Source of the DNA: Candidatus Peribacteria bacterium
Lineage (GTDB): Bacteria; Patescibacteriota; Gracilibacteria; Peribacterales; Peribacteraceae
Assembly: GCA_943357915.1 (NCBI GenBank)
Contig: CALRGQ010000002.1
Location: 1 to 63,191 of the forward strand
Reading direction: 5' to 3'
DNA length: 63,191 nt
Shown here: positions 1 to 63,191 of the stretch, piece after piece
How positions within the stretch are numbered: position 1 is the stretch's first letter
How the letters are laid out: every line of letters begins with the position of its first letter
Position numbers and translations under genes: made by a program
Notes under the pieces: generated by a model
What the model was told of the DNA's origin: nothing
The model's database searches: none
What the model saw: the letters and a program-made list of their open reading frames with translations, nothing else

Positions 1-2
1 TA

Positions 3-113
3 CTTGGTGATCCACACGATGTGATATCGGCAGTCATATCTGCAATGCGAAGCGCTCCAATACATGGTGGGATAGATCGTATTGGCTTGCAGGCTGCTTT
101 ACAATCGGACTGA
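3..113 (+). CDS. C-terminal fragment of an unidentified protein, truncated by the window edge
   Basis: Frame 3 is open from the window edge to TGA at 111-113 (LGDPHDVISAV...LQSD). No recognisable motif. Confidence 0.2.
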   Translation, partial: LGDPHDVISAVISAMRSAPIHGGIDRIGLQAALQSD

Positions 114-147
114 AGTCACGGGGTTTAGAACCCAAGGCATGGAAATT

Positions 148-174
148 AAAAAACCACCCTCACCCTGAGAGTGG
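148..174 (-). terminator. Rho-independent terminator downstream of the anti-sigma-like gene
   Basis: On the minus strand, ccactctc/gagggtgg forms an 8-bp stem (one G-U) with a 5-nt loop, followed by T6 (plus-strand A6 at 148-153). It lies 39 nt after the stop at 213. Confidence 0.5.
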
Positions 175-212
175 CTTTTCGTCATACCTAATTCTTACAT
201 CGCCCCCAGACA

Positions 213-1700
213 CTAAACGGCAGGCGGAATCGGCATGCCGCCATTTTGCTGCTCTTTCAGCATGTCCGAAGCCAAAGGGACAACGATATACGATCGGTAG
301 AAGTATGGATCTCCGCCTTTCACCTCTTTTACCGGGAATGTCAGAGACGGGATCAGCATTTCCTGTCTGAAGACCCGATCATACTTATAGTAGACCGAGT
401 ATCCCATCATCGGTTCGCCCAGCGTCACGGTTGCAGTTTCCGCCGCAGCAAGGTCAGACTCGGGCATCCAGGCATAGTTATCCAATTTCGCGAGATAGTC
501 CTTAATATCTTTACTATCCGAGACGCCAGCGTAGTCTGACTTTGCGTAATTACGAGACATGATGCCATACACATGCATAACCTTGCGGGATTTGATGTGA
601 ACATCGATCGAGATGCCAGAGCTCATGCCGGACTGATCAGAAACTGAATGACCATCGATCACGAGCGGATACAAAACACGGAGCTGATCTGGGATCCACA
701 CATCGTTTTTGTTTGGCGCGCGGTCATAGTCACGCTTCCACGTCATGTCGACAGTCGGCGTACCGTAGTGCGAGATATCGATTGCGTGATCTTTGATGAA
801 CGCATTAGCTGCAGCGATGAGATCGTCCTCGGACGGAACGTCCGCAAGCTTCACACGTTCAGCCTGGTAGCACCCATCAGTCTGACACTTGGACATCGGC
901 CACTGATCCCACTGTGCATCAAGTGACACTGCTGTGTCTCGCAGGTTCACGGTCATTTGGTAACCGTATGGCTGATTTTGGCTGAAGCTCACGGAATCCA
1001 TCTTCATGCCGTTAAAAGACGTAAGATCGATATTCCCAAGATTCAGACTCGAACCGATGGCCGAGAACGGAATAGATTTGCTGGAAGGATTCCGTTTGTA
1101 GACGGCAACTGTAGACGAAAGTTCTGGAAATTCACCGGCATACACGTATGTGTATTTCGTCATCGGATACGGTGCGATCATCTTGGCATCGGAACCCATC
1201 GCCATATCTGGCGCAGGCATGGACTCAAGAACCATTTCCGGAGCGGCGACGTTTTCGCGGGTGCTGTCTCCCCCACCGCCAGTAGGAGGGGGTGAGGAAC
1301 CTTCCATAAGATCAGAAAGTGAACCGAAGGCGTCTTTGCCTTCCTCAGTCACGGTGTAACCGAAGAGCGCGGAACTATCGGACGGCGTAGCGGGTGGCAT
1401 GAGCGACGTGTCTGGCTTGTTCACGGTGATGAAGACAAGAGGAATAATGACAGCCGCCGTGACAGCGCCACCAAGTGCGTAGAACCAACGTGAAAATCCT
1501 GCCGTTGCCGGCGACTGCAATTCTGCCGCACGATCCTGAAGCTGCATCCGCAGTCGCTTCACAAATTCCGTATCAGGCTCCACTGCCGGATCGCTTGCGA
1601 GAAGCTTTTCAACGAGTGGAATGATCTCAGCTTCGTGAGCCTGGAGCGTAGGGTCGATCAGATAGAGATCATCGAGGAATGTCTTGAGTGATGTTTTCAT
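213..1700 (-). CDS. Anti-sigma-factor-like membrane protein (N-terminal cytoplasmic helix, one TM, large extracytoplasmic domain)
   Basis: 495-aa ORF. Its start overlaps the stop of the upstream ECF sigma gene by 4 nt (ATGA). A single TM (FYALGGAVTAAVIIPLVFITV) follows a ~70-aa N-terminal region. Confidence 0.6.
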   Translation of the reverse strand: MKTSLKTFLDDLYLIDPTLQAHEAEIIPLVEKLLASDPAVEPDTEFVKRLRMQLQDRAAELQSPATAGFSRWFYALGGAVTAAVIIPLVFITVNKPDTSLMPPATPSDSSALFGYTVTEEGKDAFGSLSDLMEGSSPPPTGGGGDSTRENVAAPEMVLESMPAPDMAMGSDAKMIAPYPMTKYTYVYAGEFPELSSTVAVYKRNPSSKSIPFSAIGSSLNLGNIDLTSFNGMKMDSVSFSQNQPYGYQMTVNLRDTAVSLDAQWDQWPMSKCQTDGCYQAERVKLADVPSEDDLIAAANAFIKDHAIDISHYGTPTVDMTWKRDYDRAPNKNDVWIPDQLRVLYPLVIDGHSVSDQSGMSSGISIDVHIKSRKVMHVYGIMSRNYAKSDYAGVSDSKDIKDYLAKLDNYAWMPESDLAAAETATVTLGEPMMGYSVYYKYDRVFRQEMLIPSLTFPVKEVKGGDPYFYRSYIVVPLASDMLKEQQNGGMPIPPAV

Positions 1701-2263
1701 AGAGAGTGCGGGAAAAGAAGAAGTAAAAGCAGTGATGGAAGCTTGGTCCGTAAGTCGCTGATCGCGCGGGAAAAAATAACTTTGGCGTTGCCTTCGGTCT
1801 TGCCGGTGATCTCCGCGATCTCGGCGTAGGAAAGCCCTTCCCAGACTCGGAGCATCATGATTTCACGTTGATCCGACGTCAGGATTTTCATGGCTTCATG
1901 AAGCTTCTCGGCATCAATCGAACGCTCTGCCACGAGTGACGTGACATCGTCCGATGCAAGATCCCAGATGTTCTCAATCGAAACTGTTTTCTGGGCGTGA
2001 GAACGATAGAAATCGATGAGGGAATTGCGGGCAATGCGATAGAGCCACGCCCGAAAAACGCCTTTCGTGGAATCAAAAGAACGAATAGATTCAAGCGCCT
2101 TCAGGAACACGGTGCTCGTGAGGTCTTCCGCCACTTCTTTCTGCAATGTTCGGCGATGCAAGTACCGGTAGACCGCATCAACATGTTGCAGATAGAGCGG
2201 ATCAAAATCCTCAAGATGCCCGCGTTGGCAGGAGGCGATGAAGCCACGTTCGGCAGAGTCCAT
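1697..2263 (-). CDS. ECF-type RNA polymerase sigma-70 family factor
   Basis: Region-2-like VYRYLHRR...AEDLTSTVFLKA and WLYRIARNSLIDFYR. Region 4 HTH REIMMLRVWEGLSYAEIAEITGKTEGNAKVIFSRAISDL. ATG at 2263 (MDSAERG) chosen over the longer ORF-track start. Confidence 0.85.
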   Translation of the reverse strand: MDSAERGFIASCQRGHLEDFDPLYLQHVDAVYRYLHRRTLQKEVAEDLTSTVFLKALESIRSFDSTKGVFRAWLYRIARNSLIDFYRSHAQKTVSIENIWDLASDDVTSLVAERSIDAEKLHEAMKILTSDQREIMMLRVWEGLSYAEIAEITGKTEGNAKVIFSRAISDLRTKLPSLLLLLLFPHSL

Positions 2264-2395
2264 GAATGGGGAAAAGTAGAGAAATAGGATTCGACCACAG
2301 GGTATAACGGATTGGGGATCGAAAGGTAACGAAAGCACTAAAAGATTTGAGTTTTTACATGTTGCCGCCCTCTACACCCTCAGCTTCGCTCACTG

Positions 2396-2528
2396 CAGCC
2401 CTCACTCTGTCCCGCACGCGCGGGACATCTCTCTCCATCGTTATGGAGAGAGAAATGTCCGTAATCAGAGAAAGCTTAGGCCCCCTCTTCTCCATAGCGA
2501 TGGAGAAGAGGCTGGGTGATGAGGGCTG
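2396..2528 (+). repeat. Multi-hairpin repeat element, copy 1 (closing stem plus three internal hairpins)
   Basis: Closing stem cagccctca/tgagggctg. Hairpins gtcccgc-acgc-gcgggac, tctctccat-cgtt-atggagaga and cctcttctccat-agcg-atggagaagagg. Homologous to 7225-7357. Confidence 0.7.
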
Positions 2529-2580
2529 TTTGCGGTAGTAACTGGTTACGATACCGATCATGGCAAAATTCGGTTTTTTG

Positions 2581-2589
2581 TGCTACAAT
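2581..2589 (+). promoter_or_regulatory. Extended -10 box (TGcTACAAT) upstream of the histidine kinase gene
   Basis: tgctacaat lies 11 nt upstream of the ATG at 2601. The -35 is weak (tggcaa at 2561-2566). Confidence 0.35.
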
Positions 2590-2600
2590 GTTGAGAAAAC

Positions 2601-4019
2601 ATGGAATCTATATCTCATAGTAGGGCGCGGCTAAAGATCCTCTTCCCGATCGCGATGATCGCAGGTGCCATCATATTGGTGGTGACCATAGCAGGCACCG
2701 TATTGTACGTTCACGGTCGAACGATTATGGAAGGTCAGCTGAAGGACAAGCTCCGCAGTACGGCAGCAGCTGCGGCGATGCAATTTGAAGGTGAGATACT
2801 TGATCAGATCCGTGAAGGCGATACGTTAGATTCTTCACCGGAACTGACGAAAACAGTGCAGCAATTGCAGCGGATGCGAGACAATATTACGCATCTCCAG
2901 TTTGCGTACATCATGCGAAAAACAGACGATCCAAATTTTCTCGAATTCGTTGCTGATGCTGATATGGGACTGACCGATGAACAACTGGATCGCAACAATA
3001 ACGGACGGGTCGATGATGATGAATCTACATCTGCCCCCGGTGAGAGGTACGACTGGCGAGAATTTCCAGCGCTCGGAACAGAGGCGTTCCTGCATGCTGC
3101 AGTGGATGACCACATCGGTGAGGATCAGTGGGGTGCCCTCATTTCAGGCTACGCACCTATCCGCAGTAGCAACGGCCAAGTGGCAGGCGTCCTGGGTATT
3201 GATATGAACGCGAATGAATTCGTCGACCTGAGTCATAGTATCTTCTCTCCGGTGGCGCTGCTTCTGGTGTTGCTTGCATCCACCTGTCTCGCAGCCGGAA
3301 TGTCACTCTTCGTGTGGCGACATCGTCTGGAGATGCTGCAAAAAATGGATATCGAACGCACGGGTTTGCTTCGTCTTGCATTTCATCAGCTTGGCGGCCC
3401 CCTCACTATTATCAGCTGGTCCTTAGAAGAGCTGGAATCGGAAGGTCCTGCGTCCATTCAGCACAGTATCGTGAATATTCAGGAAGGTGTAAAACGCCTG
3501 ACAGGGATCCTTAAAACACTAAAAAGCGCTGACCTTGTAAACTCAGGCAGGATTGAATATAAACCGGAATTCTCTTCTCTCAGTTCGGTACTGGAAGAGG
3601 TCGTCAAAGAAACCGGTCCAAAAATTGCTCTACGCGGACAGCGCGTCATTCTTGAGTTGGAACAAAACATCACGATGAAACTGGATCCACAACTCATCTC
3701 CGGAGTCGCGCTGGAACTTCTGACGAATGCCATGGATTTCTCCCCGGACGGCTCAACTATCACTGTCACATCACATCGTCATGGGACCTACGCCGAGTTT
3801 TCTGTCATCGATAACGGCTGCGGCATCCCAAAAAAGGACTTGAACCGGATGTTTGAAGAATTTGTCCGTGGCGGTAATGCCACGAAATTTAAAGCTGACG
3901 GGAACGGACTCGGGCTCTACATTGTGAAAGGCATCATCGAACAAGCGAACGGCCGCGTCTTCGTTGTCAGCGAAGAGGGCAAGGGAACAACCGTGACGGT
4001 GAGGCTGCCGATTGCATGA
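2601..4019 (+). CDS. Sensor histidine kinase (two TM segments, extracytoplasmic sensor domain, HisKA-like plus HATPase_c)
   Basis: H-box-like AFHQLGGPLT. N box LLTNAMDFS. G boxes DNGCGIP and GNGLGLYIVKG. TM segments near aa 15-37 and 215-238. Confidence 0.85.
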   Translation: MESISHSRARLKILFPIAMIAGAIILVVTIAGTVLYVHGRTIMEGQLKDKLRSTAAAAAMQFEGEILDQIREGDTLDSSPELTKTVQQLQRMRDNITHLQFAYIMRKTDDPNFLEFVADADMGLTDEQLDRNNNGRVDDDESTSAPGERYDWREFPALGTEAFLHAAVDDHIGEDQWGALISGYAPIRSSNGQVAGVLGIDMNANEFVDLSHSIFSPVALLLVLLASTCLAAGMSLFVWRHRLEMLQKMDIERTGLLRLAFHQLGGPLTIISWSLEELESEGPASIQHSIVNIQEGVKRLTGILKTLKSADLVNSGRIEYKPEFSSLSSVLEEVVKETGPKIALRGQRVILELEQNITMKLDPQLISGVALELLTNAMDFSPDGSTITVTSHRHGTYAEFSVIDNGCGIPKKDLNRMFEEFVRGGNATKFKADGNGLGLYIVKGIIEQANGRVFVVSEEGKGTTVTVRLPIA

Positions 4020-4026
4020 CAGTGAT

Positions 4027-4092
4027 AAGTCACAAGTCATAAGTATTCTTTTTTTACTTTTTGACTTACGACTTATGACTTGTGACTTTTTT
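4027..4092 (+). terminator. Long hairpin with T-run after the kinase gene; the arms are built from GACTTNN heptads
   Basis: Perfect 18-nt inverted repeat aagtcacaagtcataagt (4027-4044) / acttatgacttgtgactt (4071-4088), 26-nt loop, then T-run to 4092. Confidence 0.5.
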
Positions 4093-4176
4093 CCCTTTGT
4101 TCTTTATTGTGCGATCACATAAGATCCACATACTGGCGGCGGACAACTTCACGTTCCGCGCTTTCCCGTCTCTCGC

Positions 4177-4914
4177 ATGACCACTGCGGCGCTCATCTCC
4201 CTTCGTGAAACATTTGAAGCATCACTGATCGTCTGTGTGATGTTGGCATTTCTGGAGCGCTCGAAGCGACAGAACTTTGCGCCTGCGCTGTGGATGGGCG
4301 TCGGTACCGGCATTGTGTTCAGTATCCTGCTTGCATGGCTCATGCAGATGTACGCAACGACACTGGGAGCTGAAGTAAAAGAACTCTACGAAGGCATCAT
4401 GATGCTCATCGCAGCCGGACTCCTGCTGTGGATGATCGGATGGATGGCAATGTCCGGACGCAGTATGAAAATGCACATTGAAAAAAATATGGCAGCTCAT
4501 ATCGCCGGTGGTAGTGCACTCGGTATCTTTCTCCTCAGTTTTACGAGCACGGCACGGGAAGGAACCGAAATGGTACTTCTCATCAACGCTACACTCTTCA
4601 CCTCGACCAATATTCATACACTTGCCGGAGTGGGCATCGGTGTGACGGCTGCATTGGCTGTTGCAGCACTTCTATTCCGCGGCTCACGACGCATTCCGGT
4701 TCGTCTTTTCTTTGCAGTAACCGGCGTCGTACTTCTGGTGCTAGGAGTTTGGCTCACGATACAAGGAATAGGCGAGCTTCAGGAAGCAGGTGTTTTCACA
4801 GGTTACGAAGTGACGCCATCCGTGTTACAAGTTCTTGGAGGCACTGCCTATGCTAGTGTGGCAGCCTGTATTTGGCAGCTCACCCGTAGACCACGTACGT
4901 CCAGTGCAGCTTAA
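4177..4914 (+). CDS. FTR1/EfeU-family high-affinity iron permease
   Basis: Two REXXE motifs (RETFE near the N-terminus, REGTE mid-protein) in a 6-7 TM protein. Confidence 0.8.
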   Translation: MTTAALISLRETFEASLIVCVMLAFLERSKRQNFAPALWMGVGTGIVFSILLAWLMQMYATTLGAEVKELYEGIMMLIAAGLLLWMIGWMAMSGRSMKMHIEKNMAAHIAGGSALGIFLLSFTSTAREGTEMVLLINATLFTSTNIHTLAGVGIGVTAALAVAALLFRGSRRIPVRLFFAVTGVVLLVLGVWLTIQGIGELQEAGVFTGYEVTPSVLQVLGGTAYASVAACIWQLTRRPRTSSAA

Positions 4915-6251
4915 TGGTCTGCGGCTACGATCGTCGGAGTAACGGTTCCACGTGTCATCACCGTTGTTAATTCCCATCTGGATGAAAGTGATTTTGGAAT
5001 GGCCTTATACCGAGATACAAACACCTCACGTTTGGGTTCAGAGTTCTCAGCTGTGACCGTACGAACCCAGCCGATCTCATTGTTCTTCAGTATCTTGCCA
5101 TTCGTAAGCAGATCTTTTGGTGCGGTCTTACCAAAATATGGACCGCTCACCTGTACCGTACGATGATCATCTGCACCAAAGATCTGAACATACGCTTCGT
5201 CACCTTCGTTGTAGGCCTGAATCAGAAGCGGCGCGCCCGTATCGTTGAGAAATGTAAAATCCTGTTTGCCGGGGAAGATCGTCACATCCTGACCGACACC
5301 AAATTTTTCATAATACGTGACATACAGGCTGTGGTTCTTATACTTGATAATCGGTAATCCTGCTGCGAGTGCTGCACGATACGTCGTCGTTGATGCCTGA
5401 CAGATGCCACCACCAGGAGCCGGACGAAGATTGGCGCCTTCGAAAATCGTCAGTGCCATGTACCAGCCCTTCGAGACACTCACGGTACCGAGCGTGTCAT
5501 TGAAGGAAAAAATCTCTCCCGCAGGAACAAGGACGTTATTGACGTGTTCATTGAGCGCCTTTCTCACATTGGCTTTGCGGGACAACCCAGAACCTTCAAA
5601 AGCAGAATGACCGGTAGAGAGTAGTTTCATCGGCATATCGCTACCACTTGTCGGATCCGTCACAACGGCTGGAACAAACGAAAGCACATACTCCACTTTT
5701 TCCTCACCTTTTTCCAAAGCTTCTTTGATCAGCATCGTGAGGACATTCTGATCGTAGATGTAGCCGCTTTTTGCTATGCAGTCAGTCTGTGCACGAAGAA
5801 CACCTTCATCATCAGTCCACGATGAAAGAAGGATGCACGACTGCGGTGAAGGAATTCCCTGTGGGGGAAAACTGATGAGATGTTGTTTCACACGCTCAGC
5901 ACTGATGATGACTGCTCCTCTCTGGTCACGGACATCAAAGGTGATCCACAGGGGATGATCTTTCAGAGCGAGATCAAACATTGAAATCGGCATTCCGCCA
6001 GCCTCTGCAACAAAAGAAACATGTAATTTGCGCTCCAGCATTGCCTGACGCTTCTCGATGATGAGACCGATATCAACCGGTGGCATCACATCTACTTTTT
6101 TCGGAGACCTGGCCTCTGCGAAACCTCTTCCTGCTACATGCACTTGTGCCAGCATCACAATCGCGAGAGCGACGAGAGCAAGTGCAACGCCAAAAGATGT
6201 ATGCCGTACTATAATGTGTGTGTTGACGTTCATAGATGTTTTATCTGTCAA
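4911..6251 (-). CDS. VanW-domain protein (membrane-anchored)
   Basis: N-terminal TM segment. VanW-like core GEIFSFNDTLG...GGGICQASTTTYRAALAAGLPI...H. Confidence 0.8.
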   Translation of the reverse strand: MTDKTSMNVNTHIIVRHTSFGVALALVALAIVMLAQVHVAGRGFAEARSPKKVDVMPPVDIGLIIEKRQAMLERKLHVSFVAEAGGMPISMFDLALKDHPLWITFDVRDQRGAVIISAERVKQHLISFPPQGIPSPQSCILLSSWTDDEGVLRAQTDCIAKSGYIYDQNVLTMLIKEALEKGEEKVEYVLSFVPAVVTDPTSGSDMPMKLLSTGHSAFEGSGLSRKANVRKALNEHVNNVLVPAGEIFSFNDTLGTVSVSKGWYMALTIFEGANLRPAPGGGICQASTTTYRAALAAGLPIIKYKNHSLYVTYYEKFGVGQDVTIFPGKQDFTFLNDTGAPLLIQAYNEGDEAYVQIFGADDHRTVQVSGPYFGKTAPKDLLTNGKILKNNEIGWVRTVTAENSEPKREVFVSRYKAIPKSLSSRWELTTVMTRGTVTPTIVAADH

Positions 6252-6268
6252 AATTATTATACCATAGT

Positions 6269-7108
6269 TTAATGATTAGTCAAAGATGATGCATGACCTT
6301 TTGGAATTTTGATGGTGAAGTTGCTGCCTTGCCCCTTCACCGATGTGAATGAGATCGACCCTCTGATAGTTTTCAGAATATCGCGAACGAGAGTGAGCCC
6401 GAGGCCATTGCCGTTCGGTTCTATTTTTCGTGCCTCGGCCGTTCGGAAGAATCGCTCGAAGATGTGTGGTTGATCTTCCGGTGCGATACCGACACCACTG
6501 TCTGATACTTCGACAGTCATCATTCCTTTTTTTTCGCCGCCTGCCACCCAGATGTGACCTTTCCATGGAGTGTACTGAACGGCATTCGAGATAATGACAT
6601 CAAGGACTGTATGAACAAGAATTGGATCGCAATAAATGAGCGTATGTGCAAATGACTTCCGGACTTCAACAAGAATATCTTTCTTCTTAATTTGGCTCTG
6701 CATACTCTGCACAACGTTCATAACAACTTGCCACACATCTACTTTTTGAAACTTCGAAGAAAATTCACCTCGCTCAAAGCGTGATCCCTCAAGAAACGAA
6801 TCGAGCACACTGATAGCATCAACGATGCTGATGTGCATAGTGTCCACTATTTCTTTTTGCGGTGGAGCAAGTGGGCCAAAATCTTTATCCTGTAACATGC
6901 TGGCAGACCACCGAATGGCACCGAGTGGCGTGCGTAACCGATGCGACAGAAGGGCAACCATCGTACTGCGTTTCTCGATATTCTCTTTCAAGCGTTTGGC
7001 TATCCTATACTGAACCATCAGCAGGAGAGCCAAAAATATCAATATCAGTCCGAGTGCCTGCGTTTCACGCGGCAAGCTCATGAGCTTCAGAAAGAGTTCG
7101 TGCATCAT
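6269..7108 (-). CDS. Sensor histidine kinase (short, single N-terminal TM)
   Basis: H box LSHRLRTPLGAIRW. N box ISNAVQYT. G boxes DSGVGI and GNGLGLTLV. Confidence 0.85.
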   Translation of the reverse strand: MMHELFLKLMSLPRETQALGLILIFLALLLMVQYRIAKRLKENIEKRSTMVALLSHRLRTPLGAIRWSASMLQDKDFGPLAPPQKEIVDTMHISIVDAISVLDSFLEGSRFERGEFSSKFQKVDVWQVVMNVVQSMQSQIKKKDILVEVRKSFAHTLIYCDPILVHTVLDVIISNAVQYTPWKGHIWVAGGEKKGMMTVEVSDSGVGIAPEDQPHIFERFFRTAEARKIEPNGNGLGLTLVRDILKTIRGSISFTSVKGQGSNFTIKIPKGHASSLTNH

Positions 7109-7224
7109 TGATTGAATATGTATGTTGTAATGGCTATCATAACATAAAATATGATTTTATGCTAGTGCGTGAGCAAAACGAACTCCTACCACCCACCTCA
7201 TCCCCTAGCCCCTTCTTCGAAATA

Positions 7225-7357
7225 CAGCCCTCACTCTGTCCGCCCGAGGCGGACATCTCTCTCCATCGATATGGAGAGAGAAATGTCCGTAATCAAAGAA
7301 AAGCTCAGGCCCCCTCCTCTCCAGATCGCTGGAGAGGAGGACGGGTGGTGAGGGCTG
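7225..7357 (+). repeat. Multi-hairpin repeat element, copy 2
   Basis: Same architecture as 2396-2528. Closing stem cagccctcac/gtgagggctg. Hairpins gtccgcc-cga-ggcggac, tctctccat-cgat-atggagaga and cctcctctccag-atcg-ctggagaggagg. Confidence 0.7.
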
Positions 7358-7433
7358 TTTGCGGGAGTGAGCGGTTACCACACGCAAAACGCCTCCGGGA
7401 TGTCCGAAGGCGATTGCTCAGATGTAGGTGATG

Positions 7434-10400
7434 TTACAGACCGAAGCTGATGAATCTGGTAGCCGCTGCAGAACCGACTGCGACGAAGGCAAGAAGCGTT
7501 GCGTAGAAGACGGCAGTGTATCCGTTATCTTCCTGCGCGGCTTTCGGTGCTACCGGCGTGATGCTGGAGACATCGTTCTTGGCGTAGAAGCCAGCTACAC
7601 GGTCACCAGTCTGAGGATAGATCACTGGTGGTGGAGGGTTTGGAGGATAATAGGGCGGGTTTGGAGGATAGTATGGTGGAGGAGGATTGTAATATGGTGG
7701 TGGAGGATTGTAGTACGGTGGAGGTGGAGGATTGACGTACGTATCTCTGTAAATCGTCGTCTGATCCGTCGCAGTCTTACCGCTCACATCGACAGTGTTC
7801 GTGACAACCGTTCCGTTACTGACATCGTTTCTGACTTCGGTATCAATGTAGAGCGTGCGGCTGGAGTTGGCGGGAACACTGATATTCGTCCAACGGACTT
7901 GCTGCGCATTCACGCTACCTCCATCGGACACGGTGAGGATCGTGAGGCCGTACGGAACGTTATCCGTGACGAGCAGATTATTCGCAGCCGTGCTGTTGTT
8001 ATTGGTAATAATGATGCTGTAGCGCAGGCGCTCTAAGACATTCGCCGTCGTGCGGTTATCCGTCTTGTAGACCGAGATGTCGTTCGTCGTATTCGTACAC
8101 GTGAGCTGAGTAGAGACAGTACCGCTCGTGTTGTTACTGGTATTTGATTCAGTGGTACTTGATGCAATCGTCGCAATATTCGTCACAGTCATTGTGGAAC
8201 ACGTACCACTCACTGTTCTGACATTAAACGTAACAGTGATTGGCGTGCTCTGACCGGATGTCATCGTACCCAGATTGCAGGTAAGAACCGTACCATTCGT
8301 CGTACACGTAGCGCCGCTGGCCGTGGAATACGTAAACTCAGGCGAGAAATTATCCGTGATCACGACGTTGGTAGCAGTGGCCGGACCGTTATTCGTAGCG
8401 GTAATGACGTACGAGATCGTACTACCGCGTGCAACACTGGACGGACCGGTTTTGGTGATTGCAAGATCAGTCGTTGCGATGGGACACGTGAGCTGTGTGA
8501 CAGCCGAACTCGTATTGTTGGCTGTATTGGAATCGGTGCTCGTGGTTTGAACAACTGCTGTATTAGTTACAGATGATGCGGTGCATGTCGTCGGTGCGGC
8601 CGGTGCCGTCAGTGTCACGGTAATGATTGGCGTTGATTGATTCTTCAGGAGTGAACCAACCTGACACTGGATCTCACTCGTCGTATTCGTGCACACCACA
8701 CCCGAAGCCGAGACGAAGCTCATACCGGCTGGGATAGCGTCTTTGATGACAACGTTCTGAGCATCAGCAGGACCATCATTCGTTGCAACAATAGAGTACG
8801 TAATCTGACTGCCAAACGGCACAGTCGTAAGACCAGTCTTGGTGATACGAACATCCACACTGAGGTTACGCTTATTCGTGAATGTCACGGTGGCGCACTG
8901 ATTACCGGAAGCCACTGTGACGTTGCCGTTTGCTGGGACAACAGATGTCTGTGTCCAACCGGTTGGGAGATCTTCCGTGACGGTCTGAGTGCCAGTTGCA
9001 ACATTCGTAAACTTCGCTGTGCCAGATGCGTTACTTGTCACCTGCTGACCGCCAGCCAAACGGAAGGTGAACGTAGGTACCGGAGTGATCGGCTGGTTCT
9101 GTTCGTCATGCGCGATTTTGATAATATCGATACAACCCGTCATGACGGGGACGAAAACTGTCGTATCATCAAAGGCTTGGACAGTATCGTTCACCGTTGC
9201 AATGTTATGCAGCACCGTGTTATTTGGTGCGGATGCATTCACCGTCGCATTGACCGTAAATGACTTCTGCTCCAATGGGGAGAACGTCAAACCAGACCAC
9301 GTGACGACTTGTCCGGCATTCACGCCACCAGCGCTGCTGCTGACGTAGGTCAGGAAACTCGGCAGTGTGTCTCTTACAATCACATTCGTTGCCTGCACGC
9401 TGGATGTATTCGTGACTGTGACGATGTATGTGAGCTGCTCGCCAGGTTGTACCTGCGTGCGGTTATCGGTCTTCGTAATGGTGAATGATGGTGTGGGCGG
9501 ACAGATAAGACCGGTCTGCACCGAGCTCGTGTTGTTGGCGAGATTCGGATCCTGCACAGCATTCGTGACCGTTGCCGTATTCGTGACTGCATTGTTTTGG
9601 CACTGAGTAACAGGTGCATCAGGAGCCTTGAGCGTCAGCTGAATAGCGACTGTGTTCTGTGAAGCAATAGAAGGAATCGTACATGTCATGACTCCGTTCG
9701 TGGTGTTACACGTTGCTCCGCTCTGTGCGACGTACTTGAAACCGGAAGGGAATGTGTCAGTCACCACAACGTTCGTCGCCGTCGCTGGTCCATTATTGGT
9801 GACGGTCAAAACGTAATCAATGGTCGAACCATATGGAACTGTTGGGTACGCGGCTGTCTTGACGATCGCGACATCTGCAGTCGGCGTGGCGCAGGTAAAG
9901 CTCGTCGATGCATCATCACCGTTATTCGTCGTGGTCGTTTCTGGAGTCGTCGTCGTGGCGTACGCATTATTCGTCACCGAATTGTTACAGAGCGAGAGTG
10001 CCGGAGCAGAAACACCAATAAGATACGAATGGCTGACATTTGCAGCTAATGTCGGAAGCAAGCATGTGATCGTCTTGCCATTCGCAGAACAGCCCGTCGG
10101 TACAGACGTGATGGTGAGTGCTTGAGGAATAGTATCCGTGATGATGACGTTCTCTGCCGCTGTCGCACTGACGTTCGTGACTATCAACGTATAGCTAAAG
10201 GGAGAAACAGCGTCATTGGACAGAGTACCGATAGCCGACTTTTCGAGACGAATATCGGTTGGGAGAGGACAAGCGGCGATGGTCGTGCTGAACACGCTTT
10301 CATTGTTCGCTTGATTCGTATCCTGAGTTGACGTTTGTACCGTGGCGCGGTTCTGGATCGTCGTGCCACACGTGTTCTGTGCGACATCAAATCTGATCAA

Positions 10401-12974
10401 AATGCTGCGGCTTTGACCACTACTGAGGTAGTCGATCTGTGGACACTCGACGGTGTTGCCTACTTGGTGACAACCAACCTCAGACTCAGCGTCGTTGTAT
10501 GTGAGACCTGCGGGGATGGTGTCACGAACGATAATGTTTTCTGCGCGCGTAGGGCTGATATTTTTCACTGCCAATTTATACGTAATCGTATCGCCGACTT
10601 TTGCCGTCGCATCGCCAGTCTTGATGATCTCGAGATCTGTCGGAACGATACAGGCTGGATCGGGTTCAAAATTGAGTAAGAAGTTATCACTACCGGTGCT
10701 GACCGTCGTATAGAACGGAATGACCTGTGCACCAGGCTGGAAGAATACTTCATCATCACCCGCATCTTCATCAAAGGTTTGATTCCCCTGCTCTTCTAAA
10801 GGATCGGTTTCATTCGGACGGTTGGTAAAGGCTGTGAAACGGCCACCCTCAAGGATGATGCGACCATGCATTATTTCACGAGTGATGAAATCAGAAGCCA
10901 TGCCGTGGTTACGGAATGTGATGGTGTTCTGACCGCGCTGAACGTTCAGTCCACGGCGAGCAGGGACGACAGGATCGGTGACAGTAACACCGTTTTTGAC
11001 CAGATCGATCTGTTGACCAGGGGACACGGTTTGACCGATGCCAAGCTCTACCTTGGCAATTGCATCACCGGCATTGATGTTAGCGACTTTGAAGAATTCG
11101 ACGCGCATACGAATGTCGCCATTTGCAGGGCAGGAAATCGGAGGCACGGGCTGAGAACACGTGAACGTCGTTCTAGCGTCATCCTCGTTATTCATATTCG
11201 TTTCTGGAGTCGAGGTGATGACGCGTGCTGTATTGGTGACAGAGCCACCACAGTTGGCACGAGCTGAGATCGTGACCGGGATAACCAGTGTGACCGACGC
11301 ATTGCCGGCAAGCGTGCCCAGCTGACATTCGACCATGCCACCGTTATTGTTGCATCCCGAAGGAAGTGGTGCTGAAAGATTAAGAGGCGCTGGGATCTGA
11401 TCCGACATCACGACATTCTCTGCAGGTACTGCCGTCGTGTTCGTCACTTTGATCGTATAGGCAAAGCCACCATCTACATCATTATGGAACGTCGCAGGTC
11501 CATCTTTCTCGATCTTGAGTTCAGTTTTCTGTGTAGGACAGGTGACCATAGTCTCAGCAGTATCTTTATTGTTAGCTTGGCTCATCTCTGAGGTAGACGT
11601 TGCAACTTCTCCGGTGTTGTTCACGGTGCCACAGGTGCTCTGTGCCGTATCAAATCTGATCACGATACTGCGGCTCTGACCTGCGCTCAGGTAATCGATC
11701 TGTGGACACTCGACGGTGTTACCAACTTGGTGACAGCCAGTTTCAGACTGAGCGTCATTGTACGTGAGGCCTGCAGGGATGGTGTCACGAACGACGATGT
11801 TGTTAGCACGTGCTGGTCCGTGGTTCGTGATTGCAAGTGTATAGGTGAGAATTTCGCCATTTTTTACAGTTGCAGGAGCAGTTTTAATGATTTCAAGATC
11901 TGTCTCTTGTGCTGTACACGTGAAATCAGTGAAGACAGTCGTTTGATTATTTCCGACGTTTATTTCAGGTGTCGTCGTTGTGACACGAGCTGTATTTTCT
12001 ACTCTGGTAGAACATACTGAGCGTGCAGGAGCTGTAACGCTGATGACAAATTCACGCAGAGCATTTCCTGTAAGAGTGCCTGCAGTGCAGGTAACCATGT
12101 TGCCATTTTTTGTACAACCAGATGGCACTGAGTTGATGGTAAATACGGAAGGTATTGCATCTGTAATAACAACATTTTCGGCTGTGACGCCTTGTGTTGC
12201 ATTAACAGCACTCAACCGATAATCGAAGGTGGAAGCTGAATCATTATTGAGAGTAGGCGGTGCATATTTCGTCACGACGATGTCGGTCTGTAGAGAAGTG
12301 CATGTGAAATTCGTCTGAGCAGAAGCTTGGTTATTATTCGGATTCGTTTCCTGCGTTGATGTCGCTACTGACGCAGTATTTGGGATTGTCTGACCACAGA
12401 CAGAACGAGCAGCGGCTGTGACGCTGATGTTGTACTCTTGCGAACCGTTTGCAGAAATTGTGCCACGCGTACATGTCAGGGTATTGCCGTTCTTCGTACA
12501 TCCAGAGGGAACTGACGTGACAATAAGAGGCTGAGGAATCGTGTCCGTGATGACAACGTTTTCTGCAGGAATAGTTGACGTATTCGAAGCTGTGAGAGTG
12601 TAATTAACGTTGCTCGTCGTATCGTTACTCAATGTTACGGTAGCAGTCTTTGTGATGGTGACGTCGGTCTCCTGGACAGGACAGATAACCTGCGTCTGTG
12701 CATCATCCGTATTGTTCTGCGTATTCGTTTCAGGCGTAGACGTAGCGACTGTTCCAATGTTATTCACGGTGCCACAGGTGCTCTGTGCCGTATCAAATTT
12801 GATGATGATCGTGCGGCTTTGGCCACCACTGAGGTAGTCGATCTGCGGACACTCGACGGTGTTACCAACTTGGTGACAAGGAGCTTCTGACTGGGCGTCG
12901 TTGTACGTGAGGCCTGAAGGAATCATGTCACGGACAACAATGTGCTCTGCGCGTACTGTTCCGAGATTCGTCAC
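7434..12974 (-). CDS. Giant surface protein, distal part (DUF11 conserved-repeat domains, Cna-B/prealbumin-like domain, Pro/Tyr stalk, C-terminal TM anchor). In frame with 12978-15407 across one TAA.
   Basis: More than 10 repeats of the DUF11 pattern (D..I.K......G..ItY.l.vtN.Gpa.A.NvvitD.iP.gl). C-terminal hydrophobic segment AVFYATLLAFVAVGSAAA. The annotated GTG start lies inside a repeat unit. Confidence 0.8.
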   Translation of the reverse strand: MTNLGTVRAEHIVVRDMIPSGLTYNDAQSEAPCHQVGNTVECPQIDYLSGGQSRTIIIKFDTAQSTCGTVNNIGTVATSTPETNTQNNTDDAQTQVICPVQETDVTITKTATVTLSNDTTSNVNYTLTASNTSTIPAENVVITDTIPQPLIVTSVPSGCTKNGNTLTCTRGTISANGSQEYNISVTAAARSVCGQTIPNTASVATSTQETNPNNNQASAQTNFTCTSLQTDIVVTKYAPPTLNNDSASTFDYRLSAVNATQGVTAENVVITDAIPSVFTINSVPSGCTKNGNMVTCTAGTLTGNALREFVISVTAPARSVCSTRVENTARVTTTTPEINVGNNQTTVFTDFTCTAQETDLEIIKTAPATVKNGEILTYTLAITNHGPARANNIVVRDTIPAGLTYNDAQSETGCHQVGNTVECPQIDYLSAGQSRSIVIRFDTAQSTCGTVNNTGEVATSTSEMSQANNKDTAETMVTCPTQKTELKIEKDGPATFHNDVDGGFAYTIKVTNTTAVPAENVVMSDQIPAPLNLSAPLPSGCNNNGGMVECQLGTLAGNASVTLVIPVTISARANCGGSVTNTARVITSTPETNMNNEDDARTTFTCSQPVPPISCPANGDIRMRVEFFKVANINAGDAIAKVELGIGQTVSPGQQIDLVKNGVTVTDPVVPARRGLNVQRGQNTITFRNHGMASDFITREIMHGRIILEGGRFTAFTNRPNETDPLEEQGNQTFDEDAGDDEVFFQPGAQVIPFYTTVSTGSDNFLLNFEPDPACIVPTDLEIIKTGDATAKVGDTITYKLAVKNISPTRAENIIVRDTIPAGLTYNDAESEVGCHQVGNTVECPQIDYLSSGQSRSILIRFDVAQNTCGTTIQNRATVQTSTQDTNQANNESVFSTTIAACPLPTDIRLEKSAIGTLSNDAVSPFSYTLIVTNVSATAAENVIITDTIPQALTITSVPTGCSANGKTITCLLPTLAANVSHSYLIGVSAPALSLCNNSVTNNAYATTTTPETTTTNNGDDASTSFTCATPTADVAIVKTAAYPTVPYGSTIDYVLTVTNNGPATATNVVVTDTFPSGFKYVAQSGATCNTTNGVMTCTIPSIASQNTVAIQLTLKAPDAPVTQCQNNAVTNTATVTNAVQDPNLANNTSSVQTGLICPPTPSFTITKTDNRTQVQPGEQLTYIVTVTNTSSVQATNVIVRDTLPSFLTYVSSSAGGVNAGQVVTWSGLTFSPLEQKSFTVNATVNASAPNNTVLHNIATVNDTVQAFDDTTVFVPVMTGCIDIIKIAHDEQNQPITPVPTFTFRLAGGQQVTSNASGTAKFTNVATGTQTVTEDLPTGWTQTSVVPANGNVTVASGNQCATVTFTNKRNLSVDVRITKTGLTTVPFGSQITYSIVATNDGPADAQNVVIKDAIPAGMSFVSASGVVCTNTTSEIQCQVGSLLKNQSTPIITVTLTAPAAPTTCTASSVTNTAVVQTTSTDSNTANNTSSAVTQLTCPIATTDLAITKTGPSSVARGSTISYVITATNNGPATATNVVITDNFSPEFTYSTASGATCTTNGTVLTCNLGTMTSGQSTPITVTFNVRTVSGTCSTMTVTNIATIASSTTESNTSNNTSGTVSTQLTCTNTTNDISVYKTDNRTTANVLERLRYSIIITNNNSTAANNLLVTDNVPYGLTILTVSDGGSVNAQQVRWTNISVPANSSRTLYIDTEVRNDVSNGTVVTNTVDVSGKTATDQTTIYRDTYVNPPPPPYYNPPPPYYNPPPPYYPPNPPYYPPNPPPPVIYPQTGDRVAGFYAKNDVSSITPVAPKAAQEDNGYTAVFYATLLAFVAVGSAAATRFISFGL
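7624..7738 (-). repeat. Tandem Pro/Tyr-rich coding repeat (PPPPYYN-type stalk)
   Basis: Encodes NPPPPPYYNPPPPYYNPPPPYYPPNPPYYPPNPPPP. The plus strand shows iterated ggtggaggattgta units. Confidence 0.8.
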
Positions 12975-12977
12975 GTC

Positions 12978-15407
12978 TTATTCGTAGGTGATCATGTCGC
13001 CACGTGTGACAGTTGCAGGAGCAGACTTCAGAATTTGGAGGTCGGTCTCCTTCATAGGAACCTGGCAGCTGTTATTGCAACTATCGTCATTATTCTGGTT
13101 GCCGTCATCACACTGTTCTGGCTGTCCGTTACCATTCATATTCTGGACCGTGCCATCACCACACCTGGTGAGCTGACACTGGTTCGTACAAGTGTCATTA
13201 TTGTTCTGATTTCTATCATCACACTGTTCCTGATCACCGTCGCCATTCGGATTCTGGACAATGCCATCACCACAACTCGTGAGCTGACACTGGTTAGTAC
13301 AAGCGTCATTATCGTTCGGATTGCCGTCATCACATTGTTCGGGCGCTTCTACTTTTGCATTACCGCACCGAGGAGGCTCAGAACAACGCACCCAGAGGTT
13401 GCGAGCACTGGTCACATCACGTTGATTCGCGGGTAGCGTCGTATCTCCAACCGGGAGAAAATAATCTCTATTACCACTTGTCCATTTCGCAGCAACCTGA
13501 AGAGTCGTGGAATATTTTCCTGCATCAGGAGTAATATTCACCGTCGTGGATTTTTCCTGTGCAACAACACAGATGTTTTTTGTTTTCACGAGAGCTCCTG
13601 CGCAACTGTTACTGGAGTGCATAAAATCATAGACGACTTTCCAGTTTGCATTGACACCATCCAGTGTTGTTTGGAGTCCCCCATTTTTATCAGCACGAGC
13701 GATGACATGCGCCTGAGCTAACTTATTTTCACACACACCAAATTCAACACGGTACTCAAGTGGAACTGCATTACACTCATATGTCCCCACGGGAGCATCA
13801 TGAATAGGTCGGTTCACGAAAATAGACACAACTTGACGATCTGGAAATAGTCCCCACACAGACGCCATGCTCCGAGCGCTATTCACCACGATACCGTTTT
13901 GCGTTGGTGCAAAAGCAGCAAAGTAATTGTTTTGGAAATCTGGTTCATCACTGCCGACAACTTCGTCCGCGAGAGGAGCTGATGAAAATTCCTGTGCATC
14001 AACAACGTTAAAATTGGCAAGAATAATCGATAGTATGACAACAGCAGCAAGAGGCCGATGCAGAACGTTTGCAAGTTCAAGAAAAGACATCCGACTTGTG
14101 CGACGGACGAGGAGTATGCATCCAGCAAGCGCGAGCAAGATTGCCGTAGCAAACAGAGCCCACACAGGCTTCATATACCATGAAATAGTTTGCGATGTGA
14201 TCGTTTTGCTCCTCAGTTCTGCAAGAGTCTTGAGAGAGATATGTGCATCAAATGTCCGTGACGAGAGTACGTGTGATTTCTGATCACGAATTGTCACTCT
14301 CATCGAAGGACTACCAACCATATCTCGGGAAAGTACGACGCGTGCCATGCCGGATCCAATAGCATCTGTCATGTGGATATCACCGACCATGACCTGGCCA
14401 AGAGAACCGACAGAGTCCTGAAGATCAACCTGAACCGATCCCGTGAAATATGTTTCTGCATCCGCAGAACCTGCATATTCAACAGTGATATATGTCGATT
14501 CTCCTTTGAGGAGCCCTGGAGTAGCGATGCGAGCTGAGAGCACATCAGCACTGATACCTCTTGTAACCGTGCGGTACTCAGCGATATTGGAATTCACACC
14601 GTTTTCTCCCTTCAGAGACAGTACGGTGACATAAACACCAGGAGTCGATATGGCAGGTACTGTCAAAGAAAGCTCTTTGGATTCATGTGCCTCCAAGACA
14701 ACAGGATCAAGAGTGATAGTCTTCAGCACTCCGCGCGCAGCATTAAAAGGATAGATACGTACTTCTGGATGTGCGACAACCCTCGTGGCACTATTATTCG
14801 TCGCTTGTGCAGATAAGCCAATCGGTGCTCCGGGGTCTATATTTGGTCCTGTGTCAGCTACTACTTTCTCATTGTTAAACTCTGCAAGTACAAGAGATGG
14901 GTCTGACAAAAGAATGACATTCTTAGGCGAGCCACTCACGGTAAAATAATTTGTCGCCCAACCGAGTGCTCGGCCACCTCCGTGCAATGCCTGGACAACC
15001 ACCTTATACGTTCCGTTCGGCAATGCTGAGATGTCCTGCGAAAAATCTATTGTCTCAGTAGCACCAGGAGCAAGCGATGGAAGATTGACAGGAGTCGACT
15101 CGATGAATCGATTGTCATTACCATCTGATACTTTAATGCTGTACTGCAAATCTCCCACAATATCCTGAGACTCTTGGCTGAGGACGGTAAAAGTCCCCTG
15201 TACTTTCTTTCCATCAACCAATGCCGTCTTCAGTGTCGATACGTAGATCTGTGAAGGCTCATACGCATTGGCTAGATCAATGTTCTCCATATCACGGTTC
15301 CCGTACGGAGAGGCTGGACTACTCGTGGAAGGAGCTCGCATAAGCACAAAAGCTCCGAGCGCAAGAGCTGCGAGCACAATGCCTGAGATATATTTCTTAC
15401 GATCCAT
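12978..15407 (-). CDS. Giant surface protein, proximal part (signal peptide, ~400-aa domain, mid-protein TM pair, Cys-rich repeats, first half of a DUF11 unit)
   Basis: ATG at 15407 (MDRKKYISGIVLAALALGAFVL is signal-like). Ends at TAA 12975-12977 in the middle of a DUF11 repeat. Confidence 0.75.
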   Translation of the reverse strand: MDRKKYISGIVLAALALGAFVLMRAPSTSSPASPYGNRDMENIDLANAYEPSQIYVSTLKTALVDGKKVQGTFTVLSQESQDIVGDLQYSIKVSDGNDNRFIESTPVNLPSLAPGATETIDFSQDISALPNGTYKVVVQALHGGGRALGWATNYFTVSGSPKNVILLSDPSLVLAEFNNEKVVADTGPNIDPGAPIGLSAQATNNSATRVVAHPEVRIYPFNAARGVLKTITLDPVVLEAHESKELSLTVPAISTPGVYVTVLSLKGENGVNSNIAEYRTVTRGISADVLSARIATPGLLKGESTYITVEYAGSADAETYFTGSVQVDLQDSVGSLGQVMVGDIHMTDAIGSGMARVVLSRDMVGSPSMRVTIRDQKSHVLSSRTFDAHISLKTLAELRSKTITSQTISWYMKPVWALFATAILLALAGCILLVRRTSRMSFLELANVLHRPLAAVVILSIILANFNVVDAQEFSSAPLADEVVGSDEPDFQNNYFAAFAPTQNGIVVNSARSMASVWGLFPDRQVVSIFVNRPIHDAPVGTYECNAVPLEYRVEFGVCENKLAQAHVIARADKNGGLQTTLDGVNANWKVVYDFMHSSNSCAGALVKTKNICVVAQEKSTTVNITPDAGKYSTTLQVAAKWTSGNRDYFLPVGDTTLPANQRDVTSARNLWVRCSEPPRCGNAKVEAPEQCDDGNPNDNDACTNQCQLTSCGDGIVQNPNGDGDQEQCDDRNQNNNDTCTNQCQLTRCGDGTVQNMNGNGQPEQCDDGNQNNDDSCNNSCQVPMKETDLQILKSAPATVTRGDMITYE
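13059..13367 (-). repeat. Three tandem Myxococcus-type cysteine-rich repeats (CGDG....E.CDDGN...D.C...C)
   Basis: Units of 31, 37 and 35 aa: CGNAKVEAPEQCDDGNPNDNDACTNQCQLTS / CGDGIVQNPNGDGDQEQCDDRNQNNNDTCTNQCQLTR / CGDGTVQNMNGNGQPEQCDDGNQNNDDSCNNSCQV. Confidence 0.7.
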
Positions 15408-15630
15408 GGGGGCAGGGAGAAAGAAAAGACGAGGGAAATGACAAATGAAGAAAAAGGAGCGAATTATAACCAAAGAGTCCAAACTTGTCAAATAGAAAAA
15501 TTGTGGGGAAATTTACTGTCTGACGTATAACAAGAGAAGTTGGTTTTTCTCTACGGTGAGAGAGAAACTGCAGTTACAAAACTAAACAAACATGTGGTGC
15601 TTTTTATGATTGTGCGTAAGATATGAACAA

Positions 15631-16143
15631 ATGCAAGATCCCATAGAACTGATTGAATCGGCATACAATGACTATTCTGACGCGATTTTCCGGCATTGTT
15701 ATCTGCGTGTCTCCAACCGCGATGTTGGTAAGGACATCATGCAAGATGCGTTTATCAAGGCGTATCAATATGCAAAGAAAGGCGAGAAGATCGATAATGT
15801 GCGTGCTTTTCTCTATAAAATAGCCAATAACCTGATCATCGACTATTTCCGCAAAGCCAAAGAAGCCTCACTGGATGCCATGAAAGAAGTCGGGTTTGAC
15901 CCTAAGGGAAGCGATGGAGCGGACTTCGGCACCGCGCTGGATGAAGAAGTTGTCGTACGTACGCTCAACAAATTACGTCCGGAAGACAGGGAGCTGATCG
16001 TCATGCGCTATATCGATAATCTCAAACCGCGTGAAATAGCCGTGATTCTTGGCTTGGCTGCAAATACCGTCTCGGTCAGGATTCATCGCGCCATTAAAGA
16101 GCTGGAACCGTATCTCAAAAACCCTCATGAAACACGAGTTTGA
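15631..16143 (+). CDS. ECF-type RNA polymerase sigma-70 family factor
   Basis: Region 2 (IFRHCYLRV...DIMQDAFIKAY, FLYKIANNLIIDYFRK) and region 4 (RELIVMRYIDNLKPREIAVILGLAANTVSVRIHRAIKEL). ATG at 15631. Confidence 0.85.
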   Translation: MQDPIELIESAYNDYSDAIFRHCYLRVSNRDVGKDIMQDAFIKAYQYAKKGEKIDNVRAFLYKIANNLIIDYFRKAKEASLDAMKEVGFDPKGSDGADFGTALDEEVVVRTLNKLRPEDRELIVMRYIDNLKPREIAVILGLAANTVSVRIHRAIKELEPYLKNPHETRV

Positions 16144-17224
16144 ATCCTTCATCGCACAAGCTCGTGTTATTCGTCTGCAGCCAGCGGAAAAAGAAGATAT
16201 GCGAAAAAGCCTACTTTCTGATGTAAGGAAAGGAGGTGATGAACGTCTAGGGGTTATGCATCACGACAAATTTTTGAATGTTGCTAAAAACATTTCTTTG
16301 CATTCCGATGAAAAAGCTCAGGTACGAGCATTGATTTTTGCAGCAATCGAACAGGACGCTCAAGGGTCTCGCTTGCAATTTCATGGCTTCAGACGGCTCT
16401 TTTCAAGCGTTATGGCCTCGGTCATGCTCTTCGTGGTCTTTGGTGCGGGAATATCGTATGCCGCAGAATCGGCTCTACCAGGCGATGTGCTCTATCCGAT
16501 CAAAGTAAATGTGACGGAAACTCTTCTCCTCAGATTGAATAACTCGCTCGAGGCCAAAGCCCGCGTGCGAGCCAGACTTGCGACACGCAGGTTGGAAGAA
16601 GCTGAAAGACTTGCGGCAGCGTCACTCTTGAATACGGAACGAATTGCGATCATTGAAGAACGTCTTGCAGTACACGTCGCTGCGCTGGAAACTGACCTCA
16701 GAGAGCTGTCCGTCCTCAACAAAAAAGCATCTGCGGATATCGCTATCGATACGGCAGCAGAGATTGAGGCCCATGAAAATTTGCTGCTGAGAATCGTCCA
16801 AGAAAAAGACAGGCAAGCCATGAAGACACTTCTCAAGACAACGGAAAAAGCACGTAACATTACTGCAATTACGGCTATTGCAGATGTCGATGCGTCGGAG
16901 ATCATCGCTATCACCAAGGCAAGAGCAGAACAAGAAATCTTGAAGGTAAAGTCTGCGGTTAAAACGAAAGAAAATGCCGAAGTGACCGAAGCCATTGTGA
17001 AAGCTGAAACAGAGCTCACCGTATCGGTAACAGCTGATATTCCCGCCAGTGTCCAAATCGAAAAATCTGTCTCAGCGCTTAGAAAAGCCAAAGAAGTCAA
17101 AGTATTTCTGCAACAACCACCAGAGGTAAAACTGAAGCTTGTGTCCCCTTTGCCTCCACCCGAATCTCTGCGTCTTGAGAAACGGATGCAGCAAAAAAAA
17201 CAGTTGCAATTGGAAGCAGAGTGA
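16127..17224 (+). CDS. Anti-sigma-like membrane protein with a helical extracytoplasmic domain (resembles what I recall as the DUF5667 type)
   Basis: The ATG at 16127 overlaps the end of the sigma gene by 17 nt. One TM (VMASVMLFVVFGAGISYA) followed by the motif LPGDVLYPIKV and a long Ala/Glu/Lys-rich helical region. Confidence 0.65.
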   Translation: MKHEFESFIAQARVIRLQPAEKEDMRKSLLSDVRKGGDERLGVMHHDKFLNVAKNISLHSDEKAQVRALIFAAIEQDAQGSRLQFHGFRRLFSSVMASVMLFVVFGAGISYAAESALPGDVLYPIKVNVTETLLLRLNNSLEAKARVRARLATRRLEEAERLAAASLLNTERIAIIEERLAVHVAALETDLRELSVLNKKASADIAIDTAAEIEAHENLLLRIVQEKDRQAMKTLLKTTEKARNITAITAIADVDASEIIAITKARAEQEILKVKSAVKTKENAEVTEAIVKAETELTVSVTADIPASVQIEKSVSALRKAKEVKVFLQQPPEVKLKLVSPLPPPESLRLEKRMQQKKQLQLEAE

Positions 17225-17282
17225 ACTTCTTGCGAGAGCCAGCCTTCTTCCGTAGGCTTCATCGTGCCGTTTTCTTTCGCAT

Positions 17283-19115
17283 ATGACTCCTCGCACCACT
17301 GCAGACATCCGTAAAGCATACCTCGACTTCTACGCATCAAAAGGCCATGCGATCATTCCTGGTGCCAGTCTCGTACCCGAAAATGACCCGACGGTGCTCT
17401 TTACGACTGCTGGTATGCATCCGCTCGTCCCCTATCTCATGGGCCAAGCACACCCAATGGGGAAGACTGTCTGCAATGTGCAATTATGCGTACGAACACA
17501 GGACATCGACGAAGTTGGTGACGCGTCACACCTCACGATGTTTGAAATGCTCGGCCGCTGGAGTATGGGTGATTATTTCAAAGAAGGCGCCATCACGATG
17601 AGTTATGAATTTATGACCAGTGTTCTTGGGATCCCGAAGGAGAAATTTGCAGTGACCTGTTTCGAAGGCGATAGCGATGCGCCGCGTGACGATGAATCAG
17701 CTGCAATCTGGAAAAAAGTTGGCGTACCTGAAGAGCGCGTCGGTTTTCTGCCCAAAGCCAAAAACTGGTGGGGGCCAGCTGGCCAGACTGGGCCATGTGG
17801 TCCGGATACCGAGATGTTCTACTGGGTCGGCCCCACTACGCCTGATGGGCTTCGCGGGGTAGACAGCAAACCACAGGGTAACCCAGCGACGCATGACGCC
17901 GAGTGGCTGGAGATCGGTAACGACGTGTTAATCCAGTACGACAAGCAGGCGGACGGATCTTTCGCGCCTCTCAAACAGAAAAACCTCGATGAAGGCCTAG
18001 GGCTCGAGCGCTTAGCATGTGTGCTGCAAGGAGTAGGAAGCGTCTATGACACGGACGCTTTCAGGCCGATGCTGGAAGCAGTATTTGCGAAAACCAAAAA
18101 ATCCGAGGCCGACGCAACGCGTGACGCACGCATCATTGTCGATCACTTCAAGGCTGCAAGCTTTATCATTGCTGATGGCGTCCGACCTGGAAACGTTGAC
18201 CAAGGGTATGTCCTCCGTCGTCTCATCCGCCGTGCTATCCGTTCGGCTCGCAAACTGGAGATCCAAGAACTCGGCGGATTCTCCGCATATATGGCATCGG
18301 TCGTCCGCGCACAGTACGGAGATTTTTACACGCAGCTGGAAACCAAAAAAAGTGTGATCGAAGAGACGTTGAACCGCGAGGAAGAAGCGTTTATGAAGAC
18401 ACTCGCAGAAGGAACCAAGCATTTCCAAAAGATTGCTGAGAAGAGCAGCACACAGATCGCCGGCATCGATGCGTTTCACCTGTATGACACGTACGGCTTC
18501 CCGATTGAGATGACCAAAGAAATGGCTGCAGAAAGCGGCAAAACGATAGACGAAGCGGGATTCACGAAGGCATTTGAGGAGCACCAAGCTCTGTCCCGCG
18601 CCGGAGCCGAAAAGAAGTTTGCAGGAGGACTTGCTGACCATGGCGGCGAGACGACCAAGCTGCACACTGCCACTCATCTCTTGAACGCTGCACTCAAAAA
18701 AGTTTTAGGCGATCATGTGAATCAAAAAGGCAGCAACATCACAGCCGAGCGTTTGCGATTCGACTTTAACCATCCAGACAAGATGACACCGGAACAGATC
18801 AAGAAAGTTGAAGACCTGGTGAATGACGCCATCAAAGCCGATGCACCGATCAGCTACTCAGTCATGACCGTCGATGAAGCAAAAGCTGCCGGAGCAATCG
18901 GAGTTTTTGGTGATAAGTATGGCGACAAAGTGAAAGTCTATACGATGGGTTCGTTCAGCAAAGAGATCTGCGGCGGACCGCATGTAGCTAAGACCGGCAT
19001 GCTTGGAAGTTTTAAGATTCAGAAAGAGGAATCTAGTTCATCTGGGGTTCGGAGAATTAAGGCTGTGGTGAGCGGAGGACCGAAGGAGGTGGAGGTGGCT
19101 GTGGAAGCAGCGTAA
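17283..19115 (+). CDS. alaS: Alanine--tRNA ligase, compact 610-aa form
   Basis: N-terminus IRKAYLDFYASKGHAIIPGASLVPENDPTVLFTTAGMHP. Editing-domain motifs HTATHLL and CGGPHV. No C-Ala/DHHA1-like tail. Confidence 0.95.
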   Translation: MTPRTTADIRKAYLDFYASKGHAIIPGASLVPENDPTVLFTTAGMHPLVPYLMGQAHPMGKTVCNVQLCVRTQDIDEVGDASHLTMFEMLGRWSMGDYFKEGAITMSYEFMTSVLGIPKEKFAVTCFEGDSDAPRDDESAAIWKKVGVPEERVGFLPKAKNWWGPAGQTGPCGPDTEMFYWVGPTTPDGLRGVDSKPQGNPATHDAEWLEIGNDVLIQYDKQADGSFAPLKQKNLDEGLGLERLACVLQGVGSVYDTDAFRPMLEAVFAKTKKSEADATRDARIIVDHFKAASFIIADGVRPGNVDQGYVLRRLIRRAIRSARKLEIQELGGFSAYMASVVRAQYGDFYTQLETKKSVIEETLNREEEAFMKTLAEGTKHFQKIAEKSSTQIAGIDAFHLYDTYGFPIEMTKEMAAESGKTIDEAGFTKAFEEHQALSRAGAEKKFAGGLADHGGETTKLHTATHLLNAALKKVLGDHVNQKGSNITAERLRFDFNHPDKMTPEQIKKVEDLVNDAIKADAPISYSVMTVDEAKAAGAIGVFGDKYGDKVKVYTMGSFSKEICGGPHVAKTGMLGSFKIQKEESSSSGVRRIKAVVSGGPKEVEVAVEAA

Positions 19116-19214
19116 AGGACAATTGACATTTTGAGGGAAAGCATCACAATACTTGACCGGTTTTCCCTTTGGGAAAGCTGGAAAAGGTCTTTGGAAACAT
19201 TGCGATTGATTGAA

Positions 19215-19264
19215 GTGACATTGGCACATTGCTCACCCGAGAGTGGCCAACGTGCCAATGTCAC
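19215..19264. promoter_or_regulatory. Perfect 13-bp inverted repeat (gtgacattggcac / gtgccaatgtcac) with a 24-nt spacer
   Basis: Read directly in the alaS/isomerase intergenic region. No T-run follows, so it is not a typical terminator. Confidence 0.4.
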
Positions 19265-19457
19265 GAAAAGGAATATGCAGTTTTGATGGGAATGTTTCCT
19301 GTCATGCAAATTTCAAAATCACTTCCACACTTTAGAAAGGATCAGTGGAAAATGAAGAATCGAAGGATTTCACTCGAGAAAGTCCTCCGATTTTCTTGCA
19401 TTGGCAAAAAACATTTCTGATCAATTTACAAATTCTACGATGAAGGAATCCTAAATT

Positions 19458-20588
19458 ATGTCTTCTCAACTCGAGAATGGTCCGGGGCTATTTATAGCCC
19501 AACCATTCAGCCCATCCCGCCCGGGATGGGATTCACTCGAAGCCTGTTGTAGCACTGCTGGTGCCGCAGGCTATCGAGGAGGAATCCAGCTTCCGCTCTG
19601 GGACAAACGCCTAATCGACCTCGATTTGGCAGCCATGTCTGATGTTTACTGTCAAGAACTAAAAGGAAGAGCGGCCGAGGCAGGCTGTCCGATAACGTCA
19701 GTGGCGAACCACCTGAATACCAATTTGGTGGTAGTGTCACCGGCGTACGCGGCACAGCTTTCTCAGTTCGCGCCTGAAGAACTGCATTTTGCCTCCATCG
19801 ACAGGCTCCACGCCTGGGCCGATGAGCAGGTGCGCAAAACGGTGCTCGCAACGAGGAATCTGGGGTTCGACTGTGTGGCTGCTTTTAGCGGAGGGACAAT
19901 GTTCCCGTACGCCTACAAGTGGCCAGCTCAACCCAATGGTCTGCTGAAGAACGCGTTCCGTCATCTTGGGAAACGCTGGACTCCTCACTTCGACTTCGCA
20001 TCGGAAAACGGTGTAAAGTTCGCATTCGAAGAACATCCAGGGATGGATCTACTCTGTGCAGGCGCTACACGCTTGTTCCGGAGTGAGTACGTCAACGACC
20101 ATCCCGCTTGTTGCAAGAATCTGGACTTTTCGCACCGCGAATTGATGGGGATTCCAGCGGAACTAATGGAAAAGGAACTCGAGCAGGATGCCGATATCAT
20201 TATTATGTGGCATATCAAGGATGCGCGCTACGAACCGACGTCCGACTGGGGCGTTTACTGTTACCTGCCCTGGATTCAATGTCCGGGACAGTTCCGGTCA
20301 CTTAGTGACGGCAAGATTCCCTATCGCAAACTGATCGTTAAAGCCAGAAAGCTGGGGATCAATGTTCTTCTCGTGGTTGAATGGGAATGTTCTGTCAAAG
20401 GAATCGACCAAGGTATAGGTGAGGAAGGGGCTCCATACGTGGAAGCCTGTCTCGCAGATACCGAATTGCCAGCACTTACCGTTGCCCGTCCGCATTCCGA
20501 TGTATTTGATGCATTTGCGGCTGGTAACGCAGGCCGTCGCGTAATCGCCGAAATGCTGGGGATGCGTACAGTAGATGTAGTTTTGTAG
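19458..20588 (+). CDS. Xylose-isomerase-like TIM-barrel protein (sugar phosphate isomerase/epimerase family)
   Basis: Pattern FAFEEHPGMD ... NLDFSH ... MWHIKDA ... LLVVEWE matches the metal-ligand layout (E, D/H, H, E) of AP_endonuc_2/XI-like barrels. Recognised by eye only. Confidence 0.55.
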   Translation: MSSQLENGPGLFIAQPFSPSRPGWDSLEACCSTAGAAGYRGGIQLPLWDKRLIDLDLAAMSDVYCQELKGRAAEAGCPITSVANHLNTNLVVVSPAYAAQLSQFAPEELHFASIDRLHAWADEQVRKTVLATRNLGFDCVAAFSGGTMFPYAYKWPAQPNGLLKNAFRHLGKRWTPHFDFASENGVKFAFEEHPGMDLLCAGATRLFRSEYVNDHPACCKNLDFSHRELMGIPAELMEKELEQDADIIIMWHIKDARYEPTSDWGVYCYLPWIQCPGQFRSLSDGKIPYRKLIVKARKLGINVLLVVEWECSVKGIDQGIGEEGAPYVEACLADTELPALTVARPHSDVFDAFAAGNAGRRVIAEMLGMRTVDVVL

Positions 20589-20638
20589 TCATACCCAGAC
20601 TGCGAAAGCTGAAGACCAATCGCAATGTCAAAAAGACT

Positions 20639-20670
20639 CTCCCAGTATCTGCAAGGATGCTGGGAGTTTT
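20639..20670 (+). terminator. Rho-independent terminator
   Basis: ctcccagtatc-tgcaag-gatgctgggag forms an 11-bp stem (one G-U), followed by tttt. It lies 50 nt after the stop at 20588. Confidence 0.7.
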
Positions 20671-21299
20671 ATTGAGCCCTTCTGTAAGCCATAAAATCGA
20701 TATTTTTCGTTATGTATATTTTCGTACACAAAATGTATTCAAAACATCATGATCATAATACAGCGAGCCCTAACACTTGCGGATTTTTTAGGTTCGACTA
20801 CGATGCGATGAACCCTGAAGAAAAGAACGGGTTCAAAACAAACAATCCAAACAAAAGAGTCCTCAAACAAAACAAAAACAAATAGATGCCCCGGACGCGG
20901 GGCGCCACACAGATCCTTCACACCACCGCTCATCAGTAGAGAGAAAGATGCCTACACAGCAGTTCTGACTCGTTCCTCCTGGCCATTCATCTGCAATCCT
21001 TGCACAATTCTGGGTATAGCAACGCTTGGTTCTCTTGTGGTCATCTTTCTCTCTGCTCTGCAATGTCGTCCTGCCTATGCGGGATGCAACCCAACTACTC
21101 CCCAGTGTCACCCTTGGTTCCTAGAATCTTGTGGCTGACCGGTCCGGGGACTTCGTGAGGTCACGAGGAGAAATAAGAGACCAAAGCACAGCAGATAGCG
21201 TCCGAAAGGACACAAACAGTTCCTGCGCATCGGCAACGCCTCACGGCAATGACGAAACCCGCAGAAAACAAAAACAAAGGCCCCTCGCGGGTCTTTTTT

Positions 21300-21563
21300 T
21301 TAACGCTCGAGGTCTCTATACACATCCTTCCGGTGCGCAATGCGTAGAATCCTGACGATGCTTTTCTCCAGATGAACCTGATAAATGATCCTATAATCAC
21401 CACTGCGTAATGAGCGGTAGCCTTTGAGTTTCCCCGTTAAGCGTTTGCCATCCATAAAACGCGTACCGAGCCCATAAATGTCTTCTGCAATCTGTGTTCG
21501 TAATTCACGATCAAGAGCGCGAAGTACCCTGTCCGCTTTGGTTTCGATAATAATCTCAAACAT
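21300..21563 (-). CDS. RelE/ParE-family type II toxin
   Basis: 87 aa with the typical signature ...LKGYRSLRSGDYRIIYQVHLEKSIVRILRIAHRKDVY. Overlaps the upstream antitoxin gene by 8 nt. Confidence 0.8.
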   Translation of the reverse strand: MFEIIIETKADRVLRALDRELRTQIAEDIYGLGTRFMDGKRLTGKLKGYRSLRSGDYRIIYQVHLEKSIVRILRIAHRKDVYRDLER

Positions 21564-21846
21564 AGTCCTTCATGTTGAATGACGTGAATGACCCGTGCTT
21601 GTCTGCATCAAGAACATCATCAATAAACTGTGGCGTAAACGCTCCTTCGTCATCGCCGGTGCCTTGTGATGTCCGACCCAGACCTTTCCGTGTGCGGATG
21701 CCTTCAAAGAAACGACGAATCCATGTACTGACATCCTCACCAGATTCACGGGCGATTGCGATGACGTCATACTTCAGACGCTCATCGATCCTGATCGTCA
21801 GTGTTGACGCTTTCGATGTCTTTTTTGGGATGCGAGCAGATGGCAT
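21556..21846 (-). CDS. Antitoxin, probably ribbon-helix-helix (CopG-like)
   Basis: 96 aa. N-terminal STLTIRIDERLKYDVIAIARESGEDVSTWIRRFF fits a beta-strand/helix-helix RHH. The position and overlap with the toxin gene support the call. Confidence 0.65.
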   Translation of the reverse strand: MPSARIPKKTSKASTLTIRIDERLKYDVIAIARESGEDVSTWIRRFFEGIRTRKGLGRTSQGTGDDEGAFTPQFIDDVLDADKHGSFTSFNMKDYV

Positions 21847-21924
21847 GTCTGTATTGTACGTGCATTGTTAGTGCAAGGCAAGAACATGTCATGACTTTTT
21901 TAAAATGCAATACGTAAGAAATTA

Positions 21925-21933
21925 TGATATAAT
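21925..21933 (+). promoter_or_regulatory. Extended -10 box (TGaTATAAT) upstream of the 1109-aa ORF
   Basis: tgatataat lies 14 nt upstream of the ATG at 21948. No Shine-Dalgarno sequence in between. Confidence 0.4.
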
Positions 21934-21947
21934 ACAAAGATTTTTTC

Positions 21948-24900
21948 ATGATCAATACTCAAACATTTTCTGAGGCAGGATCTGATGCAAGCAATGCCCG
22001 CCTCACTGGCGAGCAGGAGTCAACTATTCATGATTTCTATCGAAGCCTTTTTACGAGAATATACGATGAACCCACTGCAGTTCCCTATCGGTGTATCGAG
22101 TTAGGATTTGAATCGATCAATCCTCCCTCGCAGAAGGAAAAAAAGGATAGTTTTACATTGATCAATCCCTCCGCGCAGATGGATGAAGCGACATGTAGAG
22201 AAATCGCGGTGATCTTTTGTCATGAACTGGTTGGAATTACGAAAGCAATGCATGAAAGTACAGGATCTTTGACGTCAAGAAAGACTCTGCAATTTTTATA
22301 CATGATCCGCAATACTTGCTTCAATCCTCAGTTCACCGATGTCACAGATTTTCTGAGCGACATCGAACTTCTCAAGTTCACTCGTGCATTCACGCAAATT
22401 CCCTGTGCACATCTCGGTATTGGAAAACATGTGACGACAAAAGTTATTGAACGTCTTGGCTCCATCAATCCCGCTGAAATTCCTGCACTTATTCAGGCAT
22501 TACATGCACTGCCACTCAGCGAACGCCTGGATCTTGCACAACTTTTTCCCAACTTGTTCCGAGACCTCGAACTACAGTCAACCGACGACCATGAAGCAAT
22601 GCAAATGCCAAAGAGTGCAAAAGCAGGAGATGAAACAAGGCAGCAGGCCATCAACGTGATGGCACGAGTTATGACCAAACTTCACCAAGGAGCGACGAGT
22701 GCACTGGAGGAACTCGCCCTTACGAATGCTCAAAATAACTCTCTACTGGAATTACAGGCAAAGGTACGACCGGAGGGACTCCAGAACCGCATCCATGAAC
22801 AAGCCATGCATGATGCCCAGACGACACATGAGCACCTTGCAAAGCATATGCACCTGAGCACAGTCGTTCAGAAAAATGAACGCATTGTGACCATCGGGAA
22901 TAATGCCGTCGGCATTATGGGCCCAACTGGAGTCATCCGCGACATCGAACTCTGTGAGCATATGAAACTAACAGAGGAGGCACCGTTCTCCGCAACGGTT
23001 TTGGAAGACGTACGTAATAGATTGCAACTGGGCATGACGAATGACTTATTCTTTGAGATGGTTGATGAAGAAATACTCAGTAGAATCAGTGCAGACACCA
23101 CCCGACAAGAATTTTGGGGGCACGTCTTTCCTGATCTGCAAGCAAACGAACTTTCAGAATGTCTTGAAGCAATAATGAATGAACGAATAGGGAGAACAAA
23201 CGGTGCCAGCATTCTTCTTGCCGAAGCCGAAACAAGTATTGCTACGCGTATCCAGAGCATGAATCGTTCTACGGATGCAATCTCAGTAATGATGGATGAA
23301 ATACGCCACGATCCTTTCCTTGGACAGTTTGACGTGTATCTGGAACGGTTTTATTTTTACCAAACAGTAGAAATACCAGAGTCTGTCCATGAGCATCAAT
23401 CCGAAAAAAAGAGAGGAATCCCGCATCAGGCAATGCAAGCAATTGACTGTCTGATTCTTTCTGCAGAACAGCAGATGAGGACAAGAACAAGAATATCAGA
23501 GACAATACCAAGTGAAGTCTCGGTACCAGAAAGATCTCCCATTCTTGAAAGGCTGAAAGAGATACGAGACCAAGCATACGCGGAAGACCGTACACACGCT
23601 ACGGCATTCCAGGCGCGTCGATCTGAGGAAAGTGCACAGTATCAGAAAACAATGCCACGTAATACTGCTGCAATACAAAGATTGAATCAGGAGTTGCAAA
23701 AGCAGAACGGAAGAGAACCTCTCAAGGCAGCTCTCGACGACCTACATAATACATACCTCACTACGCTGCCATCCGTCGATCTCCAGCCAACGGAGGAATT
23801 TCTGCGTGAGACGCGATTCTATCCCTTCGAAGCGTCTGATCAGGAAGAAGAAATAAAAACCTTTGCGCTGCTACATAGCCCGGAGATGCGTCGAACACTC
23901 GAAGAACAACTCGGAATCTCCTATGACGATATGTCACTGCAATCACTATTTCAACTAGGAAGATTTCTCCGAAACAAAAAACCGGCAGATTTCCTCGATA
24001 TGCGTATCGTCGTCAATGCACAGGGGCTACCGCCACATGGACCAGATGCAAAGAAGAATATGCTGACGTCATTCTTAGCATGTTCGGAAGATCTTGAACT
24101 CGGTGATACGGTTCTAAAGCTTGGAAAATTTGATTGGTCTGATGATCTTTTCGCTCTCTATGCGAATGCCGCAAAGAATGCGGAAACGAGTGCACGAGAA
24201 ATCCAAGCACTGTATGCGGAGGCGAACATCAAGACGGAGCTGACAGTTGGTGATATCTATCGGGAACTGATCCTAGGGTCGAATGAACTCTTGAAGAGAG
24301 CAGCCTCTGGAAAAGACATCGGAAGCATCCAAGTACAACTCTTCAGTGAGAGCGCGCAGATCAGGAATACGAATTACCTGCTACGACTTCTCTCCCCTGA
24401 GGACAGATCACAATTGAATCTGAATATGCTCGGAAGCACGCACATGCATGGATCAATACCAGTCTCAGAGCTAAAATCGAACCCCAGTTATACTGGCATT
24501 CTGAGGCAGGTGGTAGAGACCATTCGGAAAAATTTCCCAAAGGGAGACGATATCGATTTTACAGAACGTTACCTTTCGGATCCGAGCGCAGAATTCTTTT
24601 TCTCGACGTGCGGAGATCAGCTCCTAGCGTTCTTCGGAACAACTCTAATGCCGAACGGAGAGCGCTATCTGGACTGGTTTAATGCAAATGGAGACAGTGC
24701 GGTACGTGGCCTTGCCGAGGCGACGGTAACCACCGGTATCCAGAGTCTTCGGGATCACAAGGACGTCTATCTTGTAGCAAAGCCGCACGTCCGTTCTCAC
24801 GAGATTTTTAGCCGAATGGGCTTCGTTACCTACGGCATCACCGAACCGGACGAATACAAACACCGCTATATGCGTTGCAGACTCCTACAGGAGGAGGAGA

Positions 24901-25277
24901 GAGAACGGTACGTCGGAAAAAATCTGACGGCTGACGACAAGAAACAAATACCTGCAATCTGTATGGACGAGAATACGATGTACCCGCTCACCATACACGG
25001 AGAAGAAGTACAGGTATGTAAGGTTCACTTCAGCGCAGTGGATCACCATGACAATGTTCTGCCAGAAGATGAAAAAAATGGCTTCATATTGAGGGAAATA
25101 GCTGGTTGCTGTACCGACAACCAAACCGTTCTCACGGCATACCTGCGTGATCCCAACTTCACGAACGGCGATCAAGTGTATTACTGCTTGTTTGAGAGAA
25201 GCATTTTGGGAAGACAACAGTATGACTCACTCGCAAAGAGCGTGCACGATTTCCACCAATTGCACTCCGCAGCGTAA
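21948..25277 (+). CDS. 1109-aa orphan protein, mostly alpha-helical by composition, with a possible GNAT-like fold near the C-terminus
   Basis: Long uninterrupted ORF with no TM or signal peptide. The segment near aa 920-985, AVRGLAEATVTTGIQSL...VYLVAKPHVRSHEIFSRMGFVTYG, resembles GNAT motif A/B. Confidence 0.7.
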   Translation: MINTQTFSEAGSDASNARLTGEQESTIHDFYRSLFTRIYDEPTAVPYRCIELGFESINPPSQKEKKDSFTLINPSAQMDEATCREIAVIFCHELVGITKAMHESTGSLTSRKTLQFLYMIRNTCFNPQFTDVTDFLSDIELLKFTRAFTQIPCAHLGIGKHVTTKVIERLGSINPAEIPALIQALHALPLSERLDLAQLFPNLFRDLELQSTDDHEAMQMPKSAKAGDETRQQAINVMARVMTKLHQGATSALEELALTNAQNNSLLELQAKVRPEGLQNRIHEQAMHDAQTTHEHLAKHMHLSTVVQKNERIVTIGNNAVGIMGPTGVIRDIELCEHMKLTEEAPFSATVLEDVRNRLQLGMTNDLFFEMVDEEILSRISADTTRQEFWGHVFPDLQANELSECLEAIMNERIGRTNGASILLAEAETSIATRIQSMNRSTDAISVMMDEIRHDPFLGQFDVYLERFYFYQTVEIPESVHEHQSEKKRGIPHQAMQAIDCLILSAEQQMRTRTRISETIPSEVSVPERSPILERLKEIRDQAYAEDRTHATAFQARRSEESAQYQKTMPRNTAAIQRLNQELQKQNGREPLKAALDDLHNTYLTTLPSVDLQPTEEFLRETRFYPFEASDQEEEIKTFALLHSPEMRRTLEEQLGISYDDMSLQSLFQLGRFLRNKKPADFLDMRIVVNAQGLPPHGPDAKKNMLTSFLACSEDLELGDTVLKLGKFDWSDDLFALYANAAKNAETSAREIQALYAEANIKTELTVGDIYRELILGSNELLKRAASGKDIGSIQVQLFSESAQIRNTNYLLRLLSPEDRSQLNLNMLGSTHMHGSIPVSELKSNPSYTGILRQVVETIRKNFPKGDDIDFTERYLSDPSAEFFFSTCGDQLLAFFGTTLMPNGERYLDWFNANGDSAVRGLAEATVTTGIQSLRDHKDVYLVAKPHVRSHEIFSRMGFVTYGITEPDEYKHRYMRCRLLQEEERERYVGKNLTADDKKQIPAICMDENTMYPLTIHGEEVQVCKVHFSAVDHHDNVLPEDEKNGFILREIAGCCTDNQTVLTAYLRDPNFTNGDQVYYCLFERSILGRQQYDSLAKSVHDFHQLHSAA

Positions 25278-25283
25278 AAATCA

Positions 25284-26090
25284 TTACTTTTTCCTCAATT
25301 CATCCTGCCTCTTCGCTTCCGCCCAAGAGACATCGAAGATAGCTCTTTGCATGGTTGCAAGGCTTTGATTCTGCACAATGGTAGCGAAGAGAGCATTTCT
25401 CTCGAATGCCATCGAATAGATTTTGTCTTTGTAGATGAAAATCTCCGCCGCATCCAAAGGAAAAGTGTCCTCCTGGACCAGAAGTGTTGTGCGTAGACTT
25501 GAACGATCTTTTTTTTGAAGTACTCTTGCCTCCTTAGAATCAGGGGTGATCAGCCGTGAACGAACTTTCTTTGCGACTCTCTTCTCGATAAAACTGTCCA
25601 GAACCGAATTCATCTCAAAGTTTGCGGGAGAGTGCTCCAGAATTTGAACGTACGTCAGGACTTCATCGCCTTCATGTAGGTCGGCCAGAACCCGTTCATA
25701 CGCTTCCGCAATACCGTCAACCCCCTCGTAAAACTGGATCTTCGGCAGAGTCATCTCCGGATTCATCATGGCTTTTAGTGAACCGACGATACGATTCACT
25801 CTCTCCTTCTTCCGCAGCAATTCTTCCTCGCGTTTCTCTAGCAGAGAAAGGAGTCTCTCGGGAGGGAAGGGTGTGAAGTAGTACGTATTATTTTTCTCTT
25901 GTTTCATAAGGAGGCCTTTCTTCTGGAGCTGCTGGCACGTGTATTGCGCTGTGCTCTTCGTAAGCCCCGACCGCTGTCCGATGACAGACGCGGGGGAAGA
26001 ACCAATCTGGAGAAGTGTCAGGTAGATAGTTTGCTCGGTGGAACTGAGTCCGAGGTCTGTGAGCACGTCATGGATGTCTTCTGAAGGCAT
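25284..26090 (-). CDS. TrmB-family transcriptional regulator
   Basis: N-terminal winged HTH LGLSSTEQTIYLTLLQIGSSPASVIGQRSGLTKSTAQYTCQQLQKKGLL plus a TrmB-like C-terminal domain. ATG at 26090 preferred over the TTG at 26129. Confidence 0.75.
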   Translation of the reverse strand: MPSEDIHDVLTDLGLSSTEQTIYLTLLQIGSSPASVIGQRSGLTKSTAQYTCQQLQKKGLLMKQEKNNTYYFTPFPPERLLSLLEKREEELLRKKERVNRIVGSLKAMMNPEMTLPKIQFYEGVDGIAEAYERVLADLHEGDEVLTYVQILEHSPANFEMNSVLDSFIEKRVAKKVRSRLITPDSKEARVLQKKDRSSLRTTLLVQEDTFPLDAAEIFIYKDKIYSMAFERNALFATIVQNQSLATMQRAIFDVSWAEAKRQDELRKK

Positions 26091-26122
26091 AACAGTCAAT
26101 ATTGTAGCAAATATGCCCTCAA

Positions 26123-26140
26123 GTGACAACTCTTTGTCAC
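26123..26140. promoter_or_regulatory. Palindrome GTGACAA-N4-TTGTCAC, candidate operator in the divergent trmB/asparaginase-like promoter region
   Basis: Read directly. A third TTGTCAC half-site lies at 26205-26211. Confidence 0.35.
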
Positions 26141-26274
26141 CACTTAAATATGTTGTTTATAAGCCAGAAAATTGAGTTTCTAATTTCTAGAATACAATTG
26201 TGTATTGTCACTTATAAAATAAATTGAGATAATAGCAAGCCTCGACGTATCTACCACTTCCCCCATCCCAGATT

Positions 26275-27831
26275 ATGGACACTCCAAAATACCATCCATT
26301 GGACGCTCCACCAGAAACAGGAGAGTTCCCGAAAGAACTTCTGTCCATCGATGCGATCATCGATGCCGCAATTGAGGGGAAGAAACTTCCGTACTGGGTT
26401 GAAAATAATGGACAATTTCTCGATCAAGGACTCTTCAAGCCAAATGCCTTTGAAGTAAGTAGGATGCAACGAAAAGGAAATCACTTCGAGTTATCCAGCA
26501 ACCCCGAAAGAAAATTTGCCGATCCTTTTGATCCCAAGAACATGATTTTCTTGGAAAATCCTGAAGAGAAAATAGACGATTTGTTGAACAGACTTGAGAA
26601 AGCTGCACAGGAAGCACAAAGCAGTAACCGGCTTGTTCTTCTGATTCTAGGCCATGGCGGAACCATCGCGATGAGACCTGGCACTGACGGAACGCTCGTC
26701 AACGAACTCAATGCGGCAGACATCGTGGAAGAGGCAGGTGCCGCACTGAAAAGAAAATATGTCGTCGTAGACTTCGATCTCTGCAATATCGATAGTTCAC
26801 AATTCCAGTGGGCGTTTACCGGTGATTCGACGATCCTAAAGTCCATCATCGTCACGAAGGCAAGCAGAAAACTCTTGAGCTTGCTTTGTATTATGACTGC
26901 AAACGGTACTGATACTTGCGTAGAAAATTCATCCAATCAGAAGACACAGCTCGGACCCGAATTCCCGATCGGTGATGGATGGGCAAGCGCCAATCAAACC
27001 TCGGTGGCTGACCCCTCAGACGTCGGGATCAATATCCTGGGAACAGCAGACCTTCTTGCTTGGCAACATCGTTCCAGATTGCGCGGCGTATTTTTAAATC
27101 AAGGAGGTAGCAATGGTGGTGCCTTGAATCCGCTGACATCACGTAAAGAAAAGGATGGACACGTGAATATTTACGGACACCCCTATGGAGACAAGTACGC
27201 CGATCTTGGAACTTTTCTCAAGGATGGATGGAGAGATCCCATGCTCACGGAATATCAGCAGGCTCTGGCAACGAGCAATAAGGCCATCAATACGGATTTC
27301 TGTCCCTTTATTATTGATGGACCAAGTGCCGGTAGCAATTCGTTAGACCTTGGGAATCCAGCTCTCAGCATCAATGCTCAAGTCGGACAGAGCCCGCTTG
27401 AAACACTGATTAATATTCGAGTCGCACGACGACTCAAGAAAATGGCTGTGCTTGTAGAGACATTTGGCTCCTTCACGTTCAACGAACAACGTCTCAATGT
27501 GATCCAGCAAGAATGCCGTAAAGACATGTTAATCATTGCCAGTAGTCCATTCGCGCGAGGAGAGACTCATGAATATCCAACTGCAAAGCGCATCCGCGAC
27601 CAGATGGGCGGCATAGTCACGACGATGTCGCCACATGCCACGATGATTGAATTGATGTTTGCTCAGCAGGTATGGGGAGATGATAGGGAGAAAATCGCCG
27701 CATGTTTGAATGACCGAGACCTCGTGGGTGAGAAAACACGGTACAACCGAGCTTCTTATTCAGAGATAGGCTTCCCTCAAGAGTTGATGCTACGAAGTCG
27801 TAAGCCATATTTAGGAACCGCACGCGTATAA
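26275..27831 (+). CDS. L-asparaginase/GatD-like amidohydrolase family protein with a ~110-aa N-terminal extension
   Basis: Both asparaginase threonine signatures are present: GHGGTIAM and ANGTDTCV. Confidence 0.75.
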   Translation: MDTPKYHPLDAPPETGEFPKELLSIDAIIDAAIEGKKLPYWVENNGQFLDQGLFKPNAFEVSRMQRKGNHFELSSNPERKFADPFDPKNMIFLENPEEKIDDLLNRLEKAAQEAQSSNRLVLLILGHGGTIAMRPGTDGTLVNELNAADIVEEAGAALKRKYVVVDFDLCNIDSSQFQWAFTGDSTILKSIIVTKASRKLLSLLCIMTANGTDTCVENSSNQKTQLGPEFPIGDGWASANQTSVADPSDVGINILGTADLLAWQHRSRLRGVFLNQGGSNGGALNPLTSRKEKDGHVNIYGHPYGDKYADLGTFLKDGWRDPMLTEYQQALATSNKAINTDFCPFIIDGPSAGSNSLDLGNPALSINAQVGQSPLETLINIRVARRLKKMAVLVETFGSFTFNEQRLNVIQQECRKDMLIIASSPFARGETHEYPTAKRIRDQMGGIVTTMSPHATMIELMFAQQVWGDDREKIAACLNDRDLVGEKTRYNRASYSEIGFPQELMLRSRKPYLGTARV

Positions 27832-27895
27832 ATAGAGGCCGCTTCTATCGCATTTGATCTGTCGCTCTCGATTCATCCCCTTCCCCCTACTCACT

Positions 27896-28720
27896 ATGTC
27901 ACCCGCGGAAAATGAACCATCGGCAGAGGCTGGCGCAGATGCCAACCCAGCACTGGATGCTGAAAAAAGCAAGGCTGCTGTATGCGCAGCACGACAGACA
28001 GTTGAGCGGTTTCGAATCTTAAGTGTGTATACTAAAACAGGCGCAGGGTATGCAGAAGATAATGGCGTAGTTCTTTTCTTTCCTTCACCCGATGGAAAAA
28101 TTCTTCAATCCTCGAAGGAAGAAGTTGATAAAGCAAAATCCTTTACAGACTACCGCGTCTGTCCCATTAGCTTTACCTGTGAAGAAGACGTGAGACAATT
28201 TTTATATTTATGCACACAGAATCTACAACCAGACCCAAATTGGACATGGAAAGCGAAAAAAAGTCTCATTCGATTTTCTCCGCTCGACGAACTACAGGGA
28301 TCGATTGTCGAAGCAAAGCAGCATATTGAAGCTCAAGAGTTTCGTAGTGCACTGCGCATCCTTGAGGCAATGCAGTATGCCGATGAAGCCGATGAAAGTA
28401 TTTGGCAACAGTGTCATGAGCTGGCTACAACAATCCTTGGCTCTCCAGCGACGGATGAAGCCAGTAAACAAAAGGCAACTACGGTGATTGCTCTCGTAAG
28501 AGACAACCGAAGATTGGCAACCCTGATCAAGTCACTCGAACAATTATCACAACAAAGTATTGATGGAATGGATGACGACGCACTCATTGGTGCACACTGG
28601 GAAGCTGTAGAAGCATCCGTGCTTTGGGATTGCCTTGATAAATTTGTCAAAGAACTAATAGTGGAAAAGGAATGTTTGTTAGATAAAGCAGCGAAGTCTC
28701 GAGGGCTCATCCCATCTTAG
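27896..28720 (+). CDS. Hypothetical protein
   Basis: 274-aa ORF from the ATG at 27896. No recognisable motif. Confidence 0.55.
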   Translation: MSPAENEPSAEAGADANPALDAEKSKAAVCAARQTVERFRILSVYTKTGAGYAEDNGVVLFFPSPDGKILQSSKEEVDKAKSFTDYRVCPISFTCEEDVRQFLYLCTQNLQPDPNWTWKAKKSLIRFSPLDELQGSIVEAKQHIEAQEFRSALRILEAMQYADEADESIWQQCHELATTILGSPATDEASKQKATTVIALVRDNRRLATLIKSLEQLSQQSIDGMDDDALIGAHWEAVEASVLWDCLDKFVKELIVEKECLLDKAAKSRGLIPS

Positions 28721-28749
28721 CTGAATCCAACATTCTTTATTCTCCTGCC

Positions 28750-30132
28750 CTAAAACTCCGCACTCCCCGGTGCCCTAGGATATGGAATGACATCGCGAAT
28801 ATTCTGCATGCCAGTGACGAACTGTACGATGCGCTCTAGTCCAAGACCAAAGCCGCTATGAGGCACAGTGCCAAAACGACGGAGATCCAGATACCACCAG
28901 TACTCCTGCTCTGAAAGCTTCATCTCCTGCATACGCTTTTGCAGAAACTCCAACCGTTCTTCACGCTGACTTCCGCCAATAATTTCTCCAATGCGTGGAA
29001 CGAGAATATCCATGGCGCGGACTGTTTTGCCGTCGTCATTCTGGCGCATATAAAATGCTTTGATGTCGCGAGGGTAGTCAGTGACGATGACCGGGCTCTT
29101 GAAGTGTTCTTCGGCGAGGTAGCGCTCGTGCTCGGTCTGGAGATCGATCCCCCACGACACGGGGTACTCAAATTTCGCGGAAGCAGACTCAAGAATTTTG
29201 ACAGCCTCGGTATACGTCACGCGTGCAAAAGGTTTCTCGACAATGCCTGCAAGCACTTCAGGTACTGATTTCTCGACGCGCTCGGCGAAAAATGCGATGT
29301 CATCCGCGCAATCCCGAAGAACATCCGAGACAATGCGCTTCAGGAGCTTTTCTGCAAGATCCATATTGCCGTTCAAATCACAGAATGCCATCTCAGGTTC
29401 GATCATCCAAAATTCGCTCAAGTGCCTGGTTGTATGGCTATTCTCGGCACGAAACGTAGGACCGAAGGTGTAGATCTTGCCAAGCGCACAGGCGAGTGTT
29501 TCACCTTCCAGTTGTCCGCTCACCGTGAGGAATGTCGGCTTGCCGAAAAAGTCGACCTCGCCGGGTTTCGCTGGCTTCGCAGGATCAAGCGTTGTAACGC
29601 GGAACATGGAACCCGCACCCTCACAGTCGCTTGCGGTGATGATGGGAGTTTGGACATAGATAAATCCGTCCTCTTGGAAGAAGTCATGAATCGAGCGTGT
29701 GATACGGTTTCGGACGCGCAAAACCGCTCCGATCGTATTCGTGCGCGGACGGAGATGCGCCCACTCACGAAGTTTCTCCAGAGTATGGTGTTTCTTTTGG
29801 AGTGGATACAACTCGGGATCCGCCCATCCATGCACTGTCACGGCAGACGCCTGCATTTCTGTCGCTTGGCCTCCACCCATGGATTTTACGATAGTTCCCT
29901 CGACGGACACGCTGCATCCTGCGCCGATCTTGAGAATTTCAGCTTCATAATTAGGGAGATCTTCCTTAGCGATGACCTGAAGATTCTTGAGACATGAACC
30001 GTCGTTGATCTCAAGGAAGCTAAATCCGCCATTCGATGTCCTACGCGTACGAACCCAGCCACGAACAAGTGCAGATTGGCCGATGCTTGTCGCATTTCGT
30101 GCGGCAGCGACGGAGAGAGTGTTATTGGCCAT
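28750..30132 (-). CDS. asnS: Asparagine--tRNA ligase
   Basis: Class IIb motifs [24 protein letters not shown] and [11 protein letters not shown]-terminal OB fold [23 protein letters not shown]. Confidence 0.95.
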
Positions 30133-30219
30133 AAAGTGCCGAGATTCTAGGCGACAGGAATAGTGTTGTCACGAAAATACCGACAGCGTTATGTTACCGC
30201 GGATCGGGGTCTTGCTAGG

Positions 30220-30331
30220 CGCGGGTCAGTAGACCCGCTCTGTTTGAACTCGGTAGACCCGCTCTCATTTTTCTTTATTTTTCATTTTTCGTTTTTCATT
30301 CTTCACTTTTTCCCCTCACCCTCATCGCCTC
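30220..30331 (+). repeat. 112-bp direct repeat A flanking the RAYT-1 unit (starts with REP hairpin gcgggtc-agta-gacccgc)
   Basis: Near-identical to 31168-31279 over the first ~70 nt. This is followed by T-rich ttttcat units and then ccctcaccctcatcgcctc. Confidence 0.8.
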
Positions 30332-30404
30332 GGTCATGCGAGAAGGGCGTCCAAAAGTTGAGAAACCTATTGTTACGTTAATCAGAGCGGGTCTACCGAC
30401 CCGC

Positions 30405-30531
30405 GGATAGATAAGTGACCCGCGGATAGATAAGTGACCCGCGGATAGATAAGAGACCCCCGGAAAGGTTTAAAGACCGCGCATAGATAAGAAGCCCGCG
30501 TATAGACCGACCACCGCATAGACAAGATTTC
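30405..30531 (+). repeat. Decaying tandem array of ~19-nt units (ggatagataagtgacccgc)
   Basis: Units 1-2 are identical, unit 3 differs at 2 positions, and units 4-7 are progressively degenerate. The array starts directly after REP hairpin 30387-30404. Confidence 0.8.
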
Positions 30532-30656
30532 ACATGCCGGTTCTTTACATCGAAAGAACGTATTTTTACGTAGCACAGAGCGGGTCTACTGACCCGCGCT
30601 AATCGAAATGATCACATCATATCGACCCACCGAAATCAACAAGAGATCCTACCATC

Positions 30657-31097
30657 ATGTCCCAACGTCATCCAATACAACACGAATGTGTCATGCTCGT
30701 CACCACGGTAACGAAGGATCGATATCCGTATTTTTCAGACGATACTCTGGCAAGAGAAGCTGTTGAAGCCATCTACCGAACGCAGACGGTTCATTCATTT
30801 TTTCTCTTCGGGTTCGTTGTCATGCCAGATCATTGTCATTTGCTTGTGAACGTCCCAGCCCCAGAAAAAATTTCAACGGTTATGAAAAGCTATAAATCAA
30901 GTGTGTCCTTCGGGATCGCAAAAGGAGTAATTTGGCAGCCTCGTTTTCATATTCGCATCGTTCAAAATTCATGGGCAGCACTACGATATATCCATAACAA
31001 TCCTGTAAAGAAAGAGCTTGTTTCTGATCCAAAGTCATACAAATGGTCATCGGCTAGTGGTCTGTGGGATACGACGGATTTGCCATCTATTCTTTAG
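30657..31097 (+). CDS. REP-associated tyrosine transposase (RAYT; IS200/IS605-like Y1 HUH family), copy 1
   Basis: HUH motif PDHCHLLV and catalytic Tyr region LRYIHNNPVKKELV. REP hairpins gcgggtc-N4-gacccgc at 30221, 30387, 30580 and 31169. Confidence 0.85.
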   Translation: MSQRHPIQHECVMLVTTVTKDRYPYFSDDTLAREAVEAIYRTQTVHSFFLFGFVVMPDHCHLLVNVPAPEKISTVMKSYKSSVSFGIAKGVIWQPRFHIRIVQNSWAALRYIHNNPVKKELVSDPKSYKWSSASGLWDTTDLPSIL

Positions 31098-31167
31098 GAA
31101 CCAACTAGTGCACATCTTACTATCCGCGGGTAAGACTTTTTAACCGCGGGTCGCCCTGGTTCATTAC

Positions 31168-31279
31168 CGCGGGTCAGTAGACCCGCTCTGATTGAACTGG
31201 GTAGACCCGCTCTCATTTTTCGTTATTTTTCATTCTTCACTTTTCATTTTTCACTTTTTTCCCTCACACTCATCACCTC
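31168..31279 (+). repeat. 112-bp direct repeat B flanking the RAYT-1 unit
   Basis: Homologous to 30220-30331. Includes REP hairpin 31169-31186. Confidence 0.8.
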
Positions 31280-31328
31280 AATAATTCCAGAATCCTGTCC
31301 CGCGCGCTACACTCCCCCCGTGCGCCAA

Positions 31329-32462
31329 ATGATCTTGCTACTCACGGCTGTTCTATCTCTGATGGCTCCGGCCAGTGTTATTGCGATGCAAAGCCATAGG
31401 TTTGAATTTGGCGAAGAACTCATCAATGCAAACTGGACAGGGAAAGGCCAACTCTCCATGCAAAAAGGAAAAGATGGGATTCTGCTACAAACCGGTAACG
31501 GAACCGGCATGCTCACGACAACTGTCGGCGCAGACATACGGCCACAATCCGGTGTCATCATTGCAGCATCGGGCGTGCCGTCACGGTTTTACTTTTCGTG
31601 GACCACACTGAACGAGCCGCAGAACAGGAGCTTTACATTGCCCTTTGGACTCACGACTGGTGCTGCAGAAAATCAGGATTTTTCGCTTGAGGGAAATTGG
31701 CAGACCGGCAGCCATGAGATTGCGATCATCTTACCGCCGCATACAGCCATTGTGCTTATGAATATTGAACTACGGGATCAGAACATCTTCGAGCAAGTAC
31801 TGGAGCCGCTGCGGTCATTCTGGGTATTTGATACATACCGACCGTACAGCATCAATTTCGTCTGGGGTCCTCAGATCGGCTGGAATACGGCGGAACGGCA
31901 ACATCTGTTTGACGTTGTGCCGCCGGTATCTTTGTCTGGAACTCTGGCAATGAATGTGATGCTTCTTGTGCTCATGGCAGCAATGTACTGCATCGGTGTG
32001 TGGCGAAAGACACAAAAAAAACAGACGCTGAAACGCATAGGAATACTGCTGCTTTTTGTATGGATTCTGTTTGATGCACGAATGGGAAGTGAGTTTCTGT
32101 CTTGGGTTTGGACGGATCACACAACGTATATCTCGGCCGAACATGGGCAACGGCAATTTCGGGATCGCGATGCGTTCTATGATTTTGCAGATTTTGCGGC
32201 TCCGTTTGTGATTGACCGGGAAAGCTATGTCTTTTTCGCCGAATATCCATGGCCGTATCTCGGCAACATGCGCTATCTCACGTATCCGTCGATTCCAGGG
32301 ATTGATTATCTGAACGACGATACATGGGTCATCTACCGACGATCGGATATGGGAGTGGATGAACTCGGCCAGATGACCGTCGACGGTGAAGCTGTTTCGC
32401 CACAGGGAAAAATTCTTGGACGATTCGATGACACCTCGTTTATTTTCCGCGTCTCCAAATGA
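31329..32462 (+). CDS. Membrane protein with a signal peptide, an extracytoplasmic N-domain and C-terminal TM segments
   Basis: MILLLTAVLSLMAPASVIA is signal-like. TM segments near aa 205-270. The stop overlaps the next gene (ATGA). Confidence 0.6.
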   Translation: MILLLTAVLSLMAPASVIAMQSHRFEFGEELINANWTGKGQLSMQKGKDGILLQTGNGTGMLTTTVGADIRPQSGVIIAASGVPSRFYFSWTTLNEPQNRSFTLPFGLTTGAAENQDFSLEGNWQTGSHEIAIILPPHTAIVLMNIELRDQNIFEQVLEPLRSFWVFDTYRPYSINFVWGPQIGWNTAERQHLFDVVPPVSLSGTLAMNVMLLVLMAAMYCIGVWRKTQKKQTLKRIGILLLFVWILFDARMGSEFLSWVWTDHTTYISAEHGQRQFRDRDAFYDFADFAAPFVIDRESYVFFAEYPWPYLGNMRYLTYPSIPGIDYLNDDTWVIYRRSDMGVDELGQMTVDGEAVSPQGKILGRFDDTSFIFRVSK

Positions 32463-33868
32463 GCATTCTCGCATTCATGATCGGCGTCGGCATCACAACA
32501 CTCGTGGGATGGCTCGCAGTCGGTGCTGCACAGGGCAGAACGCCAGTACTGAGCCGATACGAACGTCTAGCCTGGGGTCTCACGCTCGGACCGACACTCG
32601 GTATGTTTTCGGTGTTTCTGTGTCATGTTCTCGGACTCACGAAGCTTAATCTCACTGGTTTTCTGGCGCCGCAATTGTTCCTGATCGCTATCCTCGGAAT
32701 ATTCGGATGGAAGCTGGGAACACTGAATTTTCGCGGCCCAAAGCCTTATGTATCACGGCAATCTCACCCCCGTTGGATGACGATCGGTATCGGTCTTCTC
32801 TGCATCTGGACGGCTATAAAAATCATCGCTGGAGCGTATGACCTGATCTCCGTGCCGACGTATTGGGATGACTCGTTCAATAACTGGAACATGCGCGGGA
32901 AGATTTTTTATATGACGGAAGAGCTGCAACTGGAAATACCCGGTGGAAATGGTGTCATAGTCACCGCTGGTAGCGTTGGCTCCTACCCGCCCACACTCCC
33001 GTTGATGAAAACATTTGTGTCAGTTCTGCGAGGCGCGTGGCATGAGCCACTTGTAAACAGCGTACATCTGGTGTGGTTCATAGGTCTGCTGTCCGTTCTC
33101 TACTTCACACTACGTCGCTCGTTTGATCCTCTCGTCTCAGCTTTGGGTATCTGGGCGATCGTCTCACTACCGCTCATACTGATTCATGGCAACAATCCGT
33201 ATGCTGATATTTTTGTTGCGGCACATGTGCTGCTTGCTGCTTCAGCATTGCTGGCGCTGAGAAAATCGCACGTCTCCAGTGACATCCAAGCATGGACCAA
33301 ACTTTTTTTCCTGACACTCGGACTCTTGGTTTTTACCAAGAACGAAGCGCTGCTTTTGCATGTGCCGCTCTTATGTTTAGCAGCAGTAATTTTTGAAATC
33401 TGGCATAGAAAAAACTTGGCACTTAAAGACCATCGAAAGACGCTGGTAACAGGTCTCTGCATTGCCGTAGCCTTCGCATTGCCATGGCTCAGCTTCAAAT
33501 GGATGAATGGACTAACGTTTGGGAATGCAAAGTCCGTCAGCGGAGTTTCATTGACGTTTAATCCCGTCGTTCTCAAGGCAATCTGGTTTCATCTGACGCA
33601 TGAAGCAAACTGGCTCCTGTTGCCACTCGTCCTGCCACTTGCGCTCATCGCAGCCGGCCGAAGGTTCTGGCGCTCGCCGGAAGCTGTGCTAGGCGCCTTC
33701 GTGCTCGCCGACATCGCTTTGCAGTTCATGCTTTTCATTATGATTCAAGCACTAGCAACAGAAGCCATCAACCAAACCGGCCTCAGCCGCGGGCTTTTGC
33801 AGGTAGCGCCGGTGGCGGTGCTGGTAATTTTCTCGCTCTGGGCTATGATGACACAAGAGACGAACTAA
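32459..33868 (+). CDS. Polytopic membrane protein (about 12 TM); a GT-C-type glycosyltransferase fold is suspected
   Basis: Hydrophobicity pattern and size. Translationally coupled to 31329-32462. No diagnostic motif identified. Confidence 0.6.
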   Translation: MSILAFMIGVGITTLVGWLAVGAAQGRTPVLSRYERLAWGLTLGPTLGMFSVFLCHVLGLTKLNLTGFLAPQLFLIAILGIFGWKLGTLNFRGPKPYVSRQSHPRWMTIGIGLLCIWTAIKIIAGAYDLISVPTYWDDSFNNWNMRGKIFYMTEELQLEIPGGNGVIVTAGSVGSYPPTLPLMKTFVSVLRGAWHEPLVNSVHLVWFIGLLSVLYFTLRRSFDPLVSALGIWAIVSLPLILIHGNNPYADIFVAAHVLLAASALLALRKSHVSSDIQAWTKLFFLTLGLLVFTKNEALLLHVPLLCLAAVIFEIWHRKNLALKDHRKTLVTGLCIAVAFALPWLSFKWMNGLTFGNAKSVSGVSLTFNPVVLKAIWFHLTHEANWLLLPLVLPLALIAAGRRFWRSPEAVLGAFVLADIALQFMLFIMIQALATEAINQTGLSRGLLQVAPVAVLVIFSLWAMMTQETN

Positions 33869-33882
33869 GTTATAATAGATAA

Positions 33883-34341
33883 ATGCAAGGATCTGATGAA
33901 CTCCCTAACCAGGGCCCAACACTTGATTATCTTATCGATACGTTTATCCTCAAAAGTCCTGAGCAAGGCTGGGAGAAAATACAACCATATGAGATGAGTC
34001 TGCCAAATATGGCGTATCGACTGATTTCAGATATGGCTATTCCTAGAGCTGTTCAGCAGATGGTTGTTGCTAAAAACCCACACACCGTAGAGCTTCTCAG
34101 TATTCCATGTTCGTCATACCGAAATTGTCGAAAGCTTACGGAAAATAATCTACAGAGACATTCAAACACTGATCTCAAGAGTTATCTGGAATTGCAACGA
34201 AATACGGAAAATATGAATCCTCGGAGCGATGTAGAACGCCGTCTTAATCTTGGTTCCCACGATACCTCTCGTCAGTTTACACATCTTTTTGGACGCGAGT
34301 TTTTTGAAGATCAGGCTATGGGAAATATGCCAGAAGAATAA
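33883..34341 (+). CDS. Hypothetical protein
   Basis: 152-aa ORF with no recognisable motif. Confidence 0.4.
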   Translation: MQGSDELPNQGPTLDYLIDTFILKSPEQGWEKIQPYEMSLPNMAYRLISDMAIPRAVQQMVVAKNPHTVELLSIPCSSYRNCRKLTENNLQRHSNTDLKSYLELQRNTENMNPRSDVERRLNLGSHDTSRQFTHLFGREFFEDQAMGNMPEE

Positions 34342-34521
34342 TCCACGGACTGAAGTGATGCTATGCCGGTGTCAGTCGTAAGAGGGTAACTCTTTATCCC
34401 AAGTGTTGCATTTCAAAGGTCAGCGGAGGGATCTCTCACCCCCCCTCGAAAGGAAATCTATAAATGTGGAACAAAGTGTGACGGAGATGCTACGAAAGAG
34501 TTCAAACCGCCTGGTTGAAAC

Positions 34522-35085
34522 TTACGATAGCCAAGATTTCACTTCATGGCTTCCACTTGAATGCGCTCCCAGGCCGTACTGCTGATCCACAAATTCTTCC
34601 GCGGTCATGGACCCATTCTCCGATTGCGGCAGTTCAGCATGCCGCGCAATAAGAGCGATCAATTCTTCGCGGGTTCCGACGAACACATCAGGCAAATACG
34701 AGGGAAGGGGCGGCCTGAGGTCAGGAAGATGCGGAGGGAAATAGGGGCGTAAAAATTGCTGCCATGTGCGATCCACAATCAGGCCATCAGGAGAGCGAAG
34801 GTAGTAGTGATAGGGAAAATTCTCACGCTTTTCCACCCTGCGCAGTTGCAAGACCAAACCATAAAGATTATCTAACAGGTCCCCGTTGCTGCCCCGACAT
34901 GTCGGCTCGGTGGGTGACAGCCTAGCGTACCCCACTTGCTCCAGCACTTTCTCTTGGTCCAGCACTTTCCCTACGGCAGATCCAATTTGTTTCCGCTGGT
35001 TTTCAATACGCGCTCTTTTTGTTTCCGGATCCTCCTTCCTGAGCAATCGCGGCAGACATGCAGTAATAGTTTCCAGTAGCTTCAT
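34522..35085 (-). CDS. Hypothetical protein
   Basis: 187-aa ORF preceded by a near-consensus promoter. Confidence 0.5.
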   Translation of the reverse strand: MKLLETITACLPRLLRKEDPETKRARIENQRKQIGSAVGKVLDQEKVLEQVGYARLSPTEPTCRGSNGDLLDNLYGLVLQLRRVEKRENFPYHYYLRSPDGLIVDRTWQQFLRPYFPPHLPDLRPPLPSYLPDVFVGTREELIALIARHAELPQSENGSMTAEEFVDQQYGLGAHSSGSHEVKSWLS

Positions 35086-35093
35086 CGTGATTT

Positions 35094-35122
35094 ATTATAA
35101 CAAAAAAACAATAATTTGTCTA
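35094..35122 (-). promoter_or_regulatory. Sigma-70-type promoter TAGACA-17 nt-TATAAT, 8 nt upstream of the ATG (leaderless or very short leader)
   Basis: Minus strand reads tagacaaattattgtttttttgttataataaatcacgATG. Confidence 0.5.
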
Positions 35123-35314
35123 TTTATTGTCAAATATCTAAGCAACCTGACGTAGCAATCCCTCCACACGAATCCGTTTTTGAGCGTCACCATCTAGACC
35201 ACTGACTGCAATCCTGGCTTTGTCGATCAAGAGATTCAAACGCTCGGGGTCATCCGTCACACAGCAAATGATGCATTGTTGCCTCTAGTCCCACGAGAAC
35301 TTCCACCAAACGCC

Positions 35315-36304
35315 TTATGATTTTTGGACGTTCACCCAGATAGGCCGAACATTTAGTCCATGGAAGCCTTCATCCAATTCTGCCTGGATTCTCCCCCTGT
35401 CAGCATTCTCCGGAATGATGACATGTGCCTCAAAATTTGTTTTGGTGGTACCAGCAAATTCCAAACCTTGCTGAAGTACCGGACCTGCGCTGTGATCTCT
35501 CTGTGCAATTTTTGCGATGAGCTTGTACGACCCTGTGCGGGCTTCCGGGGTCATACCCCAACTGCTCACGTCAAATGCGCTCACAAAGCCGTTTTGGTTC
35601 TGTTGATTGCCAATAATGCGACTGGGATTCAACGATTGCGGGTCATACCGAAGAGTCGCAGCCAACTCGGGGTGGATGGGATCCCGACGGTCCAGTTTTG
35701 CCGTCTGGAGAATGCCGAGATACGGTACTCCCATTTCCTTCGCTAATTTTTGAGCAGAGTCTGCTGCCAAGACATCATTGTTTCCACATGCTCCGCAGCT
35801 GCAGTGTCCTGCAATACCACAACATTGACCCTCGGGCATTTGAGCGGCGGTCGCTCGATTGGGAGAATACTCCGAACCCGGACCGGGAATAGAATAGTCA
35901 TCGAGCCACCGTGGTATTTCTCCGGTTTCTAATGCGCGTTTCAAATCTTCGAGACGTTCCGGGGGAAGATTTCCCTGCTCAAGAAGAAGAGGAATTGCTT
36001 CGTGAATTCGGAACCCTCCGTCGATGCAATGGGTCACGCGCCTCACACCAGCGGGCGCCACCAGTTGCGTACGATTTTGAGCGTACCACCTCTCAGGATC
36101 TTTAAATACGTTCCCAGCATTATGTTTCTGAAGTCGGTTCACAATTTCAGTACGTGTAGTCTCTGCCTCAGAATGCTCTTTCGCAAAAAGATTGCGGGCA
36201 GTGAGGCCAAGTGCCGCAGCTTGAAGAAAGATACGGCGATTCACCACCGGCGAACGGTAGGGCTGCTGAATATCGGCTTGTCTCGGTGAGAACGGGAGTT
36301 TCAT
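35315..36304 (-). CDS. Secreted hypothetical protein with a twin-arginine (Tat) signal and a Cys cluster
   Basis: VVNRRIFLQAAALGLTARNLFA matches the Tat consensus (RR-x-F-L). Internal cluster GQCCGIAGHCSCGACG. Confidence 0.6.
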   Translation of the reverse strand: MKLPFSPRQADIQQPYRSPVVNRRIFLQAAALGLTARNLFAKEHSEAETTRTEIVNRLQKHNAGNVFKDPERWYAQNRTQLVAPAGVRRVTHCIDGGFRIHEAIPLLLEQGNLPPERLEDLKRALETGEIPRWLDDYSIPGPGSEYSPNRATAAQMPEGQCCGIAGHCSCGACGNNDVLAADSAQKLAKEMGVPYLGILQTAKLDRRDPIHPELAATLRYDPQSLNPSRIIGNQQNQNGFVSAFDVSSWGMTPEARTGSYKLIAKIAQRDHSAGPVLQQGLEFAGTTKTNFEAHVIIPENADRGRIQAELDEGFHGLNVRPIWVNVQKS

Positions 36305-36487
36305 ACCGGAGATATATGATAGAATAAAATAAATAACATGTCAATTCTAGCCTTTGATACCTTATACAGAACCTTTGAAAGAATTTCAAGGGACTAAGAG
36401 GCCTCTTTTTCTGGGAATCCATGAGGCCATGTTTTTTGTAATCCCAGACAAATCATCAGCACTCCAACGGATGTGCCGCATCAGACT

Positions 36488-37408
36488 CTAGCCAAGCGCT
36501 GCCGCACCTGCTGATAACTCTGCAAGCTCACCCGTGATGTTTGCCTGACGGGTCTGGTTGTACGTCAGCGTGAGGCCATCGAGGATTTCTGATGCATTGT
36601 CCGAAGCATTGCGCATGGCCACCATACGGGCTGAGTGCTCGGAAGCGGCAGCTTCTAAGATCGCTTGGTAAATCTGGATTTCGGTGAGCTGCGGGAGGAT
36701 GACGTCTAGGACTTCCCCAGCGGAGGGCTCGAAGAGAAATTCCGTCTTCTCGTCAAAATCGATGGTAGACACTTCCGCCTGCAGTTTGCCGCCTTCCATC
36801 ATGGTAAAGGCCAGTTTCTGGAGTGCATCACTCGTGAGAGGAAGAAGAACTTTGATCTCGGTTTCCTGCACGAGTGCGGAAATAAAATGCGGATAGATAA
36901 GCACAACGTGGTCGTACTCACCTTTCTTGAATGCATCAACGACGAAGCGCATGAGCGGAATGACATCACGGAACTTCGGGTGGTTGGAGTACGCCGGAAA
37001 AGCAGCGACAACTTTTTGGCCTACACGTGCCAAGTATTGCTGACCTTTGCGTCCGACGGCGACGAAGTCCGTCTTGCCGCTGACAAGTCCTTTGGCCCTT
37101 GCGAGATACTTGTCCGTGGCACGAAGCACGTGCGTGTTTAAGCTTCCACAGAGTCCGCGGTCAGACGTAAGCACGACGACAAGAACATCTTTGATGGTGC
37201 GTTCACGTAGAAAAGGATGATCGACATTGGTGCTACCAATATGCCTCAGGATCTTCCACGCACCGATGGCGTACTGGCGGAGAAGATGCGCATTCTGGAC
37301 GGCGCGGCGCATCTTGCTTGCGGCGACCAGCTCCATAGCTTTGGTCACCTGACGGGTGGACTTCACCGCCTTGATCTTGCGCCGAATATCGCGGAGGCTA
37401 CGCGCCAT
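36488..37408 (-). CDS. atpG: F1 ATP synthase subunit gamma
   Basis: MARSLRDIRRKIKAVKSTRQVTKAMELVAASKMRRA...; C-terminus ITGELAEL. ATG at 37408. Confidence 0.95.
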   Translation of the reverse strand: MARSLRDIRRKIKAVKSTRQVTKAMELVAASKMRRAVQNAHLLRQYAIGAWKILRHIGSTNVDHPFLRERTIKDVLVVVLTSDRGLCGSLNTHVLRATDKYLARAKGLVSGKTDFVAVGRKGQQYLARVGQKVVAAFPAYSNHPKFRDVIPLMRFVVDAFKKGEYDHVVLIYPHFISALVQETEIKVLLPLTSDALQKLAFTMMEGGKLQAEVSTIDFDEKTEFLFEPSAGEVLDVILPQLTEIQIYQAILEAAASEHSARMVAMRNASDNASEILDGLTLTYNQTRQANITGELAELSAGAAALG

Positions 37409-37457
37409 AGGCGAGTGAAAAGCGGAAAGTGAAAAGTGAAAAACGCATGAACATTGA

Positions 37458-38981
37458 TTACTTCGACAAAGAAGCAAACGTACTCGTGAACGCTTCCAAC
37501 GCCTTCTTCAATTCTTCCTCCGCCTCTTTCGTGAGTTCTTTCTCGAGCGTTTTCATCGTCTCAGCGTGGCGGCTGTGCATCATCGAAAGGAACTTCGTTT
37601 GGAATTCTTTGATGGAGTCGACGGGAACCGAATCGAAGAATCCGTTCACACCGGCGTACAGGAGTACCACTTGCTCAGAAACAGAGAGCGGCTCAAATTG
37701 TTTCTGTTTGAGGAGCTCCGTAAGACGCGCACCACGGTCAAGCTGCTTCTTGGTGGCGGCATCTAGGTCCGAACCGAACTGAGCAAACACTGCGAGCTCA
37801 CGGTACTGTGCAAGATCGAGACGCAGCTTGCCCGCGACTTTCTTCATGGATTTGGTCTGAGCAGCCGAACCGACGCGCGAGACCGAGATACCAACGTTCA
37901 GCGCAGGACGGATGCCTTTGTAGAACAAGTCGGACTCCAAGAAGATCTGGCCGTCGGTGATAGAAATCACGTTGGTCGGGATGTAGGCAGATACGTCGCC
38001 AGCCTGGGTTTCAATGATCGGAAGAGCCGTGAGCGTACCGCCGCCGAACTTGTCATCCATACACACTGCTCGCTCAAGGAGGCGAGAGTGGAGATAAAAC
38101 ACGTCACCCGGATAGGCTTCACGTCCTGGAGGACGACGGAGAATCAGTGAGATCTGACGGTAAGCCCAGGCGTGACGAGATAGGTCATCATAGACAACAA
38201 GGACGTCTTTACCTTGATCTACAAAGTACTCACCCATCGCGCATCCGGCGAACGGTGCGATGTACGAAAGAGCTGCAGACTCAGATGCTCCGGCCGAGAC
38301 GACAATGGTGTACTCCATAGCTCCGTGCTTCTTGAGGTCAGCGACGATCTTAGCAACTTTTGATTCTTTCTGTCCGATGGCGACGTAAATGCAAATGACC
38401 GGTCTATCAGTCTTCTGCGTGCGCTTCTGGTTCAAGATGGCGTCCAAGGCAACAGCGGTTTTCCCTGTCTGACGGTCACCGATGATGAGTTCACGCTGGC
38501 CACGTCCAATCGGGATCATTGAGTCGATCGCAGCGATACCCGTCTGGAGTGGCATGGTGACGGACTTGCGTTCGATAACGCGCGCGGCGATCTTCTCTAC
38601 TGGATACTCTTTACTGGCCTTGATGGGTCCAGCGCCGTCTTTTGGCTCGCCGAGCGGTGAAACCACACGTCCAATGAGCGCTTCACCAACCGGCACTGAG
38701 AGGATCTTACCTGTGGACTTCACGGTGTCGCCTTCCTTGATGGTCGAAAAATCGCCAAGAACGACGGCACCTACTGTGTCTTGTTCCAAGTTCAGAGCAC
38801 TTCCGAAGAGTCCGTTACCAAAGTCGATCATTTCCGAGGAGCCGACCTGCCCGAGTCCCTCCAGGACCGCTACACCGTCACCAATGCTGACGACCTTTCC
38901 TGTATGCGAGGACCTCGCTTCAGGCTTGTAGGTCTGAATGCGCTTTTCGAGCGCGGAGATAAGATTGGAACCGGTAGTCAT
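37458..38981 (-). CDS. atpA: F1 ATP synthase subunit alpha
   Basis: Walker A GDRQTGKT and the conserved run [31 protein letters not shown]. Confidence 0.97.
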
Positions 38982-39379
38982 AGGGAGGATGGGGACGAAG
39001 TGATACGACTGATTTCATCTCGAAGCGAGAGTTCAAATGTTTCATCACCGATGCGTAGCGCCGCACCACCGAGGAGTGAAGGATCGGCATGCACCGTGAG
39101 CACAACGGTCTTACCGAATTTCTTCTCGAGAACCGCGGTCAGCGAGGCTTTTCTCTCAGCAGATACAGTACCTGTCGGTGTGCTGAGTTCTGCGAACATT
39201 ACTTTGCCGCTCTTCTCCAGCGCCTTCATGACCTGACGGACAAACATGCCGCTATCTGCAGAGCCCGAGGCATGCAGCAAGTCGAGCGCCCTATCAATGA
39301 GCACTGGAAGATCTTTCTCCGGCACAAGGTCGGCCATGGCCGCAAGAGCCTGCGCGATGGCGTGATTATTTCTTCGCAT
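38978..39379 (-). CDS. atpH: F1 ATP synthase subunit delta (OSCP), short 133-aa form
   Basis: C-terminal OSCP signature [25 protein letters not shown]. Located between atpF and atpA. Confidence 0.8.
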
Positions 39380-39881
39380 GGTGCGTGGTGTGGAGGGAAG
39401 ACTCGAGCGAACCTATTAAGCGGTCTTGGTCGGCGGCGGTAAATTCTTTCTCAAGCAGTTTTCCGGTGAGCTTGATGACCAGTGACGCGGCAGCCTTCTC
39501 GAGGTCAGCAGTCACGCGCGCCGTTTCTGCCTGAAGCTGCTGCTTGCCTCGCGCGAGAACGTCATCAGATTCTTTGCGTGCCTGAGCGATCATCTCATCT
39601 TTCGCAGCAGCGACGTCGGCTTTGGCCTGATCAAGGAGCTTTGCAGCCTCTTTCTCGATCTTCGTCATTTCTGCACGGCGCGCCTGATCCATCTCTTCAC
39701 GCTGACGGGAGATTTTGTCCGCGTCCTCCATGGACTTGCGAATGGACTCTCTGCGGTCATCGATAAGTTTGAGGAGAGGTTTGTAGACGAGGAACGCGAG
39801 CACCGCGACCAAGATGCCGAAGTTCAGCATTTGTGCGAGGAGCAACGTCACATCGATACCAAGTGTCTGAATGATTTCCAT
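39366..39881 (-). CDS. atpF: Fo ATP synthase subunit b
   Basis: N-terminal TM (LLAQMLNFGILVAVLAFLVY) followed by a long charged helix. Confidence 0.85.
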   Translation of the reverse strand: MEIIQTLGIDVTLLLAQMLNFGILVAVLAFLVYKPLLKLIDDRRESIRKSMEDADKISRQREEMDQARRAEMTKIEKEAAKLLDQAKADVAAAKDEMIAQARKESDDVLARGKQQLQAETARVTADLEKAAASLVIKLTGKLLEKEFTAADQDRLIGSLESSLHTTHHAKK

Positions 39882-39907
39882 AAAAAGGGTGGGGAGACTC
39901 TAAAGGA

Positions 39908-41054
<1,147 letters not shown>

Positions 41055-41095
41055 GTGTACTGGATTCTTCGGAAAAGAAGTAAAAAGTCAACGCT

Positions 41096-41341
41096 CTACA
41101 GCGTAGTTTGGGTGACGGATTTCACTTTGCCGATGACAGCGAATGCCGAGATCGCAAATGCAAGTAGCAGGCCAACGGCGAGAAACAGAGGCGACATTTT
41201 CATGTACTCATCCAGATACGCTCCTCCAAATCCAAAGAGTGCTGCCGGAAGTGCGATGATGTAGCCAAGCTCGAATACGAGCGAGACCGCTCCCCACGGA
41301 GTAGCCAGTTTCTGAGCCGATTTTGAAGAGAGAGTGGTCAT
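41096..41341 (-). CDS. Small two-TM protein, AtpZ/AtpI-like (ATP synthase gene 1 family)
   Basis: 81 aa. LVFELGYIIALPAALFGFGGAYLDEY resembles the AtpZ pattern. Lies immediately upstream of atpB and overlaps the atpC stop by 4 nt. Confidence 0.6.
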   Translation of the reverse strand: MTTLSSKSAQKLATPWGAVSLVFELGYIIALPAALFGFGGAYLDEYMKMSPLFLAVGLLLAFAISAFAVIGKVKSVTQTTL

Positions 41342-41757
41342 CGGAGAGTGCGGGAACCACGACGGCGGCGGACGGTGTGAAGGCGTGCGAGTTCTTTCTC
41401 CAGAATTGCAGTGGCTTCTGCAAAACCTTCAGCATCACTGCGGCGGTCAGCAACTAGTTGCTCTGCGCGAGCCTTGGCGGCTTCGATGGCGGCTTCCTCC
41501 AGTGCTTCCACGCGGTCGGCAATGTCGCTCAGAACACGAACTGATGACGGCGTGACTTCGATGACACCGCGAGCGACCGCAAACATCTGTTCCCCTTCTG
41601 TACTGCGAACGATCATCGTGCCTGGTGAGACCGTACTCACGAGTGACACGTGTCCAGCAAGAACCGTGATCTCACCATCGCCGGTGGGTAACGTCACGGA
41701 TACAGCATCGCCCTTGAAGGCGATCTCTTCCGGTGTAATGAGTTCAACAGTCATCAT
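41338..41757 (-). CDS. atpC: F1 ATP synthase subunit epsilon
   Basis: VELITPEEIAFKGDAVSVTLPTGDGEITVLAGHVSLVS... followed by a C-terminal helical hairpin. Confidence 0.9.
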   Translation of the reverse strand: MMTVELITPEEIAFKGDAVSVTLPTGDGEITVLAGHVSLVSTVSPGTMIVRSTEGEQMFAVARGVIEVTPSSVRVLSDIADRVEALEEAAIEAAKARAEQLVADRRSDAEGFAEATAILEKELARLHTVRRRRGSRTLR

Positions 41758-41778
41758 GCTAATAATAAAGAAGAAAAA

Positions 41779-43203
<1,425 letters not shown>

Positions 43204-43318
43204 TCAAAGATAATTTTCAGTTCGGCCGATTGTAGCCAGCACCAGCGAGTTTCACAAGGCTCTTAGAAGTCTCTTTTGTTATTCCCCTCTACTCCTTTGA
43301 TCCTCTATACTCGCGGCC

Positions 43319-44542
43319 ATGCACTCCTACGCCGCCCAACTCGGAAACAATCCATCACTCTCCGTCGCTGAACTCGCAGCAGTCCTACCGGACTTTCAGA
43401 AAGAACATCTATTTCCGGGATCAGTCGTCACATTTAAGACTGCAACAGAGCTGGACCAAGCATTCTTAAACCGGCTCGGTGGAACGATCGTGATCGCTAA
43501 AAATATTATCGGTGATTTCTCTGTAGATTTAGAAGACTTACCGGCACTACTCGCTGCTGAACTGAAGACCGTGAAAGGCAAGGCAACGTTCAGCCTGCGC
43601 TGTTTCGGCATTTCCCCAAACAAAGTCCGCGATCTGTATAAAACCAGTAAACAAGGCCTGAAGAAGAAAGGCGTGGCTAGCCGCTATGTAGGTTCTGAGC
43701 GCGAAATGGCGAAACCAATTCAGCTACATGATGAAGGCATTCTTGACCCGAAGAAAGGCTGCGAGCTTGTCATCTTGCATGATAAAAATCATTTATGGAT
43801 CGGGCGCACGGTAGCCGCGCAAAACGTAAAAGCGTACACGCTGCGTGATATGGAAAAGCCGGTGCGTGATACGAAAGTCGGTCTCTTGCCTCCGAAACTC
43901 GCACAGATTCTTTTGAATTTTGGAGCATTTCTCTCCCCACGCGGGTCAAAGACCCGCTCTGAATCTCAAAATTTTACCGTGCTTGATCCTTTCTGCGGAA
44001 CGGGCGTGATCCCGATGGAGGCGATGATCGCAGGTTGGAATGTGCTGGCATCAGACAATGCGCAAAAAGCTGTGAATGGGACTGAAAAAAACATCGAATG
44101 GGTGAGAAAAATTTTCAAAGTTCTTAAAAAAGATGTTTCGGCCGATGTCTGGAAACAAGATGCGACGAAGCCTTTTGAACTGAAAGAAAAGCCTGATGTG
44201 ATTGTCACAGAAGGGACACTCGGCCCACCACTGACAAACCGAGCGACCGTCAAAGATGCAGAGACCTACTGCAGACAAGCTGAAGAACTGACTGCGGCAT
44301 TCCTGAAAAACTGTGCAGCAACTCTGCCTGGTGTGCCAGTCGTTATGACGCTCCCCGTCTGGTACGCCCAGAAGAAAATGATCCATCTCACAAAAGTCTG
44401 GAAAGTCGCAGAAGAGCTGGGTTTCCGCCCGGCTCTGCCCCCGCACGCAGACCCATCGATCCCCGAACGCTTTTCGATCATGTACCGCAGGAATGATCAG
44501 TTTGTCGGACGGGAGATTATTTTGCTGAAGCCGAAGAAGTAA
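43319..44542 (+). CDS. SAM-dependent methyltransferase, UPF0020/Trm11-Trm14-like (probably RNA-modifying)
   Basis: SAM motif I VLDPFCGTGVIPMEA. TEGTLGPP occupies the (D/N)PPY position. The N-terminal ~190 aa could be a THUMP-like domain. Confidence 0.7.
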   Translation: MHSYAAQLGNNPSLSVAELAAVLPDFQKEHLFPGSVVTFKTATELDQAFLNRLGGTIVIAKNIIGDFSVDLEDLPALLAAELKTVKGKATFSLRCFGISPNKVRDLYKTSKQGLKKKGVASRYVGSEREMAKPIQLHDEGILDPKKGCELVILHDKNHLWIGRTVAAQNVKAYTLRDMEKPVRDTKVGLLPPKLAQILLNFGAFLSPRGSKTRSESQNFTVLDPFCGTGVIPMEAMIAGWNVLASDNAQKAVNGTEKNIEWVRKIFKVLKKDVSADVWKQDATKPFELKEKPDVIVTEGTLGPPLTNRATVKDAETYCRQAEELTAAFLKNCAATLPGVPVVMTLPVWYAQKKMIHLTKVWKVAEELGFRPALPPHADPSIPERFSIMYRRNDQFVGREIILLKPKK

Positions 44543-44569
44543 TGTTGATATTGCGGCATCCATAATCAC

Positions 44570-44630
44570 CCCGCAGGCGGGACATCGCGTTCATCATAAC
44601 CCGCAGGCGGGACGTCGCGTCCCGCTGGAG
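44570..44630. repeat. REP pair upstream of RAYT-2 (one degenerate copy, one intact hairpin gcgggacg-tcg-cgtcccgc at 44607-44625)
   Basis: ccgcaggcgggacatcgcgttc and ccgcaggcgggacgtcgcgtcccgctgg. Inverted orientation relative to the downstream REPs. Confidence 0.75.
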
Positions 44631-44645
44631 GAGTATGATTCCAAT

Positions 44646-45107
44646 ATGTCTCAGATTCATCGTGAGCAGTTTGGCATTTTCCATATAACGACCAACACCG
44701 TTATTTCGAACTCTTGGTGCACATGGAACGGTGTTCCTCAGTGTCTGATTGATCATCTATGTAGAGCAAGAGATCTGTACCATGCAGAACTGTATGCATT
44801 TTGCATTCTTCCAAATCATGTACATATCATTCTTTCTCCTGGCCCGAAAGGCTTAAGTAGATTTATGCAAGCTTTCAAGTCAAATAGTGTGAAATATCTA
44901 CGGAAACAACATGTGGCACAGGCGAAAGAGATTGGATGGCAGGAAAACTTTTACGATGAACGTATTCGTGATGAACAGCAGCGTTCAAATGCTCTAGCCT
45001 ACGTTCAGGGGAATGCGATGAAACATGGTTTGGTACAGGAAATTTTAGATTGGCCATGGACATCGTTACATTTTCCTTCAAAACTCGATCTGTTGGATAT
45101 TTGGTGA
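44646..45107 (+). CDS. REP-associated tyrosine transposase (RAYT), copy 2
   Basis: HUH motif PNHVHIIL and Tyr region LAYVQGNAMKHGLV. By eye, roughly 60% identical to copy 3. Confidence 0.85.
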   Translation: MSQIHREQFGIFHITTNTVISNSWCTWNGVPQCLIDHLCRARDLYHAELYAFCILPNHVHIILSPGPKGLSRFMQAFKSNSVKYLRKQHVAQAKEIGWQENFYDERIRDEQQRSNALAYVQGNAMKHGLVQEILDWPWTSLHFPSKLDLLDIW

Positions 45108-45132
45108 AACGGGAAAGTGTGGAACCCTTTTT

Positions 45133-45206
45133 GTGGGACGCGACGTCCCGTCTACGGAACCAGACACGATTGACCGCAGACACGGGACGCGACGTCCCGT
45201 CTACGG
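45133..45206. repeat. Two direct REP copies downstream of RAYT-2 (gggacgcgacgtcccgtctacgg)
   Basis: Identical 23-mers at 45135-45157 and 45184-45206, each with a 6-bp stem gggacg/cgtccc. Confidence 0.8.
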
Positions 45207-45268
45207 AAGAGGTGGTTCATCGCTCATCTCTACATTTCTTGGCCAGTTCATGAAACAATACAGAAAAC

Positions 45269-45787
45269 ATGACCGTCACTCCCCGCCCTTGGCACGTTCT
45301 CATCATCGCATTTTGTCTGTGGCACATGTTCGCGGTTGCGGCATATTTGCTGCCTGCAAACAAAGAAGGGCTCATGAAAACGCTGAATAAATTTTCCGCA
45401 CCCTATGTCCTCAGCCTTAGCCAATGGCAAAAGTGGGACATCTTTTCACCGAATCCACTGAGGCGTAACAGCCTCTACCGCGTGGAACGGAACGCCGGGG
45501 ACCGATGGGAAACTGCAATGATCATGGACTTTAGTCATCTCCCATGGCGAGAACGGGCGAAAGAGCTGAAAGTGCTTGGAAGGCTGCAGGAAAACTGGAA
45601 AGGACTGTTGCCGAGTTATCTTCTGTCTCTCTGCCCAAAAATTCCACAAGCAAACGGCCGTCAGGTGCGCCTGCTTGTACAGACAACCATCCTGCCAAGT
45701 AAACTTCCCGAACTACAACAAACTACAAAAACCATCCATGCACCAACAGAAAAACTTCTCGTCTCTGTCCGCTGCCCGCAATTCTAA
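45269..45787 (+). CDS. Small membrane-anchored protein, possible SdpA-like partner of the HTTM protein
   Basis: N-terminal TM WHVLIIAFCLWHMFAVAAYLL. Motif WQKWDIFSPNP. The stop abuts the start of the next gene (TAATG at 45784-45789). The family assignment is from memory only. Confidence 0.5.
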   Translation: MTVTPRPWHVLIIAFCLWHMFAVAAYLLPANKEGLMKTLNKFSAPYVLSLSQWQKWDIFSPNPLRRNSLYRVERNAGDRWETAMIMDFSHLPWRERAKELKVLGRLQENWKGLLPSYLLSLCPKIPQANGRQVRLLVQTTILPSKLPELQQTTKTIHAPTEKLLVSVRCPQF

Positions 45788-47079
45788 TGACAAAAAAGAC
45801 GTCACTGACCGGCCGCATGTACGAATTCTGGTTTGCACCGGTATCGGCCGCTGGTTTCGGGATGATGCGCGTCGGCTTCGGTACCATCGCTTTTGTAACG
45901 CTATTTCTTGAGATGCCGAATGTACAACGGTTCTACGGACCGGAAGGCATTTTGCCTCAGGGCATGGTCAGTAACATGGTCCGCGCTTCCTGGAGATTTT
46001 CACTGCTTGATCATGTCGGCACAAATCATGTGTGGCTTCTGTATACTGCTCTTTTAGCTTCGCTTTTCTGCGTCATCATCGGCCTTGGCCGTAAATGGAT
46101 GCTTCTGATTGCAGTCGTTTTGCTCTACTCATTCCATGAGTACGGCATGATCACGCTCGATGGCGGTGACACGCTTCTGCGACTCATTGGTTTTATTTTG
46201 CTGCTGTCACCGTGCTACACAACATTTACGGTTCGAAATCTGTGGCTACGCATGAAGCTTGTACGCGATACAGGAAAAGATCAGCCAGCATCCGAACGTA
46301 CCATGCCGATCTGGCCGTACCGGCTGCTTCTGTGGCAGATGATTCTGATCTACACAGCGTCCGCTCTTGGAAAATGGGGTGGCAACATGTGGCTTGAGGG
46401 TTCTGCGGTAGCGGTCACGCTACACCTGACTGATTTCACACGGCTCACACCGCTCGTAGCTGACCAACTGTCAGCATTCAGTCCTATCATCGGCTATTTT
46501 ACAGTTGCCTCGCAGATAGCATGGATCCTGATCCTACCACTTGGATTCCTCAGTTTTTTTGGTCTTGGCTCGTCTAGGTCTACCAATGTTTTCAAACGCA
46601 CGCTCTTACTGTGTGGACTTTTGTTACATGGCACTATTTTTGTGCTGATGGATGTGGGTACGTTTTCTCTGACAGTATTCACGGCATATCTCGGCTTACT
46701 TCTGGCTGACGATTTTCGTGCGATCCGTCAGAGGTTCGGACTGAAAAAACCGATCATCGTACTTTTTGACGGACGCTGTGGATTCTGCAAAAAAAGCATG
46801 TTGCTACTCTCGATGTTAGACTGGCTGCATCGGCTTGAATTTGCGAACTTTCATGATCCGAAACTCAAAAAACGTTACGCTCCAAACATTGATCTCAAAC
46901 ACTTGAACGTGGCGATGCATGTGCGATTTGTAGACGGTTCCTATCGCAAAGGCTTCTTCGCGTTTAGAGCATTAACATGGCATTTGCCGGCTGTTTGGTT
47001 ACTTGCGCCCCTGCTGTACATCCCTGGGGTTTCTCTGGTCGGAAAGGCTGTGTATGGCTGGGTGGCGAAGCATCGATAG
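45787..47079 (+). CDS. HTTM-domain membrane protein fused to a DCC-family (DUF393) thiol-disulfide oxidoreductase domain
   Basis: N-terminus FGMMRVGFGTIAFVTLFLEM...GGDTLLRLIGFILLLSP (HTTM-like, multi-TM). C-terminus VLFDGRCGFCKKSMLLLSMLDWLHRLEFANFHD (DCC CxxC motif). Confidence 0.75.
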   Translation: MTKKTSLTGRMYEFWFAPVSAAGFGMMRVGFGTIAFVTLFLEMPNVQRFYGPEGILPQGMVSNMVRASWRFSLLDHVGTNHVWLLYTALLASLFCVIIGLGRKWMLLIAVVLLYSFHEYGMITLDGGDTLLRLIGFILLLSPCYTTFTVRNLWLRMKLVRDTGKDQPASERTMPIWPYRLLLWQMILIYTASALGKWGGNMWLEGSAVAVTLHLTDFTRLTPLVADQLSAFSPIIGYFTVASQIAWILILPLGFLSFFGLGSSRSTNVFKRTLLLCGLLLHGTIFVLMDVGTFSLTVFTAYLGLLLADDFRAIRQRFGLKKPIIVLFDGRCGFCKKSMLLLSMLDWLHRLEFANFHDPKLKKRYAPNIDLKHLNVAMHVRFVDGSYRKGFFAFRALTWHLPAVWLLAPLLYIPGVSLVGKAVYGWVAKHR

Positions 47080-47118
47080 TAATCTGGCAGATAGGGAAAT
47101 ACGGGAACTTTATTACTC

Positions 47119-47150
47119 CCCGCAGTCGGGACGCCGCGTCCCGTCTACGG
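47119..47150. repeat. REP upstream of RAYT-3 (32-nt imperfect palindrome)
   Basis: cccgcagtcgggacgccgcgtcccgtctacgg. Confidence 0.8.
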
Positions 47151-47202
47151 AGAATGTGATGACGGGGACACCGCGTATCGGAGATGATATGCTCGTGAAC
47201 CA

Positions 47203-47658
47203 ATGTCGCAAATTCACTATCAACAGTATGGCATATTCCATGTCACAACGAAGGCAAAAGATAACATCCCATGGTGTACAAAAGAGGGCGTGCCGGATCT
47301 ACTGATTGATCATCTATGCAAGACACGTGATATCAACGGTGCGCTACTGCATGCCTTCTGCATTCTTCCAAATCATGTACATCTGATTCTGTGCCCAGGA
47401 CCAAAAGGTTTAAGTAAGTTTTTACAGTCCTTCAAGTCAAACAGCGTCAAAGAGCTTCGTGCGCGAGATGTTCCATATGCCGTCGGTTGGCAAGCCGGTT
47501 TTCATGACGAACGTATTAGGGATGCAGTTCAGCGATCCGCTGCAATTGGATATGTGCAAGGGAATGGGATGAAACATGGATTAGCCAAAGAGGTTATGGA
47601 CTACCCATGGACCTCGTTACATTTCTCATCAAGAGTAGACCCACTCGATGTGTGGTGA
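47203..47658 (+). CDS. REP-associated tyrosine transposase (RAYT), copy 3
   Basis: HUH motif PNHVHLIL and Tyr region IGYVQGNGMKHGLA. Confidence 0.85.
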   Translation: MSQIHYQQYGIFHVTTKAKDNIPWCTKEGVPDLLIDHLCKTRDINGALLHAFCILPNHVHLILCPGPKGLSKFLQSFKSNSVKELRARDVPYAVGWQAGFHDERIRDAVQRSAAIGYVQGNGMKHGLAKEVMDYPWTSLHFSSRVDPLDVW

Positions 47659-47683
47659 CCGGGACGCGGCGTCCCGGCTACGG
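47659..47683. repeat. REP immediately downstream of RAYT-3
   Basis: ccgggacgcggcgtcccggctacgg starts one nt after the stop codon. Confidence 0.8.
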
Positions 47684-47721
47684 AATGTGGGGTATTTCAT
47701 GCAAATACGACTGCCCCTGAA

Positions 47722-48474
47722 TCACGAAGGTCGATGAATCATGACACCAGCTTGGTCGGTCGGCATGACGGTCATCTGTTCGATATTGACGTGTTTCGGT
47801 CTGCTGACGGCGTACCAGATCGCATCTGCGATGTCCTCTGACGTGAGGTGCCTCCAGCCTTCGTAAATTGCCTTTGCTTTCTTCGTATCTCCTTTGTAAC
47901 GAACATCGCTGAATTCGGTTTCAACGTTTCCGGGAGCAATGATCGTCACACGGACACCGGTACCCAAAAGGTCATGACGCAGTGCGCGACTGAATGCATG
48001 AACGAAATGTTTTGTCCCGCAATACACCGCTCCGCCTTTGTAAGCTTCTATACCGGCAATGCTACCCAGATTCACCAGATGTCCCTGCGATTTTTTGAGA
48101 AACGGTAGCGAAAGATGCGCAACTTTGAGAAACCCTGTGATGTTCACATCGATCATCGGCTGAACGTCCTTAAAGTCATAGTCATCAAACGTGTCTTTTC
48201 CAATGGCAAGACCCGCATTATTCACAACGACGTCGATCTGCACATCTGTGAGACCGGCAAAGAACGCTTCAAGCGCTGCGTGATCCGTCACATCGATCTC
48301 CACAATACGCACCTCAATATTATTAGCTTTCTCGAGCGTCGACTTGAGGTTTTCTAGGCGTTCTTTCCGCCGCGCAATGAGGATCAGATTTTTGCCCTGT
48401 GCAGCAAAAAGCCGTGCGGTAGCCTCGCCTATGCCTGCACTGGCGCCAGTGATGAGAGTAAAGGGAGCAGCCAT
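47722..48474 (-). CDS. Short-chain dehydrogenase/reductase (SDR) family oxidoreductase
   Basis: TGASAGIG cofactor motif, NNAG, and catalytic YCGTK (YxxxK). ATG at 48474. Confidence 0.9.
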   Translation of the reverse strand: MAAPFTLITGASAGIGEATARLFAAQGKNLILIARRKERLENLKSTLEKANNIEVRIVEIDVTDHAALEAFFAGLTDVQIDVVVNNAGLAIGKDTFDDYDFKDVQPMIDVNITGFLKVAHLSLPFLKKSQGHLVNLGSIAGIEAYKGGAVYCGTKHFVHAFSRALRHDLLGTGVRVTIIAPGNVETEFSDVRYKGDTKKAKAIYEGWRHLTSEDIADAIWYAVSRPKHVNIEQMTVMPTDQAGVMIHRPS

Positions 48475-48698
48475 AAGACTTACCTGATGGGGAACAATCA
48501 CTCTCGCCCTGAGCGAAGCCGAAGGGTGATGAGGGTGAAAGGCTTCATTGTGTGACGATTATACTGATGGATTGGGCGCAGTGTTAGAACCTTATGTCCC
48601 CGTCCACTGAGAATCATGTGGCAACTACTGTATCTACCGCTTGTTCCTACTATTTTGGAAAGAAAGTCTCCGCGTGGGTGGCGGGGCATAGAGTGTAA

Positions 48699-51600
48699 TC
48701 ATCCTTGTTGAATTTTTTGCCACTGTTTATCAAATGGATAAAAAAGGTGAGGAGAATCTACAAATTTGAACGCCAATCTCTCATCCGACACAGGTTCGCT
48801 ACGTGCATCATGATCGACAGACCGACGAGACTTCTTCTTTTTAGCTGGCTGAAACTGAGGAAAACACAGAATGCCCATGCTTTGCAGAGTCTGCTGAACC
48901 GATTTCAACCCAAGCTTCGTCCTCATATCTTTCGACGATGAAGCGATACCCTGAATGCTTAAAACACCTTGAGTCAAACGCTGAAGATACTCGAGTCTCT
49001 CTGCTCTATCCACTATTGGAATAATCGGCAATTTCCTCCCTCCGATTTTGAATTCGCTATGGGGAAGTGCATATGGCAATTTGCGTTCTTTTATTTTCGT
49101 TCGAGATTCTTTTCCATACAGAGGTGTCATGACTAGACCTGTAGAATCCACACTCTGTAGGTCAGCAATCGTAGGATCAAATGCTTTGCGAGCTGTGATG
49201 ACGTGCATCTGATGTGGAGGTTCTCCTTCATTATCCCGAGACACAGTCTTCCCAGAGTACGTAGAAATGATTTCCAGACCAAAAGCCTCAAGTTGTTCAC
49301 GAAAGTGCGCAAGTTCAGGCTCAGTACACGAATCGTAATCAATAGGAATAAGAAGAATTCCGCCATCGCTCGGCTCTGATACTCCAGAAAGGCCAGCATC
49401 TGGAGTTTTAAGAGCACGCACGGCACCTCTCAGTGCACGAACACGACCAGTCATCTGCAGTTGACCATCTTGTTGTGCTGCATGACTTGTTTGATTCAAG
49501 CCCTGCAAGACGACAAGATCTTGCGAGCCAGCTTGCACCATCCCTGACTCTATCAGTGGATTTAATTCGTCCAACGTTGCTGCAATATTATGTCCTTGAT
49601 CGATAAATTCTGGCAAAAGAATTCCTCCATAATCCAACATCTCTTGGGTTGCATCCATACTACAAATATGTCGACTTTTCTGGGGTGAAACCTGAGACAA
49701 GATGTACGCAAGTCGTTGGCCACTGGAACATGTATGGAGATACGAGCCGCGCTCTGGTAATAGACCATCCTTTTCAAGTTGAAGAACAATACTTGCAATT
49801 GCACGTTCTCCATCTCCTATTGATGAACTTTCTTTCTGATCCAACATTTGGATGAAATCATCTCTATGAAGATTCCAAAACTCTTTCGTTTTTGTTGAAC
49901 CAACACCATGAAGAGCACGTGAGAAGCGTTGAAACTTTTGTTCAGGAGATTCTATGGTACTGGCAACACTCTCATCCTTCACGCGTGCTTCATTAGGATC
50001 CGATAACTGCGCCATTCGATCATCGCTAATAACTCCGTAAAAGCACCGAAGAACGTCGAGATACTTGAGCTCCGCTGCTGTTAGCGTTCCTTCCTCAACT
50101 GTTCGTTCTGCATAGGAAATAATCATATGACAATCCGTATTTCCCTTTCGCAAAACACGCTTGAGTAGTTGATAGAGATCCGGTGTGTTATACGGCCACT
50201 GTGAAATAATACCATCGATAAATCTGAGATCTATACCCAAGTTCAAGCATGCGCTCTGTGCAAAGAGAACACACTGGCGACCTTCGCGTTTCGCCTGTTG
50301 CATGTCTTCGAAAATAACGATGCGGTCATCATCATCCGTACCTCCATGAATGATATGAAAAGTGATGTTTCGATCGTCACACCATGATTTCAGTGCATCG
50401 AAAAAGTAATGCTGTGGATCACCCGCCTCATCATCAGGCCTCCATAGAACGCTTTGAGAGAGTATATTTTCAGCAACAAGAATTGTTTTTCTTCCTTCGA
50501 TGTTCAAAAGAGTCTCGATATGTTTTGTTGTTTCTTCAAATGAAGACCACGGCATCGTAGGGTCCGAGCTCATGAGTTTTGGACAACGAATAATGAGTTG
50601 GCTTAAGTGCAATTTTTGCTGTGCGGGCATGGAGTTATCATCGACGATGAGTTGCAGTAGTGCACGTTCTCGGTCAGAGATCTGATACGGCTGGCGATCG
50701 ATATTTTCCATCCATTCTTCTCGCCTATCCATCATCCACAGTTTCCCCATCATTCTTCGAAGTTGCGCCCACTGATTCGGAGGTGACGTACGGCGCTCAC
50801 TAGCTTCGTACTCGCTACTTGCACTCTCTAAGAGTTCGAGGGTGATACGCAGTCCATTTAAGTGCCCAGGAGCAGGAGTAGCTGAACTGAACATGACATG
50901 ACCTTTTGCATGTAAATTTGGAATTCCATGAATCGTTCTGCGAGCAAGGTGCGTATAGGTATTGTCACCTTGCAAAAGAGCAGCTTCATCAAAAGAGACA
51001 TTGGTAAATGGCTCGGCTTGATTGATGAGTAAGTCTGCAATAACTAACTCCGCTGGATCCCTGTCTCCAGTCTTGGTTTCTTTTGGATCCTTGCCTCTAG
51101 TTTTCGTGTCCTTTCTCGTAATATCCCACATACTGTACGCACAGAAGACAATATCTTTGGATGCTGCCTCACGAATCTGCGCAACTGTCATTCCTTTCCG
51201 AATAACGCCCACCGTCGGCGCATCATCAGGGTTTGGGTAATAAAGAGAATCTGTTTCTTTATCAACTGTGCCTGCGCGTACGCGGTTCGGAATTTCATTA
51301 ATAACTGGCTTCGGTCCAAAAAATAGCAACCGTGTGCGACCTTTCGACTGGTTCACTGTGCGTTCAGCCTTTGAAAGTTCGTATGCCCAGAAATGCGTAA
51401 ATGTCTTACCTTCGCCCGCTCCGAAACCGATGTACGAATGTCTCTTCTTCGGATGCATCATCTCAGCTATCGCAAGTCGTTGTCTCCAGGATCCTAAAGG
51501 CCACTCCACACCTTTGTGATCAATAGACGTTTTTGCCATCGTTTCAGGAATTTGAAGTGAAGCGGCATCTTTAAAGTGCAATACAACGTCTTCGCAGAGC

Positions 51601-52388
51601 TCAGCATGAGCTTCTGAAATCTTCCCTGCCTTCTGCCCAAACGCTTTATTATACAGCCCCCCAAGCTGCTTACGAATCCACGGATCAATTTTCTTCAGGA
51701 ATGTTGGCTGATTTGCCATGGAGTCAGCATCTTCATCAAGAAGTTTATGGTAGCAATACTCAACAAGAGACCGATGGATTTTTTCTCTCAGCGTCATGTT
51801 TTGCAAAATAATCTCTGGACACTGCAGCACACCAATAAGACCATTACCATTCTCCGTTGGAGCAGTTTCTCCAAGGTATGGCGAGATACATGAAAAAGCC
51901 GTAGCACGCTCTCCGGGCTCTAAAATCCCAAGATCACAGAGGATGTCCAACGCCACCGTATCACCGATGTATACAGCCAGCTGAGCATATTGCATCACAA
52001 TCGTTGAGATCTCTGCTGGTGTTTTCTTTATTTTTTTTGAACCATTCCCTCTCCCTTCAAGGGGATGGCTACGACGTAAAACATCATCCTCAGATTGCGA
52101 TGCAAAAGTGTCGCTCTTTTTTTTCACCAATGCACGCAAAATACTATCCCTTGTTGTCGTAATGGCAGCCCTCAGTCCGGTTGAGAGTTGCTTGCTTTCA
52201 ATCCATCTATCCACAAGATTACAGAACGTACCTTCTCCTAACTCAGTTATCACATGATGCTGATATCGTGAACTGAAATCATGTACGAGTGCTGCGATGA
52301 CAGCAGCTTCATCGGGAAACTCTGCAGCAAGTGGTGCATGAGCTTCCGTAATGAGCGGGACGATATCGTTGGCAATAGAAATAGACAT
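48699..52388 (-). CDS. 1229-aa SF2 (SNF2/DEAD-like) helicase fused to a C-terminal class-I methyltransferase-like fold with a degenerate SAM loop
   Basis: Motif I GFGAGEGKT (~51400-51432), II FDEAALL, III SSATPAP, V-VI LFAQSACLNLGIDL...WPYNTPDLYQLLKRVLRKGN (~50140). The MTase-like strands YLHTCSSGQ / ICSMDATQEML / DLVVLQGLNQ / GGILLIPI / HVITARK lie at ~49180-49790. Confidence 0.8.
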   Translation of the reverse strand: MSISIANDIVPLITEAHAPLAAEFPDEAAVIAALVHDFSSRYQHHVITELGEGTFCNLVDRWIESKQLSTGLRAAITTTRDSILRALVKKKSDTFASQSEDDVLRRSHPLEGRGNGSKKIKKTPAEISTIVMQYAQLAVYIGDTVALDILCDLGILEPGERATAFSCISPYLGETAPTENGNGLIGVLQCPEIILQNMTLREKIHRSLVEYCYHKLLDEDADSMANQPTFLKKIDPWIRKQLGGLYNKAFGQKAGKISEAHAELCEDVVLHFKDAASLQIPETMAKTSIDHKGVEWPLGSWRQRLAIAEMMHPKKRHSYIGFGAGEGKTFTHFWAYELSKAERTVNQSKGRTRLLFFGPKPVINEIPNRVRAGTVDKETDSLYYPNPDDAPTVGVIRKGMTVAQIREAASKDIVFCAYSMWDITRKDTKTRGKDPKETKTGDRDPAELVIADLLINQAEPFTNVSFDEAALLQGDNTYTHLARRTIHGIPNLHAKGHVMFSSATPAPGHLNGLRITLELLESASSEYEASERRTSPPNQWAQLRRMMGKLWMMDRREEWMENIDRQPYQISDRERALLQLIVDDNSMPAQQKLHLSQLIIRCPKLMSSDPTMPWSSFEETTKHIETLLNIEGRKTILVAENILSQSVLWRPDDEAGDPQHYFFDALKSWCDDRNITFHIIHGGTDDDDRIVIFEDMQQAKREGRQCVLFAQSACLNLGIDLRFIDGIISQWPYNTPDLYQLLKRVLRKGNTDCHMIISYAERTVEEGTLTAAELKYLDVLRCFYGVISDDRMAQLSDPNEARVKDESVASTIESPEQKFQRFSRALHGVGSTKTKEFWNLHRDDFIQMLDQKESSSIGDGERAIASIVLQLEKDGLLPERGSYLHTCSSGQRLAYILSQVSPQKSRHICSMDATQEMLDYGGILLPEFIDQGHNIAATLDELNPLIESGMVQAGSQDLVVLQGLNQTSHAAQQDGQLQMTGRVRALRGAVRALKTPDAGLSGVSEPSDGGILLIPIDYDSCTEPELAHFREQLEAFGLEIISTYSGKTVSRDNEGEPPHQMHVITARKAFDPTIADLQSVDSTGLVMTPLYGKESRTKIKERKLPYALPHSEFKIGGRKLPIIPIVDRAERLEYLQRLTQGVLSIQGIASSSKDMRTKLGLKSVQQTLQSMGILCFPQFQPAKKKKSRRSVDHDARSEPVSDERLAFKFVDSPHLFYPFDKQWQKIQQG

Positions 52389-52391
52389 GCG

Positions 52392-55379
52392 TTATTCAGA
52401 AGGTGAACGAAGTAAGAGAGACCGAAGAATATATTCCTGAAACGCAAGATAATCATCAATAATTTCTTTGGCATCTGGATCCCCATCCCCAGCTTTCTGC
52501 AGAAGAGCGTGAACCTTGCTACTGATACGACCTTCTACAGAACCAATCCGCTGCTCTAGTGCTGGGTGTGCATCCCTCGCTTCCTGTGCCCTCTGGCGAG
52601 CTTCTGATCGCGCTCTATGGGCAATATGCCCTTGCGCAGTTTTCTGTAGTGCTGGGAATGACAGTATTTGTGACTTCTGCGCTTTGCTTTCATCTAAACC
52701 ATCTGCAACTTCGGCTTCGGATACATTTCCGTCCTGTACTAGGACAATTGTAGATTGTCCAATCATAAGTTCTGCCGCATCAATATCGTCACTGCCAAAA
52801 CTTCTGCACACTTCTTCTACTATCGCAGTACATTGCTCTGCGCTGACAAACTGAAACTCTGTAGATTGCTGCTGGCTCATCGCAGTTGCCACACCTTCTG
52901 CTACTGCTCGTAATTGAGAAATAGATGGCTCAGTCCCTTGCTGTATGCATGAGAGAACTGCACTATCGACCCTGCTCATGCACGTAGAAGCGAAACTCAT
53001 CATTTCAGCAGTTATTTCTTCTACATGGGATATAGAACGCGAATGAACCATATTCCCTAATTGCCTTGCTACAGCTTGGTCTATTGCATCTTCAAACAAT
53101 GCAGCTACGTAACGACCCACATTCTTCCCTGATGTACCTGATGCCTCCATCGCTTCCGCTAGAGGATCCTGTAAACGAGTTCCTGTATCTTTTTTCTTAT
53201 CTCCCTCTTGCCCCTTCCCTCCTCGAGAAACTAACCCCGATCCAACACCTTCTCCCCCCACTTCCACTCTCTCCTCTCTTACCTTTTGTGCTCGCTGCAT
53301 GATGTCTGCAAAAGCATTCACGAACCCTACTCTCACTTGTACAGCATCACCGTTTGACGAAACACTGTCTGTACAACACGAAAGTAGATATGCAGACAAT
53401 TCTGCAAAACGAGACTGAAGGTAGTCTCTGAACTCTGCGGGTACTGCAATAATATCTTTTCCTACAGTAATTTCTTGTGGGACTGCATCGATGATGCCTT
53501 GGAAAGCTGCAAGGTATCGTTCCGCATCCTCTTTCGTCCGCATCACTCGGCCACTGACCGTTCGTATGCATTCGAAAATTTGCCGCTCTTCTGCGGGAGA
53601 GATCAATTCATTCTGAATCCTCTTATCTACTTCTGAATTCTTCCCGTCTTTCTTCATCTTCAACTGACCAAAAGCTTCATCTCTCATACTTGCAAAAGCT
53701 CGTAGTAGTGAATCTACCGAGGGAGTCTCGACTGCCACTTCTGTAATCTTTGGAACAACTGCCTTGGGTGTGCTAAGTGGAGGCTTTGGGTAGAAGTCAT
53801 TGATTATATCCAGATACGCTGATCTACGTGATGCCTCACTATAACTTCGCAACAGAAGTGGGCGAGTAAGCGCTGTTAATCGTATCGGCTTGGTAACAAA
53901 TAGGCTAAGAGCATTCCTAAAAATTGAAGCAAAAACTGGTGAAATGTCTTCAAAAGGACATTCAAAAATTATCTGAAGCATACGTTCAAGATGACGCTGT
54001 AAATACAATGCGTACTCTTCTGGAGTTGAAACAGAAAAATCTTCATCTGTGTACACAGCACTTTCACGAATAAGTTGACAAAGCAATCTTACTGAAGCTC
54101 TCAAAGCTTGTTTATTCCCATACTTGTACTGTGTTTCGCCGGTAACTTTTTGCGCTAAACTCAAAAGATCTGTATCAAGACTATCAGGATGTATAAATAA
54201 TACTTCACCTTTTTTTGGGCAAATGAGAATCGATTCTACCTCTTGAAAATAAGCTGCTCCATATTCGGAAGTCATCGAAGACTCTACCGTGGGCGGTAAT
54301 ATCACGGAATAGTGATCAAATAATCTAAAGAGTTCCTCTAATGGTGGTCGTATATAATCAGTATTAAAATCTGGGGTGTTAGCATACCAAGACTTTATGC
54401 TTTTATGCATTTCATCCATCAGTATTTTTATATCTTCTACTGAAATGTTTGGATCTACTAAATAACCCATAAATGTATCCATGGCACGGTTAATATCGCC
54501 TTCAAATAGAGCAGCGACTTCTTGTAAATATTGATCTTTAGAAATTCTTTTTCCAGATGCATTCACAATCTTTGTTTTTTTGGTAATAGTTTTACGTGCA
54601 AACTCTAGCCACCTGCTATGCCCTTCCCTTATAGCAGAAATAAACTGACTTCTCGCTGCAGCATTCCTATCCTCGTCAATAATCACATGTCGCATCTCGG
54701 GAATCTTATTCCGACTGAATAAAACATTATCATCCCATGACCAAACGAATTCAAAAACTTCTCCCTCTTCTTCCACAGTATCTACCTTGGTCGCAGAGCT
54801 CTTGAAGAACGACGCTACTGGAACTCTTGCTGCCTTTTTTTCTGTCATAACAAGCTGTGCTTTCTGAATGGATAAGAAGCTTTCTACTGTCAGTCTTTTT
54901 TCTAATACCTTTGCAAGTAGTGCATCTTCATCGGCTAAATCATCAATGGTGAATTCTGCTAAGCACAATCGAAGCGCCCCGCTAGCTTGGCGGATTGCCG
55001 CTATCACTTGTTGGCTATGGCCTTTACCGTCTACATGCTCGAAGTTTCCTAGGTCGAAAGATGCGCTTTTGACTGCATTTGTTATTCCAGATACAGAGTC
55101 ACTCACTGACAAAATAGCTCTACATGCTGCGTCAATTCCATTCCTCACTCCACCAATAAATCTCGAAAATATTTTTACATCACCAGCACTGCCTTCTTGC
55201 ACGTTAGGAATTGAAGCAGAAAGAGAGGCAAGAACTGTTGCTTCTACAAGCATGTTCACCCGACCGCCTACTTCAGCAGGATTTTGAAGATCCACTGGCA
55301 ATGTATCATCAATCACTGCAGCTGCCTCAGACGGCACAACTACCTCTTCTGCCGCTGGCTTGGATAGCTTTTTCGCCAT
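52392..55379 (-). CDS. 995-aa orphan protein (no TM, no signal peptide, no recognisable catalytic motif)
   Basis: Long ORF. Its ATG overlaps the upstream stop (TAATG), and its stop lies 3 nt before the helicase ATG. Confidence 0.7.
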   Translation of the reverse strand: MAKKLSKPAAEEVVVPSEAAAVIDDTLPVDLQNPAEVGGRVNMLVEATVLASLSASIPNVQEGSAGDVKIFSRFIGGVRNGIDAACRAILSVSDSVSGITNAVKSASFDLGNFEHVDGKGHSQQVIAAIRQASGALRLCLAEFTIDDLADEDALLAKVLEKRLTVESFLSIQKAQLVMTEKKAARVPVASFFKSSATKVDTVEEEGEVFEFVWSWDDNVLFSRNKIPEMRHVIIDEDRNAAARSQFISAIREGHSRWLEFARKTITKKTKIVNASGKRISKDQYLQEVAALFEGDINRAMDTFMGYLVDPNISVEDIKILMDEMHKSIKSWYANTPDFNTDYIRPPLEELFRLFDHYSVILPPTVESSMTSEYGAAYFQEVESILICPKKGEVLFIHPDSLDTDLLSLAQKVTGETQYKYGNKQALRASVRLLCQLIRESAVYTDEDFSVSTPEEYALYLQRHLERMLQIIFECPFEDISPVFASIFRNALSLFVTKPIRLTALTRPLLLRSYSEASRRSAYLDIINDFYPKPPLSTPKAVVPKITEVAVETPSVDSLLRAFASMRDEAFGQLKMKKDGKNSEVDKRIQNELISPAEERQIFECIRTVSGRVMRTKEDAERYLAAFQGIIDAVPQEITVGKDIIAVPAEFRDYLQSRFAELSAYLLSCCTDSVSSNGDAVQVRVGFVNAFADIMQRAQKVREERVEVGGEGVGSGLVSRGGKGQEGDKKKDTGTRLQDPLAEAMEASGTSGKNVGRYVAALFEDAIDQAVARQLGNMVHSRSISHVEEITAEMMSFASTCMSRVDSAVLSCIQQGTEPSISQLRAVAEGVATAMSQQQSTEFQFVSAEQCTAIVEEVCRSFGSDDIDAAELMIGQSTIVLVQDGNVSEAEVADGLDESKAQKSQILSFPALQKTAQGHIAHRARSEARQRAQEARDAHPALEQRIGSVEGRISSKVHALLQKAGDGDPDAKEIIDDYLAFQEYILRSLLLRSPSE

Positions 55380-56053
55380 TATTCAACGGTGGGAGGAAGA
55401 GTGACAGGAGGATGCAATGTTGCTTCCATGTGCTGCAAAGCTGTTTCATGCTCTGCTGCAATCTTTGCACCGAGAGCCTGATCATCGTTGGTCAGTGCCG
55501 CCGCAGCTGGAGCAAAGGCATCACGAATTGCCTGCAAACACTCAGTAATTTCTCTTTGAGTCATGGAATCATCCAAGCCATCTAACAATGCAGTTGCCGC
55601 AGTACCGAATACATTGAAAGCCTCACAAGACGCTTGTCCCTCCTTCGTTTCCCATATGAGCTGAAGCGCATCGGCATTTTCAGTGGAAATATCTTGAAGA
55701 ACTCCGTTGTATGCAGTCACAAGGTCATTTCTCATCATCCGCGGAGCTTCACAGTTCACAAACCACTCACGAAGCTCTTGGACAAAATACTGTCGTAAGG
55801 GTTCTATGGAAACTCTATCGACGGCATAACCAAGTCCTGCAACAAGACGTCCGTACTGCTCAGGCGTATTGATCGTTTGACGTTGTATCGGTTGGTTTTT
55901 ACGGGGCGGTGAGAGATTGGTTAGATCGGCAACCACTGCGCGTGCAGCTTCACGGAATGCTTCAATGAGCGGCGTGCATGTAGCGCTGTACACCCCCCCC
56001 AGAAACGTCCAGATCGCTCCTGAGCTGAGCATTATCTCTGGCACCATTCGCAA
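55379..56053 (-). CDS. 224-aa ORF, probably the frameshifted C-terminal continuation of the 1217-aa ORF
   Basis: Overlaps 55962-59615 by 92 nt in a different frame. A G8 run (plus-strand C8 at 55993-56000) lies inside the overlap. Confidence 0.5.
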   Translation of the reverse strand: MRMVPEIMLSSGAIWTFLGGVYSATCTPLIEAFREAARAVVADLTNLSPPRKNQPIQRQTINTPEQYGRLVAGLGYAVDRVSIEPLRQYFVQELREWFVNCEAPRMMRNDLVTAYNGVLQDISTENADALQLIWETKEGQASCEAFNVFGTAATALLDGLDDSMTQREITECLQAIRDAFAPAAAALTNDDQALGAKIAAEHETALQHMEATLHPPVTLPPTVE

Positions 56054-59000
56054 GTGCTTCCATGCTGGACATCAGATAATCATGGGTCAGCCTTCCAGAT
56101 TCCCACGTAGGCTCCGCACCTTCTGGTAACGGGTGAGCGAGTGTTTTGTTTGCATGCCAAGCGGGGGTGTCAATTGAGTCTGTTTGTACTACAGAGGTAC
56201 TTGCAGAAGTGTGTAGGCTTGTTTCCCATAATTCATAAACTTTCGTGAGCTTATCTAAGATTCCTTCCCAAAAATTAATAGTTGGACTGGAACCCTGGTT
56301 ATTATACTCAGGCCGTTCTAAGCACTGCATAATTTCCCCCACACTAGAAGTTATCAAAGATCCTACCATCTTACTGTCATTGATAGATCGTATCCCTTCT
56401 GGTAACCATGTGAGGAAAAATTGTGTTATTAGGTTTCTCAATTCCTGAATATAATCATTCAATTCAGAGATAAATTTTTGTTGAACAGCAATATCCTCTG
56501 GAGAGATAGATTGAGCAAGTGCACGTACTCCTGAGCTGATGCTATCTTGCTTCAAAACATTGAGAACTTGACCCTTCGCCTTTCCAGCAGGAATAGAAGT
56601 GCCTGTTGTCTCTGCAATACTGTTGATAGAAACAGCGTTCAGTCCAAAATTACTCATACCGAATTTATCACCAATCTGTTTGAAAATGGGCGCAAAATGA
56701 ACGGCTATTTCGTCATCCGGTGCCAATTCGAGCGAATATCCTTCTCCTGCTTCATTCCTGGCGTCTTTTCTCAGAAGAGCCATTTGCGTTGCAAACCACA
56801 GCAAAAACTTATGAAGATCTTGTATACAAGAAATGATGTCAGGGCACTGTCCTTGTATCGCATCTCTCGATCGCTCTACTTCTAGATCAACTTCTGCTGT
56901 GCCAAAAAAACTAGCACGAGAAATCACATCACAAAATGCATTACAGAATACTTCCCTCGAAAGTGGTCCCACACCTTCGAGGCCAGTGTCAGCGGAAGAG
57001 GGAAATTCCGCATCGAGTAATTCGTCAAATTTCATACGTAAATCCGCTGCTAGCGTGACTGCACTTACAGCATGGCGTGGTAGCACTTTTCTTATTATTT
57101 CGTTCTCAGTTAAAGCGCGATTCAGGACATCTTCACATACTCTTCGTGCCAGCAATACATCCAGACCCTGAGGTAGTGACTTCCAGTACGACACATAATA
57201 TTTTATGAGAGCCTGTAAAACAGGGATGTGTTGTAAACCTTTTTTTGTGGGACGCTCCTGGATGACATCCATGGATCCCATGACCCCTTCCTTCAACGTC
57301 GCAAGTCTTGAATTAAATAAGGCAGAATTCACTGTGTGTATGTTCAGACGTTCTTGTATCATTGAAAATACTGCTTGGTACGCTAGCTCTCGTTGTCGGC
57401 ATTCATCTAAATTATGAGGATGCACTCTTGCTTCAGAAATTACCACACCACCATTCATGGATTTTTTAATATCAGGATCAAAATCGGCGCTCTGGAGACG
57501 GATCGATGTATTGAGACAAAGATGGGATAGTCGAAACAATTGTTCATATGATGTTTCATCTATAATTTCCGGGCATTGCTCGAGGAGGGGGCGCAAAGTA
57601 CGCTGATCTAATGTTAAGAGGCTGCTATTGAGAGATGTAGCCGACATTTTTTGAATACATAAATCAATAATCTCCTGCTTCGTCATAGATTTTCGCTCTA
57701 GTTGCTCAGAATGTTCACTCGGTGAATTCTCTACATCATAAATCTCTTTATGAGGAAATTGTTTTATAAGAATACTATCAATCTCCGCTGCAAAAGCTTC
57801 GACCTGCTTTGTCATCATAGAACTCGTCAAAGAATCTATTTTTCCAGCACTATGTATCATCGCACGTAGGCAGGTATGTAAAATCCCATAAAAATATGCC
57901 GCCTGAGAGACATCAAGTCTCTGCGGAAAATATTCATGCATGCTTATGCGAAATTGTGAGATAGACGCCATATCTTGGAAGTCATCGCTCTCTAGTACTG
58001 AGTTGCCAACTCTTCTCTCTCTTATAGGAATATCTAGTGATTTTAAGTGCTGATCCAACGTTGCTGCAAAGACAGTGCACTCAACGGTATGAAGCCCCAT
58101 ACGTTCTTGAATGACTACACAAATCCGCTGGAAAAAAATCTCTCTCTTTCGAGATTCATCCAGAATTGGTGTTCCAAACGTTGAACCGCTCTTCTTTACC
58201 CATTGCTCAGAACAAAGAAGTCTTTTCGTCTCCCTGTCCTGTATATCTAAGTTTCGTGCACGTAGTTGAAAGTTACAACACTGATACGATAAAGCTTCCA
58301 ATAAACTTCGCAAGGGTTGTCCTTCACATTGTGTGCGAAGCTCAGCTATTTGTCCTTGGATCGCTGTCAGCTGAGGGACGAATGGAAATGATTTCGGAAG
58401 CTCATCTGCAATCAAAGCAAAAACGTCTTCTTGGGTCATAAGTATTCGCTCTGGTTGCTGAGGATTTTCAACATTGGCTCCGAGAAGGTTTTGATCGGAA
58501 ACTTGCGCGTTTGCTGAACTGCTATCAAATTCAGACCCAGTTTCTGCACTATCTGCCATATCTGAAACTAGGCGAACATCTTCTTCTGTAGAACTAATGC
58601 TATCTGCACTCGGCATTCCAGAGACATTGGTTTTTAACGAGAATTCTTTGCCTTTTGATGGGGCATCTGGAAATTGCTCAAAAAGCAGCATATTGACACC
58701 AGCTGAAAACTTTAGAAGATCTACTAAAAGACGTTCTCGAAAAGAAGCCCTATCTACTTGGTCATCGCCATATGTTGTTAATATGGCTTGATTCGTACGA
58801 ATAGCATTTGTGCAAATCACTCTTGCCTGTAAAAAGTCGATGCGATCCGGCACCAGCCTATTAAATTCGTTGTACAATCTAACAATTGAGCGCTCAAGTT
58901 CGACACTTTTTACAGAACGTGCTTGAATTGCGGTTTCTGTCCGTAAAGCGTTGTCTCTACTGTCGTTAGCCAACGTCTTTAATCCTTTCAGAAACCCTTG

Positions 59001-59615
59001 AGAGCTTACTGTTGTTATGCCCAAACGTTCCTGGAGTTGAGCAAAATTAGCATGCATAGAGCTCTCAAATAGATTCAAAGTGCTGGCTATGGACGAGAAA
59101 TCTTCCGTGTCAGGATGCAAAGATTTTCCTCCATTCAGAATCATCGTGAGACGTGAACCAAAATTTTCCCCCTTAATTCGGGGTTCGCGAATGCAAAAAC
59201 AGGAAGAAGATATCTCATTGAGAGATGCATGGTAATTCGTGGAATTAATAGTTTCCGGTAGTTTTTTTTGTGCCTCATTCCAAAAAATACGCATGCTATC
59301 TCTGGTATTAGCGAAAGACAGGTCAAAAAGGGCAATGAATTCGTCTTTTAAGATTGTCGGTCGTTCCACAAGCCGTGTTTCCGGTTGATTTTGTGTACTT
59401 TCAGGAATGGTTTCGCCTTCAGCTTGCACATCGGCCACCGCGTCATTCCCTCCTGTTCGTCTTCTCATATCATCTGCAATTTGTAATAGCACTGATTGTA
59501 ATTCAGGAGACGCCGTCGCAGGATCAATGCGCTGCACAATAACATCCGGTCCTGATGGGAGAGCATCGTCGGCTTTTCTATCGCCCTCTGATGGTCCTGA
59601 AGTGCTTGAGCTCAT
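55962..59615 (-). CDS. 1217-aa orphan protein built from about four divergent ~250-aa helical modules
   Basis: Long ORF. Recurrent module landmarks: QERLGITTV / QERMGLHTV / QERLNIHTV; LVPDRIDFLQARV / FPQRLDVSQAAY / LPQGLDVLLARRV; EQFPDAPS / KQFPHKE / AEFPSS. Confidence 0.7.
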   Translation of the reverse strand: MSSSTSGPSEGDRKADDALPSGPDVIVQRIDPATASPELQSVLLQIADDMRRRTGGNDAVADVQAEGETIPESTQNQPETRLVERPTILKDEFIALFDLSFANTRDSMRIFWNEAQKKLPETINSTNYHASLNEISSSCFCIREPRIKGENFGSRLTMILNGGKSLHPDTEDFSSIASTLNLFESSMHANFAQLQERLGITTVSSQGFLKGLKTLANDSRDNALRTETAIQARSVKSVELERSIVRLYNEFNRLVPDRIDFLQARVICTNAIRTNQAILTTYGDDQVDRASFRERLLVDLLKFSAGVNMLLFEQFPDAPSKGKEFSLKTNVSGMPSADSISSTEEDVRLVSDMADSAETGSEFDSSSANAQVSDQNLLGANVENPQQPERILMTQEDVFALIADELPKSFPFVPQLTAIQGQIAELRTQCEGQPLRSLLEALSYQCCNFQLRARNLDIQDRETKRLLCSEQWVKKSGSTFGTPILDESRKREIFFQRICVVIQERMGLHTVECTVFAATLDQHLKSLDIPIRERRVGNSVLESDDFQDMASISQFRISMHEYFPQRLDVSQAAYFYGILHTCLRAMIHSAGKIDSLTSSMMTKQVEAFAAEIDSILIKQFPHKEIYDVENSPSEHSEQLERKSMTKQEIIDLCIQKMSATSLNSSLLTLDQRTLRPLLEQCPEIIDETSYEQLFRLSHLCLNTSIRLQSADFDPDIKKSMNGGVVISEARVHPHNLDECRQRELAYQAVFSMIQERLNIHTVNSALFNSRLATLKEGVMGSMDVIQERPTKKGLQHIPVLQALIKYYVSYWKSLPQGLDVLLARRVCEDVLNRALTENEIIRKVLPRHAVSAVTLAADLRMKFDELLDAEFPSSADTGLEGVGPLSREVFCNAFCDVISRASFFGTAEVDLEVERSRDAIQGQCPDIISCIQDLHKFLLWFATQMALLRKDARNEAGEGYSLELAPDDEIAVHFAPIFKQIGDKFGMSNFGLNAVSINSIAETTGTSIPAGKAKGQVLNVLKQDSISSGVRALAQSISPEDIAVQQKFISELNDYIQELRNLITQFFLTWLPEGIRSINDSKMVGSLITSSVGEIMQCLERPEYNNQGSSPTINFWEGILDKLTKVYELWETSLHTSASTSVVQTDSIDTPAWHANKTLAHPLPEGAEPTWESGRLTHDYLMSSMEALANGARDNAQLRSDLDVSGGGVQRYMHAAH

Positions 59616-59704
59616 ACTTTACAAAAAGGATTATTATTTTAATATATAACATATCTTGGCACAAGAGCTGATTATGGCTCATATAGGCTTTCTATGGACG
59701 CCTA

Positions 59705-59713
59705 TGCTACAAT
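59705..59713 (+). promoter_or_regulatory. Extended -10 box (TGcTACAAT) 8 nt upstream of the trhO ATG
   Basis: tatgctacaatcctaccaaATG, with no Shine-Dalgarno sequence. Confidence 0.35.
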
Positions 59714-59721
59714 CCTACCAA

Positions 59722-60573
59722 ATGCGTGTCCTCCTCTACTACAAATACATCACGGTTCCGGATCCAGCAGCTGAAACCGAGCAGCATCGTGCGCTGTGTG
59801 AAAAGCTCGATCTGAAAGGCCGCATTCTGATTAGTAGCGAAGGAATTAACGGAACATGCTCAGGCACAGAAGACAATATTGAAGCCTATAAAAAGGCACT
59901 CAACGCGCATCCGATTTTCTGTGATATAGCCTTCAAAGAATCTGATCATCCGACGCATGCATTTAAGAAACTGTTCGTCCGTTTGCGCCCGGAAGTCGTG
60001 ACGCTCCGAGCCGGAATAGAAGCCAAAAACGCGGCACCGTACATCTCGCCCGAGCAGCTCCAAGCGGAGCTAGAACGGAATGAAAATCTGGTGCTGATCG
60101 ATATGCGGAATGACTACGAAGCTGAAATCGGACGGTTCAGGAACGCCGTAACGCTCCCGATGAAAAACTTTCGCGACCTACCTGAGCACATGCCGGAACT
60201 CAAACAGTATGAAGGTCGGAACGTCGTGACGTATTGCACCGGCGGTATCCGATGTGAAAAAGCCTCAGCTTTGCTGAAAGCACACGGTTTTGCCGATGTC
60301 AGACAACTAGAAGGTGGCATCGTGAGATACTGCGAAGAATTCCCCAATGGCTACTATGACGGTAGCTTATTCGTCTTCGATGAGCGCAGAACCATGCGGT
60401 TTCCGGGTGCGCGGAAGGTCACGTACACGTCACAGTGCTCATACTGCGGTGTTGCATCAGATCGGCATATCGACTGTACGGATGACATCTGCCACACGCT
60501 CTTCGTGTGTTGTGAGAGCTGTGAAAAAACATGTAGCGGCTACTGCAAGGCTCATCAGAATGTCACAGTGTAA
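59722..60573 (+). CDS. trhO: Rhodanese-domain protein of the UPF0176/YceA family (tRNA U34 hydroxylase TrhO-like)
   Basis: N-terminus LLYYKY...LDLKGRILISSEGINGT. Rhodanese active-site loop YCTGGIRCEKAS. Cys-rich C-terminus. Confidence 0.85.
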   Translation: MRVLLYYKYITVPDPAAETEQHRALCEKLDLKGRILISSEGINGTCSGTEDNIEAYKKALNAHPIFCDIAFKESDHPTHAFKKLFVRLRPEVVTLRAGIEAKNAAPYISPEQLQAELERNENLVLIDMRNDYEAEIGRFRNAVTLPMKNFRDLPEHMPELKQYEGRNVVTYCTGGIRCEKASALLKAHGFADVRQLEGGIVRYCEEFPNGYYDGSLFVFDERRTMRFPGARKVTYTSQCSYCGVASDRHIDCTDDICHTLFVCCESCEKTCSGYCKAHQNVTV

Positions 60574-60593
60574 ATTCTTGGCTTCTTCTAGGG

Positions 60594-60971
60594 CTACTTC
60601 TGGCTTTTCAAGTATTCCTCATACAGCCTTCGCGCTTCTTCCCTAACGCTCTTCACTGCCACAGCAATAGCTGCACCGGATTCTTCATGAGCCAGTGCAC
60701 GCAAGAGATCATCTAATATAGTCGCGCGCGCATGGTCAGACTTTTCTACTTGTCGCAGAGACGCTATCTCCCCTGCACAGACCAGCAGTCGCTCATACAC
60801 ACTCTGCGCATGAGTAACAATATTTGCTGATTCCCTAGCCTTTACAATGGCTTCATGAAGAGTTTTTGCAACGCTGTATTTGTCCTCTTCAAGCTCACCA
60901 AGTTGCTGCTTAAGCGTAGGAGGTTCATCGAACAGTTTGTGATGTTGCCTGAGTTGAAATTCGGTACACAT
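60594..60971 (-). CDS. Hypothetical helical protein
   Basis: 125-aa ORF with no recognisable motif. Confidence 0.45.
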   Translation of the reverse strand: MCTEFQLRQHHKLFDEPPTLKQQLGELEEDKYSVAKTLHEAIVKARESANIVTHAQSVYERLLVCAGEIASLRQVEKSDHARATILDDLLRALAHEESGAAIAVAVKSVREEARRLYEEYLKSQK

Positions 60972-61297
60972 GGTGCAAAAGGGGGAAATAAAAAAACACC
61001 CACTCCCGAGAGGAGAAGGCGTACTGGAATCAGATCACGCGCTTATCTCCGCTCGGAAGCAGTAATAATAATTGCGTGCTGAATCGTGAAGAGACGTGTC
61101 ATGTCAGAACTATGATAAACAAACGACGGCGTTCGTCAAGAATTTGGAGGGTAACCGTTTTCACTACCCCCAACGACCACCTCATTCCGGCGCTGAGGCG
61201 CCACCTTTCTCCCGATTGGGTAGAAAGGAACCTTTGGAAAGATAGGACATAGATTGTGATATGTATGTATTGGAAAGCATAAAAAAAGAAATGCGTT

Positions 61298-61329
61298 CCC
61301 CCTCTCCCCAGCCGCAGCGGGAGAGGGGG
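61298..61329 (-). terminator. GC-rich hairpin (ccccctctccc / gggagaggggg) downstream of the liv permease genes
   Basis: 11-bp perfect stem with a 10-nt loop. On the minus strand it is followed, after 8 nt, by T7. REP-like sequence composition. Confidence 0.55.
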
Positions 61330-61386
61330 CTAGGGGGTGAGGCGGGCGGAGGGAATAGTGAACAGTTACTGCGTAGATTCACCAGC

Positions 61387-62241
61387 CTAAATCGTCCGCG
61401 GTTTAGGAAACAGTTCCTTTCGGCGCACATAGACGGCCACGATGAGAATGATGCCGAAGAGCATCAACCGAACTGGCCCAACAATACCGAGTGGCAACGG
61501 CAGGAACCGGATGCCTTCTTTGAGGAGAATGAGCAGCGCTGTCGCAAGCGTGACGCCAAGTACGCTGCCAGGCCGCCCGGCCACGATGCACATGATGAGA
61601 AAGATGAGTGCCGGGAAACCATAATCAGCGGGATGCAGAAGTCCGATGTACTGCGGATACAAAATGTTACCGATGAGGGCTCCGGTTCCCGCGATCAGGA
61701 ACGCAATGACGTGCACGCGTGTCCGGCTGATACCGAGCGATTCTGCGTGGTACCGATTTTCAGCGAGCGCCGAGAGTTCCCGTCCGAATGATGAACGATG
61801 GATGCGATACATAAAAAAAATGTAGACGACGGCGACTAGTACAGCAACGGTAGCAAAAGCTTCTTGTGATTCCAGTCCGGGAAAACGAGCAATCCGGGAA
61901 ATGCCAAGGGCGCCACGCGTGAGATCTGGCCAGTTCAAAACGACGGCGAGCACCGCGAGATGTACCGCGATGGAGAGGATACCGAATGCGTCGTCATCCA
62001 ACCGGAGTGAGAGCCACGCGAGCAACAGGGAAAATACTGAGACAAGCGCGAATGCACCGAGAATACCGATCACAGCACTCCCGGAAGCTTGTGTCATGAG
62101 AAGAAAGGAATACGCGCCGATGATGCTGGGACCCATCGATCCAAAGTGAAGAATCTTGCCTTTTCCAAGTACCAAATTGAGTCCGAGCGTAGACGGAATG
62201 GTCATGGCCGTATATGTGAGAATGTGGAGGAAGTAATCCAT
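61387..62241 (-). CDS. Branched-chain amino acid ABC transporter permease (LivM-like)
   Basis: Polytopic membrane protein with the pattern GILSIAVHLAVLAVV...SRIARFPG...GRELSALAENRYHAESLGI typical of the LivM/BPD_transp_2 family. Confidence 0.8.
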   Translation of the reverse strand: MDYFLHILTYTAMTIPSTLGLNLVLGKGKILHFGSMGPSIIGAYSFLLMTQASGSAVIGILGAFALVSVFSLLLAWLSLRLDDDAFGILSIAVHLAVLAVVLNWPDLTRGALGISRIARFPGLESQEAFATVAVLVAVVYIFFMYRIHRSSFGRELSALAENRYHAESLGISRTRVHVIAFLIAGTGALIGNILYPQYIGLLHPADYGFPALIFLIMCIVAGRPGSVLGVTLATALLILLKEGIRFLPLPLGIVGPVRLMLFGIILIVAVYVRRKELFPKPRTI

Positions 62242-62243
62242 GC

Positions 62244-63182
62244 TCAGGCAGTGCGAGTGCGGGAACCAAAGATCCCCTCAGGTTTCCAGAGCAAAATCAC
62301 AATGATCATCAGGAGCGCGACAGTGTTCTGGAACCCCGCTGCGATGTAGTGACCCCCAAACCATGGCACGCCGATCGAAAGCTGTTCAAGAAGCGCAATC
62401 CCATACGCGCACAAGATGGTGCCCCACAGACTCTTCTTGCCGCCCGCAATGAGCGCAGCGTACGCCTTGATGGTGATGGCAAATCCGAGAACTGGCGTCA
62501 GGTTCTGGTCTATGCCGAGGTAGATACCCGCAAAACCAGCAAGAACGCCGCTCATGATGAAGACAAGCCGATGGAGAAGCGGAGCATTGATACCCAGACT
62601 TTCCGCTGCCGAAGGATGCTCAACAGTCGCGCGGATGCGCCGACCAAAAGGAGTGCCGACGAGGATCCAGGCGAGAGCCGAAAGGAAGACGACTGTGATG
62701 AGAACGAGTACGCCCTGTTCTAGAGACATGACAGCGTTCCCGAGTGACACCAGATGCTTACCGCCAGTAGAAATGCTTTTGGGATCCTCTTTAAAAAGAT
62801 ACAGCAAAATACCATCCAGAATCATGCTAAGAGCGATGGTCGTGACAAGTGGAAGGAACCGATGCCGCTTATAAAAAGGCGCGACGAAGAGCTCAAAGGA
62901 AAGCCACGTTACAAAAGCAGCGATGACAGCACCACCGAGAACGGCGAACGGAAACGGCAGACCGGCTTTCATCAGCAGCCACCATGCGCCATATCCGCCA
63001 GCAAGCGCGATCTGCCCGAGCGCCATGTTGAAAACGCCGAGCACGCCGTACACCATCGAAAGTCCCGCAGCCATCAGCGCTGCAAAAGATCCGGCGATGA
63101 GGGCATTCACGAGGAGCTGCACAGAAACAGTGTAAGGCAGAAAAGATGAAAAGGCAGGAGTGTAGAGACGAGCGGCGCGCAC
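62244..63182 (-). CDS. Branched-chain amino acid ABC transporter permease (LivH-like)
   Basis: LLVNALIAGSFAALMAAGLSMVYGVLGVFNMALGQ... and RIRATVEHPSAAESLGIN match LivH family patterns. The start is near the window edge, so the true 5' end is uncertain. Confidence 0.8.
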   Translation of the reverse strand: MRAARLYTPAFSSFLPYTVSVQLLVNALIAGSFAALMAAGLSMVYGVLGVFNMALGQIALAGGYGAWWLLMKAGLPFPFAVLGGAVIAAFVTWLSFELFVAPFYKRHRFLPLVTTIALSMILDGILLYLFKEDPKSISTGGKHLVSLGNAVMSLEQGVLVLITVVFLSALAWILVGTPFGRRIRATVEHPSAAESLGINAPLLHRLVFIMSGVLAGFAGIYLGIDQNLTPVLGFAITIKAYAALIAGGKKSLWGTILCAYGIALLEQLSIGVPWFGGHYIAAGFQNTVALLMIIVILLWKPEGIFGSRTRTA

Positions 63183-63191
63183 GTCTCTACC

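Follow-up and report, generated by a model that had tools for sequence, protein, structure and literature searches.

A lineage-specific Snf2 motor module with giant, rapidly diverging partner genes in Peribacteria

Within the 63,191-nucleotide stretch of a Candidatus Peribacteria genome analyzed here (contig CALRGQ010000002.1, hereafter the window), a block of large minus-strand ORFs had been put forward, in a preliminary description made from the sequence alone, as a candidate undescribed system recalling the defence loci Druantia and DISARM. The locus thus raises the questions of how many genes it contains, what they encode, and whether their products act in defence.

The minus-strand ORFs reported previously are real, and lie at 48699-52388 (1229 aa), 52392-55379 (995 aa), 55379-56053 (224 aa, TTG start) and 55962-59615 (1217 aa), but they do not represent four separate proteins. 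The 92-nt out-of-frame overlap at 55962-56053 is indeed present in the sequence; as a junction between two genes it does not stand, since the relatives L009 and L013 carry this region as a single ORF. The overlap contains a G8 homopolymer (55993..56000, minus strand; C8 on the plus strand), the sole G/C run of at least eight in the 63-kb window. Frame 0 at this tract reads ...SDLDVSGGG and reaches a stop nine codons on, while the +1 frame past it (...GGVYSATCTPLIEAFREAA) is homologous to L009 and L013. Removing one G yields a continuous 1,411-aa ORF, and L009 has an in-frame G5 at the equivalent site. The 5' part of this gene A (55962..59615, minus strand) matched the partners of L009 and L018 in several registers. 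Its 3' part, the 224-aa ORF (55379..56053, minus strand), matched the same L009 and L013 ORFs that match the 1217-aa ORF, with residues 19-223 aligning to residues 1406-1600 of L009_1601 (36% identity) and residues 25-218 to residues 905-1098 of L013_1099 (58% identity). Judged from these sequence comparisons, the 224-aa ORF is no independent gene but the ~200 aa that make up gene A's conserved C-terminus, the two ORFs being one ~1,411-aa gene split by a +1 frameshift in the G8 run. Because the overlap is a frameshift within gene A rather than a gene junction, the block is a module of three genes (A, B and C), not four, on the chromosome of a member of the Peribacteria (CPR).

The other junctions agree with the earlier account, and their spacing bears out a tightly coupled, operon-like block. 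Genes A and B meet at a natural boundary, a TAATG stop/start overlap (55377..55381, minus strand), which in relatives is a 40-nt gap (L009), a 1-nt overlap (L013) or a fusion (L007, L018). A 3-nt spacer (52389..52391, minus strand) separates the gene B stop from the gene C start, indicating translational coupling; the equivalent partner-to-gene C junction is a 2-3 nt gap or a 4-11-nt overlap in 10 of the 11 loci, and 27 nt in L013. Just 5' of gene A, in a 40-nt divergent intergenic region, a weak sigma-70-like match (59633..59662, minus strand; 9/12 positions) is a candidate gene A promoter, suggestive only because promoter-like sites were not enriched in the region.

Gene C begins with an all-helical domain delimited by predicted structure and alignment (about residues 1-290; 51519..52388, minus strand), with a family-conserved YLGE motif. 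It is followed by a Snf2-family ATPase core (about residues 291-800; 49989..51518, minus strand) recognized by motifs, profile and Foldseek. The core motifs (Walker A G325xGKT, D467-E-A, S502-A-T-P and Q740..R744..R747) are invariant, the profile search retrieved the ISWI C-lobe (E 1e-5), and Pfam SNF2-rel_dom was found in 16 of 38 relatives. The AF2 model of this region (pLDDT 71) matched ISWI, CSB, Mot1, Ino80 and SMARCA4 (E 6e-13 to 2e-9; TM up to 0.71). Gene C therefore encodes a Snf2-family motor, predicted to be ATPase-competent. Enzymes of this family move along double-stranded DNA and, rather than unwinding it, rearrange the complexes that proteins form with it.

A class-I SAM-methyltransferase-fold domain follows (about residues 850-1070; 49179..49841, minus strand), whose model (pLDDT 76, pTM 0.76) resembled YtqB/MnmM, METTL13, TrmK and COMT in Foldseek (E 1.5e-5; TM about 0.6); Pfam Methyltransf_25/11/31 were detected in 10-13 of 38 relatives. 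Profile and structural searches thus agree with the initial assignment of the last protein as an SF2/SNF2-like helicase core plus a class-I MTase-like fold. The fold is akin to small-molecule, tRNA and protein MTases rather than to DNA amino- or C5-MTases. Motif I of gene C is degenerate (Y-L-H-T-C-S-S-G), and the acidic residue that ends beta-2, D912, is conserved; the SAM glycine loop is degenerate in the window's subclade and near-canonical in many relatives. The C-terminal region (48699..49178, minus strand, stop codon included), defined by family alignment, ends in a conserved tail (...RRLAFRF..FYPFDxQW). Within the close family, F1216, Y1217, P1218, D1220 and W1223 of this tail do not vary, and FxPxDxxW is kept in a 48-member alignment.

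The proteins of genes A and B are acidic (pI about 5), gave no match in Pfam, NCBIfam, PADLOC or PHROGs and have no TM-like segment; as far as these searches reach, they amount to about 2,400 residues of soluble protein devoid of recognizable domains, as had been noted by eye. Nor did the profile searches (Pfam, NCBIfam, PADLOC, PHROGs) reveal a nuclease, protease or other effector domain anywhere in the 3,600 aa of the module. The gene A N-terminus (residues 1-104) is conserved, with 66% identity to L013, and the sequence beyond it is built of internal repeats that have diverged from one another, each roughly 250-300 aa long. Both the repeat number and the partition of the partners into ORFs differ among relatives, the upstream coding capacity elsewhere being one fused 2,451- or 2,560-aa gene, a single shorter partner (about 1,190-1,312 aa) or other splits. 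The N-terminal ~737 aa of gene B (53169..55379, minus strand), ending in a Gly/Ser/Lys-rich linker, are hypervariable and mosaic in an identity scan: comparison with L013 gives 82-90% identity for residues 30-180, 12-20% for 240-510 and 52-68% for 540-690, while identity to L009 is flat at 15-40%. The C-terminal ~250-aa module of gene B, identified from relatives (residues 738-995 plus stop codon; 52392..53168, minus strand), has DPLxEAM and a C-terminal GD as motifs. Of all partner segments in type-I relatives, it alone precedes the helicase in every case, and it forms the partner C-terminus in L003, L007, L009, L017, L018 and L019. In L013 a different module takes its place and the helicase is likewise of a different subtype (26% identity to gene C), the two switching together while A and the N-terminal part of B still have their closest relatives there. 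The module directly 5' of the motor gene thus co-varies with motor subtype.

Co-occurrence in relatives, proposed as a check at the outset, was observed in every relative examined: each of the 11 loci has a giant Pfam-less partner directly 5' of the helicase gene, even where helicase identity is as low as ~22%. Against one and the same set of genomes, identity was 56-83% for the flanks, mostly 49-56% for gene C and 22-44% for A/B, and segments of gene B differed in their nearest relative at both protein and nucleotide level. By sequence, the partners combine old allelic modules in a mosaic fashion and diverge far faster than their flanks.

The block was also confirmed to be more AT-rich than its surroundings, with a GC content of 0.43-0.45 (0.498 for the remaining window), a GC3 of 0.33-0.39 (0.42-0.61 in other genes) and a tetranucleotide deviation of 0.19-0.20, among the two highest in the window and equalled only around 4-15 kb. 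Partner genes of several relatives are likewise low in GC, so that this composition reflects the evolution of these genes and not recent import. RAYT (Y1_Tnp) ORFs with flanking REP palindromes were verified at 44.6-47.7 kb. In several Peribacterales genomes, whose flanks are 56-83% identical, the module occupies the same chromosomal slot, between rhodanese and SDR/DCC1-like genes; a UPF0020 methyltransferase gene lies further out, as do ATP synthase genes on contigs long enough to include them. More distant members also lie among housekeeping genes. No defence or mobile genes adjoined the module in six different tier-1 contexts, and no viral contig carried a relative. With its fixed slot, its housekeeping neighbors and no relatives on viral contigs, the locus does not behave like a mobile defence island.

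Such a setting could suit a Peribacteria-specific housekeeping remodeler of the nucleoid or of transcription, whose motor would recycle or evict a resident DNA-bound protein, as RapA does for RNA polymerase or Mot1 for TBP, the giant partner being a loosely constrained scaffold that diverges because of weak constraint and not of conflict. We consider this possible but somewhat unlikely. It accords with a position in housekeeping surroundings that is conserved across several genera and apparently inherited vertically, with the absence of effector domains and PADLOC matches, and with the Mot1, CSB and RapA-type Snf2 enzymes among the structural neighbors; moreover, the module is retained and makes up about 1% of the genome, whose size is roughly 1.2 Mb (PMC4736985). 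However, in distant members the partners lack detectable similarity while the motor can still be aligned, and one syntenic slot holds helicase subtypes only 26-29% identical. The sharp blocks in gene B, where 82-90% identity stands beside 12-20% and the nearest relative changes by segment, imply recombination between maintained alleles, which simple relaxed drift would not give, and a frameshifted gene A would be odd for an essential function.

That frameshift could instead mean that the module is decaying in this genome, with gene A a pseudogene inactivated at G8 and the four-ORF pattern a by-product. The frameshift does shorten gene A and detach its conserved C-terminal ~200 aa, the G8 sequence is identical in three assemblies, and relaxed selection can go with an AT-rich composition. 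Decay is nevertheless improbable: no further lesion was found, the frame 3' of G8 staying open for 224 codons at 58% identity to L013, and genes B and C are intact, with every ATPase motif retained. Sequence identity among the three assemblies is 100% over 7.7-11.1 kb, so that they give no independent support for G8, and a single-base error or reversible slippage accounts for the data equally well. The interruption may reflect a slippage-prone tract in its OFF state, a mutation that has become fixed or an error of assembly.

Among CPR bacteria, many live as episymbionts and have large lineage-specific proteins, and the Snf2-MTase protein and its partners might be delivered into a host or prey cell to remodel or mark DNA-protein complexes there, an arms race with the host diversifying the partners. 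Fast, mosaic partner evolution and a lineage restriction suited to a lifestyle-specific function are compatible with this idea, which we regard as quite unlikely, given that no signal peptide, TM segment or recognizable secretion-system signal was found, no secretion genes occurred in any neighborhood viewed, nothing ties the proteins to export and an episymbiotic lifestyle would itself be an assumption for Peribacteria.

It is very improbable that current models have missed a divergent form of one of the known defence systems with a Snf2 protein (DISARM, Zorya, Dpd, BREX-associated or Druantia-like), since the weak domain-level matches of relatives to DrmD, DrmA, ZorD, DpdE and mad2, and a motor-MTase pairing that recalls DISARM, are outweighed by scores far under curated cut-offs (DrmD 13-24 bits against a 610-bit cut-off), by matches spanning generic Snf2 or MTase cores only, and by the absence from all loci of the companions by which those systems are defined, among them the DUF1998 helicase, PLD nuclease, PglZ, ZorA/B, the Dpd cluster and N6-adenine MTases.

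No described system corresponds to the module, in line with its first designation as a candidate undescribed one, the PADLOC/NCBIfam matches being sub-threshold and domain-level and pointing to no known defence family. DISARM (DrmA, DrmB, DrmC, DrmD, DrmMI/MII) and Druantia (DruA-E) are likewise multi-gene systems with very large proteins and an SF2/Snf2-type ATPase, and DISARM also has an MTase, but the likeness proposed earlier fails for every membership feature tested: similarity to DrmD and DrmA stays below threshold (E about 0.02; 13 bits versus the 610-bit cut-off), DUF1998, PLD, a DNA MTase and DruA-E homologues are missing, and the module lies outside defence islands and is confined to one lineage. 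Type ISP restriction-modification enzymes (LlaGI/LlaBIII type) combine a dsDNA-translocating SF2 ATPase and an MTase in one chain, as gene C does, whereas the module has no Mrr/PD-(D/E)xK nuclease, N6-adenine (NPPY/DPPY) MTase or target-recognition domain; Pfam N6_Mtase matched no family member searched.

Single-chain 'long N-extension - SNF2 - Helicase_C - Methyltransf_11' proteins of 1,300-2,600 aa form tier 2 of the exhaustive search. They share the order of gene C, with a homologous helical domain, the Snf2 core and a Methyltransf_11-type MTase following a long, variable, Pfam-less region, and so look like a fused partner and gene C. Homology is nonetheless restricted to the core (E 1e-19 to 1e-34), the N-extensions are unlike genes A or B, and in the one context seen (L024) there is no separate partner gene and the locus adjoins a Type III R-M cluster. 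Dnmt5, a fungal C5-DNA methyltransferase fused to a Snf2 ATPase whose ATP hydrolysis can gate the methylation step (bioRxiv 10.1101/2020.01.05.895227), also has a Snf2 ATPase and a SAM-MTase domain in one polypeptide. Its C5-cytosine DNMT domain is N-terminal to Snf2, whereas the MTase fold of gene C is C-terminal, of Methyltransf_11/25 type, nearest in structure to MnmM/YtqB, METTL13 and TrmK, and has a degenerate SAM loop in the window's subclade.

The working model for the mechanism comes from eukaryotic Mot1/BTAF1 and bacterial RapA, in which a Snf2-family motor works together with a large, helical part that has no enzymatic role and serves recognition, holding a DNA-bound protein while DNA is pulled. 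Mot1 is among the best structural matches to gene C, with long alignments, and RapA is a domain-level match for tier-2 relatives. Beyond the Snf2 core there is no sequence homology, and the module differs in placing the large part in separate hypervariable genes and in having an additional MTase-fold domain and a conserved C-terminal tail.

A defence or conflict role is favored because the partners evolve fast and mosaically, and disfavored because no effector domain was found, the MTase is not of a DNA type and the module is restricted to one lineage. Members of the family are few, and all those with a taxon label belong to Peribacteria, while defence systems usually spread across phyla; this, the fixed housekeeping-flanked position away from viral contigs, and an MTase fold not of DNA type with a SAM loop degenerate here all speak against a conflict reading. 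Our tentative preference is still for a lineage-specific conflict module in which A/B and C would form one complex, with the gene C motor as its engine and the giant, rapidly diversifying partner as an exchangeable recognition scaffold. In Mot1, a HEAT-repeat arm holds on to a protein bound to DNA while the DNA itself is pulled by the Snf2 domain, and the partner may act by analogy with that arm; the MTase-fold domain might bind SAM as cofactor or signal, or methylate a non-DNA target. Since the partners are mosaic, vary in repeat number and change far more quickly than their flanks do, the target would most likely itself be fast-evolving or foreign, and such a target would imply immunity or interaction with a host or competitor rather than routine housekeeping. 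The locus is thus most plausibly an undescribed, conflict-related Snf2 module specific to this lineage.

The block at 48699-59615 of the window comprised four co-directional ORFs on the minus strand: P1 (55962-59615, 1217 aa), P2 (55379-56053, 224 aa, with a TTG start), P3 (52392-55379, 995 aa) and P4 (48699-52388, 1229 aa). The junctions reported in the preliminary description were all present (a 92-nt overlap, a TAATG junction and a 3-nt spacer), and its account of the block was largely correct except for the number of ORFs, since P1 and P2 constitute one gene. Residues 393-1213 of P1 and 19-223 of P2 aligned to consecutive parts of a single 1,601-aa ORF in the related locus L009, and both likewise aligned to consecutive parts of a single 1,099-aa ORF in locus L013. 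The module consists of three tightly coupled genes, namely gene A (P1 plus P2), gene B (P3) and gene C (P4), the first two being referred to as the partners. The boundary between P2 and P3 was a true gene boundary in L009 and L013, and was fused in loci L007 and L018.

The low GC content noted previously was also observed (0.43-0.45 in the block vs. 0.498 in the rest of the window), together with GC3 values of 0.33-0.39, compared to 0.42-0.61 in ten other genes of the window. Tetranucleotide deviation of the block (0.19-0.20) was equalled within the window only by the 4-15 kb region. The block proteins were acidic (the partners had a pI of ~5, P4 one of 6.1), and the scan of the region for promoters and terminators revealed no enrichment. 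The other peak of tetranucleotide deviation corresponded to a giant gene pair at 7434-15491 (minus strand), encoding an 837-aa protein with DUF4215 and an 1846-aa protein in which 12 DUF11 repeats are accompanied by DUF7619, bMG10 and DUF7507, and which on this domain content looks like a surface protein. Another large orphan, a 1109-aa ORF with no Pfam match at E ≤1e-3, was located at 21948-25277 (plus strand).

Conserved motifs, together with Foldseek matches for both parts, confirmed that gene C encodes a fusion of a helicase and a methyltransferase (MTase) fold, as had been proposed. The SF2 motifs G325xGKT329, D467-E468, S502-A-T-P505 and Q740/R744/R747 were invariant in an alignment of 11 homologues, and K328, D467, E468, Q740 and R744 remained so across 48 members of the family. 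A search of the PDB with the single P4 sequence retrieved no match; a profile search of PDB sequences matched the ISWI C-lobe at E 1e-5. In the AlphaFold2 model of residues 30-1229 (pLDDT 71), the best 50 PDB Foldseek matches were all Snf2-family proteins, including SMARCA4, Mot1, ISW1, CSB, Chd1, Ino80 and Rad54 (E 6e-13 to 2e-9 vs. Snf2 remodelers; TM up to 0.71 on target). All matches of P4 in the Pfam, NCBIfam, PADLOC and PHROGs scans were sub-threshold (Helicase_C, DrmA, DrmD and a phage helicase family). Pfam SNF2-rel_dom was absent from P4 above the gathering score, with Helicase_C alone at 19.8 bits vs. a cut-off of 23.5; the domain was present in 2 of the 11 close relatives, in 16 of the 38 from the wider set and in each of the five single-chain giants tested. 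More specifically, the helicase is a putative Snf2-type dsDNA translocase, and gene C is predicted to encode an ATPase-competent motor of this family to which an MTase fold is joined.

A separate model of gene C residues 800-1229 (pLDDT 76, pTM 0.76) displayed a Rossmann-like seven-strand fold of class-I SAM-dependent MTases, with Foldseek matches to YtqB/MnmM, METTL13, CurJ C-MT, TrmK and COMT (E 1.5e-5 to 1e-3, TM ~0.5-0.63). These structural neighbours were mostly non-DNA MTases, M.BseCI appearing only at 4.5e-4, and the predicted fold belongs with Methyltransf_11/25 rather than with the DNA amino- or C5-MTases. The glycine-rich SAM motif I (D/E-x-G-x-G-x-G) was not intact in the window, where it reads Y-L-H-T-C-S-S-G-Q, with one Gly; it was degenerate throughout the subclade of the window, and present as D-[LV]-[GA]-C-G-P in about half of the 48 members, where Pfam recognises the domain. 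The acidic residue that ends strand beta-2 of class-I MTases binds the SAM ribose. This residue was kept as D912 (in S-M-D) in the window, as E in the family protein P0011 and as D in the majority of the 48. Judging from these residues, SAM binding by the window-type domain is possible and catalysis doubtful. The extreme C-terminus (window 48702-48770, P4 residues 1207-1229) carried a motif F-Y-P-F-D-x-Q-W, invariant in the close family and kept as FxPxDxxW across the 48 diverged members, a candidate latch or partner-binding peptide.

Each of the loci examined had between one and three large ORFs with no Pfam match directly upstream of the Snf2-MTase gene, and co-occurrence of the genes in relatives was borne out. 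Partner sizes were 1411 (frameshifted) and 995 aa in the window, 1601 and 972 aa in L009, 1099 and 957 aa in L013, and 869, 616 and 941 aa in L023; single partners were encoded in L007 (2451 aa), L018 (2560 aa), L019 and L012 (1312 aa), L003 (1270 aa), and L021 and L022 (1189-1217 aa), and the contig ended within those of L016 and L017. In 10 of 11 loci, the stop of the partner was separated from the helicase start by 2-3 nt, or overlapped it by 4-11 nt. The module was preceded by one and the same rhodanese (UPF0176) gene at its position in the window and in L007, L009, L013/L014 and L019, and its downstream neighbours there were SDR and/or DCC1-like genes and a UPF0020 methyltransferase gene, followed by ATP synthase genes where the contig reached them. 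Locus L018 shared the SDR/DCC1-like-UPF0020 downstream flank, and distant members were neighboured by genes for OTCase, FAD reductase, RelA/SpoT, GreA, SSB and guanylate kinase. In a test of core versus accessory status, the loci anchored on rhodanese in metagenome contigs all came from unrelated bacteria (≤47% identity) and were uninformative.

The F-type ATP synthase genes (~35.3-43.2 kb in the window) showed an unusual order in L006/L007 (13734-20382: beta, epsilon, AtpI-like, a, c, b, delta, alpha, gamma), with a UPF0020-type methyltransferase gene divergently upstream. RAYT/REP elements lay ~1 kb from the module and were, among the loci compared, specific to the genome of the window, being absent from the orthologous DCC1-like/UPF0020 neighbourhood of L009 and L019. 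Two RAYT-type Y1 transposase ORFs were detected (44646-45107 and 47203-47658, within regions 44570-45214 and 47119-47691), each bracketed by inverted REP-like palindromes with core GGGACGCGACGTCCC.

The family was rare. A word-indexed search yielded just 11 gene C clusters among 5.8 billion, and the same search with a 48-member profile returned these 11 and none further, while P3 found one relative. HMMER, run exhaustively against 1.84 billion representatives, gave 70 matches at E ≤1e-30, of which ~65 were ~1,200-aa proteins aligning over the N-domain, Snf2 core and MTase region (tier 1). A second tier was formed by single chains of 1,300-2,600 aa, with a long Pfam-less N-extension followed by SNF2-rel_dom, Helicase_C and Methyltransf_11; a Rosetta-stone comparison showed no similarity between these extensions and the partners. 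All taxon-labelled members were Candidatus Peribacteria or Peribacterales, most members carrying no label. No relative was located on any viral contig, and a viral origin was rejected, as viral structural and sequence matches were to generic phage Snf2 helicases only. The distribution is chromosomal and lineage-restricted, with housekeeping flanks in all tier-1 contexts, and the fixed context and lack of viral relatives run counter to a mobile defence island. Defence genes were seen close by in a single context, locus L024, where a 1386-aa tier-2 chain (10001-14161; N-extension, SNF2, Methyltransf_11) is separated by 2.8 kb from a Type III R-M-like cluster (N6_N4_Mtase, RhuM, ResIII+RE_endonuc) plus a GIY-YIG/DUF4357 gene (16975-23873).

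The partner is a giant orphan, positionally conserved yet hypervariable. Between the same genomes, flanking proteins were 56-83% identical and gene C 49-56%, compared to 22-44% for genes A and B, and in the distant members L022 and L023 similarity of the partners to A or B was undetectable; these partners were also acidic. The only partner segment common to all type-I relatives was the C-terminal ~250 aa of gene B, adjoining the helicase, a profile of which matched only de novo designed helical repeat proteins in the PDB and was uninformative. The L013 helicase belongs to a different subtype (26-29% identical to all others), and in this locus the window-type C-module was replaced, whereas gene A and the N-terminal region of gene B were the closest relatives of those in the window; the C-module of the partner thus co-varies with the motor subtype.

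Along gene B, identity between the window and L013 alternated between 82-90% (residues 30-180), 12-20% (240-510), 52-68% (540-690) and 10-25% (beyond 700), while L009, closer than L013 by its flanks, yet showed a flat 15-40%. At the nucleotide level, the blocks shared with L013 were 75-81% identical vs. 68-70% in the flanks, and a gene A block common to L009 reached 82% vs. 71-76%. Mosaic blocks at these identities suggest a reassortment of old allelic modules, and not recent transfer. Low GC extended to the partners encoded in L009, L013 and L019, but the fused versions in L007 and L018 lacked it; recent horizontal transfer as its cause was rejected, given that the trend recurs in these orthologous partners and that shared blocks are only 75-82% identical in nucleotide sequence. 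BLAST self-comparison detected no significant internal repeats within genes A and B, repeats being visible only through multi-register matches to relatives. In the fused partner of L018 (2315-9997), a gene-B-N-like region (residues 133-668) precedes gene-A-type repeats (~1250-2270), the C-module being last, an order different from that of the window that points to domain shuffling within the partner.

This mosaicism and fast evolution indicate a conflict-type function, which we regard as plausible but short of probable. Partner and motor would form one complex, in which the partner would serve as recognition scaffold, working as in Mot1. Several features argue against a defence role: an effector domain is absent, the MTase is of non-DNA type and degenerate here, the housekeeping context is fixed, and only one lineage carries the module. 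We consider it rather unlikely, if worth keeping in view, that the module is a lineage-specific housekeeping remodeler.

The frame switch within gene A coincided with a G8 run at 55993-56000, inside the coding region and the sole G/C homopolymer of at least 8 nt in the window. Deleting one G (G7) or inserting two (G10) resulted in a continuous ORF of 1,411-1,412 aa; the homologous site was G5, in frame, in L009, and no tract was found in L013. The same frameshift occurred in two further assemblies, which are not independent because they are 100% identical over 7.7-11.1 kb. Gene A therefore contains a homopolymeric tract whose length sets the reading frame, a feature of phase-variable contingency loci, and the tract may be an error of sequencing, a mutation that has become fixed, or a switch prone to slippage. 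Local decay, which the broken frame might suggest, seems improbable; it would concern the state of gene A only and is compatible with any functional reading. For annotation, a homopolymer frameshift in a giant gene of this kind can give the appearance of separate, overlapping ORFs.

An exported, host-directed effector appears quite improbable; no TM-like segments were detected in the proteins of the block. That the module is an unrecognised member of a known defence system is hardly credible, and membership in Druantia, DISARM, R-M, Zorya and Dpd was rejected on low scores and missing companion genes. The analogy to Druantia and DISARM drawn earlier failed at each point: P4 scored 13.3 bits against the 610-bit cut-off of NCBIfam DISARM_DrmD and E 0.025 against PADLOC DrmA, and the DISARM companions DrmB (DUF1998-associated), DrmC (PLD) and the DNA MTase DrmMI/MII were absent from A, B and neighbours at any locus (Pfam, PADLOC). 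Apart from that DrmA match, the four ORFs had no PADLOC match to the DruE-type DUF1998 helicase, DruA-D or DruH of Druantia, and no N6_Mtase, N6_N4_Mtase, DNA_methylase, Mrr or HsdR-type nuclease of R-M systems (Type I, ISP or III) was matched in any member. The designation as a candidate undescribed system stands: P1, P2 and P3 had zero matches in Pfam, NCBIfam, PADLOC or PHROGs, and searching the literature in full text brought up no account of such a module. What is new is the undescribed partner arrangement, the Snf2 and class-I MTase domains being already known.

A more speculative reading, rather unlikely to hold in its full form, is that the module is a conflict system (for immunity or antagonism) specific to CPR and hitherto undescribed, in which interchangeable, hypervariable giant acidic repeat proteins would act as recognition subunits for a Snf2-MTase motor, with specificity arising from old allelic modules shuffled at a fixed slot and expression switchable by homopolymer slippage. 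The ~65 clusters and the related tier of single-chain giants define an unannotated Snf2-Methyltransf_11 architecture, for which current databases offer no label beyond 'hypothetical protein' or 'superfamily II helicase'. CPR genomes are tiny, yet this lineage devotes ~1% of its genome to the module. Should the partners prove to be recognition subunits for the Snf2 motor, they would represent a new way to build specificity around a chromatin-remodeler-type ATPase in bacteria. The module could also add a new system of immunity or antagonism to those of a major uncultivated radiation.
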